A DNA stretch of 64,000 bases from NCBI GenBank assembly GCA_028709215.1, contig JAQVXI010000007.1, positions 513-64,512 of the forward strand, given 5' to 3'. The notes below the pieces were generated by a model. The model saw only the letters and a program-made list of their open reading frames with translations, did not search any database and had not been told where the DNA came from. The position numbers and the translations under genes were made by a program. Source of the stretch: Bacteroidales bacterium. GTDB lineage: Bacteria > Bacteroidota > Bacteroidia > Bacteroidales > UBA1402. Positions 1-64,000 of this stretch are shown here, in pieces; position 1 is the stretch's first letter; each line of letters opens with the position of its first letter.

Positions 1-1676
1 TGCTCTTTTACGTATTTCAGGCTGTCCATAAACCGAGATTCTGCTCCCATCAATGCGGCAGCCTCGAGGGTATTGGAAAACAAGTCGTAAACCATTTGGT
101 TGTCCATAGTCGCACCGGCAACGATGACAAAATCCCGTTTGCCATGGACGTTCGGCTTATTTTCCGGAGAGTACGACGGTGCCACCACCAACCAATTGTT
201 TTCGGGCTCACGCACCAAAAAATCCAGAAAAAACAAACTGGCATCCCGCATCAATGGATAGACTTCTGCTAAATAAGCTTTGTCACCGGAAAAGAGGAAT
301 CGATCCCATAGATGCTGGCAAAACCAGGCATTACAGGTAGGCCAAATGCCATATGCGGCTCCATCAACGGCTCCGGTACTTCTCCAGATATCCGTATTGT
401 GATGCAAGGTCCAACCGCGACATCCATACATCTCAGCAGCGGCCTTGCCTTGTTGGGCAACTTCACGCACAAGACGCAAAAAAGGTTCGTGCATCTCAGG
501 CAAATTGCATAGTTCTGCCGGCCAATAATTCATTTCCACATTGATGTCGGTCGTGTACTTGCCATCCCAGGGAGCACGTAGATCTTTGTTCCAGATTCCC
601 TGAAGATTGGCCGCCTGACCTCCTGGTTGCGAACTGGCAATCAACAGATACCGACCAAACTGAAAATAGGTAGCGGCGAGTTCCGGATCCCACGTAGAGG
701 CAAATTCCTCCACACGCACATCCGTCGGTTTTTCGGATTGGGGGCTACTGCCCAGATCCAGTTGAACGCGATTGAAATAGAACTGATGACGTTGTATGTG
801 CTCGTTTAATGCCTTTGCATAGGGCTTACGAAACGCCTTTAGCCGTTGTGTTGCCTGTTTTTGTGCATCTCCATCGACCCGGGTATAATCGGTAAAGTTG
901 GTTCCTATGGAAACGCAGAGCAGCACTTCGTTGGCATCGCGCACCTGCAACAGACTGTCTCCCAAGGTGGTGATCCGACCGCCTTTGGCTTGAATGTCTG
1001 ATAGTGCCGTAAATCGTACCAATCCTTCTATGCCTTCGTGGTTGCTCGCTTTTCCATTGAGTTGCAAACATGTTTTGGAGGCCAATCGACGCTCGACCTG
1101 AGACGTATACGGGGTCGAGAAACGTGCATCAAAGGATATCTTGTGTTTCTGATCGGCGGTTAAACGTATGATGAGAACGTCATCTGTTAAGGAAGTAAAT
1201 GCTTCCCGGGTATACGTTACTCCTTCCGAAACAAAACGGGTGGTGACCAATGCACGGGACAAATCCAACGAACGATGATATTGCTCATACGCCTGGATGC
1301 CTACAAAATCCAAATGCAACGAACCCACGGTTTGGTAAGGCATGCCGTTGGCGGTCTGTGAGGCAATCGTCGTTTGACACAATTGCTGCGCGGCTGCATT
1401 TTTTCCGGAAAAAATCAACGCCCGAATTTGAGGCAACGCTTCCTGGGCCAATGGATTGGTATTGTTGTGTGGTCCCCCACCCCAAACATGCTCCTCGTTC
1501 AATTGGAACGCTTCGTGTATCGGATCGCCGTAGACCATGGCACCCAGCCGGCCGTTTCCCAAAGGTAAGGCTTCTACCCACTCCTTGGCCGGCTTATCGT
1601 ACCACAAAACATTGGGTTTCGCGTATCCGCATACACTCGTCACAACCATCAATAGAAAAATCAGGTATGTTTTCAT
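1..1676 (-). CDS. Glycoside hydrolase family 95 (alpha-L-fucosidase / alpha-L-galactosidase type), N-terminal ~558 aa; the C-terminus lies beyond the left window edge
   Basis: Absent from the supplied ORF track because no stop codon falls inside the window. Hand translation of the minus strand from the ATG at 1676 gives MKTYLIFLLMVVTSVCGYAKPNVLWYDKPAKEWVEALPLGNGRLGAMVYG...ANLQGIWNKDLRAPWDGKYTTDINVEMNYWPAE...GWTLHHNTDIW. The frame stays open to base 3. Signal peptide plus GH95-like motifs. Confidence 0.8.
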   Translation of the reverse strand, partial: MKTYLIFLLMVVTSVCGYAKPNVLWYDKPAKEWVEALPLGNGRLGAMVYGDPIHEAFQLNEEHVWGGGPHNNTNPLAQEALPQIRALIFSGKNAAAQQLCQTTIASQTANGMPYQTVGSLHLDFVGIQAYEQYHRSLDLSRALVTTRFVSEGVTYTREAFTSLTDDVLIIRLTADQKHKISFDARFSTPYTSQVERRLASKTCLQLNGKASNHEGIEGLVRFTALSDIQAKGGRITTLGDSLLQVRDANEVLLCVSIGTNFTDYTRVDGDAQKQATQRLKAFRKPYAKALNEHIQRHQFYFNRVQLDLGSSPQSEKPTDVRVEEFASTWDPELAATYFQFGRYLLIASSQPGGQAANLQGIWNKDLRAPWDGKYTTDINVEMNYWPAELCNLPEMHEPFLRLVREVAQQGKAAAEMYGCRGWTLHHNTDIWRSTGAVDGAAYGIWPTCNAWFCQHLWDRFLFSGDKAYLAEVYPLMRDASLFFLDFLVREPENNWLVVAPSYSPENKPNVHGKRDFVIVAGATMDNQMVYDLFSNTLEAAALMGAESRFMDSLKYVKE

Positions 1677-1684
1677 TTGCTTCG

Positions 1685-3172
1685 TTATAAAGTTGCTAAA
1701 TCCACTTCTTCGTACTGTACCTCCGGCTTACCATGCGCCTGAATGATCACATTTTGCAGACGCACATTGGTCAGATCCTTGTACACAAGACCTTCTTTGG
1801 CTTCCAATACGGCATTTTTCAATACAATATTTTCCAAATGCATTTCCGGTAAGCCCTGAAATAAGGCAGCCCGCTGCGCTCCTTTGCAATAGATGTCCTG
1901 CATAAAAATGTTTCTAAACTGAGGTGTCCCTTCATTTACTTCGTACACAACCGTATCGTTCCCCTTATTGCCATAATACAAGTCATACAAGATGGCATCG
2001 CGTTTGATGTTGCTCATATAGACACGTTCGATGTGTATGTTTTCAACCACACCGCCTCTTCCTCGGGTGCTTTTAAACCGAAGTCCGTTATCTGTGCCGG
2101 TAAAACGGCAATCACTCAAGTATACATTGCGAACCCCACCGGACATTTCACTTCCTACCACAAAACCTCCGTGACCGTTGTATACGGTGCAATTGTGGAT
2201 GCGCACATTTTGAGTCGGAACGCCTCGGGCTCTGCCTTCGGCATCCTTGCCGGATTTGAGACAAATGCCATCATCTCCGGCATCAAAATGGCTGTCTGTG
2301 ACCAACACATTCGAACAGGATTCAATATCCAATGCATCTCCATTGGCTGCCCAGTCATCGTTTTTAACCCGAATGTTTCGAATCGTTACATTGTTGCAAA
2401 GTACAGGATGCAAACACCATGCCGGACTGTTGCGGAATTGAACGCCCTCAATCAACACGTCCGTACAGGATATAAAATTGAGCATGACCGGCCGCAGCCA
2501 TACCTTGATCGCCACGGATTGTTCGTAGCTTCGCTCACCCGGTGCCAAAACAGATTGACTGCCTTCCAATGCGGATTGAGTGGGATACCAAACACTGGCA
2601 TCCTCATTCAAAACACCACCGGAAGCTAACAAATCACGCCATTGAAAGCGATTCACGTTGCCTTGCTTCATGGGACGCCACACATCGCCATTGCCATCAA
2701 AAATGCCCGCTCCTACAATACCGATATTCTTGGCATCGCGTGCATAGATGGGTGCTTTTGCCCTCCAGCCATAAGCACCTTCATAATATGTTTGTACCAG
2801 GGGGTATTGGTCAAAATTCGAAGAAAAAAGCACCAGCGTTCCGGATTGCGTACGAAGACAGACCCCATCCTTCAACTCAATGGGTCCGGTAGACCACAAA
2901 CCTTCCGGAACGTCCACATACCCTCCACCCTTTTGATGAATCGCCTGAATGGCATCGGCAAAGGCCGCTGTATTATCTTTCAGACCGTCTCCAACGGCTC
3001 CATACTCCACAATGGACACACTCCGATTGGGAAAGGTGGGTGGATCAAAAGAAATCAGCCCAACGGGGTTGTTTTTATACAAGAACTCAGCGGAAGTGAT
3101 TTCCGGTCTGTTTGAACACGATAAGGCAAGAATTGCCATTAGAAGTAGCATTAGAAAAGGTCTTTGTCGCAT
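1685..3172 (-). CDS. Glycoside hydrolase family 28 (polygalacturonase / rhamnogalacturonase-like), lipoprotein
   Basis: 495-aa ORF. Lipoprotein-type signal (LALSC). Parallel beta-helix GH28 motifs NGDALDIESC, DAGDDGICLKSG, HGGFVVGSE and RFKSTRGRGG. Its stop lies 8 nt upstream of the GH95 start. Confidence 0.85.
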   Translation of the reverse strand: MRQRPFLMLLLMAILALSCSNRPEITSAEFLYKNNPVGLISFDPPTFPNRSVSIVEYGAVGDGLKDNTAAFADAIQAIHQKGGGYVDVPEGLWSTGPIELKDGVCLRTQSGTLVLFSSNFDQYPLVQTYYEGAYGWRAKAPIYARDAKNIGIVGAGIFDGNGDVWRPMKQGNVNRFQWRDLLASGGVLNEDASVWYPTQSALEGSQSVLAPGERSYEQSVAIKVWLRPVMLNFISCTDVLIEGVQFRNSPAWCLHPVLCNNVTIRNIRVKNDDWAANGDALDIESCSNVLVTDSHFDAGDDGICLKSGKDAEGRARGVPTQNVRIHNCTVYNGHGGFVVGSEMSGGVRNVYLSDCRFTGTDNGLRFKSTRGRGGVVENIHIERVYMSNIKRDAILYDLYYGNKGNDTVVYEVNEGTPQFRNIFMQDIYCKGAQRAALFQGLPEMHLENIVLKNAVLEAKEGLVYKDLTNVRLQNVIIQAHGKPEVQYEEVDLATL

Positions 3173-3189
3173 CTTTTTTGATTTTACGC

Positions 3190-3224
3190 AACAAAAATAA
3201 ACCCCTGCTTTTGACAGCAGGGGT
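3190..3224 (-). terminator. Rho-independent terminator after the GH3 gene
   Basis: Minus strand reads ACCCCTGCT-GTCAAA-AGCAGGGGT (9-bp stem) followed by TTATTTTTGTT, about 30 nt past the GH3 stop. Confidence 0.7.
3192..3199 (-). promoter_or_regulatory. Bacteroidota -7 promoter box (TAttTTTG) for the GH28-GH95 unit
   Basis: Minus strand reads TATTTTTG, 20 nt upstream of the GH28 ATG (3172). It overlaps the T-tract of the preceding terminator. Confidence 0.4.
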
Positions 3225-3255
3225 AAATTCCGTTTCTATATAGGGAAAACTCGGT

Positions 3256-5841
3256 TTATTGGACGTTGATCGTCAATCGCTTCAACATGTTTTCATCCGA
3301 GCTGGATCCGTATAGTATCTCGTAGTTACCGGGCTGGACCTTCATGCGGCCCGTAGCGGCATCAAAGCACTCAAAACTTTTGTAGTTTAATTCCAAAGGA
3401 ACGTTCACGGAAGACCCGGCAGGAATCTCAATCCGGGCAAATTGACGCAACGATTTTATGGGACCGTCCACATCCTTTGGATTGCGAACATAGACCTGCA
3501 CCACTTCGGCACCATCCATTCGTCCGGTATTTTTGACCCTTACCTGCAACGTAACGCTTTCATCGGGCCGGATGGTCTTGGCGCTCAGTTTGGCTTTGCG
3601 ATATTTAAAATTCGTATAACTCAAGCCATGGCCAAACGGATAGATGGCTTGGCCTTTGTAATATCGATACGTTCGATTCTTCATCGAATAATCCTCAAAA
3701 TCGGGCAGTTCCTTAGTCGAGGCATAAAACGTCAACGGCAAACGTCCGGAGGGATTGTAGTCTCCAAACAAAACGTCGGCAACCGCCGTTCCACCTTCCT
3801 GGCCGGGATACCAAGCAGCCAAAATGGCATCCAATGCTTCGCTTTCCCAAGGTAAAGCCATCGAGCTTCCGGAGCACAGAATAAAGACAACGGGCTTACC
3901 GGTTGCTTCCAGCGCCTTTAGCATTTTCTGTTGTACCTGAGGCAATTCAATTTCCGTGCGATCACCGCCTCTAAATCCGGGATAATTAACACGCATCTCT
4001 TCCCCTTCCAGGCTGGGAGAAAGTCCTCCGGCAAACAGAATCACATCGTAATCTTTGACCTGCTCTGCAACGGCAGCGTAGTCCAAATAGGAAATCACGT
4101 CCATATCAAAGTGTAAATGTGCACCTCTGTTGGTCTGAAAATATTCAACGACGATGTTATAGGTTTTGTCTTTCTCCACAAACAATACATATTCCTCTTT
4201 TTGGGTACGCTCCTTCCATGCATCCACAACCAGTGCGTCGTTTACATACATTCGAATGCCATCGTCCGAATTACTGCGCAACACAATCTCTCCGTCAAAC
4301 GAAGCGGTATAATTGGACTCAAATCGGGCAGAAAAATTTTCCAATTCCACTCCGGCGGCAAAAGCAGTATTCCCTCCATTGCTGAAACGGAATGGAGCCA
4401 TCACGTGTTCCTCTGCAACCGGCGCACCGGCCAGTCCGATGTTGTTCCAGTACTGAGCCCGGAAACCGACTTTTCCATCCATTTGGCAATCGCCGCCAAC
4501 ATTACGGAAGACACGATCGTCTACCAAATCACAGGCTTTGTCGTAGTATAACCGATCCGCTCCGATTTTTTTCTGAATACCTTCCAGAATGGTCACGGTT
4601 TGCGTGGGGAATCCGTTGTAATTGGCCCATTGCATGACAGAGTCGTGTGCATTTGGTCCGAGAAGTGCAACTTTTGCCGTCTTTGAAATGGGCAAAACGC
4701 CTTCATTCTTTAATAGGACGATGCTTTTTTGCGCCATCTCCAAGGCCTGTTGCACGTGTTTGGGGCTTTCTACGACCGAATACGGTATGTTGGACCATGA
4801 AACCAGTGAATCCGAATCCAACATACCCAATTGAAACCGGGCTCTAAAAATACGCTGCAAAGAAACATCCAATTCAGATTCTTTGATCAAACCCTTACGG
4901 ACGCTTTCGATCAACGCAGCGTATTCTCCCCCGCAACACAAGTCGGTTCCCGATAAAACGGCATCCGCTGAAGCCTCAACCAGCGAGGGGTGGGTGTTGT
5001 GTCGCTGATCGCCGACAAAATCCTTAATTGCACCACAATCCGATACAATGATGTCGTCAAAGCCCCACTCCTCTCTCAGAATACGAATCAGCAATTCTTT
5101 GTTGGAGCAACAGGGTTCTCCTTCAAAACGATTGTAGGCACACATCACTTCGCGCACGTTGCCTTCTTTGACCAACGCCTCAAATGCAGGAAGATAGGTT
5201 TCCCACAAATCACGATCGGCTATATTCTTGGCATCGTAACTGTGTCGGTTCCATTCCGGTCCACTATGCACGGCATAGTGTTTGGCACAGGCATGCGTTT
5301 TATCATACATCGAACTTCCATCACCTTGCAAACCAAGTACGGCAGCAAGCCCCATTTGCGTCGTCAGATAGGGATCCTCCCCATAGGTTTCCATACCTCT
5401 TCCCCATCTGGGATCTCGGAATATGTTGATGTTTGGCGTCCAAAAGGTCAAACCCTGATAGCGTTTAAACGAGTTTATGCTTTTAAAATAGTGGTGTTTG
5501 GCTCTGGCCTCATCCGAAATCATATCAAACGTTTTGAATAATGCCGGGACGTCAAATGTTGCAGCCATGCCGATGGTTTGCGGAAACACGGTTGCTTGGC
5601 CAGCTCGGGCTACTCCGTGCAACGCTTCATTCCACCATTCGACCGGAGGTATTCCAAGTCTCGATATTCCGGGCGCATTGTTCATCATCTGATCCACTTT
5701 TTCTTCCAGCGTCAAACGACCGATCAAGTCTTTGCTCCGCTCATCCGGGCTCAGACTTGGATCTTGATAAGGCTCCAACGCATGAAGTGATCCAAAAAGA
5801 GCAAATACCATTAAAATCAACAAACCAATCCGTTTTCTCAT
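3256..5841 (-). CDS. Glycoside hydrolase family 3 (beta-glucosidase / beta-xylosidase type) with an inserted PA14 domain
   Basis: The longest ORF starts at 5958, but that start overlaps the HTCS gene. The internal start MRKRIGLLILMVFALFGSLHA (ATG 5841) gives a signal peptide. GH3 motifs present (NIFRDPRWGRGMETYGEDP, KHYAVHSG, IIVSDCGA). PA14-like insert (FRAQYWNN...GIRMYVNDALVVDAW). Fn3-like C-terminus. Confidence 0.85.
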   Translation of the reverse strand: MRKRIGLLILMVFALFGSLHALEPYQDPSLSPDERSKDLIGRLTLEEKVDQMMNNAPGISRLGIPPVEWWNEALHGVARAGQATVFPQTIGMAATFDVPALFKTFDMISDEARAKHHYFKSINSFKRYQGLTFWTPNINIFRDPRWGRGMETYGEDPYLTTQMGLAAVLGLQGDGSSMYDKTHACAKHYAVHSGPEWNRHSYDAKNIADRDLWETYLPAFEALVKEGNVREVMCAYNRFEGEPCCSNKELLIRILREEWGFDDIIVSDCGAIKDFVGDQRHNTHPSLVEASADAVLSGTDLCCGGEYAALIESVRKGLIKESELDVSLQRIFRARFQLGMLDSDSLVSWSNIPYSVVESPKHVQQALEMAQKSIVLLKNEGVLPISKTAKVALLGPNAHDSVMQWANYNGFPTQTVTILEGIQKKIGADRLYYDKACDLVDDRVFRNVGGDCQMDGKVGFRAQYWNNIGLAGAPVAEEHVMAPFRFSNGGNTAFAAGVELENFSARFESNYTASFDGEIVLRSNSDDGIRMYVNDALVVDAWKERTQKEEYVLFVEKDKTYNIVVEYFQTNRGAHLHFDMDVISYLDYAAVAEQVKDYDVILFAGGLSPSLEGEEMRVNYPGFRGGDRTEIELPQVQQKMLKALEATGKPVVFILCSGSSMALPWESEALDAILAAWYPGQEGGTAVADVLFGDYNPSGRLPLTFYASTKELPDFEDYSMKNRTYRYYKGQAIYPFGHGLSYTNFKYRKAKLSAKTIRPDESVTLQVRVKNTGRMDGAEVVQVYVRNPKDVDGPIKSLRQFARIEIPAGSSVNVPLELNYKSFECFDAATGRMKVQPGNYEILYGSSSDENMLKRLTINVQ

Positions 5842-5851
5842 TTTTTTAAAT

Positions 5852-8800
5852 TTAATTGGACAACTGTGTATCTTTATATTTTGAAGGTGTATATCCTGTA
5901 ATTTTTTTAAAACATTTACTAAAGTAATTGGAATCGCTGAAACCACACATATAGGCAATTTCCGTCAGACTAAAACCGCCCACTTCCAGCAGTTGAACGG
6001 AACGCTTGATGCGTATATCCCGAATCAAATCAATGGGTGTAATCCCCAACAGCGACTTGACTTTTTTGTAAAAAACCGTACGACTCATGGACAATTCGGT
6101 AGCCAACATATCGATGTTCAATTCCGTGTTGTCCAACTGTTTTTCGAGTATTTGCATCAAATCCTTCAGAAATCGATCATCGTAGGAAGTCACTTGCGGT
6201 TCGGAGGGTTGCAGCTCGACGGGACCTTCCTTTGACGCATTGCTTCCCAGAAGCGTCGAAGAAGACAGCAAGGATTCCTGCCACTCCTGACGCTGTTTGA
6301 GCAACGAACGGATACGGGTCGTGAGATACGATGCACTGAACGGCTTGGTAATGTAATCATCAATTCCTGCCTCCAAACCCTGCAAACGATCTTCTAACGC
6401 CGCTTTTGCCGACAATACAATGATGGGGATGTGGCAAATATCCTTATTTTCTTTGATGCGTCGTACCAATTCCAGCCCATCCATACCGGGCATCATGACA
6501 TCCGTCAGCACCAGATCCGGCAAATGATCCAAGGCCAATTGCAGTCCATCCAAGCCATTATCGGCGGCAAGCACCTTATACTCTCGGGACAAGACATCCT
6601 TTAGGAAGTGGAGCATTTCCGGATTGTCTTCCACAACGAGTACCTGAAACAGTTCTTCCTCAGCACAAGCCTCTTCTCCTTGCTCGCAGCCGTATGTTTC
6701 TTCATACGATCCTCCCAGTCCGTCCGCAACCAACATTTCTGCAAAATCATCCTGTTCAAAATGCTGTCGGCCGGTTTTGAAAAACAGATGAAAACAACTC
6801 CCCTGTTCCAATTCACTTTCGACTTCAATGCGACCGTGATGCAGCTGCATCAACTCCTTGACCAACGATAGACCGATCCCGGAGGACTGTTGATGCATCC
6901 CGGTCGCATTGCCCATTTCGAACCGTTCAAAAATGCTGTCTAAAAGGTGTTTCGGTATGCCACTGCCCTCATCACGAACACTCAACATTACTTCCTGAGG
7001 ATGTGCAAGAACACGGACAACGATGGACTTGTGATCAGACGAATATTTAAATGCATTTGAAAAAAGATTGAATAAAATACGTTCAAATTTGTTGGCATCG
7101 ATCCAAAGCAGCACCGCTGCCTCGTTACACTCAAATCGAAAATCCATCGACTTGGAGGCGGCGATCTGACCGAAGTCTTGCATGGTTTTGCGGATAATCG
7201 GCAATATATCACAAGACTCCACGACCAACTTCATTTTCTTATTTTGAATCTTTCTGAAATCCAAGATCTGATTGACCAGGCTCATCAAATGATTCACGTT
7301 GTTTTGAACCACGTTGAGATGTTTTCGAACGCTGTCCGATATCTCTTCGTTCTCCAGCACATCGGCAACCGGACAGGAGATCAACGTTAGCGGGGTTCGC
7401 AAATCGTGTGAAATGTCGGTAAAAAAGCGGAGTTTGACGTCCGATAGTTGTTGTTCCACATCAACCTTGTGTCTGAGTCTGTAAATATACATCCAAACAT
7501 ACACAACCAATCCAATCAACAACAACGACGTCAAAACCATCAACAACCACGCCCAGGGTGTTTCCCAAAACGTAGGCAGCACCTGAATGGGCAATGTGGC
7601 CAACTGTTTTGTCCAAAGCCCATCCCCATTGGTGCTTCTTAACTCAAACACATACGAGCCGTGCGGCAAATTGACATAGACCGCCGAGCGATTGCTTCCC
7701 TCATAATGCCAGGATTCATCCAAACCAGACAATCGATACGCATATTGTACGTCGTCCGGATTTTTATAATCCAGCGCCGCATACTGTATGGTCAGATTGC
7801 GTTGATTGGGTTCGAGAATCAGTTCAGACAAGCCCTGTACGGACTGCGTTAAATCCTTTCCCTGGATTTTTATACCGGTAAAATACAAAGGGGGTTCATA
7901 GGTATCCTGTTGATACGTTTGGGGATTGAAAACAAAAACACCCTTATCGGTACCCACCCAAATGGTGTGATCGTCCAAATGCAACAACGTCGCTTCCGAA
8001 TACAGAAGTCGGTCGTTGTACCCATTCATCTTGAGGTGTACCCAGCGTTGATCGGCCTCATACCAACGAGAAATGCCCGTTGTCGAAATCAACCACAGCT
8101 TTCCGGCCGAATCTTCCGTCATGACCCGCGTCAAATTGGATCGCAACCCATTCTGTTGATTAAAAATCTCAAACGTCAGTGCCTCATTCAGCAGCCCGGG
8201 GCTAAGCAACCGGTTTAATCCTCCATTTTGCGTAATCACATAGACCTGTTTGCGACTATCCTCAAAGACAGCCATCACATCGTTGGCACTGAGCGATGCA
8301 GCATCGTTGGGTCGACGGATGTTTCGGTAAAAGCGAATCTGCTCGGGATAATCAAAATCTCCGTCAAACGTGATGAGACCATCCAGCGTACCTGCAGCGA
8401 TCACTCCGTTATGCAGCTCGGTCAAGCATCGTACATTCTGAACAATATCCTTCGGGTAATTTTTCAATCGATTGTCGTTATTAAGAAAACGAATGCTCCC
8501 ATCCGATTGCTCTTCCACCAGATTCAATCCACCTTCGTAGGTGCCAACCCAAATGCGTCCGTGACGATCCTCCATCAAGGCATAGACACTGGATCCCTTC
8601 AACGCAAACACATCGTTCGAATTGGGTTGAAAGTGTTGAATCTGATAGGATGTACCCTTACCCAAATCACTTAGACAGAACAAGCCATCCATTTTTGTAC
8701 CCAGCCATATTCGACCTTTGGAGTCTTCCATGATACGATACACATTGGAGCCAAAAACCGTTCGATTTGCGACAATACGTCCATCCGATGACAAATACCC

Positions 8801-10213
8801 CAGACTTCGTCTTTCCTTGTTGTAGAGCCGAATTACGGCACTTTTCGTTGCCGTCCATACGCGCCCGTATGCATCTTGATGCAACGAACGTACTTCAACA
8901 TCTCCGGGTTCTACCGTGAAATGCTCAAACGAACCCGTAAACAAAGACAACTTCCAAAGCCCTTTACCGGAGCCGGTCCAAATATTGCCCTGTCCATCCA
9001 CCTGAACATTCCTTAAGGGCGGGGTAACGGGCACTTCCTGATCGACGACACGCTCATAAGCCGTCTTCAGCGAATTGCTTTCCGGATCGTAATACGACAA
9101 TTGTCCTCCTTTCGGCACAACCCATACTCGTCCGGATTCATCCTGGTGCGCAAAAAAACGGTTGAATTCAGCATTGGGTGAAAGAACCAGAGGCGATTGC
9201 AGTCGAATGGGATTGGCCTCTGATGCGACATAAATCACTCCATCATCGGCTCCATGCAACCAAAAACCACCCTGTCTATCCTCGTACATCAACTGAGCCT
9301 CATCCCGTTCACCGGGTTTTGTAACAAGATGAATTTGTTTGAGCAAGCCTCCGGATGCATCCAGGAGCAACAATCCGGCATTGCTACCCAGGGCGATGCG
9401 ACGGTCGGAAACGGAGTTCATGAAAAAGACAGTACCCACATCCTCCGGCAGCGAAACAAATTGCAGGGTTCTGGTTTTCCGATCAAACTGTGCCAATCGC
9501 CCATCTTGTGTTGCCAACCAGATGGATTGCTGGTGTTCCAAAAAAAACTGAAAGGGATAATCACTGGCGAAAGCATCTTTACCCAAGACCTTCAAACCTT
9601 TATCCGTCAAAAGCCATTCATTGCCCATCGCATCCAAATGCACACCGTATATGGATCCCTTAATCTTTCCGTCAAAGGTGCCAAAGACTTCAACCGCCCG
9701 ATCATACGAAACCTCGTCTTGCAACAGCAGCGAGTCAATTACCCGGAATCCGATCGATCCGTTTGCAAGAATCCAGGTCACTCCGTTGGAGAGCGGCTGA
9801 ATATCTGTGATTTCAAAGTGTTGGTGCATGTGCTGTTCCATCGGAAGCAGCACATCAATAAAACGTCGCTTCTGAGTCTGAAACAAATAGGCCTTGCTTT
9901 CGTGATTCAGGCACCAGATGTTGCCGGTTGTACTCAATCTCAAATGATTGATTCGACTGTTTCGCATGGTACAACCATCACCCGGCTGGGGACCGTAATT
10001 GACAAACTCATGTCCATCAAATCGGGAAAGACCATTCCACGTACTAACCCAAATCATTCCGTTCTGATCCTGAAGCACACCGGTTACAATATTGTGCGGC
10101 AAGCCTTCCTCAAACGAATACCGTTGCATGCGGCAGTGAGGCTGGGCATACAATCCAATGTGGAAGAGTAGTATGCTGGCAATTAAGCTTAATTTTATAC
10201 AATCATTTTTCAT
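5852..10213 (-). CDS. Hybrid two-component system regulator (HTCS): periplasmic beta-propeller/Y_Y_Y sensor, HisKA-HATPase, receiver, AraC-type HTH
   Basis: About 1453 aa from MKNDCIKLSLIASILLF. Repeated propeller-like WVGT/WLGT segments and one TM helix. H-box DISHDLRTPLT. ATPase boxes (NLFSNAFKY, DEGSGIP, GIGLSLV). Receiver VLVVEDNPEM...DVMMPGMDG...TKPF. C-terminal AraC HTH (YMCGFSDSNYFSKCFKK). Confidence 0.9.
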   Translation of the reverse strand: MKNDCIKLSLIASILLFHIGLYAQPHCRMQRYSFEEGLPHNIVTGVLQDQNGMIWVSTWNGLSRFDGHEFVNYGPQPGDGCTMRNSRINHLRLSTTGNIWCLNHESKAYLFQTQKRRFIDVLLPMEQHMHQHFEITDIQPLSNGVTWILANGSIGFRVIDSLLLQDEVSYDRAVEVFGTFDGKIKGSIYGVHLDAMGNEWLLTDKGLKVLGKDAFASDYPFQFFLEHQQSIWLATQDGRLAQFDRKTRTLQFVSLPEDVGTVFFMNSVSDRRIALGSNAGLLLLDASGGLLKQIHLVTKPGERDEAQLMYEDRQGGFWLHGADDGVIYVASEANPIRLQSPLVLSPNAEFNRFFAHQDESGRVWVVPKGGQLSYYDPESNSLKTAYERVVDQEVPVTPPLRNVQVDGQGNIWTGSGKGLWKLSLFTGSFEHFTVEPGDVEVRSLHQDAYGRVWTATKSAVIRLYNKERRSLGYLSSDGRIVANRTVFGSNVYRIMEDSKGRIWLGTKMDGLFCLSDLGKGTSYQIQHFQPNSNDVFALKGSSVYALMEDRHGRIWVGTYEGGLNLVEEQSDGSIRFLNNDNRLKNYPKDIVQNVRCLTELHNGVIAAGTLDGLITFDGDFDYPEQIRFYRNIRRPNDAASLSANDVMAVFEDSRKQVYVITQNGGLNRLLSPGLLNEALTFEIFNQQNGLRSNLTRVMTEDSAGKLWLISTTGISRWYEADQRWVHLKMNGYNDRLLYSEATLLHLDDHTIWVGTDKGVFVFNPQTYQQDTYEPPLYFTGIKIQGKDLTQSVQGLSELILEPNQRNLTIQYAALDYKNPDDVQYAYRLSGLDESWHYEGSNRSAVYVNLPHGSYVFELRSTNGDGLWTKQLATLPIQVLPTFWETPWAWLLMVLTSLLLIGLVVYVWMYIYRLRHKVDVEQQLSDVKLRFFTDISHDLRTPLTLISCPVADVLENEEISDSVRKHLNVVQNNVNHLMSLVNQILDFRKIQNKKMKLVVESCDILPIIRKTMQDFGQIAASKSMDFRFECNEAAVLLWIDANKFERILFNLFSNAFKYSSDHKSIVVRVLAHPQEVMLSVRDEGSGIPKHLLDSIFERFEMGNATGMHQQSSGIGLSLVKELMQLHHGRIEVESELEQGSCFHLFFKTGRQHFEQDDFAEMLVADGLGGSYEETYGCEQGEEACAEEELFQVLVVEDNPEMLHFLKDVLSREYKVLAADNGLDGLQLALDHLPDLVLTDVMMPGMDGLELVRRIKENKDICHIPIIVLSAKAALEDRLQGLEAGIDDYITKPFSASYLTTRIRSLLKQRQEWQESLLSSSTLLGSNASKEGPVELQPSEPQVTSYDDRFLKDLMQILEKQLDNTELNIDMLATELSMSRTVFYKKVKSLLGITPIDLIRDIRIKRSVQLLEVGGFSLTEIAYMCGFSDSNYFSKCFKKITGYTPSKYKDTQLSN

Positions 10214-10398
10214 CGCACTCAAATAAGGTAAGGCACAATGCCTCAAGTACAAAAGTCTTGCAAAATAGGCATAATCATGTGTAAATATCGTTTGAAAATC
10301 GGCATTTTTTTTACAAGTAGGATACCTGTTTGATAAAAATCGAACATTTTATACCAAAAAACGAACATATTATCCCGTAGGCTCCCGTTATGCCACTG

Positions 10399-10406
10399 TA
10401 TCTTTG
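10399..10406 (+). promoter_or_regulatory. Bacteroidota -7 promoter box (TAtcTTTG) for GH105 / PL1-like genes
   Basis: TATCTTTG lies 30 nt upstream of the GH105 ATG (10437), in the divergent HTCS/GH105 intergenic region. Confidence 0.45.
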
Positions 10407-10436
10407 TACGATCATACGTTGTAAACCCGCCAAACC

Positions 10437-11612
10437 ATGAAACATTTTCTCCTTTTCATCGCTGTTTTTTTATCATCAAACACGTTTGCCGCATCGGATG
10501 AAGCCCCCTTTTCCATTCGAATGGCCACATCGCAGATGCAACGATTCCCGGAAGCATGGCGTATGGAAAACCCCAAAGGTTTGCGCTGGAATTATACCTA
10601 CGGCCTGGTTCTTCACAGTCTTTTGGATGTACACGATCGCTATACTCGTCCGGATATGTTTGATTACGCCTTAGACTATGCCGATACGTGTGTACAAGAG
10701 GATGGAAGCATCATCAATTACAAGGTGACCGCCTATAGTCTGGACAGAGTCCTGCCCGGTCGAATCCTATATCGCATCTACGAACAAACGAAGGACCCGA
10801 AATACAAAAAAGCCATGGATCGGATTCGCAGCCAATTTGACAGCAATCCGCGCAACCCGGATGGAGGCTTCTGGCATCGGCCCAACTATCCACACCAAAT
10901 GTGGCTGGATGGCTTGTATATGGCTCAACCATTTATGGCAGAATATTGCCTTCGACACAACCGAGTGAACGATTATCAAATACCCATTCATCAATTACGC
11001 TTGGTTGGTAAACACACGTATGAACCGGAAATGGATCTTTTCAAGCATGGGTACGACGACTCCAAGACAGAAGCATGGGCCGATCCGATCACCGGTCGCT
11101 CCAAACACTGTTGGGGACGCGCGATGGGCTGGTACGCCATGGCTGTTGTGGATGTGTTGGAATTCACTCCCATCCACGAACCCGGACGCAACGAACTCGT
11201 GCAACTGCTGCAACAATTGGCCAATCAAATGAAACGCCACCAAGATAAAAAAACGGGTGTCTGGTATCAGGTCATCGATCGAAGTGGAGAGAAAGGCAAC
11301 TATTTGGAGTCATCCTGCTCCAGCATGTTCACATATACGTTGCTAAAAGGAGTACGCCTGGGTTACTTGGACCGTTCCTATTTAAAAACAGCAAAAAAAG
11401 CCTACAAAGGCCTTCTTAAACAATTTATCCGCACGGATGCAAACGGGTCACTCTCCATCACGAACTGCTGCGCAGTTGCCGGTCTGGGCGGAGAGAAAGT
11501 CTACCGAAGCGGTACCTTTGAATACTACATCAGTGAACCCGTCATTGACAACGACCTCAAATCGGTCGGTTCGTTTATCAAAGCCAGCTTGGAAATGGAA
11601 TTAATTCGATGA
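10437..11612 (+). CDS. Glycoside hydrolase family 105 (unsaturated rhamnogalacturonyl / glucuronyl hydrolase, YteR-like)
   Basis: 391 aa with a signal peptide. Motifs WNYTYGLVL, GGFWHRPNYPHQMWLDGLYMAQPF and CWGRAMGWYAMA are typical of the GH105 (alpha/alpha)6 fold. Confidence 0.8.
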   Translation: MKHFLLFIAVFLSSNTFAASDEAPFSIRMATSQMQRFPEAWRMENPKGLRWNYTYGLVLHSLLDVHDRYTRPDMFDYALDYADTCVQEDGSIINYKVTAYSLDRVLPGRILYRIYEQTKDPKYKKAMDRIRSQFDSNPRNPDGGFWHRPNYPHQMWLDGLYMAQPFMAEYCLRHNRVNDYQIPIHQLRLVGKHTYEPEMDLFKHGYDDSKTEAWADPITGRSKHCWGRAMGWYAMAVVDVLEFTPIHEPGRNELVQLLQQLANQMKRHQDKKTGVWYQVIDRSGEKGNYLESSCSSMFTYTLLKGVRLGYLDRSYLKTAKKAYKGLLKQFIRTDANGSLSITNCCAVAGLGGEKVYRSGTFEYYISEPVIDNDLKSVGSFIKASLEMELIR

Positions 11613-14413
11613 ATATGAAACGTATTTTTAGTCTGATGATCGTTTACCTATGGGTGGCGGGAGCGTTTGCAGAAGTCATCAAAGTCGACTTTAATATGTC
11701 CGGTCGCTCCGAACAAGAAGTCAATGAACCCAATTACATTCCATGGGTTGTCGGGAGTCAACCGACAGAAACAAAACAATTTGGAACGGTACGCATCACG
11801 CTCAACGTTGTTCACCCAATCGGAGATGCGCTGAAGACAGGTTGGGTGAAAGCCAACATCGGAAATCCCTATTACGCTCGGCTTGTTAGTGATGGCGTCA
11901 CCACCAGCTCCATTCAAGGTGGTGACATCGAAATGCGAATCAGCGGCCTTCCGATGGGATCCAACAGCATTCAAACATACCACAATACCTGGAATGGGCC
12001 GACTGCCAACGACTTCTGCCCCATCAATGTCTATGTAAATGGCATTCTAACGCACGCAAATGTGCATCGTAGCAACCGGGCGCTTCGTTCCTCCGACGCC
12101 ACCAGGCTGTTTACAACCTTCGAAGTAAGCAATCCGGCAGAAGAAACGGTTCTTCTTTTTGAAAGCGTCAAAGACTTTGTAGCAGAAGACGGTAAAACCG
12201 CAGAAATAAATGTCTGCATAAACGGATTTGAAATCGGTGTTTCCGATGCCGCAAACCAAGCACGAAACCCACTGCCTGCCGATCGGGATTTCCATGCAAA
12301 CGCAGATTCCGGTCAACTGACACTGCGTTGGTCACCGGCTCCATCCGCCGTAGAACACCGTTTATATATCGGGACCGACTCCAGTCAGATTGCATCGATC
12401 AAAACCGGGGATTCCGGATACAAAGCCCGACAATCCGCAGAAGATACCAGTTATGTGTTCACGGACGTCTACAGTCTTAACACCTATTACTGGCGGATCG
12501 ATGAAGTGCATTCCTCCGGCGAAATAACCCAAGGAAACATCTGGCGATTTCGGCCCAGACAATTGGCCTTTATCGGTGCAGAAGGTTATGGTCGTTTTTC
12601 AACCGGAGGCAGGGGCGGTGCTGTAGTCGTTGTCAGCAATCTAAATGACGACGGTCCCGGAAGCTTTCGGGAGGCCATCACCAACGACATCGGCCCACGT
12701 ACCATTGTATTTAACGTCTCAGGAATTATTTCATTAAAATCCAGACTAACCTGTTCCTCAAAATACGTCACCATTGCAGGGCAAACGGCTCCGGGTAAGG
12801 GCATTTGTATCCGATCGGCTCCCTTTGGCCTGGGCTCTGAAAGCATCTTGCGTTTCCTTCGCGTACGACTGGGAGGCGGGCAAACCTACGACGGTTTGGG
12901 CATGGCCGGAGCCAATCACAGCATCATAGATCATTGCTCCGTCAGTTGGACCATCGATGAAGCGTTCAGTTCAAGAAATTCCAAAAACATCACCCTTCAA
13001 AAGACGCTGATTTCAGAAGCGCTCAACATCGCAGGACATCAAAACTATCCGGAAGGTACTGCTCATGGGTACGCAGCGACGATTGGAGGAGACATTGGAT
13101 CGTTTCATCACAACCTCCTGGCTCATTGCTATGGCCGCAATTGGAGCTTGGGTGGAGGACTGGATGGAGCCGGATATTATGCCGGACGCTTGGATATTTT
13201 CAACAATGTTGTCTATAATTGGGGAAGTCGTGCGACAGACGGTGGCGCCCACGAAGTCAATTTTGTGAACAACTACTACAAAAAAGGACCGGCCACGACC
13301 CAATTTTATCTATTAAAAGCCGATTTGGAAGGAACCGGTAAAGGCAGCCAAAGCTATTACTATGCAGGCAACCAAATGGCATCACAAGCCGGCAACCTGC
13401 TTTACGACGGCAGCAACAATACCCTGGGACGAACGTACACCACATCGAACGGGCAAATTGTAGACTGGCAAGTGTTTGTCAACCAAGCATTCTTCCCATC
13501 GTACGCCTCCATACAGTCTGGACAACAGGCCTATCGAAACGTGTTGACCGATGTGGGCTGCAACCGGCCCGTTCTGGATGATCACGACAAACGAATCCTG
13601 CAGGAAACCGCTTCCGGAACATACACATACACAGGAAGTAAAAGCAAGCTGGGCGGCATCATCGACGACGAATCGGAAGCAGGAGGTTACGAAGCCTACC
13701 CGGAAATCAGTCGTTCTGAAGATTTTGACAGCGACTTGGACGGATTGCCCAACTGGTGGGAACTTGTGCATGGAAGCAACCCCCATTCTGAGAAAGGCGA
13801 TTATGCGGATAGCAATTCCGACGCGGACAAAGACGGATTTACCATGCTGGAAGACTATTTGGAATGGATGTCACATCCGTCGATGCACATCCAAATCGGA
13901 AAACCAGACACCTTGGATCTGACCGATATCAATCCTACGTTAAACAGTTCATGTCTTTTTAGCGTGGTTTCCACCGAAAACCTACAGGCCACCCTGACAG
14001 GAAGCAAACTCATCGTAAGCAGCAAGCGTCAACAACAAGGGATTGATTACCTGGATGTTCGGATCCAACACCCGGATCAGCTGCAATCAAACCTGCGCAT
14101 CTCGTGCCTTACGCTTGACGCAACGGCATCCACCAATTCGATTAGCCAAAAAGGCCCAATTAGAATCCGATCGGTCGAAACCGCTTCCTGCTTACACATT
14201 ACCTTGGAATCTCAACTGATTGGAGAAGCCCAATGCAGCATTACAACCACAGATGGCAAGTCGCTCTATAAACAAAGCATTCAACTATATGAAGGAATCA
14301 TGCCATTGGAGATTCCTCTATCAAGGGTACGTACCAATGGCATGCTGATTCTTCAAATCCTGCCCCGAGATCAAAACACGGAGCCTTTTACGGAGAAATT
14401 GCTTATTTTGTAA
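11609..14413 (+). CDS. Multidomain secreted pectate-lyase-like protein: PL1-like beta-helix core, Ca-binding thrombospondin-type-3-like repeats, possible T9SS C-terminal domain
   Basis: 934 aa, with an ATGA overlap onto the GH105 stop. Signal peptide. Core motifs GGRGGAVVVVSNLNDDGPGSFREAI, VTIAGQTAPG, IIDHCSVSW and HHNLLAHCYGRNW...FNNVVYNW resemble PL1. DSDLDGLPNWWE and DSNSDADKDGF repeats. The last ~80 aa are weakly CTD-like and end in KLLIL. Confidence 0.6.
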   Translation: MNMKRIFSLMIVYLWVAGAFAEVIKVDFNMSGRSEQEVNEPNYIPWVVGSQPTETKQFGTVRITLNVVHPIGDALKTGWVKANIGNPYYARLVSDGVTTSSIQGGDIEMRISGLPMGSNSIQTYHNTWNGPTANDFCPINVYVNGILTHANVHRSNRALRSSDATRLFTTFEVSNPAEETVLLFESVKDFVAEDGKTAEINVCINGFEIGVSDAANQARNPLPADRDFHANADSGQLTLRWSPAPSAVEHRLYIGTDSSQIASIKTGDSGYKARQSAEDTSYVFTDVYSLNTYYWRIDEVHSSGEITQGNIWRFRPRQLAFIGAEGYGRFSTGGRGGAVVVVSNLNDDGPGSFREAITNDIGPRTIVFNVSGIISLKSRLTCSSKYVTIAGQTAPGKGICIRSAPFGLGSESILRFLRVRLGGGQTYDGLGMAGANHSIIDHCSVSWTIDEAFSSRNSKNITLQKTLISEALNIAGHQNYPEGTAHGYAATIGGDIGSFHHNLLAHCYGRNWSLGGGLDGAGYYAGRLDIFNNVVYNWGSRATDGGAHEVNFVNNYYKKGPATTQFYLLKADLEGTGKGSQSYYYAGNQMASQAGNLLYDGSNNTLGRTYTTSNGQIVDWQVFVNQAFFPSYASIQSGQQAYRNVLTDVGCNRPVLDDHDKRILQETASGTYTYTGSKSKLGGIIDDESEAGGYEAYPEISRSEDFDSDLDGLPNWWELVHGSNPHSEKGDYADSNSDADKDGFTMLEDYLEWMSHPSMHIQIGKPDTLDLTDINPTLNSSCLFSVVSTENLQATLTGSKLIVSSKRQQQGIDYLDVRIQHPDQLQSNLRISCLTLDATASTNSISQKGPIRIRSVETASCLHITLESQLIGEAQCSITTTDGKSLYKQSIQLYEGIMPLEIPLSRVRTNGMLILQILPRDQNTEPFTEKLLIL

Positions 14414-14777
14414 CGAATTCGATTGATTCGACTTCAATCTCAACACCTTCCAACAGATCGTAATCGACCTCACCGGTCAAAAGGAGTTCGGTTTTTTCAT
14501 CAAACGGTCTGTTCGGAAGATTCTTTTTACTGATTTCGACCCGTATGCGACCGGTTTGATCTTGAAACCAATAATCCTTGTTTCCGATCTGCTCTACCAC
14601 AAATCCTTTCAAGCGGACAACCGCATCCGTACGATCCAATTTAATGGCAGAATCCTTAACAGATTGAACCGTATGCAAACTGCCTTTGGCTCCTTCTCCA
14701 ACAAATTGTGCCACAACGTTCCATGACACCAAAGAGACGATGGTCAACACCATCAGATAACGCAACATTCGTTTCAT
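14403..14777 (-). CDS. YgiW/YdeI-family periplasmic bacterial OB-fold (BOF) protein
   Basis: Start chosen at MKRMLRYLMVLTIVSLVS (signal peptide). The mature part aligns by eye with E. coli YgiW: TVQSVKD...VRLKGFVVEQIGNKDYWFQDQTGRIRVEI...LTGEVDYDLLEGVEIEVESIEFV. Confidence 0.85.
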   Translation of the reverse strand: MKRMLRYLMVLTIVSLVSWNVVAQFVGEGAKGSLHTVQSVKDSAIKLDRTDAVVRLKGFVVEQIGNKDYWFQDQTGRIRVEISKKNLPNRPFDEKTELLLTGEVDYDLLEGVEIEVESIEFVTK

Positions 14778-14788
14778 CGTTGTATTTT

Positions 14789-16033
14789 TTAATTGTTTAT
14801 ACTGCAAAAATACACCTCAAATCTGTAGAGATTCTGGAGATTCTGAATTTCCAGCCGAAAACCGTACAATTGACAAATTTCCTGAACAATATACAACCCC
14901 AGCCCCATATTTCCTGTTTTTCCTTTTGCATACCGACGCGTCAGTTGCTGTGGATTTTCTATCGAAGCGTCTCCAGTGTTTTCTACACACAAACATTGAT
15001 CCGATAGGAAAACACGAATTTGTCCCTGATCGACGTTGTGTTTAACCGCATTTTTAACGAGGTTTTCAACCAGTATATCCGCCAAACCCGGATCCATTCG
15101 AAGCACGCAAGCGTGCAACTCCTGTGACAGCGACAAGGATCTCAACTCAATGGCTTCCTGAAACAACCGCAATGTACGCTCTACAACGCGGAGCATATCC
15201 ACGTCCGCTGCTTGTTCGTACTCCCAGTTTCCAATACGACTCAACAAAGCGAGTGAACGTTGCGTTTTGGACAGTCGCATCAACGACTGATACACTCGAC
15301 TCAATTGTTCCATCTCACGTTGATCCCGATTGGATTGATTGAGCAATTGTTCCATCGAAGTACGCATGACAGCCAAATGAGTTTGCAGTTCATGCGATAA
15401 ATTCTCGGAAAATTCCTTGTTGTGTCGGAAATCCTCTTTCGCCTTGCGCAACAACCGATCCAAGGTTGTATTTAAACGAGCAAATTCATCGATATCTGTA
15501 ACCGGTAACACGGGCAAAGGCTCCGACAGCTTAAACGCATTCAATCGATGGAGGGTCTGATAGAACGGTTTCCATATGCGCTGATTTACTCCACTCAGCA
15601 TCAACCAGACCATCAGGCCAATCAAGAAGACCAAACCCAATACAATCCAAACAGTCCCCTGTACAACATCATCCCTACCCGGCAATAAATGCCTTAACAC
15701 GACGACAAACGATTGCCCCTTATGTATCAGCGGAAAATGCAATTCCCGATACGGAACCAATTCGTTATCCGCCGGCTCCAAGATCAGCGTATCCCGGTAA
15801 AAGGCCTGACTCAATGCAACATCCGGAAACAATGCAGCGATGCGATGATCGTCCGGAAGTTGGTCATAGCGTTGGTGGTACAACACGATGCGATCCATTT
15901 CGTATCCCAAATATTCATCTGCCTCCTCGTACGAAATGTACTGAATCATCCAGTAACTGAACAGGCTACCCAACAAGAGCACCGGCAACAGGCCCAAGAC
16001 CGTTCTACGATAGGTGTGTTGAAGCAATTTCAT
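14789..16033 (-). CDS. Two-component sensor histidine kinase (two TM helices, periplasmic sensor domain)
   Basis: 414 aa. H-box SHELQTHLAVM, N-box LVKNAVKHN, G-boxes ENTGD and GLGLYIVQEI. ATGA overlap with the response regulator stop. Confidence 0.9.
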   Translation of the reverse strand: MKLLQHTYRRTVLGLLPVLLLGSLFSYWMIQYISYEEADEYLGYEMDRIVLYHQRYDQLPDDHRIAALFPDVALSQAFYRDTLILEPADNELVPYRELHFPLIHKGQSFVVVLRHLLPGRDDVVQGTVWIVLGLVFLIGLMVWLMLSGVNQRIWKPFYQTLHRLNAFKLSEPLPVLPVTDIDEFARLNTTLDRLLRKAKEDFRHNKEFSENLSHELQTHLAVMRTSMEQLLNQSNRDQREMEQLSRVYQSLMRLSKTQRSLALLSRIGNWEYEQAADVDMLRVVERTLRLFQEAIELRSLSLSQELHACVLRMDPGLADILVENLVKNAVKHNVDQGQIRVFLSDQCLCVENTGDASIENPQQLTRRYAKGKTGNMGLGLYIVQEICQLYGFRLEIQNLQNLYRFEVYFCSINN

Positions 16034-16707
16034 ACATCAATCCATTTATAACCAATGCCATACACCGATTTTATGGGATCACCACCCTCGTATCCTGCAA
16101 TTTTCTTTCGAATATTCTTGATGTGTGAATATAGAAAATCGAACGAATCAGCCAAATCCATGTGATCACCCCAAATATGTTCCGCCAAACTTTCTTTGGT
16201 CATGACTCGATTGGGGTTGCTCATCAAGAATACGATCAGATCGTATTCACTTTTGGTCAAATCCAGTTCTTGACCCTTACAACGTAGGATACGCGTATCA
16301 AAATCGACCGTAAAACTCCCTGAAACGAACAGATTACTACCATTGGAGATGCGACGTCTCAAGATGGATTTGATACGGGCAGATAACTCAGCCATATCAA
16401 AGGGTTTGGTCAAATAGTCGTCTGCTCCTACCTCCAGCCCCTCAATTTTTTGTTCCAGTGCATTTCGGGCAGAAACGACAATGATCCCGGCATCCGGTTG
16501 TACCGATTTGCACATACGGATCAAATCAAGTCCATTCCCATCCGGTAAATTGATATCAATCACAGCAACATCGTAACGGTAGAGATCAATTTTCTCCAAA
16601 CCCGTTTCGAACGTTGCTGCAGATTCACATCGATAGCCCAGTTCGGTCAACTGTTCTACCATCCCTTGCCGCAAGGAATCCTGATCTTCGACAACCAACA
16701 ATTTCAT
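16030..16707 (-). CDS. OmpR/PhoB-family response regulator (receiver plus winged helix)
   Basis: 225 aa. MKLLVVEDQ, phospho-acceptor context VAVIDINLPDGNG, LTKPF, and a C-terminal winged helix ending YGIGYKW. Confidence 0.9.
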   Translation of the reverse strand: MKLLVVEDQDSLRQGMVEQLTELGYRCESAATFETGLEKIDLYRYDVAVIDINLPDGNGLDLIRMCKSVQPDAGIIVVSARNALEQKIEGLEVGADDYLTKPFDMAELSARIKSILRRRISNGSNLFVSGSFTVDFDTRILRCKGQELDLTKSEYDLIVFLMSNPNRVMTKESLAEHIWGDHMDLADSFDFLYSHIKNIRKKIAGYEGGDPIKSVYGIGYKWIDV

Positions 16708-16731
16708 GCGTGCAAGGTAAAAAACATTTGT

Positions 16732-19700
16732 CTAATTTCCTCGTTTAACCAACTTGGCTGTAAAGCTTGCACTGCGTTGGCTTCCTTTTATGTCCAAACG
16801 ACAGAAATAAATCCCAGCAGGCAATTCATTGCCACGTGCATCTGTTGCAGACCATTGCACACGATGACGTCCCGATGTTTGCCACTCAGCAACCGGTCTT
16901 GCTACAACTTGTCCGGTAATACTGAACACGGTTAGATCGACACGGGCATCGGCTTCCAGGGTATAAAGCAACTCTGTGCCATATTGGAACGGATTGGGCA
17001 CATTTCCTTCAAAGGCATCGTTCCATATCCGCTCTGAGGTTTCTGAACTAACGACACTAGCCTGGTCGTCTTTACCCGGTGAACCACCGATATCATAGGA
17101 GGCTCGCCATGTATGAGCCAGGTTCTGATCTTCGTATGGATTTGCATGGACCGGCACGAGTGAATAACCCATTCCATCGGCCATCGTCGTCCATCCGTTG
17201 GCATCCTCATACGCAGTCTGCATCAAGGGTACATCATCCCAACGCATCAAACGCAAGGTTTCTCCACTGTTGCTCAACTGCCCATCATACTCCCCATCCG
17301 GAAACAGGTTGTAGCGATCATAGAATGCCCGCTCATTGCTGGATAAAACAACAAAGGAATCCGGTAGAAGCGAATGTCCATCGGGGAAGGCAAAGGAAAC
17401 ACCCATATCAAAATACAAGCCGCTAAGATCCAATGTAGCCTTGCCCGTATTCTTTAATTCAATAAACTCATACTCCGTATCGGTCAAGGAGTCCGATCCG
17501 AGTGGGTGATACTGAATTTCCGTCATTTTCAAATCATTGTAATCTGCTGCAATGCGCAACGATCGATCGGTCATTGCACTCCAGCTTCCGTTGGAATAGG
17601 ATCGCGCTTTGATATGAACGGAATGCTCCAATTCAAAAGAACCCGCATAAAACGAAGCGGTTTCGGAGACACGCTGGTTGGTGATGCGTTGATTTCCGGC
17701 CAGCAATTTAGGCAACAACAGAAAATCAGAACTTCCGGTATTTTTATTGAGTCCATGCAATGCCAAGACATTCTTTCCTACGCGGAGATGCTTGATGGAT
17801 TCCGTCAGATCGATCTCGACCCAACCGCTGGCCACATTGGCCTCCGGTGCACTTGCATTCCAGTTTAAGACCGCCGGTATATTGCTTGAAGTTACCTGAA
17901 CGCCATTAAGATAGGCTGCAAAACCATCGTCGTATTGAATCAACAACCTCAAACGCTCTATCTGTGACAAGACCGTATCGGCTATTTCAAAAGGCACGCG
18001 TAGATAGCAGGTGGTATTGGGATTGACGGCCGAACTACTCATCTGGTTCCTCAAATCGTGCGAGATCAACGCCAACATCGATGCATTGGAAGAATACCCT
18101 ACTCCTCCGGGAGCTCCCAAGACCAATCCCCACGAAGCATCATCGTAAGCAAGGTTGCGCCAACTCGTCCCAATGTCGGAGCTTGGTACCAGCACGCGCT
18201 TATCAGACTCCTGTGCAACCAACGTCCATTCTTTGGTCGGCAGGTTGCTTGCACTCCAGTCTATCGGATCCGTTCCATCCAACGTGTATACAATCTGTCC
18301 TTCTCCAACCGTCAACTCTACCGCATCTCCTACATCGTACGTTTCCTCCGTAGGTGCAATGCCGTTGACACGAATTTCGGGTGCCGAAACCGATGGAAAA
18401 TACCCAACGTTCGTTAATTGTTTGACAAAGATGTCCGTGCGTTTGGGGAAATACTCGGTCTCCATATAAGTCTGTCTTGGATTCCAAAAATCCGGGACAT
18501 TATACAGATAAGCGGCATCGTTTCCGTAATTGAAGACATCTCTGCGGTTGTCTCCCCACCGAGCCGCTTCGGCATGCATGGCCTTTCGGATCTCATCACT
18601 GCGCTTAAACCAGATTGCGGCCGTATTTTCGGGAGTCAACAACCCACCGTTGTAACAATGCTTTTGGACACGATCCTGAAAACGTCTTTTAAACGTCGGA
18701 TTCGTCATTAACTTTTGAAGCAGTTGCGTCGGACTGTTGTTGTTGACCGCCGAGACGCGACTGTCGTTTACGTATTCCAGCATATTTTCGGCATCCCAGC
18801 ACATAAATTGAAAGCCCTTTCCCGGATTCACCCGATTGTACATGGCCACCCAATTGTGACCATCCCAATCGGTATTACCTCCATAAAAATTGACCAACAT
18901 ATAGTCAATAAAGTTGTCCATATCGACCAATGCATTTGCATCGGGATTTCGGGTTCCATCCGGAAAATTACCCATGAGTTGCTGATATACGTCATTTGTA
19001 ATGCTTGGTTTTTGGGCCAAGCCGAACAAATAACGCATCATTGTGGAGTTGCCGTCAACTACCTCCGTATAGCTGTTTTTGATTACGTCAAAATCATCCT
19101 CCGAACCATCCAAATAGGCTTCGGCAAAATCTTTATCAAGGCGTTCCGAAGGCGCATAGACTCCCCAGTACAAACCATTGATGTACAAATGAACAAATGC
19201 GGATGTGGGAGAGGCGTGCCCCATGGCACGATGCATATCCTTGGCCCAAATATCGGATTGATTGGAGCTAATCACCCGGTCACTGTGTGCCCAATGGGTC
19301 CAGGAATCACCAAATCCGGCACGTAAGACGAGTTTGTTGTGCTCCGTATTGCTGCCGTCAGAGAAAAGCGGAAAATCCCATTTTTTACTGCCGTACTCGT
19401 CTTTGAACAGGACGATAAAACTGTGCTTGGGGTTCTTTTCGTTCAGACGGCTTGCCTGACCTTGCATGCGAATGCCGCAATCGATCTGCGAATGCAAGCC
19501 GCGCTTGGAATCAATCAATTCAAACGAAATGGGACGTTCCCAACCCGAACCATACCCACCGTAGGGGCCTGTATAAATATAGATCCCCCCTAGAACGGGA
19601 TCTTTTTCATGAGAAAACAGATGATTGGCATCTGTAACCAACGATAGCGTCGGAAGATCCCGTAAGCCTTCACGTATCCGCTCCGCCTCGGCCGGATCGG

Positions 19701-20589
19701 AGGTCAATTCCGGATCCATCTCATAGTCAGCAGGTAGCAGTCCCGTCAATTTGGAATCCGAGAAAGGCCCCCATTCTGCCGGATAACCCGGGATACTGTT
19801 GGGCTGGTTGACCACATCGTCCGGAAAAATATAGCTCTGTGTCACAACCCGGCTGGATAGCCAGCCTTCCTTTTCAAGAACAGCTCGAACAACGGTTGTT
19901 GTTTGAATGGGAATGAGGCCATTGTAAATGCTCCCATTGGTCGCAGAAGGCGTGCTCCCATCCAATGTATAACGAATATTCGCACCAGACACCGGATTGA
20001 CGATGGCCAGTTGAAACGGGGTCTCAAACAAACCACGTGGCGTATCAAAGGAAGGTACCGGCAATTGCAATTCCCCAATGGATTCCGGTTCTGATCCGGG
20101 ACTGGGTACGGTCATATACACATACTGCCCCTCCACAAAACCGTACGACACATCGGTATATTGTTCGGGATAAGCCGGATAGAAACGGCTTTTAAACTGA
20201 CCCTGGGCATCCAGCAGGGCTAGATACTCTCCTCCGGCAGTCAGCTTGAAGTTGCTATGCAAACCGGACGGATTGCTTTTTCGATTTTTATCGGAAGCAA
20301 AAACGATCAAACAGCCTTTTGCCGGAATTTGCACCTCCGGAAATACCCATTTTTGGTTATCGTTGACATCATCCGTCAACACCCAACCTTGCAGCGATAC
20401 CGCGATTTCACCGGAATTGTACAACTCAATCCAATCCGAAAAATCACCATCTTCATCCGAAAGCGTGGACGCGTTTGAAGCCATAAACTCGTTGATTCGT
20501 ACATCTTGGGCATTTAGTTGCCCGGCAACCGGGCAAAAGAGCCCGCATAGGAGTATCAGTCCCAGAAAAAAGGTGTTGTGTCGTTTCAT
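16732..20589 (-). CDS. Giant secreted CotH-family protein with two lamin-tail domains, Fn3-associated/chitobiase-C-like modules and a T9SS C-terminal sorting domain
   Basis: 1285 aa with a signal peptide. LTD motifs at both ends (VRINEFMASN...DWIELYN...L.GW.L.D and LKMTEIQYHP...EFIELKN). CotH core (FVHLYINGLYWGVYAPSERLDKDFAEAYL, NFIDYMLVNFYGGNTDWDGHNWVAMYN, FMCWDAENML). C-terminus PNPFQYGTELLYTL...VFSITGQVV...LPAGIYFCRL...AKLVK is a typical T9SS CTD. Confidence 0.8.
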   Translation of the reverse strand: MKRHNTFFLGLILLCGLFCPVAGQLNAQDVRINEFMASNASTLSDEDGDFSDWIELYNSGEIAVSLQGWVLTDDVNDNQKWVFPEVQIPAKGCLIVFASDKNRKSNPSGLHSNFKLTAGGEYLALLDAQGQFKSRFYPAYPEQYTDVSYGFVEGQYVYMTVPSPGSEPESIGELQLPVPSFDTPRGLFETPFQLAIVNPVSGANIRYTLDGSTPSATNGSIYNGLIPIQTTTVVRAVLEKEGWLSSRVVTQSYIFPDDVVNQPNSIPGYPAEWGPFSDSKLTGLLPADYEMDPELTSDPAEAERIREGLRDLPTLSLVTDANHLFSHEKDPVLGGIYIYTGPYGGYGSGWERPISFELIDSKRGLHSQIDCGIRMQGQASRLNEKNPKHSFIVLFKDEYGSKKWDFPLFSDGSNTEHNKLVLRAGFGDSWTHWAHSDRVISSNQSDIWAKDMHRAMGHASPTSAFVHLYINGLYWGVYAPSERLDKDFAEAYLDGSEDDFDVIKNSYTEVVDGNSTMMRYLFGLAQKPSITNDVYQQLMGNFPDGTRNPDANALVDMDNFIDYMLVNFYGGNTDWDGHNWVAMYNRVNPGKGFQFMCWDAENMLEYVNDSRVSAVNNNSPTQLLQKLMTNPTFKRRFQDRVQKHCYNGGLLTPENTAAIWFKRSDEIRKAMHAEAARWGDNRRDVFNYGNDAAYLYNVPDFWNPRQTYMETEYFPKRTDIFVKQLTNVGYFPSVSAPEIRVNGIAPTEETYDVGDAVELTVGEGQIVYTLDGTDPIDWSASNLPTKEWTLVAQESDKRVLVPSSDIGTSWRNLAYDDASWGLVLGAPGGVGYSSNASMLALISHDLRNQMSSSAVNPNTTCYLRVPFEIADTVLSQIERLRLLIQYDDGFAAYLNGVQVTSSNIPAVLNWNASAPEANVASGWVEIDLTESIKHLRVGKNVLALHGLNKNTGSSDFLLLPKLLAGNQRITNQRVSETASFYAGSFELEHSVHIKARSYSNGSWSAMTDRSLRIAADYNDLKMTEIQYHPLGSDSLTDTEYEFIELKNTGKATLDLSGLYFDMGVSFAFPDGHSLLPDSFVVLSSNERAFYDRYNLFPDGEYDGQLSNSGETLRLMRWDDVPLMQTAYEDANGWTTMADGMGYSLVPVHANPYEDQNLAHTWRASYDIGGSPGKDDQASVVSSETSERIWNDAFEGNVPNPFQYGTELLYTLEADARVDLTVFSITGQVVARPVAEWQTSGRHRVQWSATDARGNELPAGIYFCRLDIKGSQRSASFTAKLVKRGN

Positions 20590-20596
20590 GATGCGA

Positions 20597-20604
20597 CAAA
20601 GATA
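20597..20604 (-). promoter_or_regulatory. Bacteroidota -7 promoter box (TAtcTTTG) for the CotH-family gene
   Basis: Minus strand reads TATCTTTG only 8 nt upstream of the ATG at 20589, implying a very short or absent leader. Confidence 0.4.
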
Positions 20605-20676
20605 TTCGACACAACTTCAAAGACCGATCAAGATGGAAACAAATGATATAAAGATTGAAACACCATACCCATTATT

Positions 20677-21585
20677 TTACAAAATAACGGTCATCAAGGA
20701 TAGAATCCCTACGATTATCCATAGTAAGACGCCCATCAACATGGGGCGCAAGCCAACGCTACGCAAAACCTGCATCGAAAGCGATGCGCCAATAAAAAAC
20801 AACGAAAGAGTCAGGCCTTTACGGGCAAGGATTACAAGAATGGAAGTGACTGCATCGGGTAGGTTCAGAAAACTGTTGCTCAGCATCGCCAGAACAAACA
20901 AAAATATAAACCACGGCACTTGAATGGTTTTCACGTTGCTTTTAAACACAAACGCACTCACAAGCGATACAGGAATGATCCACAACGCACGCGTCAATTT
21001 GACCAACGTACCGACCTGAAGCGCTTCCATTCCATACGCGGAAGTTGCGCCAACGACCGAACTGGTATCATGGATGGCAATGGCAGCCCATGTCCCAAAA
21101 TCCGCTTGACTCATGTTCAACCAACGTCCCACAGTCGGGAAAACAAATAAGGCCACCGCATTCAAAATAAAAATGGTCGCCAAAGAAACCGACATGGCAG
21201 CATCGCTGGCCTTTATTACGGGACCTACTGCCGCAATGGCACTTCCTCCGCAAATCGCCGTACCGGCACCCACCAAATAACCGGTTTTTTTATCCAACTT
21301 GAACCATCGGGTCAAGACGATCCCCAACGTCAACGTTCCAAAAACGGAAAGTAAGGTGATGTACATGCCGTCTTTGCCGGATGCAAGGGCCTGCTGCAAT
21401 TCCATACCAAAACCCAATCCGACGACTGAAGCCTTTAATAAAAGACCGGACATTTTCTTATTAAAGACCGGAAAGGGTTGCCCAAACAACAAAGCGTATC
21501 CTAGGCCGGCAAATAGAGCCATCGCCGGTTGTACAAACGGGAGCAAACAACCGGTCAACAAGACAAAATACAGTGTTTTTTTCAT
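20677..21585 (-). CDS. yeiH: YeiH/UPF0324-family integral membrane protein (putative sulfate/organosulfur exporter family)
   Basis: Polytopic membrane protein. Its pairing with an upstream LysR regulator mirrors yeiE-yeiH. Start moved to MKKTLYFVLL (ATG 21585) because a TAtcTTTG box covers the longer start. Confidence 0.7.
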   Translation of the reverse strand: MKKTLYFVLLTGCLLPFVQPAMALFAGLGYALLFGQPFPVFNKKMSGLLLKASVVGLGFGMELQQALASGKDGMYITLLSVFGTLTLGIVLTRWFKLDKKTGYLVGAGTAICGGSAIAAVGPVIKASDAAMSVSLATIFILNAVALFVFPTVGRWLNMSQADFGTWAAIAIHDTSSVVGATSAYGMEALQVGTLVKLTRALWIIPVSLVSAFVFKSNVKTIQVPWFIFLFVLAMLSNSFLNLPDAVTSILVILARKGLTLSLFFIGASLSMQVLRSVGLRPMLMGVLLWIIVGILSLMTVIL

Positions 21586-21603
21586 CGAACGAACTATTTT
21601 CGA

Positions 21604-21611
21604 CAAAGATA
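21604..21611 (-). promoter_or_regulatory. Bacteroidota -7 promoter box (TAtcTTTG) upstream of the yeiH-like gene
   Basis: Minus strand reads TATCTTTG. It overlaps the longest-ORF start (21606), which favours the ATG at 21585. Confidence 0.4.
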
Positions 21612-21652
21612 CGATGGCTTAAGTATAAATACCAATCATATATTATTATACG

Positions 21653-22549
21653 CTATAACCATTTGTTATAATGTTCCACGAAGCGGATCAATTGAGCAGA
21701 CAATCCGACCGGTTCAGACAACAGGTGCACAAAAGCAAAATGACGGGACAAATTGAGTGCATCCAAGTCCAACTGCACCAACTGACCGCTTCTCAACTCA
21801 CGCTGAACGGTTTGTATCGAAACGATGGCCATGACGTCCGAATGTTCCATAAACAACTTGATGCTTTCGGTGCTCCCCAAATGCATGCGTACGGGGAGAT
21901 CAGAAAGGTTTAACTGAACCTTTTTTAAAGCAGCCTCAAACACGTCCAACGTACCTGATCCCCGTTCCCTTAATACGAGTGGAATGTTCGGAAGATCTTC
22001 GAGACGCAGACGCCCCATCTGCCTCCAATGGCTTCTCGAATGTACAACAGCAACGAGCGTATCTTCCATCCATGTATGATATTTTAACAAAGGGTTGCGT
22101 ACAACACCCTCCACCAGCCCCAAATCCAAACGATGGTTTAGCAAGGCCGTTTCGATTTCCTCGGAGTTGCCACTGAGCATGGATAGCTTGACTGAGGGAA
22201 ATTGTTCTGTAAAGGCAGCCAGGATGGGCGGCAGCACATACTGTGCCAGGGTCGTACTTGCCCCCAAACGCAAATCCCCCTGCAAATCATCCTGCAACGA
22301 TTGCATCTCATATGACATGCGACGATAGGCCTCAAGAATACGCTCACAATGATCATACAAGATCTGTCCTGCAGAAGTCAGTACAACGCGACCTCCCAGC
22401 CGATCCAGGAGTTGCGTTTCAAAATGCATCTCCAGTTGTTGGATGTGTTTGCTGATTGCAGGCTGCGTCACAAATAAGATTTTGGACGCTTTCGTAAAAC
22501 TTTGCTCTTGTGCAACGGTATAAAACGCTTTTAGTCGAAAATCGGTCAT
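21653..22549 (-). CDS. LysR-family transcriptional regulator
   Basis: Start chosen at MTDFRLKAFYTVAQEQSFTKASKILFVTQPAISKHIQQLE (N-terminal HTH), followed by a LysR substrate-binding domain. Confidence 0.85.
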   Translation of the reverse strand: MTDFRLKAFYTVAQEQSFTKASKILFVTQPAISKHIQQLEMHFETQLLDRLGGRVVLTSAGQILYDHCERILEAYRRMSYEMQSLQDDLQGDLRLGASTTLAQYVLPPILAAFTEQFPSVKLSMLSGNSEEIETALLNHRLDLGLVEGVVRNPLLKYHTWMEDTLVAVVHSRSHWRQMGRLRLEDLPNIPLVLRERGSGTLDVFEAALKKVQLNLSDLPVRMHLGSTESIKLFMEHSDVMAIVSIQTVQRELRSGQLVQLDLDALNLSRHFAFVHLLSEPVGLSAQLIRFVEHYNKWL

Positions 22550-22565
22550 TGCATTTTTCTTTTCC

Positions 22566-22573
22566 CAAAGATA
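22566..22573 (-). promoter_or_regulatory. Bacteroidota -7 promoter box (TAtcTTTG) for the LysR gene
   Basis: Minus strand reads TATCTTTG, 17 nt upstream of the ATG at 22549. Confidence 0.45.
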
Positions 22574-22594
22574 CTGAAATCTATGTTCATCGTG

Positions 22595-22602
22595 TATCTT
22601 TG
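22595..22602 (+). promoter_or_regulatory. Bacteroidota -7 promoter box (TAtcTTTG) for the patatin-like gene
   Basis: TATCTTTG lies 21 nt upstream of the ATG at 22623. It forms a back-to-back pair with the LysR box. Confidence 0.45.
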
Positions 22603-22622
22603 TCCAAACAGACATTCATCCA

Positions 22623-23423
22623 ATGACAACAGAAAACCAGACTAAAACCGTTGGGTTATGCTTATCGGGGGGAGGCGCCATCGGATTTGCCCATATCGGC
22701 GTATTAAAAGCCTTAGAAGAAAATGGCATACAGGCAGAGGTCGTCTCCGGATCAAGCATGGGTGCAATTATCGGAACACTGTATTCAGCAGGCTATAGTC
22801 CGGAAGAAATGATGCAAATGATTCAGGAAGATCGCTTGTATCGAGTCTCTAAATTGATGTCTTTTAAGCCAAGCTTTTGGAAATCCGGATTTTCAGGACA
22901 TAGTACCGTCGAAAAGCTCATTCATGAAACCATCCCTCACAACAGCTTCGAAGGGCTCCAGAGACGCATGCATGTTTGTGTGACCAACCTGACCCGAATG
23001 GCATGGGAAATCAAAAACCAAGGTGCGGATCTGGCAGATTGGGTTGCTGCTTCCTCCAGTATACCCGGCGTATTTGAAGCCATCGAAAAAGATGGAGCGT
23101 TCTACCTGGACGGAGGTGTTTTAAATAACCTGCCGGCACAAGCCATCCGTCCGCTCTGTCACACGCTGATCGGTGTGGATGTACTCCCACACATTCCACC
23201 CAAAAAATTAAAACAGCCCATCGATGCCATCACCAGCTGCATTCGAGGCATTCAACACCTCAATTCAGCAGAAGGGCGGTCGCTCTGCGATTTTGTAATC
23301 GAGACGACCGCCCTGAAGCGTTATCATGAATTTCGTTTTGATGCCTACCTCCGCATTTACAAGCAAGGCTATAAAGATGCCGTCGAGTATATACAGCAGC
23401 ACCCTGAAATGCTGAAGCGTTAG
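22623..23423 (+). CDS. Patatin-like phospholipase (RssA-like)
   Basis: 266 aa. Oxyanion motif LSGGGAIGFAHIGVL, nucleophile elbow GSSMGA (GxSxG), and catalytic Asp context YLDGGV. Confidence 0.85.
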   Translation: MTTENQTKTVGLCLSGGGAIGFAHIGVLKALEENGIQAEVVSGSSMGAIIGTLYSAGYSPEEMMQMIQEDRLYRVSKLMSFKPSFWKSGFSGHSTVEKLIHETIPHNSFEGLQRRMHVCVTNLTRMAWEIKNQGADLADWVAASSSIPGVFEAIEKDGAFYLDGGVLNNLPAQAIRPLCHTLIGVDVLPHIPPKKLKQPIDAITSCIRGIQHLNSAEGRSLCDFVIETTALKRYHEFRFDAYLRIYKQGYKDAVEYIQQHPEMLKR

Positions 23424-26400
23424 TGTGGGCGCTCCAACGTGACGCCCATCAATCCAATAACAACTTCGTTGGCACGTGTTTCAACGGAGAGTGACTTCAG
23501 TGCTTTGTTTGGGTCCAGGACAAGATCCAGAACCGTAGCCATTCCACCATCCACCACGATCGGATCGTTGGACATTTTTAGGCCCAAGACACCGGCGTGA
23601 TGGCGATGCACATCACCCGTTTTCAAACGAACCCGATAGGGTCTGGGTTGATTGCTTCGAAAAGCGGCTCCATCCAAAAAGATGTCCTGATCCAAGGGAA
23701 GCAAATTATCCGGCAAGACCAAGGGCAAGACCGATTCCGAACCATCCGTATAACGCACTCGAATGCGTCCGTTCAACACATGTGCCTGCATGTGGTAGGT
23801 GGATGCGGCCACCAGCAAATAAGCGCGGTTTGCGTTCCCCTGCAACGGAAACTGTACCTGATTGGGATAATTATCCCACAAAGTGGTAAATACGACATTG
23901 GAAGCAGCCGTATCCGAAGGCGTCGCAAACGGAATGCCCTGAGGCAGCACAAAGACATCATTAACCGCCTTTGCACGGAGACCACGATCATCAATCTTGG
24001 ATAAATCGTTGGGGTGACACCACTGCCCCATACCTTGTGTAGGTACCTGCAATGTAGTATACGGCCAGCGTGGACTTACGTACTTGCCATAGGCAAAGAT
24101 ATCACGCACACGGTCGTTAAAAAATGGTTTTAAGTCGACCGGCTCATACACCGTTTGTGCCGGATTCGCAAGAGTCCAATTGATGGCAGTATGTTCCAAA
24201 CATTGCTCACCTACTTCCACTCGGATTGCATTGCTTCCGAATCGAACCTTCGAACCCGTCCATTCCAACGTCTTGGTCTCAAACGGTTCAAACTGCACCA
24301 AACGCTTCTCAGATCCGAAATTCAAGGCTATTTGGGCCGAAACAGGGTTGGCACTGTTGTTGGTTAGGTCTACTTTCAACACATCCGCTTCCGAATGTGT
24401 TTGGAAGGAAATCAAATCTTTTACATGGATATCAACCGGTTGCCACCAACTCATGGCATCCAGTGAGTGCTTAACGAAGACGCTTCGATGGCCCTTCGCG
24501 CCAACGATGCGACCTACCCACTGACGGTTTTTCAACGTAGGTTGAGCAAACACCTGCTGGGGGTCATAGACCTCCTCAGCCGACGCGTCCAGCGGCAAAG
24601 CAAATGTGGCACCCGATACCGCAACATACGAAGGCATCTTTGTCGACAACCGTTCGCCCGACCACTCTATCTCCACATCCATTGCACCGGAGACTTCAGC
24701 TTCAATCAACAACAAAGGTCTCCCGACCGATTCGGCTACGAAACGCGTTTCGACGTTTTTTCCATTTACACGAACCTGTTTCACGGAGGTTTGACGGACT
24801 GGAATCTCCAGTTGCATGCGCTTCAACCCGTTCAATTGAGCATCGATGCGATAGGATTCTCGTGCGCCCTTTACGGAGAAATCGTAGGTTAGATTTAATG
24901 TTTTCAAATGTGCATGGTCCCAATCCTGAGGAAATCCGGGACGCACGCGCAAAACGCCTTGTACCATATCCGGGTACAGACCAAATAAGCCATGCACCAG
25001 ACCGCGTGTCGCCGTAGCAACCGGATCGGCAAAATCCCGATAAGTTTCACCACGGGCTGCGTCATAAAACGAAACCTGTGTGATGTTGCCGGGGCCGGAG
25101 CCCAGATACATGGCATCCATCAGCGCACCTTTGTATAGAGACATGGCTTTTTCCGGCCGACCTGCCTGCCAGTAGGACAGCGCAGTATGGGTCACTTCTG
25201 CAAAAGCGACGTTGTTGATGGACCACATATACGGCTGCCAATCGGTGGTTGCGACGACGTACAGACTGGTATCCTTCAGGCCTTCTGCCCGAACCGGTAT
25301 GTGTGGGATGTGGGTATCGACGTATCGGCTGGCCTGCCACCCCTGAAATGGATCGTGAATTTCCGAATCCAGTGCGTGGTAAATGGTCCAAACGGCAGCG
25401 TGTTCGTGTTGCATTTTATACCCCATATTGTCCTTAAACTCGGCCCACCAGCCCAGTCGGGGCAGCCAGAGTGTTTCGTTTAAGGCCTTCAATATACGGT
25501 CTGCTTCGATTTGGTAGGGTGTTGGATCCATCCCAATGCGTTCGGCCAGTTCGGCAGCCAGGCGATTGGCCCGATAATTATACGCCGTAGAATGGGTTCC
25601 AACCCCTCCGTTGTACTGCAAACCATCCGAAGCCCAGATGCAGGCATAGCCGTCGTATAAGGCATCGTCGTCGGGATCAAACAACTGTTTTTCCCAAGCC
25701 AAATGCCGGTCAATCACCGGAAAAATCTCTTTGACATAGGCCATATCACCCGTCCACTTTATGTGCCACAGCAATTCATCCATATACACCAAATTCATGT
25801 CGTAATGATGCATGGTCGTTTGGGTGCCGGGATAACGCGTGATGTAACCGTTGCTGTACATGGGAGTACCCCACTGTTTTTTGGAGCGGGCCAGATTCAG
25901 TTGATCATCCTGTAAATGAGGCAAGACAACCGGGACATCGGTCAATTGCGAAGCGGCATAGGCATCAAAATGCACACGTGCCCGGTCGTGCAGCCCAAGC
26001 AAGTCGGCCACATACGAACCACGCCATCCCGTTAGGGGCGCCCGCCAACCAATGGCACCATGCAAATACCCGGGATCTTCCCAAATGGCATCTTCTGCTC
26101 CTGCGATCACCGAACCCAACGTGTTCAGGTACGGATCAGGCGTTTGCACTTCAATCCTGCCGGCGATCTCCAGTCGGCGTTGATCCCCTTCCTTATACGC
26201 TTTGGGTAAATCACGCAAGGACAATGCTTTCTTTCTGCTGGAAGGATTATACATCATTATATAATCCGCTTTCCCTACCCTCTTTTGTTCCACCAGCAAC
26301 AAAGGAAATTCGTCTGCCTTCGAACCATACAATTCGGATAGATTCTCCAAACGGTTGGCATCCACCAGACGCATCAAACTACCTTTGGGAAACAATCCAT

Positions 26401-27031
26401 TGACTTGTTTCTCTTTGCCGTAACGGAGTTCAAACCCATGGGCTTGAAGACGAAACTGATTGTTGCGACACTTGGCCGGCTCAATGTAAAAACTGTTGAT
26501 CGGATCCGCGCCGATGTCTCCACTTCTGGAAAAACGCCGGTCGTTGGCAGCACCATAAATCCAAAGCAAACTCAGATCGCTCGGACAGTTCTGACCTTCT
26601 ACGCGGAGCACGTAGCCATCGGCATCAGACAAGGCAACCACCTCGATGTTCAACCGGCCATCGCCCAAAAGGGCAGGCTCCTCTATCATCCATTGTCGGT
26701 AACCCGACACAAAGCGAGAAGACACCTGAGCATCCTTTACCCAAAGGAACTGTTCTCCCCTTTTAAGTGCGAGATACATACTGCCGCCAAAATTCGGCAT
26801 ATACATCCCGAACTCCGGATAGTCACTGGTTTCAAGACGAAACCCGGTATTGGTCCCATACAATGCTCTGGAAAACCGGGCATTCCCATGCTCGTTGATA
26901 AAATACTCACCATCGGGCTTATAGCGCAAACTGCGTTCTTTTCCGTGCCAGTAATCCGCACTCCCGTGCATGGGCATACCCAGTATCAACAGAAAAAAGA
27001 CGACGCTCAAAAGTCGAGCAAATTGTTTCAT
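23420..27031 (-). CDS. Large secreted protein of unassigned family; the central region looks like an (alpha/alpha)6 six-hairpin glycosidase fold
   Basis: 1203 aa with a signal peptide (MKQFARLLSVVFFLLILGMPMHGSA). The central region is rich in W/Y/D/E (WASDGLQYNGG, YNYRANRLAAELAE, WWAEFKD, WQPYMW), followed by beta-rich C-terminal domains. I could not recognise a family-diagnostic motif by eye. Confidence 0.35.
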   Translation of the reverse strand: MKQFARLLSVVFFLLILGMPMHGSADYWHGKERSLRYKPDGEYFINEHGNARFSRALYGTNTGFRLETSDYPEFGMYMPNFGGSMYLALKRGEQFLWVKDAQVSSRFVSGYRQWMIEEPALLGDGRLNIEVVALSDADGYVLRVEGQNCPSDLSLLWIYGAANDRRFSRSGDIGADPINSFYIEPAKCRNNQFRLQAHGFELRYGKEKQVNGLFPKGSLMRLVDANRLENLSELYGSKADEFPLLLVEQKRVGKADYIMMYNPSSRKKALSLRDLPKAYKEGDQRRLEIAGRIEVQTPDPYLNTLGSVIAGAEDAIWEDPGYLHGAIGWRAPLTGWRGSYVADLLGLHDRARVHFDAYAASQLTDVPVVLPHLQDDQLNLARSKKQWGTPMYSNGYITRYPGTQTTMHHYDMNLVYMDELLWHIKWTGDMAYVKEIFPVIDRHLAWEKQLFDPDDDALYDGYACIWASDGLQYNGGVGTHSTAYNYRANRLAAELAERIGMDPTPYQIEADRILKALNETLWLPRLGWWAEFKDNMGYKMQHEHAAVWTIYHALDSEIHDPFQGWQASRYVDTHIPHIPVRAEGLKDTSLYVVATTDWQPYMWSINNVAFAEVTHTALSYWQAGRPEKAMSLYKGALMDAMYLGSGPGNITQVSFYDAARGETYRDFADPVATATRGLVHGLFGLYPDMVQGVLRVRPGFPQDWDHAHLKTLNLTYDFSVKGARESYRIDAQLNGLKRMQLEIPVRQTSVKQVRVNGKNVETRFVAESVGRPLLLIEAEVSGAMDVEIEWSGERLSTKMPSYVAVSGATFALPLDASAEEVYDPQQVFAQPTLKNRQWVGRIVGAKGHRSVFVKHSLDAMSWWQPVDIHVKDLISFQTHSEADVLKVDLTNNSANPVSAQIALNFGSEKRLVQFEPFETKTLEWTGSKVRFGSNAIRVEVGEQCLEHTAINWTLANPAQTVYEPVDLKPFFNDRVRDIFAYGKYVSPRWPYTTLQVPTQGMGQWCHPNDLSKIDDRGLRAKAVNDVFVLPQGIPFATPSDTAASNVVFTTLWDNYPNQVQFPLQGNANRAYLLVAASTYHMQAHVLNGRIRVRYTDGSESVLPLVLPDNLLPLDQDIFLDGAAFRSNQPRPYRVRLKTGDVHRHHAGVLGLKMSNDPIVVDGGMATVLDLVLDPNKALKSLSVETRANEVVIGLMGVTLERPH

Positions 27032-27131
27032 AACCTATGTATTTTTAGCGATATACCATTCAATATTCACGAAAATAGTTAAATCATCACAGAAAACCAC
27101 TGCCGTGTTTCGGATTTGGCAAATACTTCAC

Positions 27132-27139
27132 TATTTTTG
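27132..27139 (+). promoter_or_regulatory. Bacteroidota -7 promoter box (TAttTTTG) for the five-gene operon at 27170-32423
   Basis: TATTTTTG lies 31 nt upstream of the ATG at 27170. This implies a leader of ~25 nt, too short for a riboswitch. Confidence 0.4.
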
Positions 27140-27169
27140 GACGAACAAACCCCTATAACACAGAAAAAC

Positions 27170-27679
27170 ATGACCACAAGTATTGCCTTCAACCCAGTAG
27201 AACTGACGATTCGTGAACGTCGCACCTACCTATTTGCCGGATTGTTTATTGCAGGCAACCTTCTTTTGCCACAATTGGCCCACCTCATCCCTCAGGGTGG
27301 CCCCATGTTTTTACCCATCTATTTCTTTACGTTGATTGCTGCATACAAATACGGATGGAAAGTCGGTTTACTAACGGCCATCGCATCACCCCTTGCCAAT
27401 CACGCTTTATTTGGCATGCCTATGGTGGCTATGCTCCCTGTGATTCTTATTAAATCAAGCCTTTTGGCCGTTTTTGCGGCCTTGATCGCCCAAAAAAGCC
27501 AAAAAGTATCGCTGGGTTTACTCGCCTTGGTCATTCTATCCTATCAGATCCTTGGAGGATTGGGCGAATGGGCCATCACTTCCAGTTTTGCAGCCGCCGT
27601 ACAAGACTTCAAACTGGGTTTCCCCGGACTGCTCATTCAATGGATTCTGGGCTGGCAACTACTTAAAAAAATGGCCTAA
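27170..27679 (+). CDS. Small polytopic membrane protein, ECF S-component-like (putative substrate-capture/transport protein)
   Basis: 169 aa from MTTSIAFNPVE, with 5-6 hydrophobic helices (LFAGLFIAGNLLLPQLAHLIPQGGPMFLPIYFFTLIAAY...). The family call rests on overall resemblance only. Confidence 0.45.
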   Translation: MTTSIAFNPVELTIRERRTYLFAGLFIAGNLLLPQLAHLIPQGGPMFLPIYFFTLIAAYKYGWKVGLLTAIASPLANHALFGMPMVAMLPVILIKSSLLAVFAALIAQKSQKVSLGLLALVILSYQILGGLGEWAITSSFAAAVQDFKLGFPGLLIQWILGWQLLKKMA

Positions 27680-27680
27680 A

Positions 27681-28100
27681 ATGCAAAGTAAAAGCTTTGA
27701 AGAGGTTCTGGAGCGTATGCAGCAACTGCCGATTACGGAACCGTTCGATCTGATTGTCGCCATTGCCAACGGCGGAATCATACCGGCGGCACTGCTCAAT
27801 CAAACCTTGGGTTTGGATTTGCATCTGCTAAAATTGCATTTGCGGGACGCCCATCAAAAACAACTCTACGATGCGCCACAGCTATTGGAGCCGCTGCGCG
27901 TAGACGTTCGAGGCAAACGGATTTTGCTGGTGGAGGATCGCATTAAAACCGGCACCACGGTACTGTTTGCCGTAGATTTGCTTAAAAAAGCCGGCGCTCA
28001 ATGCGTAAAAACCTTTGCGGTAAACGGACCCGCCGACTACAGTCTTTACAACGAAACCTGTTTCCGGTTTCCCTGGATTCGCACACAAACAAAAACATAA
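27681..28100 (+). CDS. Small type I phosphoribosyltransferase (Gpt-like)
   Basis: 139 aa from MQSKSFEEV (ATG 1 nt after the preceding stop). LIVAIANGGIIPAALL and the PRPP-binding loop ILLVEDRIKTGTT. The C-terminal FPW resembles xanthine-guanine PRTases. Confidence 0.75.
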   Translation: MQSKSFEEVLERMQQLPITEPFDLIVAIANGGIIPAALLNQTLGLDLHLLKLHLRDAHQKQLYDAPQLLEPLRVDVRGKRILLVEDRIKTGTTVLFAVDLLKKAGAQCVKTFAVNGPADYSLYNETCFRFPWIRTQTKT

Positions 28101-28110
28101 AATCTGCCCC

Positions 28111-29043
28111 ATGAAACGACGAGACTTTTTAAAAGCAGCCGCGCTTACCGGGCTGGCAACCACCCTCAAATGGAAGGATGGAATGGAATTGATGGCTCAA
28201 AAACAAAGCACCGGTTCGAAGATTCCGGATTTGGTCGCAGTGATGGGTGGAGAGCCCGCAGCAATGTTCCGAAAAGCCATCGTTGAAATGGGTGGCATGG
28301 GACGGTTTGTCAAAAAAGGACAACGAGTCACCATAAAACCCAACATCGGCTGGGATCGCAGCCCGGAACGTGCAGCCAACACCAACCCCGAATTGGTGGC
28401 TGAAATCGTACGACAATGCCTTCAGGCAGGAGCAAAAGAAGTGTTGGTCTTTGACCACACCTGCGACGAATGGAAAAAATGTTACACCAACAGTGGCATC
28501 GAAGCGGCAGCCAAAAACGCGGGTGCAAAAGTCGTGCCCGGTCACGAATCCTCGTATTATCGCGAAGTCACCTTACCCAAAGGCAAACGGCTGAAACAGG
28601 CCAGCATCCATACGGCCATTCTCGATTGTGATGTATGGATCAACGTACCCATTCTCAAAAACCACGGGGGTGCCAAAATGACCATTTCAATGAAAAATCT
28701 AATGGGTATTGTTTGGGATCGCGGGTATTTTCATCGAAACGACTTACAACAGTGCATTGCAGACATTTGTACCCTAGGCAAAGCGCCGGTTCTAAATGTG
28801 GTGGATGCCTACCGCGTCATGAAGACACATGGACCACAAGGCCGATCGGAAGCAGATGTAGTCAACCCCAAAGCCATGTTTGTCTCGACCGATATGGTGG
28901 CAGTAGATACGGCTGCAACCAAATTTTTTGGTCAAATTCAAGAAATGCCGCTTGACTCCGTGGGTCACATCGCAAACGGCGCAGCACACAAATTGGGAAC
29001 AATGGATCTGGAATCGCTGACCATCAAACGCATAAGCCTCTGA
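28111..29043 (+). CDS. Tat-exported DUF362-domain protein
   Basis: 310 aa. N-terminal twin-arginine signal MKRRDFLKAAALTGLATT. DUF362-like core VTIKPNIGW...NPELVAEIVRQCLQAGAKEVLVFD...ILKNHGGAKMTISMKNLMG...VVDAYRVMKTHGPQG...STDMVAVD. Confidence 0.75.
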   Translation: MKRRDFLKAAALTGLATTLKWKDGMELMAQKQSTGSKIPDLVAVMGGEPAAMFRKAIVEMGGMGRFVKKGQRVTIKPNIGWDRSPERAANTNPELVAEIVRQCLQAGAKEVLVFDHTCDEWKKCYTNSGIEAAAKNAGAKVVPGHESSYYREVTLPKGKRLKQASIHTAILDCDVWINVPILKNHGGAKMTISMKNLMGIVWDRGYFHRNDLQQCIADICTLGKAPVLNVVDAYRVMKTHGPQGRSEADVVNPKAMFVSTDMVAVDTAATKFFGQIQEMPLDSVGHIANGAAHKLGTMDLESLTIKRISL

Positions 29044-29045
29044 CC

Positions 29046-30590
29046 ATGAAGTTATCGACCGCTCGGAAGATGCTTGGGATCCTGTCGTTTGCGGCCATTA
29101 CGCTTACGTTTCTGGACTTTGCCGGTATTTTTCCGCAATCCTTTTTTCTGATAACCAAAATCCAGCTGGTGCCGGCCCTTCTTTCCGGAGCATTCTTGAC
29201 CGTAGGCGTATTGCTGCTGTTAACCTGGATTTTTGGACGCATCTATTGCTCCGTGATTTGTCCGCTTGGCGTCTATCAGGATCTGGTCGCCTGGATCTAC
29301 AAACGTTTTAAGCCCAAGCGTAAATTTCGCTTTAGCCCGCCCAAAACCAGCCTACGCCTGGCTTTCCTCGCACTGGTCGTTGTGGGCTATTTTGCCGGTT
29401 TCACCCTCCTGCTCAACCTGTTTGAACCCTATAGTGTATACGGACGCATGACGACCCACGTGGCTCGACCATTGTATATGGCCGGCAACAACCTATTGGC
29501 AGAGATCGCTCACTACTTCGGCTCGTACACCTTCTACAACGTGCACGTGTTCACACTAAGCCTTTTTGCGTTGGCCGTATCCATCCTGAGTCTGGCTGCC
29601 GTTAGTTTACTGGCAACCATCGGAGGAAGAAGCTGGTGCAATACGGTTTGTCCGGTCGGAACGGTATTGGGTTGGATATCAAAATACTCCCTGTTTCAGA
29701 TTCGCTTTCAAGCCGATCATTGCACACACTGCAATCGTTGCGCCCGTGACTGCAAAGCCTCTTGCATTGACAGCAAAACCATGCAGGTGGACACCAATCG
29801 TTGTGTCATGTGTTTTAACTGCCTGGATGCCTGTCAAGAACAGGCCTTAGTGTATAAGATACAACGACCGGAACGCAACGCAAAAAAACAAACGGCCAAA
29901 AACGGTGCGGAGTCCACAAAGGGAATGAACCGAAGGGATTTTCTCAAAACAACCGGAGGGGTAGCAGGCATGATTGGTGTAAGTGCTTTGGCTTCAGCCG
30001 CCCCCAAACAAACGAAAACACCCATTTACGTGAAGCAGCACCCCATCAGTCCTCCGAGCGCAGGAAGCACAGCCGCCTTGCTGGATGCATGTACCGCCTG
30101 TCAGCTCTGCATCACCGAATGTCCCAGCAACGTACTCAAGCCCGCCTTTATGGAATACGGAATGGGAGGCATGATGCAGCCACGAATGGATTTCAATAAG
30201 GGCTATTGCAATTACGACTGCACACGTTGCACCGAAGTCTGTCCAACAGGAGCGTTGAAGCCCCTTACGACAGAACAAAAACACCGCACCCAAATGGGAC
30301 ACGTTGTTTTTATCAAGACCAGCTGTGTGGTATATACCGACGAGACCAGTTGTGGAGCCTGCTCGGAACATTGTCCTACGCAAGCCGTTAAGATGGTTCC
30401 TTACAAAAACGGATTGACCATACCCGAAGTAGAACCGGACATTTGTGTGGGTTGTGGGGGTTGTGAATACATCTGCCCCGTTCGCCCGCTCACCGCGATC
30501 TATGTCGAAGGGAATCCGGTACACCTGGAAGCACAAGCGTTTGAAACAGCAAAAAAAGAACACGTTGAACTGAATGATTTTGGCTTTTAA
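29046..30590 (+). CDS. Membrane-anchored polyferredoxin: NapH-like N-terminal module fused to a NapG-like Fe-S module through an internal twin-arginine/TM segment
   Basis: 514 aa. Several N-terminal TM helices carry two CX3CP motifs (CSVICPLG, CNTVCPVG). Six Fe-S cluster motifs (CTHCNRCARDC, CVMCFNCLDAC, CTACQLCITECP, CNYDCTRCTEVCP, CGACSEHCP, CVGCGGCEYICP). Internal MNRRDFLKTTGGVAGMIGVSALASA. Confidence 0.8.
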   Translation: MKLSTARKMLGILSFAAITLTFLDFAGIFPQSFFLITKIQLVPALLSGAFLTVGVLLLLTWIFGRIYCSVICPLGVYQDLVAWIYKRFKPKRKFRFSPPKTSLRLAFLALVVVGYFAGFTLLLNLFEPYSVYGRMTTHVARPLYMAGNNLLAEIAHYFGSYTFYNVHVFTLSLFALAVSILSLAAVSLLATIGGRSWCNTVCPVGTVLGWISKYSLFQIRFQADHCTHCNRCARDCKASCIDSKTMQVDTNRCVMCFNCLDACQEQALVYKIQRPERNAKKQTAKNGAESTKGMNRRDFLKTTGGVAGMIGVSALASAAPKQTKTPIYVKQHPISPPSAGSTAALLDACTACQLCITECPSNVLKPAFMEYGMGGMMQPRMDFNKGYCNYDCTRCTEVCPTGALKPLTTEQKHRTQMGHVVFIKTSCVVYTDETSCGACSEHCPTQAVKMVPYKNGLTIPEVEPDICVGCGGCEYICPVRPLTAIYVEGNPVHLEAQAFETAKKEHVELNDFGF

Positions 30591-30593
30591 CAC

Positions 30594-32423
30594 ATGAAAA
30601 GAAAAATACATAGTATCTTCTTGTTTTTCCTGGGTTCTTCCCTTTTACAGGCCTCGGAGACGTTGCCTGTTCACATAACATTGGATAGTATTCTGGTCAA
30701 TGAAGTCTATGCCAACCAAAACAAGACTTCTCAAACAGCCAGTAAAACAATTATTGACGCAAAACAGCTGGAACAGAGCGGATCGCACAGCGTCTTGTCA
30801 GCTCTTAAGGGCGCCGTACCGGGCATGAACATCACGGAACGAAATACAATGGGGTACGGCATTTATACAGGCGCTGCCGGAGGCATCTCCCTGCGTGGAA
30901 TGGGCGGAAGTCCGATGACACAAGTACAAATAGCCGTCGACGGCGTACCGCAGATGATGGGCATTCACGGGCATCACATCCCGGATGAATACGGCACAGA
31001 GGGTCTTGAACGAATCGAAGTACAACGAGGGCCTGCCTCCCTACAATATGGTTCCAATGCAATGGGAGGGGTCATCAACCTGGTAACACGTGATCGACGC
31101 ACAGAGGGCTTTGGCGGGCGCATTCAGGCAGAAGCCGGCTCCTACAATACCCACCGGATCAACGGTCGAATGGAAGCCAGACACAAGGATCTTAGCGGAT
31201 GGATTGCAGGAAGCAGGGGTCAAACCGACGGACATCGACCACACGCCGACTTTGACCAATGGTCCGGAAGTGGCAAGCTCGCATATAAAATATCACCACA
31301 TTGGAATGTTGCAGCCCATGCCCAATGGACCGACTTTCGTTCGCTGGATCCGGGAAGCCTTCAGCAACCGGCTCAAAACGACTCCTTGCTGGCAGAAGTC
31401 ATGCGCTATTCCACACAATTGCAGGTAAACAACCACTACGACAACAGCCAAGGACTTCTTCGCATCTTTTACAACGGTGGCAACCATGTATTGTATGATG
31501 GTTGGAACTCCGATGATTACAACATAGGCCTACTGGCTCAACAATCGTTCACACTTCACACCAACAACCGAATCCATCTGGGAGTTGAACAACGTTCGTA
31601 TGGAGGAAAAGCGTTTCGTACAAACAATGCAGCCTTTCATCTGGATCAATGGATGCATCAAACCGGAGTTTTCACACAAATCCAACAACATTTGTTTAAC
31701 CGAAGACTCTTGCTGGAAGGCGGTATACGTTGGGACAACAACACTTCGTACGGATCAGAGTGGATACCGCAAATTGGGGCCGGCTGGCAGTTTTCCCCCG
31801 CATGGAAACTCGTCGCCTCACATTCCAAAGGATACCGAAATCCAACGCTGCGTGAATTATTTGTCGTAATGCCCAATGCTGAATTGCTACCCGAACGACT
31901 CGTTCAGACGGAAGCAAGTCTCGTGCATCACGCATCCAACAACCGCTTATTTACCGAATTGACGGCTTATCATGTTCAAGGGGATAACCAAATCATACCC
32001 ATTAACACCAATGGAGTCATGCGGTATCAGAATACCGGAACCATAGACAATATGGGGATGGACATTCATATGCGCTATACATTTGGTATTCCCTTAAGCA
32101 TTACCGGGAATTATACGTATTTGCATCAGGATAAACGCACAGCTGGTACGGCAACACACCAATGGAGCATTCAAGCAAACCAGACCTATAAACAGCACAA
32201 CTTCAATGTTCAATGGATGCATTTGATGGATTACTGTTCGGCTCAGAACACAACCGACTTCTCCAATCTATTTTTGCTGGACGCCCGCTACCGATGCCAA
32301 ATCAATACGGATTTAGCCTTCAGCCTGAGCGGCAACAACCTATTAAACAAACCCATAGAATGGGTTAAAGGATATCCCACGCCCGGCATTTCTGTGCTGG
32401 CCGGCATCGAACTTCGCTTCTAA
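30594..32423 (+). CDS. TonB-dependent outer-membrane receptor (small, non-SusC type)
   Basis: 609 aa. Signal peptide, plug domain (ERIEVQRGPASLQYGSNAMGGVINLVT), beta-barrel, C-terminal ...GIELRF. Confidence 0.85.
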   Translation: MKRKIHSIFLFFLGSSLLQASETLPVHITLDSILVNEVYANQNKTSQTASKTIIDAKQLEQSGSHSVLSALKGAVPGMNITERNTMGYGIYTGAAGGISLRGMGGSPMTQVQIAVDGVPQMMGIHGHHIPDEYGTEGLERIEVQRGPASLQYGSNAMGGVINLVTRDRRTEGFGGRIQAEAGSYNTHRINGRMEARHKDLSGWIAGSRGQTDGHRPHADFDQWSGSGKLAYKISPHWNVAAHAQWTDFRSLDPGSLQQPAQNDSLLAEVMRYSTQLQVNNHYDNSQGLLRIFYNGGNHVLYDGWNSDDYNIGLLAQQSFTLHTNNRIHLGVEQRSYGGKAFRTNNAAFHLDQWMHQTGVFTQIQQHLFNRRLLLEGGIRWDNNTSYGSEWIPQIGAGWQFSPAWKLVASHSKGYRNPTLRELFVVMPNAELLPERLVQTEASLVHHASNNRLFTELTAYHVQGDNQIIPINTNGVMRYQNTGTIDNMGMDIHMRYTFGIPLSITGNYTYLHQDKRTAGTATHQWSIQANQTYKQHNFNVQWMHLMDYCSAQNTTDFSNLFLLDARYRCQINTDLAFSLSGNNLLNKPIEWVKGYPTPGISVLAGIELRF

Positions 32424-32433
32424 ACACAAACGC

Positions 32434-35049
32434 GTGCAACTTCAATTCAACATACATTACAATCCAAACAACGGACAACGTTTGGCCATCCGAGGCATTC
32501 GGAGCCAACCCCTAGCCATGGATTACAAGGGCGACGGTTATTGGCAACTCAATTTGGAAATTCAAACATGCGGCACACTGGACTATACGTACATTGTACA
32601 AGAAGAAAACCGAATGGTTCGAGAAGAATGGGGCAAGCCGCATCGGGTCTATATTCCAACCCAAGATACCATTCGCTGCCTTTTCAACGACCACTGGCAG
32701 GAAGCCCCCCCTACTCCCTGGTTTTATTCACAGGTGTTTCAAAACAGCTTGTTTCGTCAAGACTATACAGCCGAAGACCTTCAGCCAAAAGCAGGAAATC
32801 TACTTTGTTCCGTTTTTGTACCAAGAGTAGAAGCACATCAATACGTAGGAATTGTCGGATCCGGAAAGGCCTTGGGTAATTGGACGACCCCCATTCCCAT
32901 GCATGCTGGGGTATATCCCGAATGGACTGTATGCTTGGACAGCCGTCAAATCGGACAAAACCCGGAATTTCAATACGTTATTTGTGATCGAAGCAGTCAC
33001 CGGATTCTCTCTTGGGAATGGGGACGCCCCCATCAGCTTTGGATTGCTCAGCCCGCCGAAATCCATGTACAATACTATTCAGGACTGTACTTCCGAAGCC
33101 AGCAACCGCCCTGGAGAGCTTGTGGCACGGCCATTCCTGTTTTCTCACTCCGATCCAAACGGTCTTGGGGTTGTGGTGACTTTGGAGATTTAAAAACGAT
33201 GATTCAATGGACCGCAGCAACGGGTCAGAAAATGCTTCAACTGCTTCCGATCAACGACAGCAATCTTACTGGAACCTGGTTGGATTCGTATCCCTATCAA
33301 TGCACCTCCATCTACGCACTCAACCCCCTGTATTTGGATATGCATCAATTACCCTGCCTTCAGGACACAAAGCAAAGCCACTTGCTTGAACAACAAGGAT
33401 ATGCACTCAATCAAAAAGAAAGCATGGATTACGAAGCGGTAATCCATCTAAAAATGCAGGCTGCTCGAATGCTTTTTGACCAGGAAAAAAACTATATTCA
33501 AACGGATAAAGACTACCAACGTTTTTTGGATCGCCATCGGGTTTGGTTGAAACCCTATGCCGTGTTCAAACATCTTCAGGTTCAATTCAACAGCTACAAC
33601 ACAAACGACTGGCAAGAATTCAGTACGTACGACGAGTCCATCGTTGCGTCGATCCGGCATCCGGACATTGAGTTCCACTATGCCATTCAATTCTGGCTGC
33701 ACAAGCAACTTGAGTCTGCGCATCAATATGCACAACAGATGGGCATCGCCCTAAAAGGAGATATACCCATTGGTATACACCCCAACAGTGTGGAAGCATG
33801 GACACAACCGCAACTCTTTCGTACTGACTGCCACATCGGCGCCCCTCCGGATGTATTCTCACAATCCGGTCAAAATTGGGGATTTCCTGCATACAATTGG
33901 GAAGCGATGCAGGCTGACGCCTACGAATGGTGGCGCAAACGTTTTCAACATCTTTCTACCTATGTCGATGCGTATCGAATCGATCACATCCTTGGTTTCT
34001 TCCGTATATGGGAGAATCCTTCGACAGCGGTAGAGGGACTGTTGGGTCAATTTCAACCCGCACTGCCTTATGATGCAAGCGATCTTAAAGCCTACGGCTT
34101 TGATTTAGATCCTTCCCATACACTTGCTCAATTTCGTGATGCGGCCTTGGATGCGTTATTGGGAGTACATCGATCGGAAATACAAACGAGCTACTTAAAA
34201 CAAAAAGAAACGGGGGTGTGGCAACTCAAAACGGCCTATCGCGACCAACGTGCCATTCAACAACACGTGCAAGACCCAACGCATCGATCGCTACTATTCT
34301 CGCTGTGCGGAGAAGTGCTCTTCGTTTTAGACCACCGCAACCCAAATCGACTCCATCCACGTATCCTCGCATCCAATACGCAACGATACAAAGAATTGTC
34401 TCACGAAAACCGACAGGCGTTTGATCGGCTCTATGAGGATTTTTTCTTTCATCGACACACGGACTTCTGGAAAGCAAAAGCGCTTGAAAAAATTCCCGCA
34501 CTCATTCACTCTACGGATATGTTGGCCTGCGGAGAAGATTTGGGTATGATACCGGCTTGTGTGCCGGATGTGCTGAAGCAACTGAACATCTTAAGTTTGG
34601 AAATACAACGCATGCCGAAAAAACCGGGACAACGTTTTGCCGTACTCCAAGAGCTGCCCTACCTGGCCGTATGCTGCAGCTCTTCACACGACCTCAGCCC
34701 CTTGCGTTCTTGGTGGGAAGAAGATCCGGCACAAACACAACGCTATTTCGAAGAAGTGCTTTGGCAGCAAGGCAAGGCACCAGAAACACTTAGTCCGGAG
34801 TGGGCTGAACAAATTTTGGCACAGCACTTATCGGCACCCTGTATGTGGGTCATCAACCCTTTACAGGACTGGATGGCCATTGATGGGAAGTTACGCAAAC
34901 AAGATCCGCATTCCGAACGCATCAACCAGCCGGCCAACCCAAAACATTATTGGCAGTATCGTATGCACCTTACGTTGGAAGAACTGATCGAAAACAACGA
35001 TTTCACAGAACACGTCCGGAGGTTGATTACACACTCCGGACGCAACTAA
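32434..35049 (+). CDS. malQ: 4-alpha-glucanotransferase (GH77 amylomaltase) with N-terminal CBM20-like domains
   Basis: 871 aa with an apparent GTG start 10 nt after the receptor stop. GH77 motifs DAYRIDHILGFFRIW, ACGEDLGMIP and SSSHD. No signal peptide. Confidence 0.85.
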   Translation: MQLQFNIHYNPNNGQRLAIRGIRSQPLAMDYKGDGYWQLNLEIQTCGTLDYTYIVQEENRMVREEWGKPHRVYIPTQDTIRCLFNDHWQEAPPTPWFYSQVFQNSLFRQDYTAEDLQPKAGNLLCSVFVPRVEAHQYVGIVGSGKALGNWTTPIPMHAGVYPEWTVCLDSRQIGQNPEFQYVICDRSSHRILSWEWGRPHQLWIAQPAEIHVQYYSGLYFRSQQPPWRACGTAIPVFSLRSKRSWGCGDFGDLKTMIQWTAATGQKMLQLLPINDSNLTGTWLDSYPYQCTSIYALNPLYLDMHQLPCLQDTKQSHLLEQQGYALNQKESMDYEAVIHLKMQAARMLFDQEKNYIQTDKDYQRFLDRHRVWLKPYAVFKHLQVQFNSYNTNDWQEFSTYDESIVASIRHPDIEFHYAIQFWLHKQLESAHQYAQQMGIALKGDIPIGIHPNSVEAWTQPQLFRTDCHIGAPPDVFSQSGQNWGFPAYNWEAMQADAYEWWRKRFQHLSTYVDAYRIDHILGFFRIWENPSTAVEGLLGQFQPALPYDASDLKAYGFDLDPSHTLAQFRDAALDALLGVHRSEIQTSYLKQKETGVWQLKTAYRDQRAIQQHVQDPTHRSLLFSLCGEVLFVLDHRNPNRLHPRILASNTQRYKELSHENRQAFDRLYEDFFFHRHTDFWKAKALEKIPALIHSTDMLACGEDLGMIPACVPDVLKQLNILSLEIQRMPKKPGQRFAVLQELPYLAVCCSSSHDLSPLRSWWEEDPAQTQRYFEEVLWQQGKAPETLSPEWAEQILAQHLSAPCMWVINPLQDWMAIDGKLRKQDPHSERINQPANPKHYWQYRMHLTLEELIENNDFTEHVRRLITHSGRN

Positions 35050-35050
35050 A

Positions 35051-38000
35051 TCACAAAATCAACTGTCTTAAAGGCTCATACACCCGACCTTTGCGTTTAA
35101 AATAATCGGTTGCCTGATCGTTGGTTATGTGGTAAATGTTGTAATATCGAGCATGCGGACTGGCCATAATGAAACCGCTCACGGAGGAAGCCGGCCACAT
35201 CATGAAGTTTTCAGTCAAACGAGTACCAATGCGCTCCTCGGATTCCAACAAACGGAACAGTCGTTCCTTTTCGCTGTGATCCGGACAGGACGGATAACCG
35301 ATGGCCGGACGTATGCCCCGATAGCGACAGGCAATCAAATCGGCCGGACTGCTTTTTTCTTCGGGGGCATACCCCCAATAGGTTGTTCGGGTTTTATAAT
35401 GCAGCAATTCGGCAAAGGCTTCGACCAGTCGATCACAGAGTGTCTCAATCAAAAGAGCGCGGTAATCGTCTCCTTGTTCTCTTGCCTCTCTGGATAGATT
35501 TGATGGCACCTGACGCACGGATGCCACAAATCCGCCGACGTAATCCGCCAAACCGGATGCTTTGGGAGCCACAAAATCTGCCAAGCTGCAATTTTCTGTT
35601 CCATCCGCATGTCTGCGTTGATCACGCAAATGATAGAAGGGTATGATTTCTCCATTTTTCTCCAAAAAGAAATCATCTCCCTCCGAATAGGCAGGAAAAA
35701 AACCCAGAACCGCCTGTGCCTTCAGTTGTTGTTTTTCGATCAACTCGGACAAAACGGCTTGTGCATCCGCATACAGTATGCGGGCCTCCTTCCCTTTTTC
35801 AGGATGATCGAAGATGGCGGGAAAGACACCCCGCATATCCCAGGCATAAAAGAAAAAGGTCCAATCAATGTAGGGGACGATCTCTTTAACAGGAAAATCG
35901 GTCCAATCCATCAAGCCCAGCTGAGCAGGCTTATCAATTTGCTCTGTAGCCCAGTCCACTTGATACGCGCGTTTACGCGCCTCTGCGATGGGCAAATAAT
36001 CCCCGCGGGAACGCGTCTTCTCATGGGCCTGGCGCAGTTCGTCGTAACGAAGTTTCGTCTGTCCGGCAAATGCTTCTCGCTGGGTTTTATCCGTGACTTG
36101 CTTGAGTACCGGAGCCGCTCTGGAGGCGTCTTTTACATGATAGACAAGACCCGGAAACTCCGGTTCCAGCCGAATGGCTGTATGCAACTCACTGGTTGTA
36201 GCACCTCCAATTAAAACAGGAAGTTCCCACTGTTCTGCTTTCATCGATTGACAAACATACTTCATTTCGTCCAGCGAAGGGGTGATCAAACCACTCAAAC
36301 CGATGGCATCTACCTGATGTGCTTTTGCCTCCGCCAAAATTTTATCACAGGGGACCATCACACCCAAATCGACGATCTCAAAGCCATTGCAGGACAAAAC
36401 CACGCTGACGATATTCTTTCCGATGTCGTGCACATCGCCTTTGACTGTTGCCAATAAGATCTTGATGGGTTTACTGGTTTGTTTGGTCTTTTGGGCGGCA
36501 ATCACCGGTTCCAATATGGCAACCGCCGCTTTCATGACGCGCGCGCTTTTGACGACTTGTGGTAAAAACATTTTTCCGCTTCCAAACAAGTCACCAACGA
36601 CATTCATTCCACGCATCAGTGGTTTTTCGATGATGTCGATGGCAACCGGATAGACCGTAAGGCTTTCGGCAAGATCTTCTTCGAGATACTCCGATGTACC
36701 ACGAACCAACGCATACTCCAGACGCGCTTCAAGGGGCAGATTTCTCCAAGCAGTATCGGTATGGTTCACGTTCGATTGTGCACCCGATTGGCTTGATTTC
36801 ACCCGAGCCGCATAGGCCAACATTTCTTCCGTTGCCTCCGGTCGACGATTGAGTACGACGTCCTCAGACAAACGCAACAACTCAGGGTCCAGTTGATCCA
36901 TGGGTATCAACTGACCTGCGTTCACAATGCCCATATCCAATCCCGCTTGAATGGCATGAAACAAAAAGACGGCATGCAACGCTTCGCGCACGGGGTTGTT
37001 TCCTCTAAAAGAAAAGGATAGATTGCTGATTCCACCGCTTATTTTGGCATGGGGAAGATGCTCCTTTATCCACTGACAAGCTTGTATAAAATCCACGCCA
37101 TAACCATTGTGCTCAGCCATCCCCGTAGCAATGGCCAGAACATTCGGGTCAAAGATGATGTCTTGCGGTGGAAAACCGTGTTGAACGAGCAAATCATACG
37201 ATCGCTGGGCCACCTCTATTTTGCGCTCGAAGCTGTCTGCCTGTCCCGCCTCATCAAAAAGCATCACGACAACAGCTGCTCCATAACGATGCACCTTGGC
37301 CGCCTTTTCCAGAAAAGCGTCAGTGCCTTCCTTCAAACTGATTGAATTGACCACCGATTTCCCTTGAACGCATTTCAGGCCGGCCTCAAGCACTTCCCAT
37401 TTGGAGGAATCAATCACGATGGGCACTTTACAGATATCCGGCTCAGAAGCCAGAAGGTTTAAGAACTGAACCATCGCATATTTGGCATCTAACATGGCAT
37501 CATCCATACAGACATCAATCATTTGCGCGCCATTTTCCACTTGCTCTCTGGCTACAACCAAGGCCTCATCGTATTTTTCTTCCTTCATTAAACGTGCAAA
37601 ACGCTTGGATCCGGACACATTGGTTCGTTCGCCAATGTTGATGAAGTTGCGTGTCGAGTCAATGGACAAAGGCTCCAAGCCACTCAGCACCGTCTTCGGT
37701 TCCACGCTGGGTACAACCCGAGGGGGATAGCCGGAAGCCACTTCAGCAATGGCCTTAATGTGCTCCGGCGTGGTGCCACAACAACCCCCTACGATGTTGA
37801 TCCAACCCTTTTTTAAATACGTCTCCAACGTTGAAGCCATGGTTTCAGCAGACTCGTCGTATGCACCAAACTGATTGGGCAAACCGGCATTGGGATGCAA
37901 ACTCACATGAAAAGGGGCATTCGCTGCCATTTCTTCCAAATAGGGCTTCATCTGGGTTGCGCCAAACCCACAATTCATTCCGCAACTCAATAGATTGACA

Positions 38001-38701
38001 TGCGAAACAGAGGCCAAAAACGCCATCAATGTCTGGCCGGAAAGCGTTCGGCCGCTGGTGTCTGCCACGGTAACAGAAACCATTACCGGAAGTTCTATGC
38101 CCGATTCTTCCTTCTCACATTCGATGGCAAAAAGAGCCGCTTTGGCATTTAATGTATCAAAAACCGTCTCCACCAATAAAATATCGACCCCACCGTCACG
38201 AAGTCCGCGTATTTGTTCGCGATAGGCCGATACCAGTTCGTCGTATGTAACCGAACGGGCAGCCGGATTCTCCACTTCAGCAGACATGGAGGCCGTCTTA
38301 TTGGTTGGCCCCATGGATCCTGCTACAAATCGCGGTTTTTCTGGGTTCTTTTTTGTATACTCGTTTGCTGCTTTTTTTGCCAGTTGAGCAGCAGTCACAT
38401 TGATCTCATATGCCAAACCGGACATATTGTAATCGGCCAAGGATATGGCATTGGCATTGAATGTATTGGTCTCTATAATGTCTGCACCGGCCTCCAGATA
38501 GGCTTGATGGATTTCGGTAATCACATCCGGTCGGGTAAGACACAATAAGTCGTTGTTGCCCTTGACGTTATTGGATACAGAAGCAAAGCGTTGACCGCGA
38601 AAATCGTGCTCCCCCAGCTCATAACGTTGTATCATTGTTCCCGTAGCCCCATCCAATATCAGAATGCGGTTTTGTAGTATTTCTTTTAGTTGCTGCTCCA
38701 T
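35051..38701 (-). CDS. metH: Cobalamin-dependent methionine synthase
   Basis: About 1216 aa from MEQQLKEIL. Homocysteine-binding ([22 protein letters not shown]) and pterin-binding domains. B12-binding DxHxxG motif ([11 protein letters not shown]). AdoMet activation domain. Confidence 0.95.
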
Positions 38702-38722
38702 ACCTATAATCTTAATGAACAA

Positions 38723-38730
38723 CAAAGATA
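38723..38730 (-). promoter_or_regulatory. Bacteroidota -7 promoter box (TAtcTTTG) for metH
   Basis: Minus strand reads TATCTTTG, 22 nt upstream of the ATG at 38701. Confidence 0.45.
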
Positions 38731-38773
38731 CGACTTTTCCCTACAGGCTTGTAAGAAATTAAGCCGTCTAATT

Positions 38774-38805
38774 TTTGCCCAATCCGAACGGGTGGTTTAT
38801 CTTTG
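38774..38805 (+). promoter_or_regulatory. Bacteroidota promoter (-33 TTTG plus -7 TAtcTTTG) for kdsA-kdsD
   Basis: TTTG at 38774-38777 and TATCTTTG at 38798-38805, separated by 20 nt. The promoter lies 34 nt upstream of the ATG at 38839. Confidence 0.5.
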
Positions 38806-38838
38806 CCTTCGTTTGTACGATACGACAAAAAGTACCCC

Positions 38839-39669
38839 ATGGAATCCATTCGACTCATCTCCATCAACCCGGACGTTAACATCGGCGGGAAACAACGCTT
38901 CACATTAATTGCGGGCCCCTGTGCTATAGAAAACGAACGTATGTGTCTGGAAACGGCGGAAACGCTTCAGTCGATCTGCCGGGAATTGTCCATACAGTTG
39001 GTTTTCAAGTCCTCTTTTGACAAAGCCAATCGATCTTCCATTTTAGCACCCAGAGGTGTGGGATTACAAGAAGGTCTTCGTATTCTTGAAAAAGTAAAGA
39101 ACGATTTGGGACTTCCCATCGTAACCGATGTGCACGAAGCCTGGCAATGCAAAACAGTTGCGGAGGTAGCAGATATGTTGCAAATACCCGCTTTTCTTTC
39201 CAGGCAAACCGATCTGCTTGTGGCTGCAGCCGAGACAAATCGTGTAGTCAATGTAAAAAAAGGACAATTCATGGCTCCCTGGGATATGAAAAATGTCATC
39301 AAAAAAATGGAAGAAGCCGGCAACGAGAAGCTATTGTTGTGTGAACGTGGCAGTAGCTTCGGCTACAACAATCTCATTGTTGACATGACCGGACTGGTTG
39401 AGATGCGCTCCTACGGATACCCCGTCGTCTTTGATGCAACACACGCCGTTCAAAAACCCGGAGGTCAGGGAACATCTACCGGTGGAAATCGGGAGATGGT
39501 TCCTCCATTGATGCGTGCAGCCTTAGCCATTGGCGTGGATGGCATCTTTGCCGAAGTACATCCCGATCCGGATCGAGCCTTTTCAGATGGGCCCAACCAA
39601 CTCCATTTGCATCAAGTTAAATCAATTCTGGCCAAGGCCATTGAAATAGATGACATCGTTAAGCAATAA
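38839..39669 (+). CDS. kdsA: 3-deoxy-8-phosphooctulonate (KDO-8-P) synthase
   Basis: 276 aa from MESIRLISI. Motifs [21 protein letters not shown] and [12 protein letters not shown]. Confidence 0.9.
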
Positions 39670-39672
39670 ATC

Positions 39673-40626
39673 ATGAACATCGCAAAAAGAGGACAGACCG
39701 TTTTTCAACAGGAAATCGATTCCCTTCAAGCCGTTAAAAACCGTTTAAACTCAGACTTTGAAGCCGTTGTTGAACTCATCTACAATAGTTCCGCAAAGGT
39801 TGTGGTTACCGGAATTGGAAAAACCGGCCTCATCGGACAAAAAATTGCCGCATCGTTGGCTTCAACAGGAACGCAAGCCGTCTTTATGAATGCAACGGAT
39901 GCGGTTCACGGAGATTTGGGCATGGTCTGCGCAGGAGACATCGTCTTGGCGATTTCCAACAGTGGAAGCACCATTGAAATCACCAACATACTGGCTCCTC
40001 TTCGAAAAATCGGAACTACAATCGTAGCACTAACCGGTAGAAGAGAATCTCCACTGGGTCGTGAAGCCGATTTTATTCTTGATATTGCCGTTGATTCAGA
40101 AGCCTGCCCACTGGGTCTGGCCCCAACCAGTTCGACCACAGCCACATTGGTTATGGGTGATGCACTCTGCATCTGTCTGATGGAAAAACGAAACTTCAGT
40201 CGGGAACAGTACGCACTGTATCATCCCGGAGGAGCCTTAGGCCGACAATTGCTCAACCGCGTAGGCGATTTGATGACGGCTGAAATCCCCACTGTAAGCG
40301 AAAATGATAGCTTCAAGGACGTTGTCTTTGTCATCAGTGACCGTAGGAAAGGCATGACAATGGTCGTCAATTCAGAGGGAGAAATGACAGGGATTATCAC
40401 GGACGGAGATATTCGTCGTGCAATCCAACGATACGACGATATTCTTGACCGCAAAGCCATTGACTTTATGACCAAAGGCTTTAAAAAAATCTCAGAGAAA
40501 TCACTGATCAACGATGCACTTGACCTAATGACGGCCTGTAAAATCACCACCATTGTTGTGGATTCCGCTCAGCAACCCGGCCAAATCATTGGATTACTGA
40601 CCATCCATGACATCATCCACCTATAA
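39673..40626 (+). CDS. kdsD: Arabinose-5-phosphate isomerase (SIS domain plus two CBS domains)
   Basis: 317 aa. SIS motif VVVTGIGKTGLIGQKIAASLASTG. C-terminal CBS pair. Starts 3 nt after kdsA. Confidence 0.85.
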   Translation: MNIAKRGQTVFQQEIDSLQAVKNRLNSDFEAVVELIYNSSAKVVVTGIGKTGLIGQKIAASLASTGTQAVFMNATDAVHGDLGMVCAGDIVLAISNSGSTIEITNILAPLRKIGTTIVALTGRRESPLGREADFILDIAVDSEACPLGLAPTSSTTATLVMGDALCICLMEKRNFSREQYALYHPGGALGRQLLNRVGDLMTAEIPTVSENDSFKDVVFVISDRRKGMTMVVNSEGEMTGIITDGDIRRAIQRYDDILDRKAIDFMTKGFKKISEKSLINDALDLMTACKITTIVVDSAQQPGQIIGLLTIHDIIHL

Positions 40627-40632
40627 AAGCGA

Positions 40633-40661
40633 CAGCCGAAGAGAATAAATCTCTCCGGCTG
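40633..40661 (+). terminator. Hairpin downstream of kdsD (weak terminator candidate)
   Basis: CAGCCGAAGAGA-ATAAA-TCTCTCCGGCTG forms a 12-bp stem with one mismatch. There is no clear T-tract. Confidence 0.3.
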
Positions 40662-40714
40662 CCCAGTATTCAAAAGTGACTACTATTTTTCACATAGCAT
40701 CGTTCCAACAATCC

Positions 40715-40759
40715 CTTTTTTTAAAGAAAAACTGCCTCAACGAAATCGAAGAGGCAGTT
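40715..40759 (-). terminator. Rho-independent terminator after the SusC/SusD/lipoprotein unit
   Basis: Minus strand reads AACTGCCTC-(12-nt loop)-GAGGCAGTT followed by TTTTCTTTAAAAAAA. Confidence 0.6.
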
Positions 40760-40781
40760 TAACAATAAAATCACGGCTACA

Positions 40782-42407
40782 TTACCACCATCTGGGATCT
40801 CCTACTTTGTTTATCAGACTTTCCAACGTGATGGTGTAATCATTGGCTTCTGCATTTGCAAACAATTCGGCACTGGCCAAACCGGCATCTTCTACGTCAT
40901 TCAAAGGTGACGTTGGAGCAGCGGCACCATCAGCCGTATACCAAAGCATGTCAGAGGAACGATAGCACTTATCAATGGTTATGCTCGTAGTGGTCGTCGA
41001 ACGTACACCGTTAATGCCCGCTCCTGCTTTGCCCGGTCCGATCAGACAATTGCGAAGGACAATCCCTCCTGCGACCGGCTTACCATTAAAATCAACCAAA
41101 TAAATGTTAGAACCGGGAGAATGACAAATCGTTACGTTCTCAACCAATAGGGAGTTGGGACCAACCGTTGGTTTGGTTGCAACGAATAATTTGTCCGCAT
41201 GCGATAGCGTTGTATTCTTTACAGAAATATCCAGCACCGTAGAAGCTGCATTATCCACGTTCACAATGCCATATCCACCGATGGAGTCAATCATACAGTT
41301 CTCAATGCTTACCTGATTCAGTGTGGCCTGCGTTTGAAGACGTACGACCCCACGCTTGTAACGAATATCACAATCCGTAAACGAAAGACTGTTCATATTT
41401 CCTCCGGACTTATTGAAGTTAAACAGATAGGTTCCACCATAGTTCGAGTCCAGTTTGGTCTTGCCCGATGTTGTACCTTCGGTAAAGATCAACTTGGAAA
41501 AACTCAACGAAGTCACTGAATCGGCTTCTGCAACACCAAAGTTGCTGTTTACATGCAGTACAGCATAGCCGGCAAAACTCAAACCCGTCGTGATGTTGGC
41601 ACGTACCCGATCTGAAAAATACAAACTGGGGATTTCATAGGCAACACCACCATCCAGAACGATGGTAAACTCCTGGTCAGCGTATTGTGCACAAAGCGTA
41701 GTCACATAATCCTGAGTGAGCACTTTCAAAGCAGAATCCGCTGTAAGACCGCGCAGATCTACAACATTCTCACCAAAGTCCTGTGAGGCTGCCGTTGTAT
41801 ACGATTTCTTCCCATAATACGTTCCGGAAGCATCATACACACGGATAACATACGTTTCGTTCGCCTTCAAACCACCTACAATTTTGAATGCATTTGAGCG
41901 ATCGGTATCGGTAAGCGCAAGGGTAAGGGTCGTATCTGCACCCTCGACCTCGATGTAATCGTAAACAACCTCTGAAGGCGTCCACGACATGCGCACGGCA
42001 TTGTCCAACAAATCGATTGCTGTCGGAGACAACAACAAAGTTGGATAATCGTCGGTCTTAATTCCACCAACCGCATACCAATTGGAATTGAGGGATTCGT
42101 CAAACGAACGAATCCGACATTGATACTCTGTATCGTAATCCAAGCTATCAAACTGGTGGAAGGGTTCCGTTGTCGTAACCTGCTTGGCAACCGTAGCAAA
42201 CGAGTCCACGGATAGTTCCAATTCAAAATAATTCACACCTTCAAAACGATCCCATTCCACCCGAACCCAGGTGCCACCTTTGGATACTTTCTGAAAAATG
42301 GGGCGAAACAGGCGATCGGGATCACCGAGGTCTTGCTCATCTACGCAAGCGACGAATGCAAGGGCGCTTAGAACCAATGCCGTCAGTTTTATCCATTTGT
42401 TTTTCAT
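40782..42407 (-). CDS. Cell-surface lipoprotein: Fn3-like N-terminal domains plus a parallel beta-helix (pectate-lyase-fold) domain; SusD-adjacent, SGBP-like position
   Basis: Start at MKNKWIKLTALVLSALAFVAC (lipobox), 4 nt after the SusD stop. Fn3-like WVRVEWDRFEGVNYFELE. Beta-helix repeats (NCMIDSIGGYGIVNV, VKNTTLSH, VENVTICH, LRNCLIG). Confidence 0.6.
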   Translation of the reverse strand: MKNKWIKLTALVLSALAFVACVDEQDLGDPDRLFRPIFQKVSKGGTWVRVEWDRFEGVNYFELELSVDSFATVAKQVTTTEPFHQFDSLDYDTEYQCRIRSFDESLNSNWYAVGGIKTDDYPTLLLSPTAIDLLDNAVRMSWTPSEVVYDYIEVEGADTTLTLALTDTDRSNAFKIVGGLKANETYVIRVYDASGTYYGKKSYTTAASQDFGENVVDLRGLTADSALKVLTQDYVTTLCAQYADQEFTIVLDGGVAYEIPSLYFSDRVRANITTGLSFAGYAVLHVNSNFGVAEADSVTSLSFSKLIFTEGTTSGKTKLDSNYGGTYLFNFNKSGGNMNSLSFTDCDIRYKRGVVRLQTQATLNQVSIENCMIDSIGGYGIVNVDNAASTVLDISVKNTTLSHADKLFVATKPTVGPNSLLVENVTICHSPGSNIYLVDFNGKPVAGGIVLRNCLIGPGKAGAGINGVRSTTTTSITIDKCYRSSDMLWYTADGAAAPTSPLNDVEDAGLASAELFANAEANDYTITLESLINKVGDPRWW

Positions 42408-42411
42408 TGTA

Positions 42412-44385
42412 TTAATCATTTAATCTATAACCATCGTTCGTTAGATAATCGGAAGTAGCAACCGTTGCCGCTCCAATTGCAAGCAAATAGCCAACCGGCT
42501 TTCCAGCCAAATAATCCGATTCCGGATACCCTCTCCATGTACGCATGGTATAATCTGCCGGTTCGTAGGTAATTTCACCCGTCGTCGTATTGGTCACTTT
42601 CTTGTAGGCATTGCTGCACCAGCCTACCTGAGCATAATCCGAACCATCATTGGACAAGTTCTCCGCATCAACCGTTGTGGACGGAACTTCGGCTGCAGGT
42701 AACTCCCATCGAGTATTCAAGAACTCAACCACCCCGTTTCTCTTTGTATAATACAACTTACGTGCGTAGTGCTTGTATTTGGCTACATCCGGATTTGCCA
42801 GATCCAAATCATTGGCGGCTTTACCCATATTATCCAGTGCCGTACGCGTTTGATGCACCTTTTCGCCATACAAATTCCAGCGAACCAAATCGAATTTTCT
42901 TAAACACTCTCCTCCAAACTCCCACGCACGTTCGTCTACCAACGCGTTAAAAAAGTCTGCTTTAGAGGCGGCCACACTGTCCACATACGCCGTAACTTTG
43001 GATGCATGATCGGCCGCATCAAAAGCACGGGCACGTACCCGATTCAATTGTGCCTTTGCCAACGAGGTGGGTCCATTCAATTCATTTTCTGCTTCAGCCA
43101 ACATCAACAGAACATCCGAATAACGCATCAAAGGCCAGTTGATACCGGTTGACTTGGACGATCCGGAACCTGGGCTTTGAGGAAGTTTCAAACGGCTCCA
43201 CTTACCCGGACTTGAATTGTTGAAGGATGCAGCAATCTGGTCATCATCCCACTTATATTCAATCATACTAACCGTTGTTTCAAAACGTTTGTCCTTTTCA
43301 TCAAACGAATAGACATACGTTGCCGGAAAGCGCACATACGAGGTTCCTGCACCATACGAGCTGGCTTGAACCGATACACCGATACACCAACCCACATCGC
43401 CGCCACTGTTTGTATTTCCAAAAGCGACTTCGTACAACACATCGTCGTTGACCGGTTTGATCCAACGGGACTGATTGTCAAAGACTTCCTGAAAATCCGG
43501 ATTCAACTCACGATCCTTCAGGGCAATCAAATACTCCGCATAGTCTTTTGCCAATTGATAGTATTCGGTATACGTTCTTGCTGTTTTTGTAACTCCGTTC
43601 AGGGTATACGTTACCGCCAAGCTGTCGTTTGTAGCAACGTCAAGATAGTCGTCAGCACGTTTCATGGTGCCATCGTACGTCATACCATACCCGGCACGAA
43701 ACAAAGACAAGCGTGTAATCAATCCCAAACACCACTCACGATTCATACGTTCGATGCCATCGGAAAATTCATCCGCAAAAAACATGTTGGATTCTGCATG
43801 TACCAAATCCTGTATCATTCCGGAATAAATGACATTCTTATCGGTTCGTGGCAAATCCAATTGCAAGCCGGCTTTTGCAGCTTCACGATAATAAGGTACA
43901 TCTCCCCAATAATTGGTCAATAGAAAATAACGATACGCACGCAGACAGTAGGCTTCTCCCAACATCATCTGCATTTCGGGATTTGCAGCAATACTGCTTG
44001 CCTGAATGCCTTCAATCACCTGATTGGCACGTTCAATGGCCAAATAGTTGTTATCCCAGGCCTTCTTTACATCCCCAAAACTACTCAACAGATCCCCCTG
44101 AAGAGACCAAACATCGCGTCGCGATCCATCCGGATTGGCACTAACACCATTTGCTTCAACGTCCGTATTTTGGTTGAAGTGATTGGACATACGGGAGGTA
44201 TAGGGATCTTCCGTAAATAAGGCATACGCCCCCAGCAAAACTCGTTTCGCCTCTGCCGTATTGGAGAACACATAATCCGAATCAAAAGAGGACGGAGACT
44301 CCACATCCAAGAAATCGCTACAGGCAAGCACGCTTCCCACAGCAAGAACCAGAAGGGACTTTTGAATATATTTTATCGTTTTCAT
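42412..44385 (-). CDS. SusD/RagB-family nutrient-binding outer-membrane lipoprotein
   Basis: 657 aa. Lipoprotein signal ending LACSDFLDVESP, characteristic of SusD. TPR-like helical content. Lies directly downstream of SusC. Confidence 0.9.
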   Translation of the reverse strand: MKTIKYIQKSLLVLAVGSVLACSDFLDVESPSSFDSDYVFSNTAEAKRVLLGAYALFTEDPYTSRMSNHFNQNTDVEANGVSANPDGSRRDVWSLQGDLLSSFGDVKKAWDNNYLAIERANQVIEGIQASSIAANPEMQMMLGEAYCLRAYRYFLLTNYWGDVPYYREAAKAGLQLDLPRTDKNVIYSGMIQDLVHAESNMFFADEFSDGIERMNREWCLGLITRLSLFRAGYGMTYDGTMKRADDYLDVATNDSLAVTYTLNGVTKTARTYTEYYQLAKDYAEYLIALKDRELNPDFQEVFDNQSRWIKPVNDDVLYEVAFGNTNSGGDVGWCIGVSVQASSYGAGTSYVRFPATYVYSFDEKDKRFETTVSMIEYKWDDDQIAASFNNSSPGKWSRLKLPQSPGSGSSKSTGINWPLMRYSDVLLMLAEAENELNGPTSLAKAQLNRVRARAFDAADHASKVTAYVDSVAASKADFFNALVDERAWEFGGECLRKFDLVRWNLYGEKVHQTRTALDNMGKAANDLDLANPDVAKYKHYARKLYYTKRNGVVEFLNTRWELPAAEVPSTTVDAENLSNDGSDYAQVGWCSNAYKKVTNTTTGEITYEPADYTMRTWRGYPESDYLAGKPVGYLLAIGAATVATSDYLTNDGYRLND

Positions 44386-44402
44386 CGTAGTACTTTTTTA
44401 AA

Positions 44403-47400
44403 TTAGAAGGTTAGATTCAATCCGATGGTTGTGGATAGACTCTTTGGGTAACCGGAATAATCAACACCCGGCGTGATGCCTGAGGTTGAACTGTTTCTCA
44501 AAGCCGTATTGACTTCGGGGTCGTAACCGGAATAGTTGGTCAAAACAAACACGTTGTTCAACGTACAGTACACACGAAACTGTTCGCAACCTACACGCAT
44601 ACTAACATCTCTGGGAAGCGTATAACCCAAGGTCACATTCTGCAAACGCAAGAAGGATCCATCCTCAATTGCCCATGAGTGCAATGCTGTTACGGCATTT
44701 CCAAAGGAATGTGGAGACCACATATTCTTTTTGTTTGCTCCTTCTTCGTTCATCGCTTTGAGGGTTGCCAAATCCGTAACAATCTCACCGGAGGCATCCA
44801 GGTAACGATAGGAATTGGCCGAATTCATGCTGTTTAATAAGTTCGTATACGTCGTACGATACCGTTGACTGGTTGCAATCTTGTTGGCGTTGTATACGTC
44901 GTTGCCATAGACGAAACTAAACAACATACTGGCGTCAAACCCATGATAAGTCGCATTCAGACCAAAACCACCCACAAAGTCCGGATTTGCATTTCCGATG
45001 TAGGTTCGGTCGTTTTCATCCACCTTGGTTGCATCGTCATCCAGATTTTTAAACTTGACAGTACCGGGACGAACACCAATAACGCCACCGAGCAAACCTA
45101 TATCGGGCACACCCGCTTTTAGTTTGTAATCGGTTGTAGAGTTCCAATATTCAAAATCATCGGTGGTGTAATAACCATCTGTAACAAAGCCATACATCAT
45201 ACCGACAGGTTTACCGACCCGTACATGAAAGTCGTAGTAACCCTTCATATCCGTACTGGCCCAACCGGATGCATACTCTTGCACATCGACGCCTTCTGCC
45301 AGCTTATCTACGTTGGAACGATTGAAGCCAATGTTGAAATTGGCAGACAACGTCATGTTTTTCTTTTCAATCAGGTAGCTGTTGAAGGAGAACTCAATAC
45401 CTCGGTTGGATGTCTGTCCTACATTCTGATACTGTGTCGTATAGCCCGGAGCCACAATAGAACTGGCAATCAACAAATCTTTGGTCGTGTTCCAATAGAC
45501 ATCAACCATACCACTGATTCGATCATCCCACAGTCCAAAGTCCAAACCCAGGTCACGTGTAATGGTGGTTTCCCATTTCAGATCCGGGTTGGGCAGTTGA
45601 GCGTTCGTAGCACCGTAATAGTTGTTCGGTTGGTCACCAATGCTATAGGTTTTGCTGTTTTTGATGCTGTAATCCAGCTTATATAGGGTATTTCCAATAC
45701 GAACATTCCCTACTTCACCGTAACTCAGGCGTAATTTCAAATTGCTAAACAAGGATTGACCCGACATAAATTCTTCTTCAGACATACGCCAGGCAGCCGA
45801 TGCAGCCGGGAAGAAACCCCACTGATTGGGTCCGGGACGGAATTTGGATGTCCCGTCTTCACGCGCGGTAAAGGTAACCAAATAGCGATCCAAGTAATTG
45901 TAATTGACGCGTCCAAAGAAAGAAGAGAAATTTTCATTCGGGCTAACGTTGCTTGAGATGCGGCTTGTGGCGCCCAGACCCAGGTTTGCAAAAATCTTAT
46001 CCGGAGTCAATTCTACACCATAGCCCGTTGAATAAACATAGTTGTTAAAACGTTTGTACGACGTAACTTCTTGACCGACCATGGCATTGATGCGGTGGAC
46101 ATCCAAGTTGAAATTATACGTCAACGTATTGGCAACGCGGTACTTGTTTGTATTTTCCTTGGTCCAATCAACCAAAGGCAATCCACCCACATACGATGCA
46201 TTGTTGGTATACTGTCCCCAATAATTTTTGGTTTCATTAAACGCATAATTGTACCCCGCTTCCAAGCGATAGGTCATCCCTTGAATGATGTTCCAATCCA
46301 AAGCTCCCGTAAAATTAAACGTGCGGTTGTTCTTACGTTTCCAATATTGAGCCGCCTGTTCAGACAAAGACATCGTGCTGCGGTTGTATTCTTCCAACTC
46401 GTCTTCGGTCATACTCGACAGATCCGGTATGATAAATTCCGTCAAACCGCGCGTAGCCATCGACGTCAATGCTTGCGTTGTACGCACTTTGTACGTATCT
46501 CCGGATGTACCCGCACCATTGACCTCGGTGTCAGCCATGCGCATGTTGAAAGAGAGTTTCAACTTGTCGGAAATATCGTGATTCATCTTAAAATTCAAAC
46601 CTAGGCGTGTGTAGTCGTTGTTTTCCATCAAGCCCCCGTCGTAGTTGTAGTTTCCGCTCAACGCAAATTGCGTTTTGTCCGTACCACCGGTAACCGAAAG
46701 GCTGTGTTGTTTGGATGTCACATTGGCTCCAAACATATCCTCTTGCCAATCAATGGGTTCAATATACTTATACAAATCCAAATCCTCGTAAACACCAAAG
46801 GTTTTTTCAAAGTTTTTGATTCCGTCCTCACCACCAAAAGCAGCCAGTTCGTAATTGTACATGACATACTCATAGGTATCCATGACATCCAAACGCTTAG
46901 ACAAACGTTTATTTTGCAAAAATCCACTGTAATTCACTTTGGTTTTCCCGCCTTTGGCCGATTTCGTTGTAATGATCACAACACCATTCGCTCCTTGAGA
47001 ACCATAAATAGCAGTAGAGGATGCATCTTTTAAGACATCGATCGACTCGATATCCGCCGGAGAAACATCACTAATGCTGGAAACCGGAAAACCATCTACA
47101 ATGTATAAAGGAGAGTTATCACCCGTAACAGAGCCTCCCCCGCGCACACGTATCAAAATCTCAGCATCCGGAGATCCATCCGCCGTTGTAATTTGAACCC
47201 CCGGCAAACGTCCAGCCATCGCAGTGGCCACGTTGGCTACAGGAAGCTTCGCCAATTGCTGTCCGGAAACAGAGGCAACCGCACCCGTCAAATCTCTTTT
47301 ACGCATGGTCCCGTAACCAACCACAACCACATCTTCCATGGCCACGGTATTCTCTTCCAGTTTAATATTGAAATTTGTTTTTCCGTTAACAGGCACCTCC

Positions 47401-47657
47401 TGGGTTAGCATTCCTACGTAGGATACGACCAGTGTTTTGCCTCGTTGAGTTAGATTGAAAGAGAATTTACCATCCAGGTCGGTGGTAGTACCGTTGCCAG
47501 GCGTCTCTTTTTCGACCACCGTTGCACCAACAACGGGATCACCAAAATCGTCCACGATTGTTCCCGTAAGCACTTTCCCCTGTCCAAAGACCGGAATCGA
47601 CACGGAAACAATCCACATTAGGACCAAAAGACCTCTGCAGAAATGATTCTTTTGCAT
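44403..47657 (-). CDS. SusC/RagA-family TonB-dependent transporter
   Basis: Start at MQKNHFCRGLLVLMWIV. Carboxypeptidase-regulatory-like N-terminal domain (GTIVDDFGDPVVGATVV...TDLDGKFSF). SusC signature VVVVGYGTMRKRDLTGAV. C-terminal GLNLTF. Confidence 0.9.
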   Translation of the reverse strand: MQKNHFCRGLLVLMWIVSVSIPVFGQGKVLTGTIVDDFGDPVVGATVVEKETPGNGTTTDLDGKFSFNLTQRGKTLVVSYVGMLTQEVPVNGKTNFNIKLEENTVAMEDVVVVGYGTMRKRDLTGAVASVSGQQLAKLPVANVATAMAGRLPGVQITTADGSPDAEILIRVRGGGSVTGDNSPLYIVDGFPVSSISDVSPADIESIDVLKDASSTAIYGSQGANGVVIITTKSAKGGKTKVNYSGFLQNKRLSKRLDVMDTYEYVMYNYELAAFGGEDGIKNFEKTFGVYEDLDLYKYIEPIDWQEDMFGANVTSKQHSLSVTGGTDKTQFALSGNYNYDGGLMENNDYTRLGLNFKMNHDISDKLKLSFNMRMADTEVNGAGTSGDTYKVRTTQALTSMATRGLTEFIIPDLSSMTEDELEEYNRSTMSLSEQAAQYWKRKNNRTFNFTGALDWNIIQGMTYRLEAGYNYAFNETKNYWGQYTNNASYVGGLPLVDWTKENTNKYRVANTLTYNFNLDVHRINAMVGQEVTSYKRFNNYVYSTGYGVELTPDKIFANLGLGATSRISSNVSPNENFSSFFGRVNYNYLDRYLVTFTAREDGTSKFRPGPNQWGFFPAASAAWRMSEEEFMSGQSLFSNLKLRLSYGEVGNVRIGNTLYKLDYSIKNSKTYSIGDQPNNYYGATNAQLPNPDLKWETTITRDLGLDFGLWDDRISGMVDVYWNTTKDLLIASSIVAPGYTTQYQNVGQTSNRGIEFSFNSYLIEKKNMTLSANFNIGFNRSNVDKLAEGVDVQEYASGWASTDMKGYYDFHVRVGKPVGMMYGFVTDGYYTTDDFEYWNSTTDYKLKAGVPDIGLLGGVIGVRPGTVKFKNLDDDATKVDENDRTYIGNANPDFVGGFGLNATYHGFDASMLFSFVYGNDVYNANKIATSQRYRTTYTNLLNSMNSANSYRYLDASGEIVTDLATLKAMNEEGANKKNMWSPHSFGNAVTALHSWAIEDGSFLRLQNVTLGYTLPRDVSMRVGCEQFRVYCTLNNVFVLTNYSGYDPEVNTALRNSSTSGITPGVDYSGYPKSLSTTIGLNLTF

Positions 47658-47697
47658 TGTATCAGAATTAGGGTTAATAAAACGTATTCGTTCTGGA

Positions 47698-47705
47698 CAA
47701 ATGTA
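47698..47705 (-). promoter_or_regulatory. Bacteroidota -7 promoter box (TAcaTTTG) for the susC-like gene
   Basis: Minus strand reads TACATTTG, 41 nt upstream of the ATG at 47657. Confidence 0.4.
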
Positions 47706-47756
47706 AAAAAAACACAATAACACGATGTATGCAAACGTGTAGAATTTCGTTCAAAT

Positions 47757-47795
47757 CTAAAAAAAATAAAAAATCCGCCTCTTTCGAGGCGGATT
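47757..47795 (-). terminator. Rho-independent terminator after gyrB
   Basis: Minus strand reads AATCCGCCTC-GAAA-GAGGCGGATT (10-bp stem) followed by TTTTTATTTTTTTT, about 22 nt past the gyrB stop. Confidence 0.8.
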
Positions 47796-47817
47796 GTGCA
47801 ATATTTGACGTTAAATT

Positions 47818-49866
<2,049 letters not shown>

Positions 49867-49867
49867 T

Positions 49868-49896
49868 CAAAAAAAAAGGCCGCACAGCGTGCAGCC
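49868..49896 (-). terminator. Rho-independent terminator after rpsT
   Basis: Minus strand reads GGCTGCAC-GCT-GTGCGGCC (8-bp stem including one G-U pair) followed by TTTTTTTTTG. Confidence 0.7.
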
Positions 49897-49916
49897 TCAC
49901 AGTTCATTCAACCGAA

Positions 49917-50168
49917 TTAAAGTGCGTTGACCGTTTTGCTCAACTTAGACTTCAAGTTTGCGGCTTTATTCTTGTGGATCACATTCTTTTTAGCCAGACG
50001 ATCCAACATGGATGCCACCTTGGGCAACATGGTCAATGCCACTTCCTTGTCGGTCGCTGCACGCAAGTCACGAACTGCGTTACGTGCAGTTTTTGCATAA
50101 TAACGATTATGCAGACGTTTGGCTTGAGTGGAACGAATTCTTTTCAATGAAGATTTGTGATTTGCCAT
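49917..50168 (-). CDS. rpsT: 30S ribosomal protein S20
   Basis: 83 aa, basic. [31 protein letters not shown] is typical of S20. Confidence 0.9.
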
Positions 50169-50201
50169 CTTATATTCGCTTTAATGTTTTTTTATTTTTA
50201 G

Positions 50202-50273
50202 TAGCCCATAGGGGAGTCGAACCCCTCTTTCAAGAATGAAAATCTTGCGTCCTAACCGATAGACGAATGGGCC
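50202..50273 (-). tRNA. tRNA-Glu (anticodon UUC)
   Basis: Minus strand reads GGCCCATTCGTCTATCGGTTAGGACGCAAGATTTTCATTCTTGAAAGAGGGGTTCGACTCCCCTATGGGCTA. It folds as a 72-nt cloverleaf with anticodon loop TTTTCAT. No encoded CCA. Confidence 0.85.
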
Positions 50274-50325
50274 AGCCTGGCTTTGCTTCCTCAACACCCT
50301 TTGGCATTGATCTGGAAAGCGGGTG

Positions 50326-50356
50326 CAAAGATAGAATGCTTTTTTCTATTCGCAAA
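50326..50356 (-). promoter_or_regulatory. Bacteroidota promoter (-33 TTTG, 19-nt spacer, -7 TAtcTTTG) for tRNA-Glu (and probably rpsT)
   Basis: Minus strand reads aTGTTTGcgaatagaaaaaagcattcTATCTTTGcac. The -7 box lies ~53 nt upstream of the tRNA 5' end. A second GAAAATATTTGC repeat sits just upstream. Confidence 0.5.
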
Positions 50357-50441
50357 CATTTTCGGCAAATATTTTCAGCAAGGTTGAAAAAAAACAATCC
50401 ATTCTTTTACAAATATCTGAAAATCAAATTCGATTTACAAA

Positions 50442-52085
50442 TCACCGAAGCAGTTTTTTATAACGATCTTCATCCTTCAACAAATCCAAAGCCTCCTCAA
50501 CACAAGGATCACCCTGCAAAGAAGCCCGCAACTTCCCGGACTGAAACCCATACCGACCGGCAATTTCGATGCGCAACAAGCTTTCTATCTCGCTTCGGTA
50601 CACCTGTAAATCCCGATCCAGATCCACAACCAATTTTTGTTCCAACTGTTCCACATCCGCCCGCAAGAATTCCCACAACCGCTCGGCTTGCAATCGCTTT
50701 TGCAACACCTTCATGAGTTGCATGGCCTCCGGCTCGTAATGAAACCCTTTTTCTTTGACAAAACGCACAAACTGTTGATAATCTGCGTCGGTCAAATCCA
50801 AGGATTCATCGCTTGTCCATACCGCCTCCTTTTCATGGCGATAACGCGTCGCAAAATCAAACACGAAAAGATTGTTTACCAATTGGTAGACAAATTCCGA
50901 ACCGGAAGAATCCGAACAAGCAACATCCGGCTCAATCCCTCCACCGTCACGAACGGGCCGGCCGGCACGTGTATAAAACACCTGCGTCAAACTATCCGGA
51001 ATGCGCCCCACGCTCCCATCCTCGTTGCGATGGGCATAATCGATGGCTTGAATGCATCGTCCACTGGGGATATAATACTTTGCTGTTGTAACCTTCAACA
51101 CGCCATTATAGGGAATACTTCGGGTCGTCTGTACCAAACCCTTTCCAAACGTCCTGCCGCCCAAGATTACGGCACGATCTAAATCCTGCAAAGCACCGCT
51201 TACAATCTCAGAAGAAGAGGCGGAGCCACTATTGACCAATACAACCAGAGGCATCAACGTATCTACGGGAGCATGCGTCGTTTTGAACGTCTGATCCCAC
51301 TGACGAAGCTTTCCACGTGTACGGACGATTTCTGCCCCCTTTTCAACAAACAAATTACAGATCGACACCGCTTCATCCAAGAGACCGCCTCCATTGCCAC
51401 GTACGTCCAAAATCATTCGCGTTGCACCACGTTTTTTCAAATCAAGCAACGCTGTGCGCACTTCAAGTGCAGCCTTCTCTGTGAAGCCATTTAAATGAAT
51501 GTATCCGATTTCGGCAGTCAACAGCCCGGCATACGTCACCGGATGAATCTGCACCAGCTTACGCATGATCTTGATCGATAAGGGCTTTTGCGCGCCCAAC
51601 CGCTGCACACGTACATGAACTTCGGTTTCCGGCTCCCCTTTTAGCAACTCGCTGGCTTGCGCCTGCGATGCAGGGGTCATTTGAACGCCATCAATTTCCA
51701 ACAATTCATCCCCAATGAGTAGCCCAGCCTCAGCCGCCGGCATATTTTCATACAAATCCATGACCAACACGCGCCCTTCGCGCACACCAATGATGGCACC
51801 CACGCCACCATACGAACCGGTTGTCATAAATTTTAGATCCTGTGTCTCCGATTCCGGGATATAATTTGTATACGGATCATACGTAGACATCAAACCCTTA
51901 ATTCCATTTTCTATCGCATTATGCGGCGCAATACTATCCACATACCACTGATCCAACTCCCGAAACAACGCATGAAAGACTTCAAGCTGTTTGGATGTTT
52001 CAAAGGCCTTCGACTGTGTCGAAACCGGCAAACATAGTAAGGTACAAACGAATGTTACAACGCCATATTTCCAATACTTACTCAT
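50442..52085 (-). CDS. S41-family C-terminal processing (tail-specific) peptidase with PDZ domain
   Basis: Start at MSKYWKYGVVTFVCTLL (ATGA overlap with the upstream kinase stop). PDZ (AAEAGLLIGDELLEIDG). Catalytic Ser/Lys contexts NSGSASSSEI and TFGKGLVQ. Confidence 0.85.
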   Translation of the reverse strand: MSKYWKYGVVTFVCTLLCLPVSTQSKAFETSKQLEVFHALFRELDQWYVDSIAPHNAIENGIKGLMSTYDPYTNYIPESETQDLKFMTTGSYGGVGAIIGVREGRVLVMDLYENMPAAEAGLLIGDELLEIDGVQMTPASQAQASELLKGEPETEVHVRVQRLGAQKPLSIKIMRKLVQIHPVTYAGLLTAEIGYIHLNGFTEKAALEVRTALLDLKKRGATRMILDVRGNGGGLLDEAVSICNLFVEKGAEIVRTRGKLRQWDQTFKTTHAPVDTLMPLVVLVNSGSASSSEIVSGALQDLDRAVILGGRTFGKGLVQTTRSIPYNGVLKVTTAKYYIPSGRCIQAIDYAHRNEDGSVGRIPDSLTQVFYTRAGRPVRDGGGIEPDVACSDSSGSEFVYQLVNNLFVFDFATRYRHEKEAVWTSDESLDLTDADYQQFVRFVKEKGFHYEPEAMQLMKVLQKRLQAERLWEFLRADVEQLEQKLVVDLDRDLQVYRSEIESLLRIEIAGRYGFQSGKLRASLQGDPCVEEALDLLKDEDRYKKLLR

Positions 52086-53053
52086 ACGCTCAATGCATTC
52101 CGTATAGATTCCCATCCCATTTTATCAATTTTTGAACCAACCACCTCAACCACCTTGCCCGCAACAACGGCTCCATAACTCAAACACTCAGCCAACGGCC
52201 TATTTTGGGCTTTTGCATGGATGAATCCAGCCGCAAACAAATCGCCGGCACCCGTCGTATCAATGCATTCAGAGGGAATTGCAGAAACTTGCGCAAAGGC
52301 AAGCCCTTCCCTGGCCATTGCTCCATCCTCGCCGCGCTTGACCACCGCGATTTTGACCTGTTTTGACAACCAGTCCAACGTTTCCGCAACGGGCAGCCCC
52401 AGTAAGGAAGCGGCTTCTTCTTCATTGGCAAAAACCCAGTCAACCGCAACAGTCAGCAGCATACGCAAAAATTCACGGTTTGCTTCAACCACATTATAAC
52501 TGGCCAAATCCAAGGCAACGAGCGCACCCGCATCCTTGGCCAAACGCATGGCTTTAAGAATCAACTCATGATCCTGAAGCAAATAACCTTCCACATAAAA
52601 CAAATCAACCCCTGTAAATTGTTCAGGAGACAACTCAGCGGCGGTCATTGTCCCGGAAGCACCCAAATACGTAGCAAACGTACGCTCCCCATCGGGACTA
52701 ATAAATACAAGTGACTGTCCTGAAGGAAGATCCCCGTTTAGCATACGGGTTTCTACACCGAAATCACGCATATCTTTCAAATAGAGCAGGCCCACTTCGT
52801 CGGCATGAACCTTACCCAAAAAGGCAGCATGTTGCCCCAATTTGGCAAGTCCGACCATCGTATTTGCCGCAGAGCCTCCACTGACCATTTGAATCGGTAA
52901 GCCGGCAATTCGTTGATTGATTTCGTGAAAACGGGACGCATCAATCAATTGCATGCTTCCTTTTGGAAGCCCCAACTCATTCAAAAGAAGATCAGCGTGT
53001 GTTTTAATTAGAACATCCGTCAACGCGTTGCCCATTCCTAATATTCGAAACAT
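52082..53053 (-). CDS. PfkB-family carbohydrate/nucleoside kinase (adenosine-kinase-like)
   Basis: 323 aa. GGSAANT motif and C-terminal PfkB signature DTTGAGDLFAAGF. Confidence 0.8.
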   Translation of the reverse strand: MFRILGMGNALTDVLIKTHADLLLNELGLPKGSMQLIDASRFHEINQRIAGLPIQMVSGGSAANTMVGLAKLGQHAAFLGKVHADEVGLLYLKDMRDFGVETRMLNGDLPSGQSLVFISPDGERTFATYLGASGTMTAAELSPEQFTGVDLFYVEGYLLQDHELILKAMRLAKDAGALVALDLASYNVVEANREFLRMLLTVAVDWVFANEEEAASLLGLPVAETLDWLSKQVKIAVVKRGEDGAMAREGLAFAQVSAIPSECIDTTGAGDLFAAGFIHAKAQNRPLAECLSYGAVVAGKVVEVVGSKIDKMGWESIRNALSV

Positions 53054-53067
53054 AGCGAATTTTTCAG

Positions 53068-53075
53068 CAAAGATA
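53068..53075 (-). promoter_or_regulatory. Bacteroidota -7 promoter box (TAtcTTTG) for the PfkB kinase/S41 unit
   Basis: Minus strand reads TATCTTTG, 15 nt upstream of the ATG at 53053. Confidence 0.4.
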
Positions 53076-53098
53076 TTGCATTATTCGAGAAATACACT

Positions 53099-53106
53099 TA
53101 CTTTTG
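53099..53106 (+). promoter_or_regulatory. Bacteroidota -7 promoter box (TActTTTG) for the tRNA-Asn pair
   Basis: TACTTTTG lies 29 nt upstream of the first tRNA-Asn 5' end. Confidence 0.45.
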
Positions 53107-53134
53107 CAGCGCATTTTGAAATGCAGCAAAACAC

Positions 53135-53208
53135 TCTTCAGTAGCTCAGTCGGTTAGAGCATCTGACTGTTAATCAGAGGGTCGTAGGTTCAAGTCCTAC
53201 CTGAAGAG
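53135..53208 (+). tRNA. tRNA-Asn (anticodon GUU), copy 1
   Basis: TCTTCAGTAGCTCAGTCGGTTAGAGCATCTGACTGTTAATCAGAGGGTCGTAGGTTCAAGTCCTACCTGAAGAG folds as a 74-nt cloverleaf with anticodon loop CTGTTAA. Confidence 0.9.
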
Positions 53209-53229
53209 CTTGCTAAAAAAGATACTTAT

Positions 53230-53303
53230 TCTTCAGTAGCTCAGTCGGTTAGAGCATCTGACTGTTAATCAGAGGGTCGTAGGTTCAAGTCCTACCTGAA
53301 GAG
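53230..53303 (+). tRNA. tRNA-Asn (anticodon GUU), copy 2 (identical to copy 1)
   Basis: The same 74-nt sequence as copy 1, after a 21-nt spacer. Confidence 0.9.
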
Positions 53304-53307
53304 CAAA

Positions 53308-53332
53308 ACCGGCCGAAAGGTCGGTTTTTTTT
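53308..53332 (+). terminator. Rho-independent terminator after the tRNA-Asn pair
   Basis: ACCGGCC-GAAA-GGTCGGT (7-bp stem, one G-U pair) followed by TTTTTTT. Confidence 0.7.
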
Positions 53333-53348
53333 ATTATACAGTAAGGCC

Positions 53349-53888
53349 ATGCAACAACATCCCCTCGTACGGTTCCGGTACTGCCCCGCCTGCGGTCACG
53401 CAACATGGATCGAACAAAATCCAAAAGCAAAACACTGCACCCATTGCGGCTTCACCTTTTATGCCAATGCGTCATCCGCTGTGGCCGTTTTTATTTGCAA
53501 TCAACAAGGGCAACTCCTTGTTTGCCGACGCAAAAAAGACCCGGCAGCAGGAACATTGGATTTACCCGGTGGATTTGTAGACATTGGAGAAACCGCAGAG
53601 GAGGCGGTTCGCCGTGAAATCCACGAGGAACTCAACCTACAAATCAACGACATCCACTATTTGTTTTCCATTCCAAATGTGTATGAATACTCCGCGATGA
53701 ACATCCACACATTGGATTTGTTTTACCAATGCAGCGTCGATTCGTTTGACAATTTACGCGCAGCCGACGATGTCTCCGATGCCTTTTTCGCAGATCTTAA
53801 CACAATTTTCCCGGATGATTTCGGGTTAAATTCGATAAAAAAAGGTATTATTGCGTTTTTAAAGCGTTCAGAAAAAGTATCCCTATGA
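53349..53888 (+). CDS. NUDIX hydrolase with N-terminal zinc ribbon (NudC-like architecture)
   Basis: 179 aa. CPACGH...CTHCGF zinc ribbon. Nudix box GGFVDIGETAEEAVRREIHEELNL. Confidence 0.8.
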   Translation: MQQHPLVRFRYCPACGHATWIEQNPKAKHCTHCGFTFYANASSAVAVFICNQQGQLLVCRRKKDPAAGTLDLPGGFVDIGETAEEAVRREIHEELNLQINDIHYLFSIPNVYEYSAMNIHTLDLFYQCSVDSFDNLRAADDVSDAFFADLNTIFPDDFGLNSIKKGIIAFLKRSEKVSL

Positions 53889-56800
53889 AACAACGTATCT
53901 TTTTGATCTTCCTACTCGCTCAGAGCCTGAGTATACTGCAAGCACAACAAAGTTCCCCACAGGGTGATCCGGACGATTTGTTTCAATTGGGCAGCCTGCA
54001 ATTTCAAGAAGGCGAATATGCAGCCAGCTACCGCACATTGGACCTTTGGCAACAAAAGAGCAGCAATCCGGGCATGACGGAAATGGCACAATACCTGCAG
54101 GCGGCCAATGCCTACCATCTCAATCGCCGCGATGCCAGTGTACTTCTGATCCGTTTCCTTCGCACCTACCCGGCATCTCCCTACGCGGAAAAAGCCTATT
54201 ACCTACTTGGATGCTCGGCCATGGAGGCCGGACAATTCGACGATGCACTCGAATTTTTTCGTAGAAGTCCGGAATCCAGTTTAAACAGCAAAGAGCTCAT
54301 CGACTATCGTTTTCGATATGCCTACACCAGTATGCGGCTCGGAGATACCAATACGGCTCGCAACTTATTTCAAGACTTAGCCTTACAAGAAAGCCGATAC
54401 ACGGCGGCGGCTTCCTATTTTCTCTCCTACCTCGATTATGCAGAAGGAGATGCGATCAAAGCCAAAGACGGTTTTTCGAAATTTAACGACCACGATCAGT
54501 TTAAGAAAGTCTTGCCCTACTTCAACATCCAATTGAACTATGCCACGGGCAAAACCGCAGAAGCCATTGATTCCGCCAAAGTTTTACTGGATACCAAGCC
54601 CGGGGATCAACAGGCCATGGAATTGCTTCGCATTTTGGGAGCAGCCCACTTTGATGTAAAAGACTTTGCTTCATCCAGGCGATATTACACGCAGTACGCT
54701 GCGTTAAATCCCAAATGGCTCCTGTCCGATCAGTATCGAAGAGGCGTTTTAGCCTACATGGACGGTCGTTACGACGACGCAGAACAACTCTTAGCCAATC
54801 TCCTGGGTCAGCCCGACGCGATTGGACAAAGTGCCGCCTACCACCTTGGAATGATTTATTTCAAGAAGGGTGCAGTGGACATGGCAAGAATGAGTTTTGA
54901 ACAGGCCAGCCTGAGTCATTTTGATAAGGCAACAACCGAAAAAGCCTTGTACAACTATGCCTTGCTTTGTTATCAAACCTCGTTTTCTCCGTTCAACGAT
55001 CAGGTAAATGCTTTTGAACGTTTTTTGAACGAGTTTCCGGAATCCGAACTCAGCGAGCACGTCAATGCGTATCTGGCCGAGGCCCTGCTGACGGGCAAGG
55101 ACTACGTTCATTCCCTCGAAGTTCTTGAACGCATCCCCAATCCGGATGCGCAACTGAAACAAACCAAAGCACGTCTTCATTTTTTGCTGGGTGTCAATCT
55201 GTATAAACAAAGACAACTGCCGGAAGCATTGGAGCAATTCACAAAATCGCTCGATGCCCTGCAAACCCTCAACCTCTCCACGGCTGAAGTCTATTTCTGG
55301 CGTGGTGAGACCTTCTTTGCCCTGCATCAGTACGACAACGCCAAAAAGGACCTGTCCCAATTCGTAAACCGGTTTGGCAGTCCGCAAATGAACGCTTGGC
55401 CGGATGCACTGTACAATTTAGGGTATGCCCATTTCTACACCAAAAACTACCCGGCTTCCTTGGAATGGTTTGAAAAATTCAGCAAAGTGTCCGGCATTCA
55501 ACACGACCTTCGATTGTCCGACGCGTTAAACCGGATGGGAGACGCTCATTTTATGGCACGCAACTTTGTCAAAGCCGATCAGTACTACGAGCGCGCCGAC
55601 AAATCCACCCCGGGCGGTAACGATTACGCAATTTATCAGAAGGCTCAAACGCTGGGCTTGCGTCAACAACATGCAGAAAAACTGGAATTGCTGAGTCGCT
55701 TCGAAACGCGTTTCCCGGGATCTGATTACATTGATGATGTCTTGTTTGAAACCGGACGAACCTGCATCGCCATCAAGCAGAATGCGCTTGCATTGACTTC
55801 GTTCAATCGCCTGATGGAGAAATTCCCGGAAAGCCCGCTTTCCCGAAAAGCCGGCATCCAGGTCGCCCTCTTGCACTACAACGAAGGAAACAGTCCGGAT
55901 GCGATGACGGCCTACAAAACCGTTATTGCACGTTATCCGGGGAGCGAAGAGGCACGCATCGCTTTGAGTGATCTCAAAACCATGCACGTTGCTCAAAACA
56001 CGGTAGCAGAATACATGACTTATGCGGAGAACCTCCCCATTCCTGTCACCCTAAACGCCTCAGAAGCAGACTCTCTCAGCTTCCTTGCTGCAGAAAACCT
56101 CTTGATGAACGGTAAGGAAACCGAGGCCATCAAAGGATTTGAAAACTATCTACAGCAATACCCACAGGGTGGATTTGTGATCGACAGCCATTATCACTTG
56201 GGCAAATTGACGCTGGGCAGCGGCCTTCAAGATCAGGCAATCAATCATCTTAAGGAAGTGACCCGTCACAACGGGCATCGTTATCAGATCGATGCGCTTG
56301 AAACACTGGCCTCTGTCTATTTTGAGGATGTACAATACCAAGATGCACTGCAACAGTATCAACTCCTGGAAACCCGCTCCGAGAATCGGATTACCCGACT
56401 TCTTGCGCGTGCAGGACAAATGCGCAGCCAGTATCGTTTGAATCAATGGGAAGCCAGCATTCAGCTTGCCGGAAGCCTCCTCAAGGAGACCCAGCTGGAT
56501 GCTTCCCTAAAGCAGGAAGCACATTATTTGCGAGCCAAAAGCTATCTATCCATGGGAAATCCTTCGGCAGCCAAAGTAGACTTGACCGAATTATCCAAAG
56601 AAGTTCAATCGGCTGTCGGAGCAGAAAGCCGCTTCTTGCTGGCAGAACTGCTGTACAAGCAACAGTCTCCTTCAGCAGCTGAGACCGAGATACAAAAATT
56701 CATTCAGGAAGGGACGCCACATTCTTATTGGCTTGCCAGGAGTTTTTTACTCTTTTCCGATATACTGGCTGATAAAGGCGAATGGTTTCAAGCAAAACAA

Positions 56801-56896
56801 TATCTGTTAAGCCTGAAAGAAAATTACAAAGCCGACGATGAAATTGCAAGTCAGATCGCAGAACGCCTTCAAAAAATCGAACAAAGAAACAATTAA
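53885..56896 (+). CDS. Large periplasmic tetratricopeptide-repeat protein
   Basis: 1003 aa. Signal peptide without a lipobox Cys. TPR/YbgF-like repeats throughout (many A..Y.LG..Y......A...F units). ATGA overlap with the NUDIX stop. Confidence 0.7.
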   Translation: MKQRIFLIFLLAQSLSILQAQQSSPQGDPDDLFQLGSLQFQEGEYAASYRTLDLWQQKSSNPGMTEMAQYLQAANAYHLNRRDASVLLIRFLRTYPASPYAEKAYYLLGCSAMEAGQFDDALEFFRRSPESSLNSKELIDYRFRYAYTSMRLGDTNTARNLFQDLALQESRYTAAASYFLSYLDYAEGDAIKAKDGFSKFNDHDQFKKVLPYFNIQLNYATGKTAEAIDSAKVLLDTKPGDQQAMELLRILGAAHFDVKDFASSRRYYTQYAALNPKWLLSDQYRRGVLAYMDGRYDDAEQLLANLLGQPDAIGQSAAYHLGMIYFKKGAVDMARMSFEQASLSHFDKATTEKALYNYALLCYQTSFSPFNDQVNAFERFLNEFPESELSEHVNAYLAEALLTGKDYVHSLEVLERIPNPDAQLKQTKARLHFLLGVNLYKQRQLPEALEQFTKSLDALQTLNLSTAEVYFWRGETFFALHQYDNAKKDLSQFVNRFGSPQMNAWPDALYNLGYAHFYTKNYPASLEWFEKFSKVSGIQHDLRLSDALNRMGDAHFMARNFVKADQYYERADKSTPGGNDYAIYQKAQTLGLRQQHAEKLELLSRFETRFPGSDYIDDVLFETGRTCIAIKQNALALTSFNRLMEKFPESPLSRKAGIQVALLHYNEGNSPDAMTAYKTVIARYPGSEEARIALSDLKTMHVAQNTVAEYMTYAENLPIPVTLNASEADSLSFLAAENLLMNGKETEAIKGFENYLQQYPQGGFVIDSHYHLGKLTLGSGLQDQAINHLKEVTRHNGHRYQIDALETLASVYFEDVQYQDALQQYQLLETRSENRITRLLARAGQMRSQYRLNQWEASIQLAGSLLKETQLDASLKQEAHYLRAKSYLSMGNPSAAKVDLTELSKEVQSAVGAESRFLLAELLYKQQSPSAAETEIQKFIQEGTPHSYWLARSFLLFSDILADKGEWFQAKQYLLSLKENYKADDEIASQIAERLQKIEQRNN

Positions 56897-56900
56897 GCTC

Positions 56901-58712
56901 ATGAAACGTACCCATATTTCCTCCCAAATAAAGATGGCAGCTTGTTTGATGTTGGTCTTAACCGGCTTCCAGCAAGGTTATGCGCAACAAGATACACTCA
57001 TCAAGCGAGACCTGACGCTGGAACGCGCTTACCAGCTCGAACTGGAAAAACCGGAACGCAAACTGATTTTACCTGAACTGGAGGAAGCCGATTACACCAA
57101 ACGGGAACCCGTTTTTTCATTAACCGGCACACCGGCGCTCATAACAGGAGACTACAGTCCGCTGCCTCCGCCTGAAATACGTTCCGCGTTCCCGGCACAA
57201 AAACAGTTTGGCTATGTACGGTTGGGCGCCGGTAGCCGTCAGGCCTACTCCGGAGATGCCCAAGTCATGCTGTTACGCAAAGACAATCAAACATTGGACG
57301 TTCGATTGATGCACCGATCCATCTACGGAGACATAAAAAATGCCAGCGAAACGGATGTACGCGCCTACACCAACCGAAATTTGCTCCAGGCAACGTATCA
57401 ATACCATTTCACCCCTTTCGACTTGACGGTCAAAGCATGGGAGGCTTACAATGCATGGAATTATTATGGAGACTGGAAAACGACCACAGATCCGGATCTT
57501 ACAAGTTCCAGTGCCATCATCGCTCCAGAGGCTCAATGGTCTTCAAACACAGCCATTCAGGTTGGTTTGCAATCCAAGCAGCTGCAGCAACGCTTTCATT
57601 GGGCGCTACAGGCCAAGGCGCAACTGTTCCGCCTGGGAAAAGGGCTGACGCACGCGACCTACACGCCCGAAAAGTCACGTGGCGGAAGGGAGCGGGAAAT
57701 TGATTTGCTCGGAAATGTCACCTACGATCTTTCCAACACCTTGCACCTGGGTCTCGATGCCCGACTGCGCCAGTTCCGCCATCGGGCCGCCGAGTCTTTT
57801 GGTGTTCAAGCACTTGATTTTGAAGATCACAGTTGGTTTACGCTCAGCCCTTATGCGAACCTGACGTATCGTCAGTGGGACATCAAGGCGGGTCTTCAAG
57901 TCAGTGTTCCCTCCGACAACGACGAACAATTACGGTACAACCTGATTGCCGGCGGACAAACCTTCCTGAGTGACAAAGCCGTTTTTCGCATCGAGGCTGG
58001 CGGCGGCATCCAGCCCAATTCCTATCAGGAAGGGTTTATGCAAAACCCCTATCTAAATCCTGCGGTACGATTGGAACCGACCTATATTCCATTCAAACTC
58101 AACGGAAGCATCGACTTCCGTCCCATTCGCGAACTGCGTTTGACCCCTCTTTTTGAATACGAGTATACCCGCAACTTGCCCACTTTTTACAACGCAGCGG
58201 CCAGTGGAGGCTGGAACGATCTATTTACCGATCAGGCATACGGTAAGGTTTTTGAAGTGGCTTACCTTAAGACCATTCGCTACACGCTTGGTGCAAATGC
58301 CTTGTTGGTGCCGTCCAAATGGATGAGCTTTACCAATACATTCCGATACAATCTCTTCCACAGCTCAAGTGACGATCCTGCCATTGAGCACTACCTAAAC
58401 AACAACAATCGCAAAACATGGCATCGTCCGGGCATCGTATATCAGGCCAAAATGGATATCTTCCCGGCAGAACGTTTTCAGTTGTTTGCCGGCTACCTCT
58501 GGGAAGGCTTGCGTTTTGCCCCCGGTCGATCGGGAAGTATAGAGGCCTTGCAATCGATAAAGGATCTTCAATTGGGCGGAAGCTGGCAGGCAACACGGGA
58601 TGTGACCATCTTCCTTCAATTCAACAACCTGTTGGATCATCGACACGAAGCCTGGTACGGCTACAAGGTGCACGGTTTTTCTGCCATGCTGGGTGGATCC
58701 GTTCATTTTTAA
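56901..58712 (+). CDS. Outer-membrane beta-barrel protein with a TonB-dependent-receptor-like C-terminal motif and no recognisable plug
   Basis: 603 aa from MKRTHISSQIKMAACLMLVLTGF. Alternating beta-strand pattern rich in Y/G/aromatic residues. C-terminus FNNLLDHRHEAWYGYKVHGFSAMLGGSVHF. Starts 4 nt after the TPR stop. Confidence 0.55.
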   Translation: MKRTHISSQIKMAACLMLVLTGFQQGYAQQDTLIKRDLTLERAYQLELEKPERKLILPELEEADYTKREPVFSLTGTPALITGDYSPLPPPEIRSAFPAQKQFGYVRLGAGSRQAYSGDAQVMLLRKDNQTLDVRLMHRSIYGDIKNASETDVRAYTNRNLLQATYQYHFTPFDLTVKAWEAYNAWNYYGDWKTTTDPDLTSSSAIIAPEAQWSSNTAIQVGLQSKQLQQRFHWALQAKAQLFRLGKGLTHATYTPEKSRGGREREIDLLGNVTYDLSNTLHLGLDARLRQFRHRAAESFGVQALDFEDHSWFTLSPYANLTYRQWDIKAGLQVSVPSDNDEQLRYNLIAGGQTFLSDKAVFRIEAGGGIQPNSYQEGFMQNPYLNPAVRLEPTYIPFKLNGSIDFRPIRELRLTPLFEYEYTRNLPTFYNAAASGGWNDLFTDQAYGKVFEVAYLKTIRYTLGANALLVPSKWMSFTNTFRYNLFHSSSDDPAIEHYLNNNNRKTWHRPGIVYQAKMDIFPAERFQLFAGYLWEGLRFAPGRSGSIEALQSIKDLQLGGSWQATRDVTIFLQFNNLLDHRHEAWYGYKVHGFSAMLGGSVHF

Positions 58713-58724
58713 ACCCGTATAGGC

Positions 58725-59480
58725 ATGCTGATTAAAACACAAGCAATTGTGCTGCATAGCCTTCCCTATTCGGATAATCAATGGATTGTGCACCTGTACA
58801 CCGAAGATTTCGGAAGGGTGCATTACATGGCTACGCTTTCCAGAAACAAAGGCAGCCAGATGAAGCGTGCTTTGTTTCAACCCCTGAGCATCATTGAAGT
58901 TGTAGCGGATCATAAAGGCAGTAAGCAATTGCAACGACTCAAAGAAGCCCGCATGGTATACCCCTGCTACAACCTGTGCCAGGATATGCGAAAGAATGCG
59001 ATTTCCCTCTTTCTTGCCGAAGTCCTGTACCGATCTGCCCGGGAAAATCAAGCAGACTCAAACTTATACCATTTTCTGAGTCATTCCATCCAATGGCTGG
59101 ATGTCTGTACCAACGGTGTATCCAATTTTCACTTGGTGTTCTTAATCAAACTGAGCCGATATTACGGCTTCTTTCCCAATCTGGAGGGTCTGGAAGAGGG
59201 TCGTTACTTTGATTTGCAGGGCGGAGCGTTTGTATCCTCTCAGCCCTTGCACAACGCATGGTTAAAACCGTCGGATGCACAAGCCTTTGCAGGCCTGATG
59301 CGCATCAACTACGAAAACATGTCCGCATTTAAGTTCCAGCATGGACAGCGACTTCATTTGTTGAGACAAATGCTCAACTACTTTCGGATTCACTTGGTCG
59401 ATTTCCCTGAAATCAAATCCTTGGAGGTCATGGAAGAAATCTTTTCGGATACCGATACCGGTGTACCCGGAAGCAAATAA
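58725..59480 (+). CDS. recO: DNA repair protein RecO
   Basis: 251 aa. N-terminal OB-fold segment MLIKTQAIVLHSLPYSDNQWIVHLYTEDFGRVHYMA. Size and layout are typical of Bacteroidota RecO. Confidence 0.75.
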   Translation: MLIKTQAIVLHSLPYSDNQWIVHLYTEDFGRVHYMATLSRNKGSQMKRALFQPLSIIEVVADHKGSKQLQRLKEARMVYPCYNLCQDMRKNAISLFLAEVLYRSARENQADSNLYHFLSHSIQWLDVCTNGVSNFHLVFLIKLSRYYGFFPNLEGLEEGRYFDLQGGAFVSSQPLHNAWLKPSDAQAFAGLMRINYENMSAFKFQHGQRLHLLRQMLNYFRIHLVDFPEIKSLEVMEEIFSDTDTGVPGSK

Positions 59481-61963
59481 ACGGCTCGACTCCAATCGGT
59501 ATCTAAACAAATTTGATCCAATACAATGTCGTCATCAATGGCTTTGATGATCAACTCCTGTATACCTTGCTTCGCCAGTGCTACCTCCGTAGACCAAACG
59601 GACTGATTGCGCAATACACGCATTTTCCAAGCCTCACTGCGTCCATAAGTACGGTTATTTACTACGTAGGGGGCACCGTTGTTCAACCGTACCTCATAAC
59701 GCAAATCCCCGTTATCCACGGCATGATTGGGCAAAGCATGCACCGATAAACGAACTTTCCCGGAAAAAGGAGTCGCTATTTGTATCTGGAGCGAGTCACC
59801 TTTTCTCAAATGAACCACCGATCCCGAATGCCCAAGGAAAGGCATGACACGCTGCCCCTTCGCAAAATCAGCCGCTGCGATCGTCACGTAATGGGCCGAC
59901 GTTGCCTTTCGAAGTACAACGCGGGTCGAATGCAAAGCCTTTGGTTCCAGCTGTTCCATCCCCTCTGGCAGTACGGGAGGTGAAAAGACGTTCAAACTGC
60001 GCGGATTGGCCGACATCATACGATTCCATTTACCCGCTGCCATCTCTGTATTGTAATAGGCTGTCAGTCGCTCAATTTCAGCAAACGCAGCCAAACCGGC
60101 CGAAGCATATTGTTTTGCCTCTTCCAATTGCCCATTCGCAGCCATTTGTCGAGAAAGTTGGGCATACATCAGTTTTTGATTCAATTGCGAACTCCCGTAA
60201 ACCGGATAACCCACCAGTTGAAAAAAGGCATCCCGTAGGCGTGCAGGCATCTTTTCCTCCATCTGACGGGTCCTTCGTTCCATTTGAACGTATGCACCCA
60301 AGCGCGCCTGCATTTCATCAAGACTCATATCGGAATCCATCACCGGTGTACGGCCTCTGGGGTAGCCGGACTCTTCAACACGGGACCAGGCCATATGCTC
60401 CGGCTTGCGTTGAAAAGCCAAATGATAATAATCCGTCATAATTTCTGTAAGATCCTTGGCATACAAGGACCCGAACTGTTCGGTAAAAAATTGCAGCATG
60501 TGGCGAGCAGGATTCTCCAACCAGGAAACTGCCTTTGGCTTTTCCATATTCCAGGCAAGATCCAGGAACCATTCCGTCAAATACTCAGCCGGCTTGATAT
60601 CCCCTACGTTTAAAATCCACATATCCCGGGACTGCTGACGCCATGCGCGCTCCATTTCCCATCCGATGAGTGCCGGCGGTGTACTCGCCAACCAAAGATA
60701 ATCGTGGGGACGTCCCCAATACGACGCATGATAATAGACCCCACCACCACCGGACCTTGCGCTTTCGTGTTCACCACCCAAACGTGAGATATACCCGTAA
60801 TTGTCGTCGCACCAAATAAGAGTTACGTCTTCGGGAACATCCAATCCTTTTAAGTAGACATCAAGCACCTCTTTATAGGGTATAAAAGCTTGCGGGATCT
60901 CTTCTAAAGGTTTTGACAAGGTTGAATCCAACATGGATCGTTGTGCAGCAATGATCTTCTGCAACCAAAAATGCTGTTCGTCCAAGGTTTTGGCTCCTTG
61001 CATCTTGCCATCGTGTTCGCCCCGCATGCCCAACGTATAAATGCCATTCAGCTGCTTTGTCTCATCCAAGCGTTTCTGCCAATGCTTCCGGATGGAAGCA
61101 TCGTTGGTTAAATAATTATAGGGGCCTTGCTCCTTGGCGTCCCATTCTCCAGCAATGTTGCACAAAAGTGGTTCGCAATGGGATGTTCCAATAAAAATGG
61201 AATACCGCTCTGCCATTTCCCGATTGCCGGGTACATAGAAAAAAGGAATGGTACACTCATGCATGGCCGGCCATATGGTATTGGCCCGCAAACGCAGCAA
61301 CAACTGAAAAATCCGTTCGTAGGCTTTGGGGCCGATCGTGCCCTTCGGGCTTCCCGGCTCAACGGTTTGATTGGCCCATGGCATAAGCGCCCAATCTTCG
61401 TCGTTCAAAAAGATACCCCGATAGCGAACGGATGGGCCATCCAACAACTCAAATGGAGCCGGAAGTCGTATGTCGTCCTTCCTTTCAGGCAAGACGTCGG
61501 CCCACCAAACCAACGGAGAAACACCCATCAGACGGGAGACTTCCAACAATCCGTACGAAGCACCACGTCCGTCGCTTCCCAAGACCAACAAAACGGGTTG
61601 TTTCCCTCTTAAGACCGATCGGATCAGGAACGTTTCGTGTTTGTCCCGGAGCCCCGAAACATCCTGCTTCCATTCTTTTGAGAAGCGATTCAAGGCATCT
61701 GGACTACTCAATACCTCTACCCAAATCAACGGTGAATTTTTTTTGAACAAAGGCTTCGTTAAAACCGGCATATCCTGTCCGCTGACTTGCTTGAAATCCT
61801 CCAAAAACAAATTCATAACCGCAGGCAACGGGTTCACCGCCTCCGATGCACAGTGCAACGAAGCGACTTTACCTTGATGAAGCAAAGGGAAACCGGATTC
61901 TATCGCCATTAATGGCAAGGATAAAAAACCAATCAGCAACAATAAGCAACGGGCAATTTTCAT
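59390..61963 (-). CDS. Glycoside hydrolase family 115 (alpha-glucuronidase)
   Basis: Start at MKIARCLLLLIGFLSLPLMA (signal peptide). Motifs YRGIFLNDEDWALMPW, ANTIWPAMH, GTSHCEPLLCN, GMRGEHDGKMQG, LIWCDDNYGYI and GGGVYYHASYWGRPHDYLWL. Confidence 0.85.
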   Translation of the reverse strand: MKIARCLLLLIGFLSLPLMAIESGFPLLHQGKVASLHCASEAVNPLPAVMNLFLEDFKQVSGQDMPVLTKPLFKKNSPLIWVEVLSSPDALNRFSKEWKQDVSGLRDKHETFLIRSVLRGKQPVLLVLGSDGRGASYGLLEVSRLMGVSPLVWWADVLPERKDDIRLPAPFELLDGPSVRYRGIFLNDEDWALMPWANQTVEPGSPKGTIGPKAYERIFQLLLRLRANTIWPAMHECTIPFFYVPGNREMAERYSIFIGTSHCEPLLCNIAGEWDAKEQGPYNYLTNDASIRKHWQKRLDETKQLNGIYTLGMRGEHDGKMQGAKTLDEQHFWLQKIIAAQRSMLDSTLSKPLEEIPQAFIPYKEVLDVYLKGLDVPEDVTLIWCDDNYGYISRLGGEHESARSGGGGVYYHASYWGRPHDYLWLASTPPALIGWEMERAWRQQSRDMWILNVGDIKPAEYLTEWFLDLAWNMEKPKAVSWLENPARHMLQFFTEQFGSLYAKDLTEIMTDYYHLAFQRKPEHMAWSRVEESGYPRGRTPVMDSDMSLDEMQARLGAYVQMERRTRQMEEKMPARLRDAFFQLVGYPVYGSSQLNQKLMYAQLSRQMAANGQLEEAKQYASAGLAAFAEIERLTAYYNTEMAAGKWNRMMSANPRSLNVFSPPVLPEGMEQLEPKALHSTRVVLRKATSAHYVTIAAADFAKGQRVMPFLGHSGSVVHLRKGDSLQIQIATPFSGKVRLSVHALPNHAVDNGDLRYEVRLNNGAPYVVNNRTYGRSEAWKMRVLRNQSVWSTEVALAKQGIQELIIKAIDDDIVLDQICLDTDWSRAVYLLPGTPVSVSEKISSMTSKDLISGKSTK

Positions 61964-61982
61964 AATGCACAAAGTTTGTTGA

Positions 61983-61990
61983 CAAATGTA
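61983..61990 (-). promoter_or_regulatory. Bacteroidota -7 promoter box (TAcaTTTG) for the GH115 gene
   Basis: Minus strand reads TACATTTG, 20 nt upstream of the ATG at 61963. Confidence 0.4.
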
Positions 61991-62017
61991 CAGAATGATA
62001 CACACTTTTGCAACGTT

Positions 62018-63337
62018 TTAAAGTCCGCTGCACACAACATCGTCAAACAATAAGGAAGGTAACTGATAGGCTGAATTTTGTCTTGGATCGTTGCCCAATG
62101 CAACCAGATTCTTCCAAAGGCTTCGCATGTTTCCCGTAATATTCATTTCTGAAATGGCTTGCACCACCTTACCCTGCTCGATTCGAAACCCTTCAATGCC
62201 ATAAGAGAAATCACCGGAAGTGCTGTTGGTATTTCCTCCGTTAAAACCCGTAACCCAAATCCCGTGTGACAGGGAAGACAGCAACGCTTCAAAAGATTGA
62301 GAACCGGGCTCAAAAACCAACCGGGAAGGACTACTAATGGAAACCGGCATCTCCAGCTTTTCAGAGGCATACGTGTCAATAAAATAGGTAGACAATACCC
62401 CTTTATCCACGACAAAACGTGCTTGAGTCGCCACTCCTTCCAGATCAAAAAAGCGAGAGCCAAAACACCGAGGCGTATGCGGAACATCCCGAACAGTCAG
62501 TTTTTCTGAAAAGACCGATGTATGTAAGCTGTCCCGTAAAAAGGAATTGTTCTGATGTAAGGCCGAACCAAATAAAGCGGACAAGATGGGTGAAAAGAGT
62601 TGCGCAGCAACCCGATTGTCAACCAGAATCGGAAAACGACCGGAGGCCATTTTTCGTTGACCTATTTTTGCCAGTGCCCGTTCAAGCGCTTTTTTTCCGA
62701 TACCCTCTTTGCGAACATCCATTCGATACAACGCTTGATCAAAGTCATAATCCTCCGGCCTGGCATCCCCCTCGCCCTTGACGGTTACAGCCACCGATAA
62801 GGCATGAAAACTAACGCTGGACAATCCCTCAAAACCTTGACTATCGATCAAAAACCTCGAACTGATGCCATCGTTCCAATTGGCTTGAACCGACAAAACA
62901 CGCGCATCCGTACCGTACACCTCGGAGGCTGCAGCCTGAGCAAAGCTCAACCGCTCCTGCATCGTCAACGCTTCATAATCAGGATCTGTCAATTCCAAAT
63001 CCGGCAAATTCGATGCTGCATACAACGACGGATCCGGTAAATGCCGTGCACGATCTTCTTCCAAGTGACGAACGGAAGCCACCGCATTTTGCAAAAAGGG
63101 TTCCAATGAAACTCGATCCATTCGATTGGTCGAAAAAGAACCATACCGTCCATCGACAAATAAATGAAACAACAACTGCTGCTCCGTTGCTTGTTGCAGC
63201 GTATCCAAATGCTCGCCACGTACCTCCAATTCAGTATCGGACCCGGCATAAACCATGACCCGACTCGCCTGACAGCCCAAAAACTTGGCTCGCTTCAACA
63301 CCCACTGTGCAGTATCCTTATGTGCTTGTGTTATCAT
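62018..63337 (-). CDS. pmbA: PmbA/TldE metalloprotease partner subunit
   Basis: 439 aa from MITQAHKDTAQWVLKRAK. PmbA/TldD-family fold signature. Starts 1 nt after the tldD stop. Confidence 0.8.
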   Translation of the reverse strand: MITQAHKDTAQWVLKRAKFLGCQASRVMVYAGSDTELEVRGEHLDTLQQATEQQLLFHLFVDGRYGSFSTNRMDRVSLEPFLQNAVASVRHLEEDRARHLPDPSLYAASNLPDLELTDPDYEALTMQERLSFAQAAASEVYGTDARVLSVQANWNDGISSRFLIDSQGFEGLSSVSFHALSVAVTVKGEGDARPEDYDFDQALYRMDVRKEGIGKKALERALAKIGQRKMASGRFPILVDNRVAAQLFSPILSALFGSALHQNNSFLRDSLHTSVFSEKLTVRDVPHTPRCFGSRFFDLEGVATQARFVVDKGVLSTYFIDTYASEKLEMPVSISSPSRLVFEPGSQSFEALLSSLSHGIWVTGFNGGNTNSTSGDFSYGIEGFRIEQGKVVQAISEMNITGNMRSLWKNLVALGNDPRQNSAYQLPSLLFDDVVCSGL

Positions 63338-63338
63338 C

Positions 63339-64000
63339 TTATTCCCCTCCAACAATCAACGTTTTTACCAAGGCCGACGGCATCCCACACGTGACCGGGC
63401 AACTTTGTCCTTCCTTACCACAAGTCCACGTGCCGTTGTCCAACTCAAAATTGGAGCCTACAGCCAGCACATCGGCCAAGGCCGCCGGTCCGTTTCCAAT
63501 AATATTAATATCCCGAATGGGCTCTTTGAACTGTCCATTCTCGATGCGATAGCCCAGCTTGACATAAAACGTAAAATCACCGGCTCCGATTTGTACCTGC
63601 CCGTTGGTAAAGGAATGTACATACACCCCATTTTTGACCGATGCGATCAAATCCTGTTCGGTCGTTTGACCTGCTTCCATATAGGTGGCCCGCATTCTGG
63701 GCATGGGGATGTTTCGAAAGGAAGCACGACGTCCGTTGCCCGTGGGATCCACTCCGTAATGCCTTGCGCTGATGCGGTCGTGCAAATAGGAAGTCAACAC
63801 CCCCTCACGCACCAAATACGTCTTTTGTCCGGGGACACCCTCGTCATCCATGCTGACCGCTCCCCGATTGGACATCACGGTCCCATCATCCACCACATTG
63901 ACAAACGATGGACAGATTTTTTGATGCAACCTGTCGGAAAAAATCGAAGTGCCTTTTCGGTTGAAATCGGCTTCAAAAGCATGACCAATGGCCTCGTGCA
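63339..64000 (-). CDS. tldD: TldD metalloprotease, C-terminal ~220 aa; the N-terminus lies beyond the right window edge
   Basis: The frame is open from base 64000. Hand translation gives HEAIGHAFEADFNRKGTSIFSDRLHQKICPSF... with the HExxxH zinc motif at 63981-63998. The rest matches the 196-aa ORF in the track. Confidence 0.85.
   Translation of the reverse strand, partial: HEAIGHAFEADFNRKGTSIFSDRLHQKICPSFVNVVDDGTVMSNRGAVSMDDEGVPGQKTYLVREGVLTSYLHDRISARHYGVDPTGNGRRASFRNIPMPRMRATYMEAGQTTEQDLIASVKNGVYVHSFTNGQVQIGAGDFTFYVKLGYRIENGQFKEPIRDINIIGNGPAALADVLAVGSNFELDNGTWTCGKEGQSCPVTCGMPSALVKTLIVGGE

Follow-up and report, generated by a model that had tools for sequence, protein, structure and literature searches.

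A conserved operon of anaerobic Bacteroidota linking a Tat-exported DUF362 protein of predicted LarA fold to a polyferredoxin, an S-component-like permease and a small phosphoribosyltransferase

Pairs consisting of a transporter and a trapping enzyme, such as pbuX-xpt, PnuC-NadR and CblT-CblS, are common. LarA, the nickel-pincer lactate racemase, is an enzyme with a tethered mononucleotide cofactor that is bound by K184 and H200, H108 and H174 being the catalytic residues; in the lar cluster of L. plantarum, LarA reportedly adjoins the genes for cofactor synthesis and an ECF-type transporter. Two folds, LarA and AKR (aldo-keto reductase), have been shown to tether the nickel-pincer mononucleotide, the latter in NphT, an AKR-fold protein which holds the LarA cofactor through His and Lys (Nat Chem 2026, PMC13524815). 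With respect to electron transfer, a polyferredoxin of dual Sec/Tat architecture has been described for MLMS-1 (Tooke et al. 2017, PMC5449189). Finally, the linkage of TM1506 (DUF1893) to an AKR and a "5TM protein" was already noted in 2011 by Iyer et al. (PMC3239186), together with the fusion of TM1506 to TonB-like receptors. TM1506 binds an NAD- or ADP-ribose-like ligand, and was proposed to act as a redox sensor or as a regulatory ADP-ribosyltransferase controlling transport (PMC3239186).

The window analysed here, a stretch of 64,000 nucleotides from a Bacteroidales bacterium, contains five plus-strand genes at 27170-32423, separated by intergenic gaps of 1, 10, 2 and 3 nt (ORF list) and preceded by a single promoter box, exactly as an earlier note on this DNA had described them:

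27132-27139, + strand: promoter box TATTTTTG (TAnnTTTG, Bacteroidota-type -7), 38 nt before the permease ATG
27170-27679, + strand: permease, 169 aa, six-helix, predicted ECF S-component fold (weak PF12822 match, AF2 fold matches)
27681-28100, + strand: mini-PRTase, 139 aa, divergent type I, cytoplasmic (PF00156, 53.2 bits)
28111-29043, + strand: DUF362 protein, 310 aa, Tat signal, predicted LarA-like fold (PF04015, 185.8 bits; AF2 fold matches)
29046-30590, + strand: polyferredoxin, 514 aa, polytopic, probable NapH-NapG fusion (Pfam, NCBIfam, motif/hydropathy map)
30594-32423, + strand: TonB-dependent receptor, 609 aa, BtuB-sized (Plug plus barrel, Pfam)

The longest open reading frame of the permease opens at TTG 27116, the 169 aa being counted from the ATG. 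All five domain calls of the earlier note are borne out by Pfam, PF12822 remaining below its cut-off for the permease, and the same applies to the compartments it had assigned: an outer-membrane receptor, a Tat-exported DUF362 protein, an electron wire of the NapH/NapG type, a permease of S-component fold and a cytoplasmic PRTase. Membership of an already characterised regulon, which that note had named among the outcomes that would speak against its proposal, was not recovered: there is no Rfam match at E<=1 in 26500-33000, hence no B12 or TPP riboswitch, and none of the five proteins reaches an equivalog-level score. Of 35 loci, 17 have a TAnnTTTG box 25-110 nt ahead of the permease gene, as compared to 1.7 expected from shuffles.

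Neighbourhoods were counted in 80 species-level loci, the polyferredoxin being assessable in 72 and the permease in 70. The polyferredoxin directly follows DUF362 in 69 of the 72 loci with a median gap of 11 nt; 36 of the 70 loci have the permease upstream, 31 have a mini-PRTase there and 9 a small TonB receptor. The start of the PRTase gene lies at most 20 nt from the permease stop, or overlaps it, in 29/39 loci, the two genes overlapping in 10/39, and translational coupling of permease and mini-PRTase is well supported; among 9 loci, 4 have a PRTase gene that overlaps the receptor gene. The module keeps its adjacency across Bacteroidales, Chitinophagales and a distant GC-rich lineage while the flanks are fully reshuffled, and this recurrence across families and orders indicates that the arrangement is no chance adjacency and that the genes, as the earlier note had supposed, form one conserved functional unit. 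The five genes are a genuine operon, kept in many anaerobic Bacteroidota, and its division into two tightly coupled sub-modules is well supported: a redox module made of DUF362 and polyferredoxin, and a supply module made of permease and PRTase, with the receptor as a facultative member.

Depending on the locus, the sub-modules occur in various combinations. About half of the loci display DUF362-polyferredoxin without permease and PRTase nearby, PLSDB fragments of P. distasonis contain this pair with no PRTase or permease match, and the PRTase is cleanly missing from 5 loci which retain the permease. The distant GC-rich lineage possesses a permease-PRTase-DUF362(Tat) trio without adjacent polyferredoxin. 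In at least six Bacteroides loci, permease and PRTase are located between a cytoplasmic and a periplasmic DUF362, and a cytoplasmic DUF362-ferredoxin paralogue adjoins the permease gene in at least six loci of this genus. The supply genes track the enzyme (DUF362) and not the electron wire (polyferredoxin). A composite operon, in which functionally independent units (a salvage pair for a nucleobase or vitamin, a periplasmic oxidoreductase of respiration and a receptor that strayed in) share a promoter only through genome compaction, would agree with the wide PRTase-DUF362 gap (median 53 nt, versus 8 and 11 for the others), with a second TAnnTTTG match at 27973, inside the PRTase gene and 138 nt before DUF362, and with the fact that either sub-module can be missing. 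Yet the adjacency survives in all three lineages despite the reshuffled flanks, the permease belongs to a very small family (864 representatives among 1.84 billion) with DUF362 or AKR as neighbour in every context recovered, and the AKR/TM1506 system discussed below shows the same logic, so that this explanation appears very improbable.

The DUF362 protein carries RRDFLK at residues 3-8, and 76 of 84 DUF362 sequences contain a twin-arginine motif; its synthesis in the cytoplasm and its export in a folded state via Tat are well supported, and it is presumed to be the periplasmic catalytic subunit. In the literature that could be searched, DUF362 has no assigned activity, in line with what the earlier note had stated of experimental work, and no sequence-level match to any PDB chain was obtained. 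Its AF2 model (pLDDT 77.8, pTM 0.81) nevertheless finds exclusively members of the LarA or Mar2 family among the best 18 PDB fold matches, LarA being matched over about 260-275 columns, with no other significant fold matches; DUF362 and LarA_N also belong to a common Pfam clan (CL0471), and a two-domain LarA fold is thus well supported by modelling. Residues K76, N78, D82, D115, C118, K183, H185, K195, N196 and H208 are invariant in the 84 sequences, C118 being the sole invariant Cys, and H116 is kept in 75 of them and replaced by Asn in the other 9. The periplasmic proteins share an invariant H185-x9-K195 followed by H208, a spacing which recalls the LarA segment H174-FFAGFSGGR-K184; the cytoplasmic paralogue reads H-EQAGFGGAL-K, thus with an AGF-GG-like motif, and has a His 16 residues further on, as in LarA. 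The correspondence of these His and Lys residues, based on spacing, local motif and fold match, is a candidate one.

In contrast to LarA, DUF362 is about 110 residues shorter, Tat-exported and coupled to Fe-S electron carriers; since a racemase needs no electron wire, net redox chemistry is to be expected of it. In both systems a membrane component of ECF type accompanies the enzyme (reportedly so in the lar cluster), but homologues of larB, larC and larE, absent near DUF362, were found neither in the window flanks nor among the recurrent neighbours of the 80 loci.

The polyferredoxin matches two Fer4_5 and several Fer4 families of Pfam and has an internal Tat-like motif at residues 294-311. 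According to the motif/hydropathy map, a NapH-like half with four TM helices, two CxxxCP and two cytoplasmic [4Fe-4S] motifs is followed by an internal RRDFLK with a weakly hydrophobic TM5, and then by a NapG-like half with four periplasmic [4Fe-4S] motifs; the count of two CX3CP plus six Fe-S motifs given previously is correct. On these sequence features the protein is assigned as a NapH-NapG fusion of the dual Sec/Tat family, and it has the same architecture as the MLMS-1 polyferredoxin in its four TM helices with two CxxxCP, its two cytoplasmic and four periplasmic clusters, its twin-arginine motif ahead of a weakly hydrophobic TM5 and the Lys residues after TM5. Four presumably Sec-inserted helices and the two cytoplasmic clusters would face the menaquinone pool for quinol oxidation, and a fifth helix, probably Tat-dependent, would place the four-cluster NapG-like domain in the periplasm. 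Unlike in the quinol dehydrogenase NapGH, the NCBIfam scores (NapH/MauN 93.8, NapG 71.6 and NapF 70 bits) all lie far below the cut-offs, NapA, NapB and NapC are not found nearby, and the periplasmic partner is DUF362 instead of a molybdoenzyme or a cytochrome.

The permease scores 25.3 bits against PF12822 (cut-off 30.7), weak matches to this family being obtained for 23 of 27 orthologues and one distant homologue scoring above the cut-off. All 12 best PDB fold matches of its AF2 model (pLDDT 83.7) are RibU, FolT, ThiT or the S chain of 4HUQ, with TM values of 0.56-0.73, and NCBI labels the orthologues "ECF transporter S component"; it is predicted to be a solitary protein of ECF S-component fold. 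Among solved structures, the mini-PRTase is closest to 1VDM, a purine PRTase from an archaeon (E=1e-8). The PRPP motif of the mini-PRTase (acidic pair, TG-T) and many further residues are invariant, including an ANGG where relatives have ARGG, and DRIKTG contains a Lys where 1VDM has Asp; the PPi loop has lost its conserved Arg, and the Asp that characterises 6-oxopurine PRTases is absent. As in pbuX-xpt, PnuC-NadR and CblT-CblS, the gene of a small permease is closely linked to that of a cytoplasmic enzyme predicted to turn the cargo into a charged nucleotide; those pairs, however, combine no S-component-fold permease with a type I PRTase, and no known pair of this kind was found in a literature search.

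The unusually small size of the PRTase, the loss of the two residues and a translational coupling suggestive of a stoichiometric complex could also reflect a regulatory function, PRTase-fold regulators such as PyrR and PurR being in existence. Instead of being a metabolic enzyme, the mini-PRTase or TM1506 would then sense PRPP, a nucleotide or the redox state and gate or modify the 5-6 TM channel serving the redox enzyme, in line with the transport control proposed for TM1506 (PMC3239186). Such a role is improbable, taking into account that the PRPP motif and other residues are invariant as in an active enzyme, that the PRTase has no DNA- or RNA-binding feature, and that its contact with the permease is putative.

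The receptor exhibits a signal peptide and a C-terminal Phe. Its best NCBIfam match is TonB-B12 (115 bits, cut-off 599.7) and its best solved relative the vitamin B12 receptor BtuB of the E. coli outer membrane, aligned over the full length (67 bits) and similar in size (609 versus 594-614 aa), but neither a cobalamin riboswitch nor btuFCD or btuG occurs at the window operon. Its position after the polyferredoxin is kept in a window-like clade (L095-L098), the receptors there being 37-39% identical, and a related receptor occurs between PRTase and DUF362 in 9 loci. The nearest relatives outside DUF362 clusters adjoin NikR-like regulators; a nickel link through these neighbours was rejected on account of their missing nickel ligands.

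A parallel system occurs in B. finegoldii (L105), where one operon encodes a polyferredoxin (44-50% identical), a Tat/lipobox AKR with a 4Fe-4S domain, TM1506 and an orthologue of the permease, 57-63% identical to those of DUF362 clusters and 54% to that of the window. A paralogous NapH-NapG polyferredoxin thus again accompanies a Tat-exported oxidoreductase, with the AKR in place of DUF362 and TM1506 in place of the PRTase, so that the small partner co-varies with the enzyme type. Like NphT, this AKR retains the D-Y-K-H tetrad, and its catalytic His is followed by another at a distance of 40 residues (38 in NphT), a candidate residue match. At the position where Lys might serve for tethering it carries Glu; NphT is cytoplasmic, without Fe-S domain, and its gene adjoins larBCE. 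Judged by sequence, the "5TM protein" of Iyer et al. is of the same family as the window's permease, and a TonB-type receptor link is reported there too. The earlier statement that no characterised pathway has the present gene combination holds, although a related TM1506/AKR/5TM linkage was described in 2011 (PMC3239186).

The earlier note had interpreted the operon as a salvage route for a redox-sensitive heterocycle, an interpretation that is partly supported overall. The receptor would import a compound X, which DUF362, fed with electrons by the polyferredoxin or feeding it, would reduce or oxidise in the periplasm. The permease would take up the product, to be trapped by the PRTase in nucleotide form, a step which in the parallel system would fall to TM1506, perhaps through ADP-ribosylation. 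The parts span every envelope layer, as is usual for uptake loci of Bacteroidota, the receptor is found only in loci also holding permease and PRTase, and the gene overlaps and the frequency of transporter-plus-trapping-enzyme pairs point the same way. In addition, a PpnP nucleoside phosphorylase gene lies just 5' of the permease gene in two loci (L097, L098), a cytoplasmic AKR gene follows a distant permease homologue in L094, and AKR and LarA-type proteins, both being carbonyl/alcohol hydride enzymes, could feed the same cargo to the same permease. Against this close rival, which is in itself rather unlikely, it must be considered that no known heterocycle requires periplasmic reduction ahead of phosphoribosylation, that the DUF362-polyferredoxin pair stands by itself in roughly half of the loci, that the PRTase is deleted from five permease-bearing loci and devoid of the 6-oxopurine-type Asp and PPi-loop Arg, and that the trapping enzyme switches with the enzyme fold though the permease remains 57-63% identical.

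The reading we favour, with a probability of roughly 0.35, is that the exported DUF362 protein receives a hydride cofactor of nucleotide type through the joint action of permease, PRTase and receptor. As the periplasm is devoid of NAD(P)H and DUF362 has no Cys set for an Fe-S cluster of its own, the enzyme would have to carry a tightly bound cofactor through Tat, which would be hydride- or electron-accepting and, by homology with LarA, a mononucleotide held at His185, Lys195 and His208. A heterocyclic base or cofactor fragment in short supply would enter through receptor and permease, and the PRTase would couple it with PRPP, forming the mononucleotide or a precursor of it, to be loaded into apo-DUF362 before export and, where present, into the cytoplasmic DUF362-ferredoxin paralogue. 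The periplasmic enzyme might then perform carbonyl/alcohol-type hydride chemistry on its substrate, electrons passing in one or the other direction between its cofactor and menaquinone/menaquinol via the six polyferredoxin clusters. The autonomy of the redox pair, the loss of the PRTase, the paralogue, the AKR swap and the fold shared with LarA, which has a tethered mononucleotide, agree with an enzyme and the supply of its cofactor no less well than with a salvage route. Taken together, the LarA fold and residue pattern, the need for a carried cofactor, the supply genes tracking the enzyme, the AKR/TM1506 parallel and the lar precedent would argue for cofactor supply. Against it stand the absence of larB, larC and larE, which means that, for a genuine nickel-pincer cofactor, the steps of sulfur and metal insertion have no explanation, the failed nickel lead, and the many DUF362-polyferredoxin loci, including the P. 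distasonis fragments, that have neither permease nor PRTase nearby. Moreover, the PRTase is of the purine type (type I) and not of the nicotinate type, the His/Lys correspondence is a putative one with H116 not universal, and the AKR beside the permease homologue in L094 is equally explained as a transporter with the enzyme for its cargo.

A 4-alpha-glucanotransferase gene occurs 3' of the operon, at a distance of 10 nt if it starts at GTG and of 94 nt if it starts at ATG; it lies outside the conserved module but may share a transcript with the five genes.

The operon comprises five genes encoding, in order, an S-component-like permease (Scomp), a mini-PRTase, a DUF362 protein, a polyferredoxin and a TonB receptor, organized as follows.

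27132-27139, + strand: TATTTTTG box matching TAnnTTTG, the -7 consensus of Bacteroidota; the first ATG lies 38 nt further on
27170-32423, + strand: five open reading frames encoding 169, 139, 310, 514 and 609 aa

The five reading frames are separated by gaps of 1, 10, 2 and 3 nt. This layout, including the box, had been described in the earlier note and is borne out by the sequence, and the domains it had assigned were all confirmed by Pfam and NCBIfam profile searches. In 17 of 35 loci, versus 1.7 in shuffles, a TAnnTTTG box precedes the permease gene by 25-110 nt. The scan for sigma-70 promoters and terminators was uninformative for Bacteroidota. The leader of the operon is short (only about 40-70 nt), and the covariance-model search proposed for it gave no Rfam match at E<=1 across positions 26500-33000; as no riboswitch adjoins the cluster in 8 other loci either, a control by a B12, TPP or other riboswitch has to be rejected. 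A TPP riboswitch (58.8 bits) located about 3 kb 5' of the cluster of another genome (L035, 3756-3851), where it fronts a different gene, and a GibS sRNA (147 bits) located 3' of the cluster in B. nordii (L021, 15970-16113), are unrelated to the operon.

To collect loci containing DUF362, a single genome of each species was searched with two conserved peptides of this protein. At least 598 loci were found, the best 80 of which were used for counts relying on tblastn and the clustering of open reading frames. These best 80 loci belong to the Bacteroidaceae, Tannerellaceae, Dysgonomonadaceae, Paludibacteraceae, Prevotellaceae, Muribaculaceae, Prolixibacteraceae and Chitinophagaceae, and to Planctomycetota and Desulfobulbus. 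In 69 of the 72 loci with enough downstream sequence, DUF362 is followed by the polyferredoxin gene in the same orientation, and the linkage of both genes, which was to be looked for in gene neighbourhoods, recurs across families. The expected linkage to the permease, PRTase and receptor genes was recurrent as well, but is missing from about half of the loci: a permease gene occurs 5' of DUF362 in 36 of the 70 loci with enough upstream sequence, a PRTase in 31/70, always accompanied by the permease, and a small receptor between PRTase and DUF362 in 9 loci, where both permease and PRTase are always found. The remaining flanking genes are variable among the 80 loci. With respect to spacing, the permease and PRTase genes are separated by a median of 8 nt (overlap in 10/39), the PRTase and receptor genes by 1 nt (overlap in 4/9), and DUF362 and the polyferredoxin by 11 nt (n=77), versus 53 nt between PRTase and DUF362; the operon therefore consists of two tightly coupled sub-modules. 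A second match to the -7 consensus (TAGATTTG, 27973-27980, + strand) lies inside the PRTase gene, 138 nt 5' of the DUF362 start, and represents a possible internal promoter of the redox sub-module, although such matches are no denser than in the background.

The order found in the window, with the receptor after the polyferredoxin and then MalQ, occurs again in related metagenomic genomes, one of which (L095) is probably the source of a DUF362 73% identical to that of the window. The receptors occupying this same position are only 37-40% identical (37-39% in L095-L098), and the family is thus simply fast-evolving; the idea of an independent recruitment of receptors at two positions is weakened accordingly. 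In five loci the permease is kept and the PRTase is absent, with a permease-DUF362 spacing of 14-76 nt, and a permease-PRTase-DUF362(Tat) trio devoid of an adjacent polyferredoxin occurs in a GC-rich lineage, at the locus of a distant permease homologue. A second distant homologue is followed by a gene for a cytoplasmic aldo-keto reductase (AKR). Tgt, encoded 3' of the polyferredoxin in Tannerellaceae only, comes with LptF/G and reflects family synteny rather than a link to queuosine. Among the occasional neighbours, a gene for a 93-aa PpnP (pyrimidine/purine nucleoside phosphorylase, PF06865) occurs immediately 5' of the permease gene in a single clade (L097 and L098, 3222-3503), a TatC-like gene, recognized by eye from its sequence, directly 5' of DUF362 in two loci (L068, 553-1377; L072, 7142-7930), and cytochrome bd-like genes (cydAB, also by eye) flanking the pair in L007, L058 and L063.

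The DUF362 protein of the window matches PF04015 with 185.8 bits (cut-off 24) over profile positions 1-199 of 200. Its sub-family, clustered at 90% identity, comprises over 7,900 clusters (E<=1e-20), the best relatives being 68-77% identical, and ranges from human-gut Bacteroides/Parabacteroides, termite-gut and rumen Bacteroidales and Chitinophagales to Planctomycetota and Desulfobulbus. DUF362 is a predicted Tat substrate according to its N-terminal RRDFLK motif and the surrounding region MKRRDFLKAAALTGLATTL...ELMAQ, which combines S/T-R-R-x-F-L-K, a hydrophobic stretch and an A-x-A-type site; the Pfam TAT_signal profile scores 21.5, just below its cut-off of 22.7. The twin arginine is kept in 76 of 84 homologues and replaced by R-K, R-N, R-H or R-S in eight others, from seven Planctomycetota MAGs and one Prevotellaceae MAG. 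The Planctomycetota signals (L054, L059, L060, L071, L081, L085, L086), e.g., TRKDFLK and TRNEFLK within the first 15 residues, still keep the rest of the Tat consensus, and the Prevotellaceae protein (L048) reads DRKDFLR.

Sequence searches of both DUF362 and the permease against the PDB yielded nothing, even at E<=10. Conversely, the AF2 model of DUF362, of moderate quality (pLDDT 77.8, pTM 0.81), finds among its top 18 Foldseek PDB matches exclusively LarA, LarA-like proteins or Mar2 (E=8e-7 to 2e-4, 228-277 columns, TM up to 0.51), and the LarA-family nickel-pincer enzymes are its only significant fold matches. DUF362 is accordingly predicted to adopt the two-domain fold of LarA. Pfam clan CL0471 is common to DUF362 and the N-terminal domain of LarA; at the sequence level, no match of DUF362 to LarA was found. 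In LarA, K184 and H200 hold the cofactor, H108 and H174 are the catalytic residues, and the segment from H174 to K184 is H174-FFAGFSGGR-K184. All 84 periplasmic DUF362 sequences keep H185, K195 (+10) and H208 (a further +13), and H116 occurs in 75 of them; the quartet H116/H185/K195/H208 thus resembles H108/H174/K184/H200 of LarA by spacing and motif, not by superposition. Since Cys118 is the sole invariant cysteine of these 84 sequences, the idea of an Fe-S cluster within DUF362 is rejected, an intrinsic cluster with four Cys being improbable. Genes for lar biosynthesis are absent from the loci examined. Some Bacteroides also possess a cytoplasmic paralogue, located as follows.

L026 (Bacteroides locus), 2519-3640: cytoplasmic DUF362 that carries a 2x[4Fe-4S] ferredoxin domain as an insertion, as well as an additional CDCW motif; directly 5' of the permease gene

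This paralogue exhibits the segment H-EQAGFGGAL-K, the next His being 16 residues on as in LarA, and has equivalents in L017, L021, L025, L027 and L039, i.e., in at least six Bacteroides loci. All six belong to the loci devoid of a TAnnTTTG box before the permease gene, and the paralogue appears to be co-transcribed with the permease since no such box occurs between the two genes.

The polyferredoxin associates four hydrophobic helices, two CxxxCP motifs and two cytoplasmic CxxCxxCxxxC motifs with an internal MNRRDFLK, followed by a weakly hydrophobic segment, Lys residues and four more cluster motifs. The map of motifs and hydropathy thus agrees with the two CX3CP plus six Fe-S motifs initially counted (2 + 2 + 4), and comprises the architecture of NapH (4 TM, two CxxxCP, two cytoplasmic clusters) together with that of NapG (Tat motif, four clusters). 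The dual Sec/Tat polytopic polyferredoxin, described by Tooke et al. as a NapH-NapG fusion (PMC5449189), has this same architecture. The best NCBIfam families, NapH/MauN, NapH, NapG and NapF, all remain below cut-off (93.8 bits vs 213, 84.1 vs 234 and 71.6 vs 269 for the first three), and napA, napB and napC are absent from every locus examined; with such scores and no nap context, the protein is not a NapH/NapG equivalog of a nap operon. It is well supported that the predicted LarA-fold enzyme, following its predicted Tat export, docks on, or at least works with, this NapH-NapG wire to the quinone pool.

The window permease scores 25.3 bits against PF12822, below the cut-off of 30.7; sub-cut-off matches occur in 23 of 27 orthologues, and one distant homologue reaches 32.8 bits. 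The AF2 model (pLDDT 83.7) consists of six helices, and the 12 PDB structures that match it best in fold are exclusively S components, namely RibU, FolT, ThiT and the S chain of 4HUQ, with TM values of 0.56-0.73 over 158-177 columns, yet E-values of only 3e-3 to 1. A six-helix ECF S-component fold is therefore predicted for this small family (864 representatives at E<=1e-3 among 1.84 billion). No gene for an ABC ATPase or an EcfT-like protein occurs among the recurrent neighbours of the 80 loci nor in the flanks of the window; an energising EcfA/A'/T module may be encoded elsewhere, and solitary S components exist.

The mini-PRTase is assigned to the type I phosphoribosyltransferases on account of its PF00156 score (53.2 bits vs a cut-off of 26.3) and of its predicted PRPP loop ILLVEDRIKTGTT, made of a hydrophobic run, two acidic residues and T-G-x-T, in which V84, D86 and G91 are invariant and T90 nearly so among 24 orthologues. 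The closest solved relative is an archaeal purine PRTase of 153 aa (PDB code 1VDM), in which ARGG is aligned to ANGG and DVSDTG to DRIKTG of the window protein. Both Asn30, at the position of the PPi-loop Arg, and Lys89, at that of the Asp of D-T-G, are invariant in the orthologues. A 6-oxopurine PRTase of the Gpt/Hpt type is thus rejected, both the PPi-loop Arg/Lys and the Asp of D-T-G being missing, and none of the NCBIfam PRTase equivalogs comes anywhere near its cut-off.

The receptor contains the plug and 22-strand barrel domains of TonB-dependent receptors (PF07715, 76 bits; PF00593, 104 bits). A metagenome scan with this receptor as single query returned no useful match. BtuB is both its best NCBIfam model (115 bits vs a cut-off of 599.7) and its best solved relative, through a full-length but weak alignment. 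With this score, and no cobalamin riboswitch found by Rfam, an assignment to BtuB and a B12 regulon is discarded. The earlier note had foreseen an unconserved gene order or a characterised riboswitch regulon as arguments against its proposal; the order is conserved and the B12 assignment fails. Receptor homologues from outside the DUF362 clusters, 33-37% identical to that of the window and 38-47% to other DUF362-linked receptors, occur directly 3' of NikR-family genes in two synteny contexts. The regulators (RHH + NikR_C) preceding these BtuB-sized TonB receptors are located as follows.

L099 (locus of another genome, as the next three), 6540-7000: NikR-family regulator
L100, 5498-6000: NikR-family regulator
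L101, 5543-6000: NikR-family regulator
L102, 4118-5000: NikR-family regulator

In L099-L101, which make up one of the two contexts, a GTAACAC-N14-GTAACAC direct repeat lies between the genes of regulator and receptor. An inverse half-site occurs 5' of the regulator gene in L099, with a one-mismatch version in L101. Although the regulators are true members of the NikR family, all four nickel ligands of the P. horikoshii NikR (H78, H89, H91 and C97) are replaced, by F, G, Y and Y, and the repeat was not found 5' of the DUF362 clusters; a nickel specificity of the receptor is therefore unsupported.

A parallel system was found in a search of plasmid collections, on one of the chromosomal fragments that were all this search returned.

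L105 (B. finegoldii NZ_OY725888.1), 4605-8507: four-gene operon encoding a polyferredoxin paralogue, an AKR, TM1506/DUF1893 and a permease orthologue

The PLSDB records of this "plasmid 78" and of "plasmid 5" from P. distasonis (L104, NZ_OY725750.1), which carry chromosomal tgt, lptF/G, xylA and trkG, appear to be pieces of chromosome that were submitted as plasmids. The L105 NapH-NapG polyferredoxin paralogue is 44-50% identical, and the permease orthologue is 57-63% identical to the permeases of DUF362 clusters and 54% to that of the window. The AKR possesses a Tat/lipobox signal and a C-terminal 4Fe-4S domain; its D-Y-K-H tetrad is intact, and His217 comes in addition. Free NAD(P)H is not usable by a periplasmic AKR. 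No AKR or TM1506 was detected by tblastn in the window or the 80 loci; only the 5TM/permease and polyferredoxin families are common to the operon of the window and to the TM1506/AKR/5TM operon. Both families serve two alternative exported enzymes, of predicted LarA fold and of AKR fold. The small cytoplasmic partner follows the enzyme, PRTase with DUF362 and TM1506 with AKR. A regulatory role of these small proteins is quite improbable, and less to be expected than either the supply of a cofactor or the pathway of import and conversion considered below. Operons of TM1506, AKR and a "5TM protein" were reported by Iyer et al. in 2011, who also described fusions of TM1506 to TonB-like receptors and argued that it binds NAD or ADP-ribose (PMC3239186). 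In a 2026 study, the AKR-fold protein NphT was found to tether the nickel-pincer mononucleotide via His and Lys, LarA having been until then the only fold shown to do so; it is from just these two folds that the alternative exported enzymes, DUF362 by its predicted fold, are drawn. According to the same study, hundreds of prokaryotes without LarA make this cofactor (PMC13524815).

A functional tie of the permease-PRTase(-receptor) unit to the DUF362 enzyme is well supported. The favoured reading, to which a probability of roughly one in three is given, is that DUF362 obtains from this unit a nucleotide-type cofactor or precursor, which it must carry through Tat. It is favoured because the periplasm has no NAD(P)H and DUF362 has no Fe-S site of its own, because DUF362 keeps LarA-like cofactor residues and mononucleotides are the products of PRTases, and because the supply genes go with the enzyme and not with the wire, while the small partner changes along with the enzyme fold. 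Its weak points are the lack of lar biosynthesis genes nearby, a correspondence to LarA residues by spacing and motif instead of superposition, and the autonomy of the DUF362-polyferredoxin pair in half of the loci. That the operon is merely composite is the least probable of the explanations considered. The closest rival is the pathway of the earlier note, in which a substrate would be imported by the receptor, reduced in the periplasm by DUF362, taken up by the permease and ribosylated by the PRTase. It fits the standard logic of Bacteroidota loci and explains the swap of two carbonyl/alcohol-type enzymes before one permease; its view of permease and PRTase as one unit tied to DUF362 is retained, and as a whole it is rather doubtful, ranking only a little below the supply of a cofactor.

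Taking the cofactor reading further, and combining both systems, DUF362 and the Tat AKR-FeS proteins that would replace it in some Bacteroides might be the first enzymes in the periplasm, linked to quinones, to work with a tethered mononucleotide of niacin-like and possibly metal-pincer type. The mini-PRTase would build it from a scavenged base, for whose entry a TonB receptor and a solitary S-component permease would be dedicated. This joint proposal is unlikely. If true, it would represent a previously unknown cofactor-salvage route bypassing LarB, and a new way to turn single Fe-S electrons into hydride chemistry outside the cytoplasm. Should the permease-PRTase pair act as a unit, it would be the first S component driven by phosphoribosyl trapping. 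All parts of the operon belong to known families, and NapGH-type wires and transporter-plus-trapping pairs are of known kinds; the searchable literature contains no description of their combination, of the LarA-like exported enzyme or of the S-component/PRTase coupling, and the 2011 note on the TM1506/AKR/5TM context is the sole prior art. DUF362, a large family with no assigned activity, becomes a testable system owing to its predicted LarA fold, its wire and its permease/PRTase/receptor set, and is an obvious candidate client of the nickel-pincer cofactor in prokaryotes without LarA. The AKR/TM1506 system, unexplained since 2011, can now be studied jointly with it.

The genes flanking the operon (DUF4450 protein, patatin-like protein, LysR, MalQ, MetH, KdsA) are unrelated to it. 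The nearest 3' neighbour is the following.

32434-35049 (GTG start) or 32518-35049 (ATG start), + strand: MalQ, a CBM20-GH77 4-alpha-glucanotransferase, 10 or 94 nt after the receptor gene

TAnnTTTG matches at 32078 and 32269, within the receptor gene, could be MalQ's own promoter. MalQ also lies 3' of the cluster in L095-L098 and L041, and its position looks like clade synteny, possibly with read-through. A link to starch, suggested by MalQ, GH13, branching enzyme and patatin genes nearby, is discarded as clade-level synteny outside the conserved core. On the - strand, the window also encodes a 1285-aa exported protein with LTD, CotH, CHB_HEX_C and FlgD_ig domains (16732-20589) and the 1203-aa exported DUF4450 protein (23420-27031), the gene of which is divergent from the promoter region of the operon. 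In a Parabacteroides MAG (L014), DUF362 is closely preceded by repeats in tandem (3446-3521), which contain GTGTCAC and are about 23 nt long.
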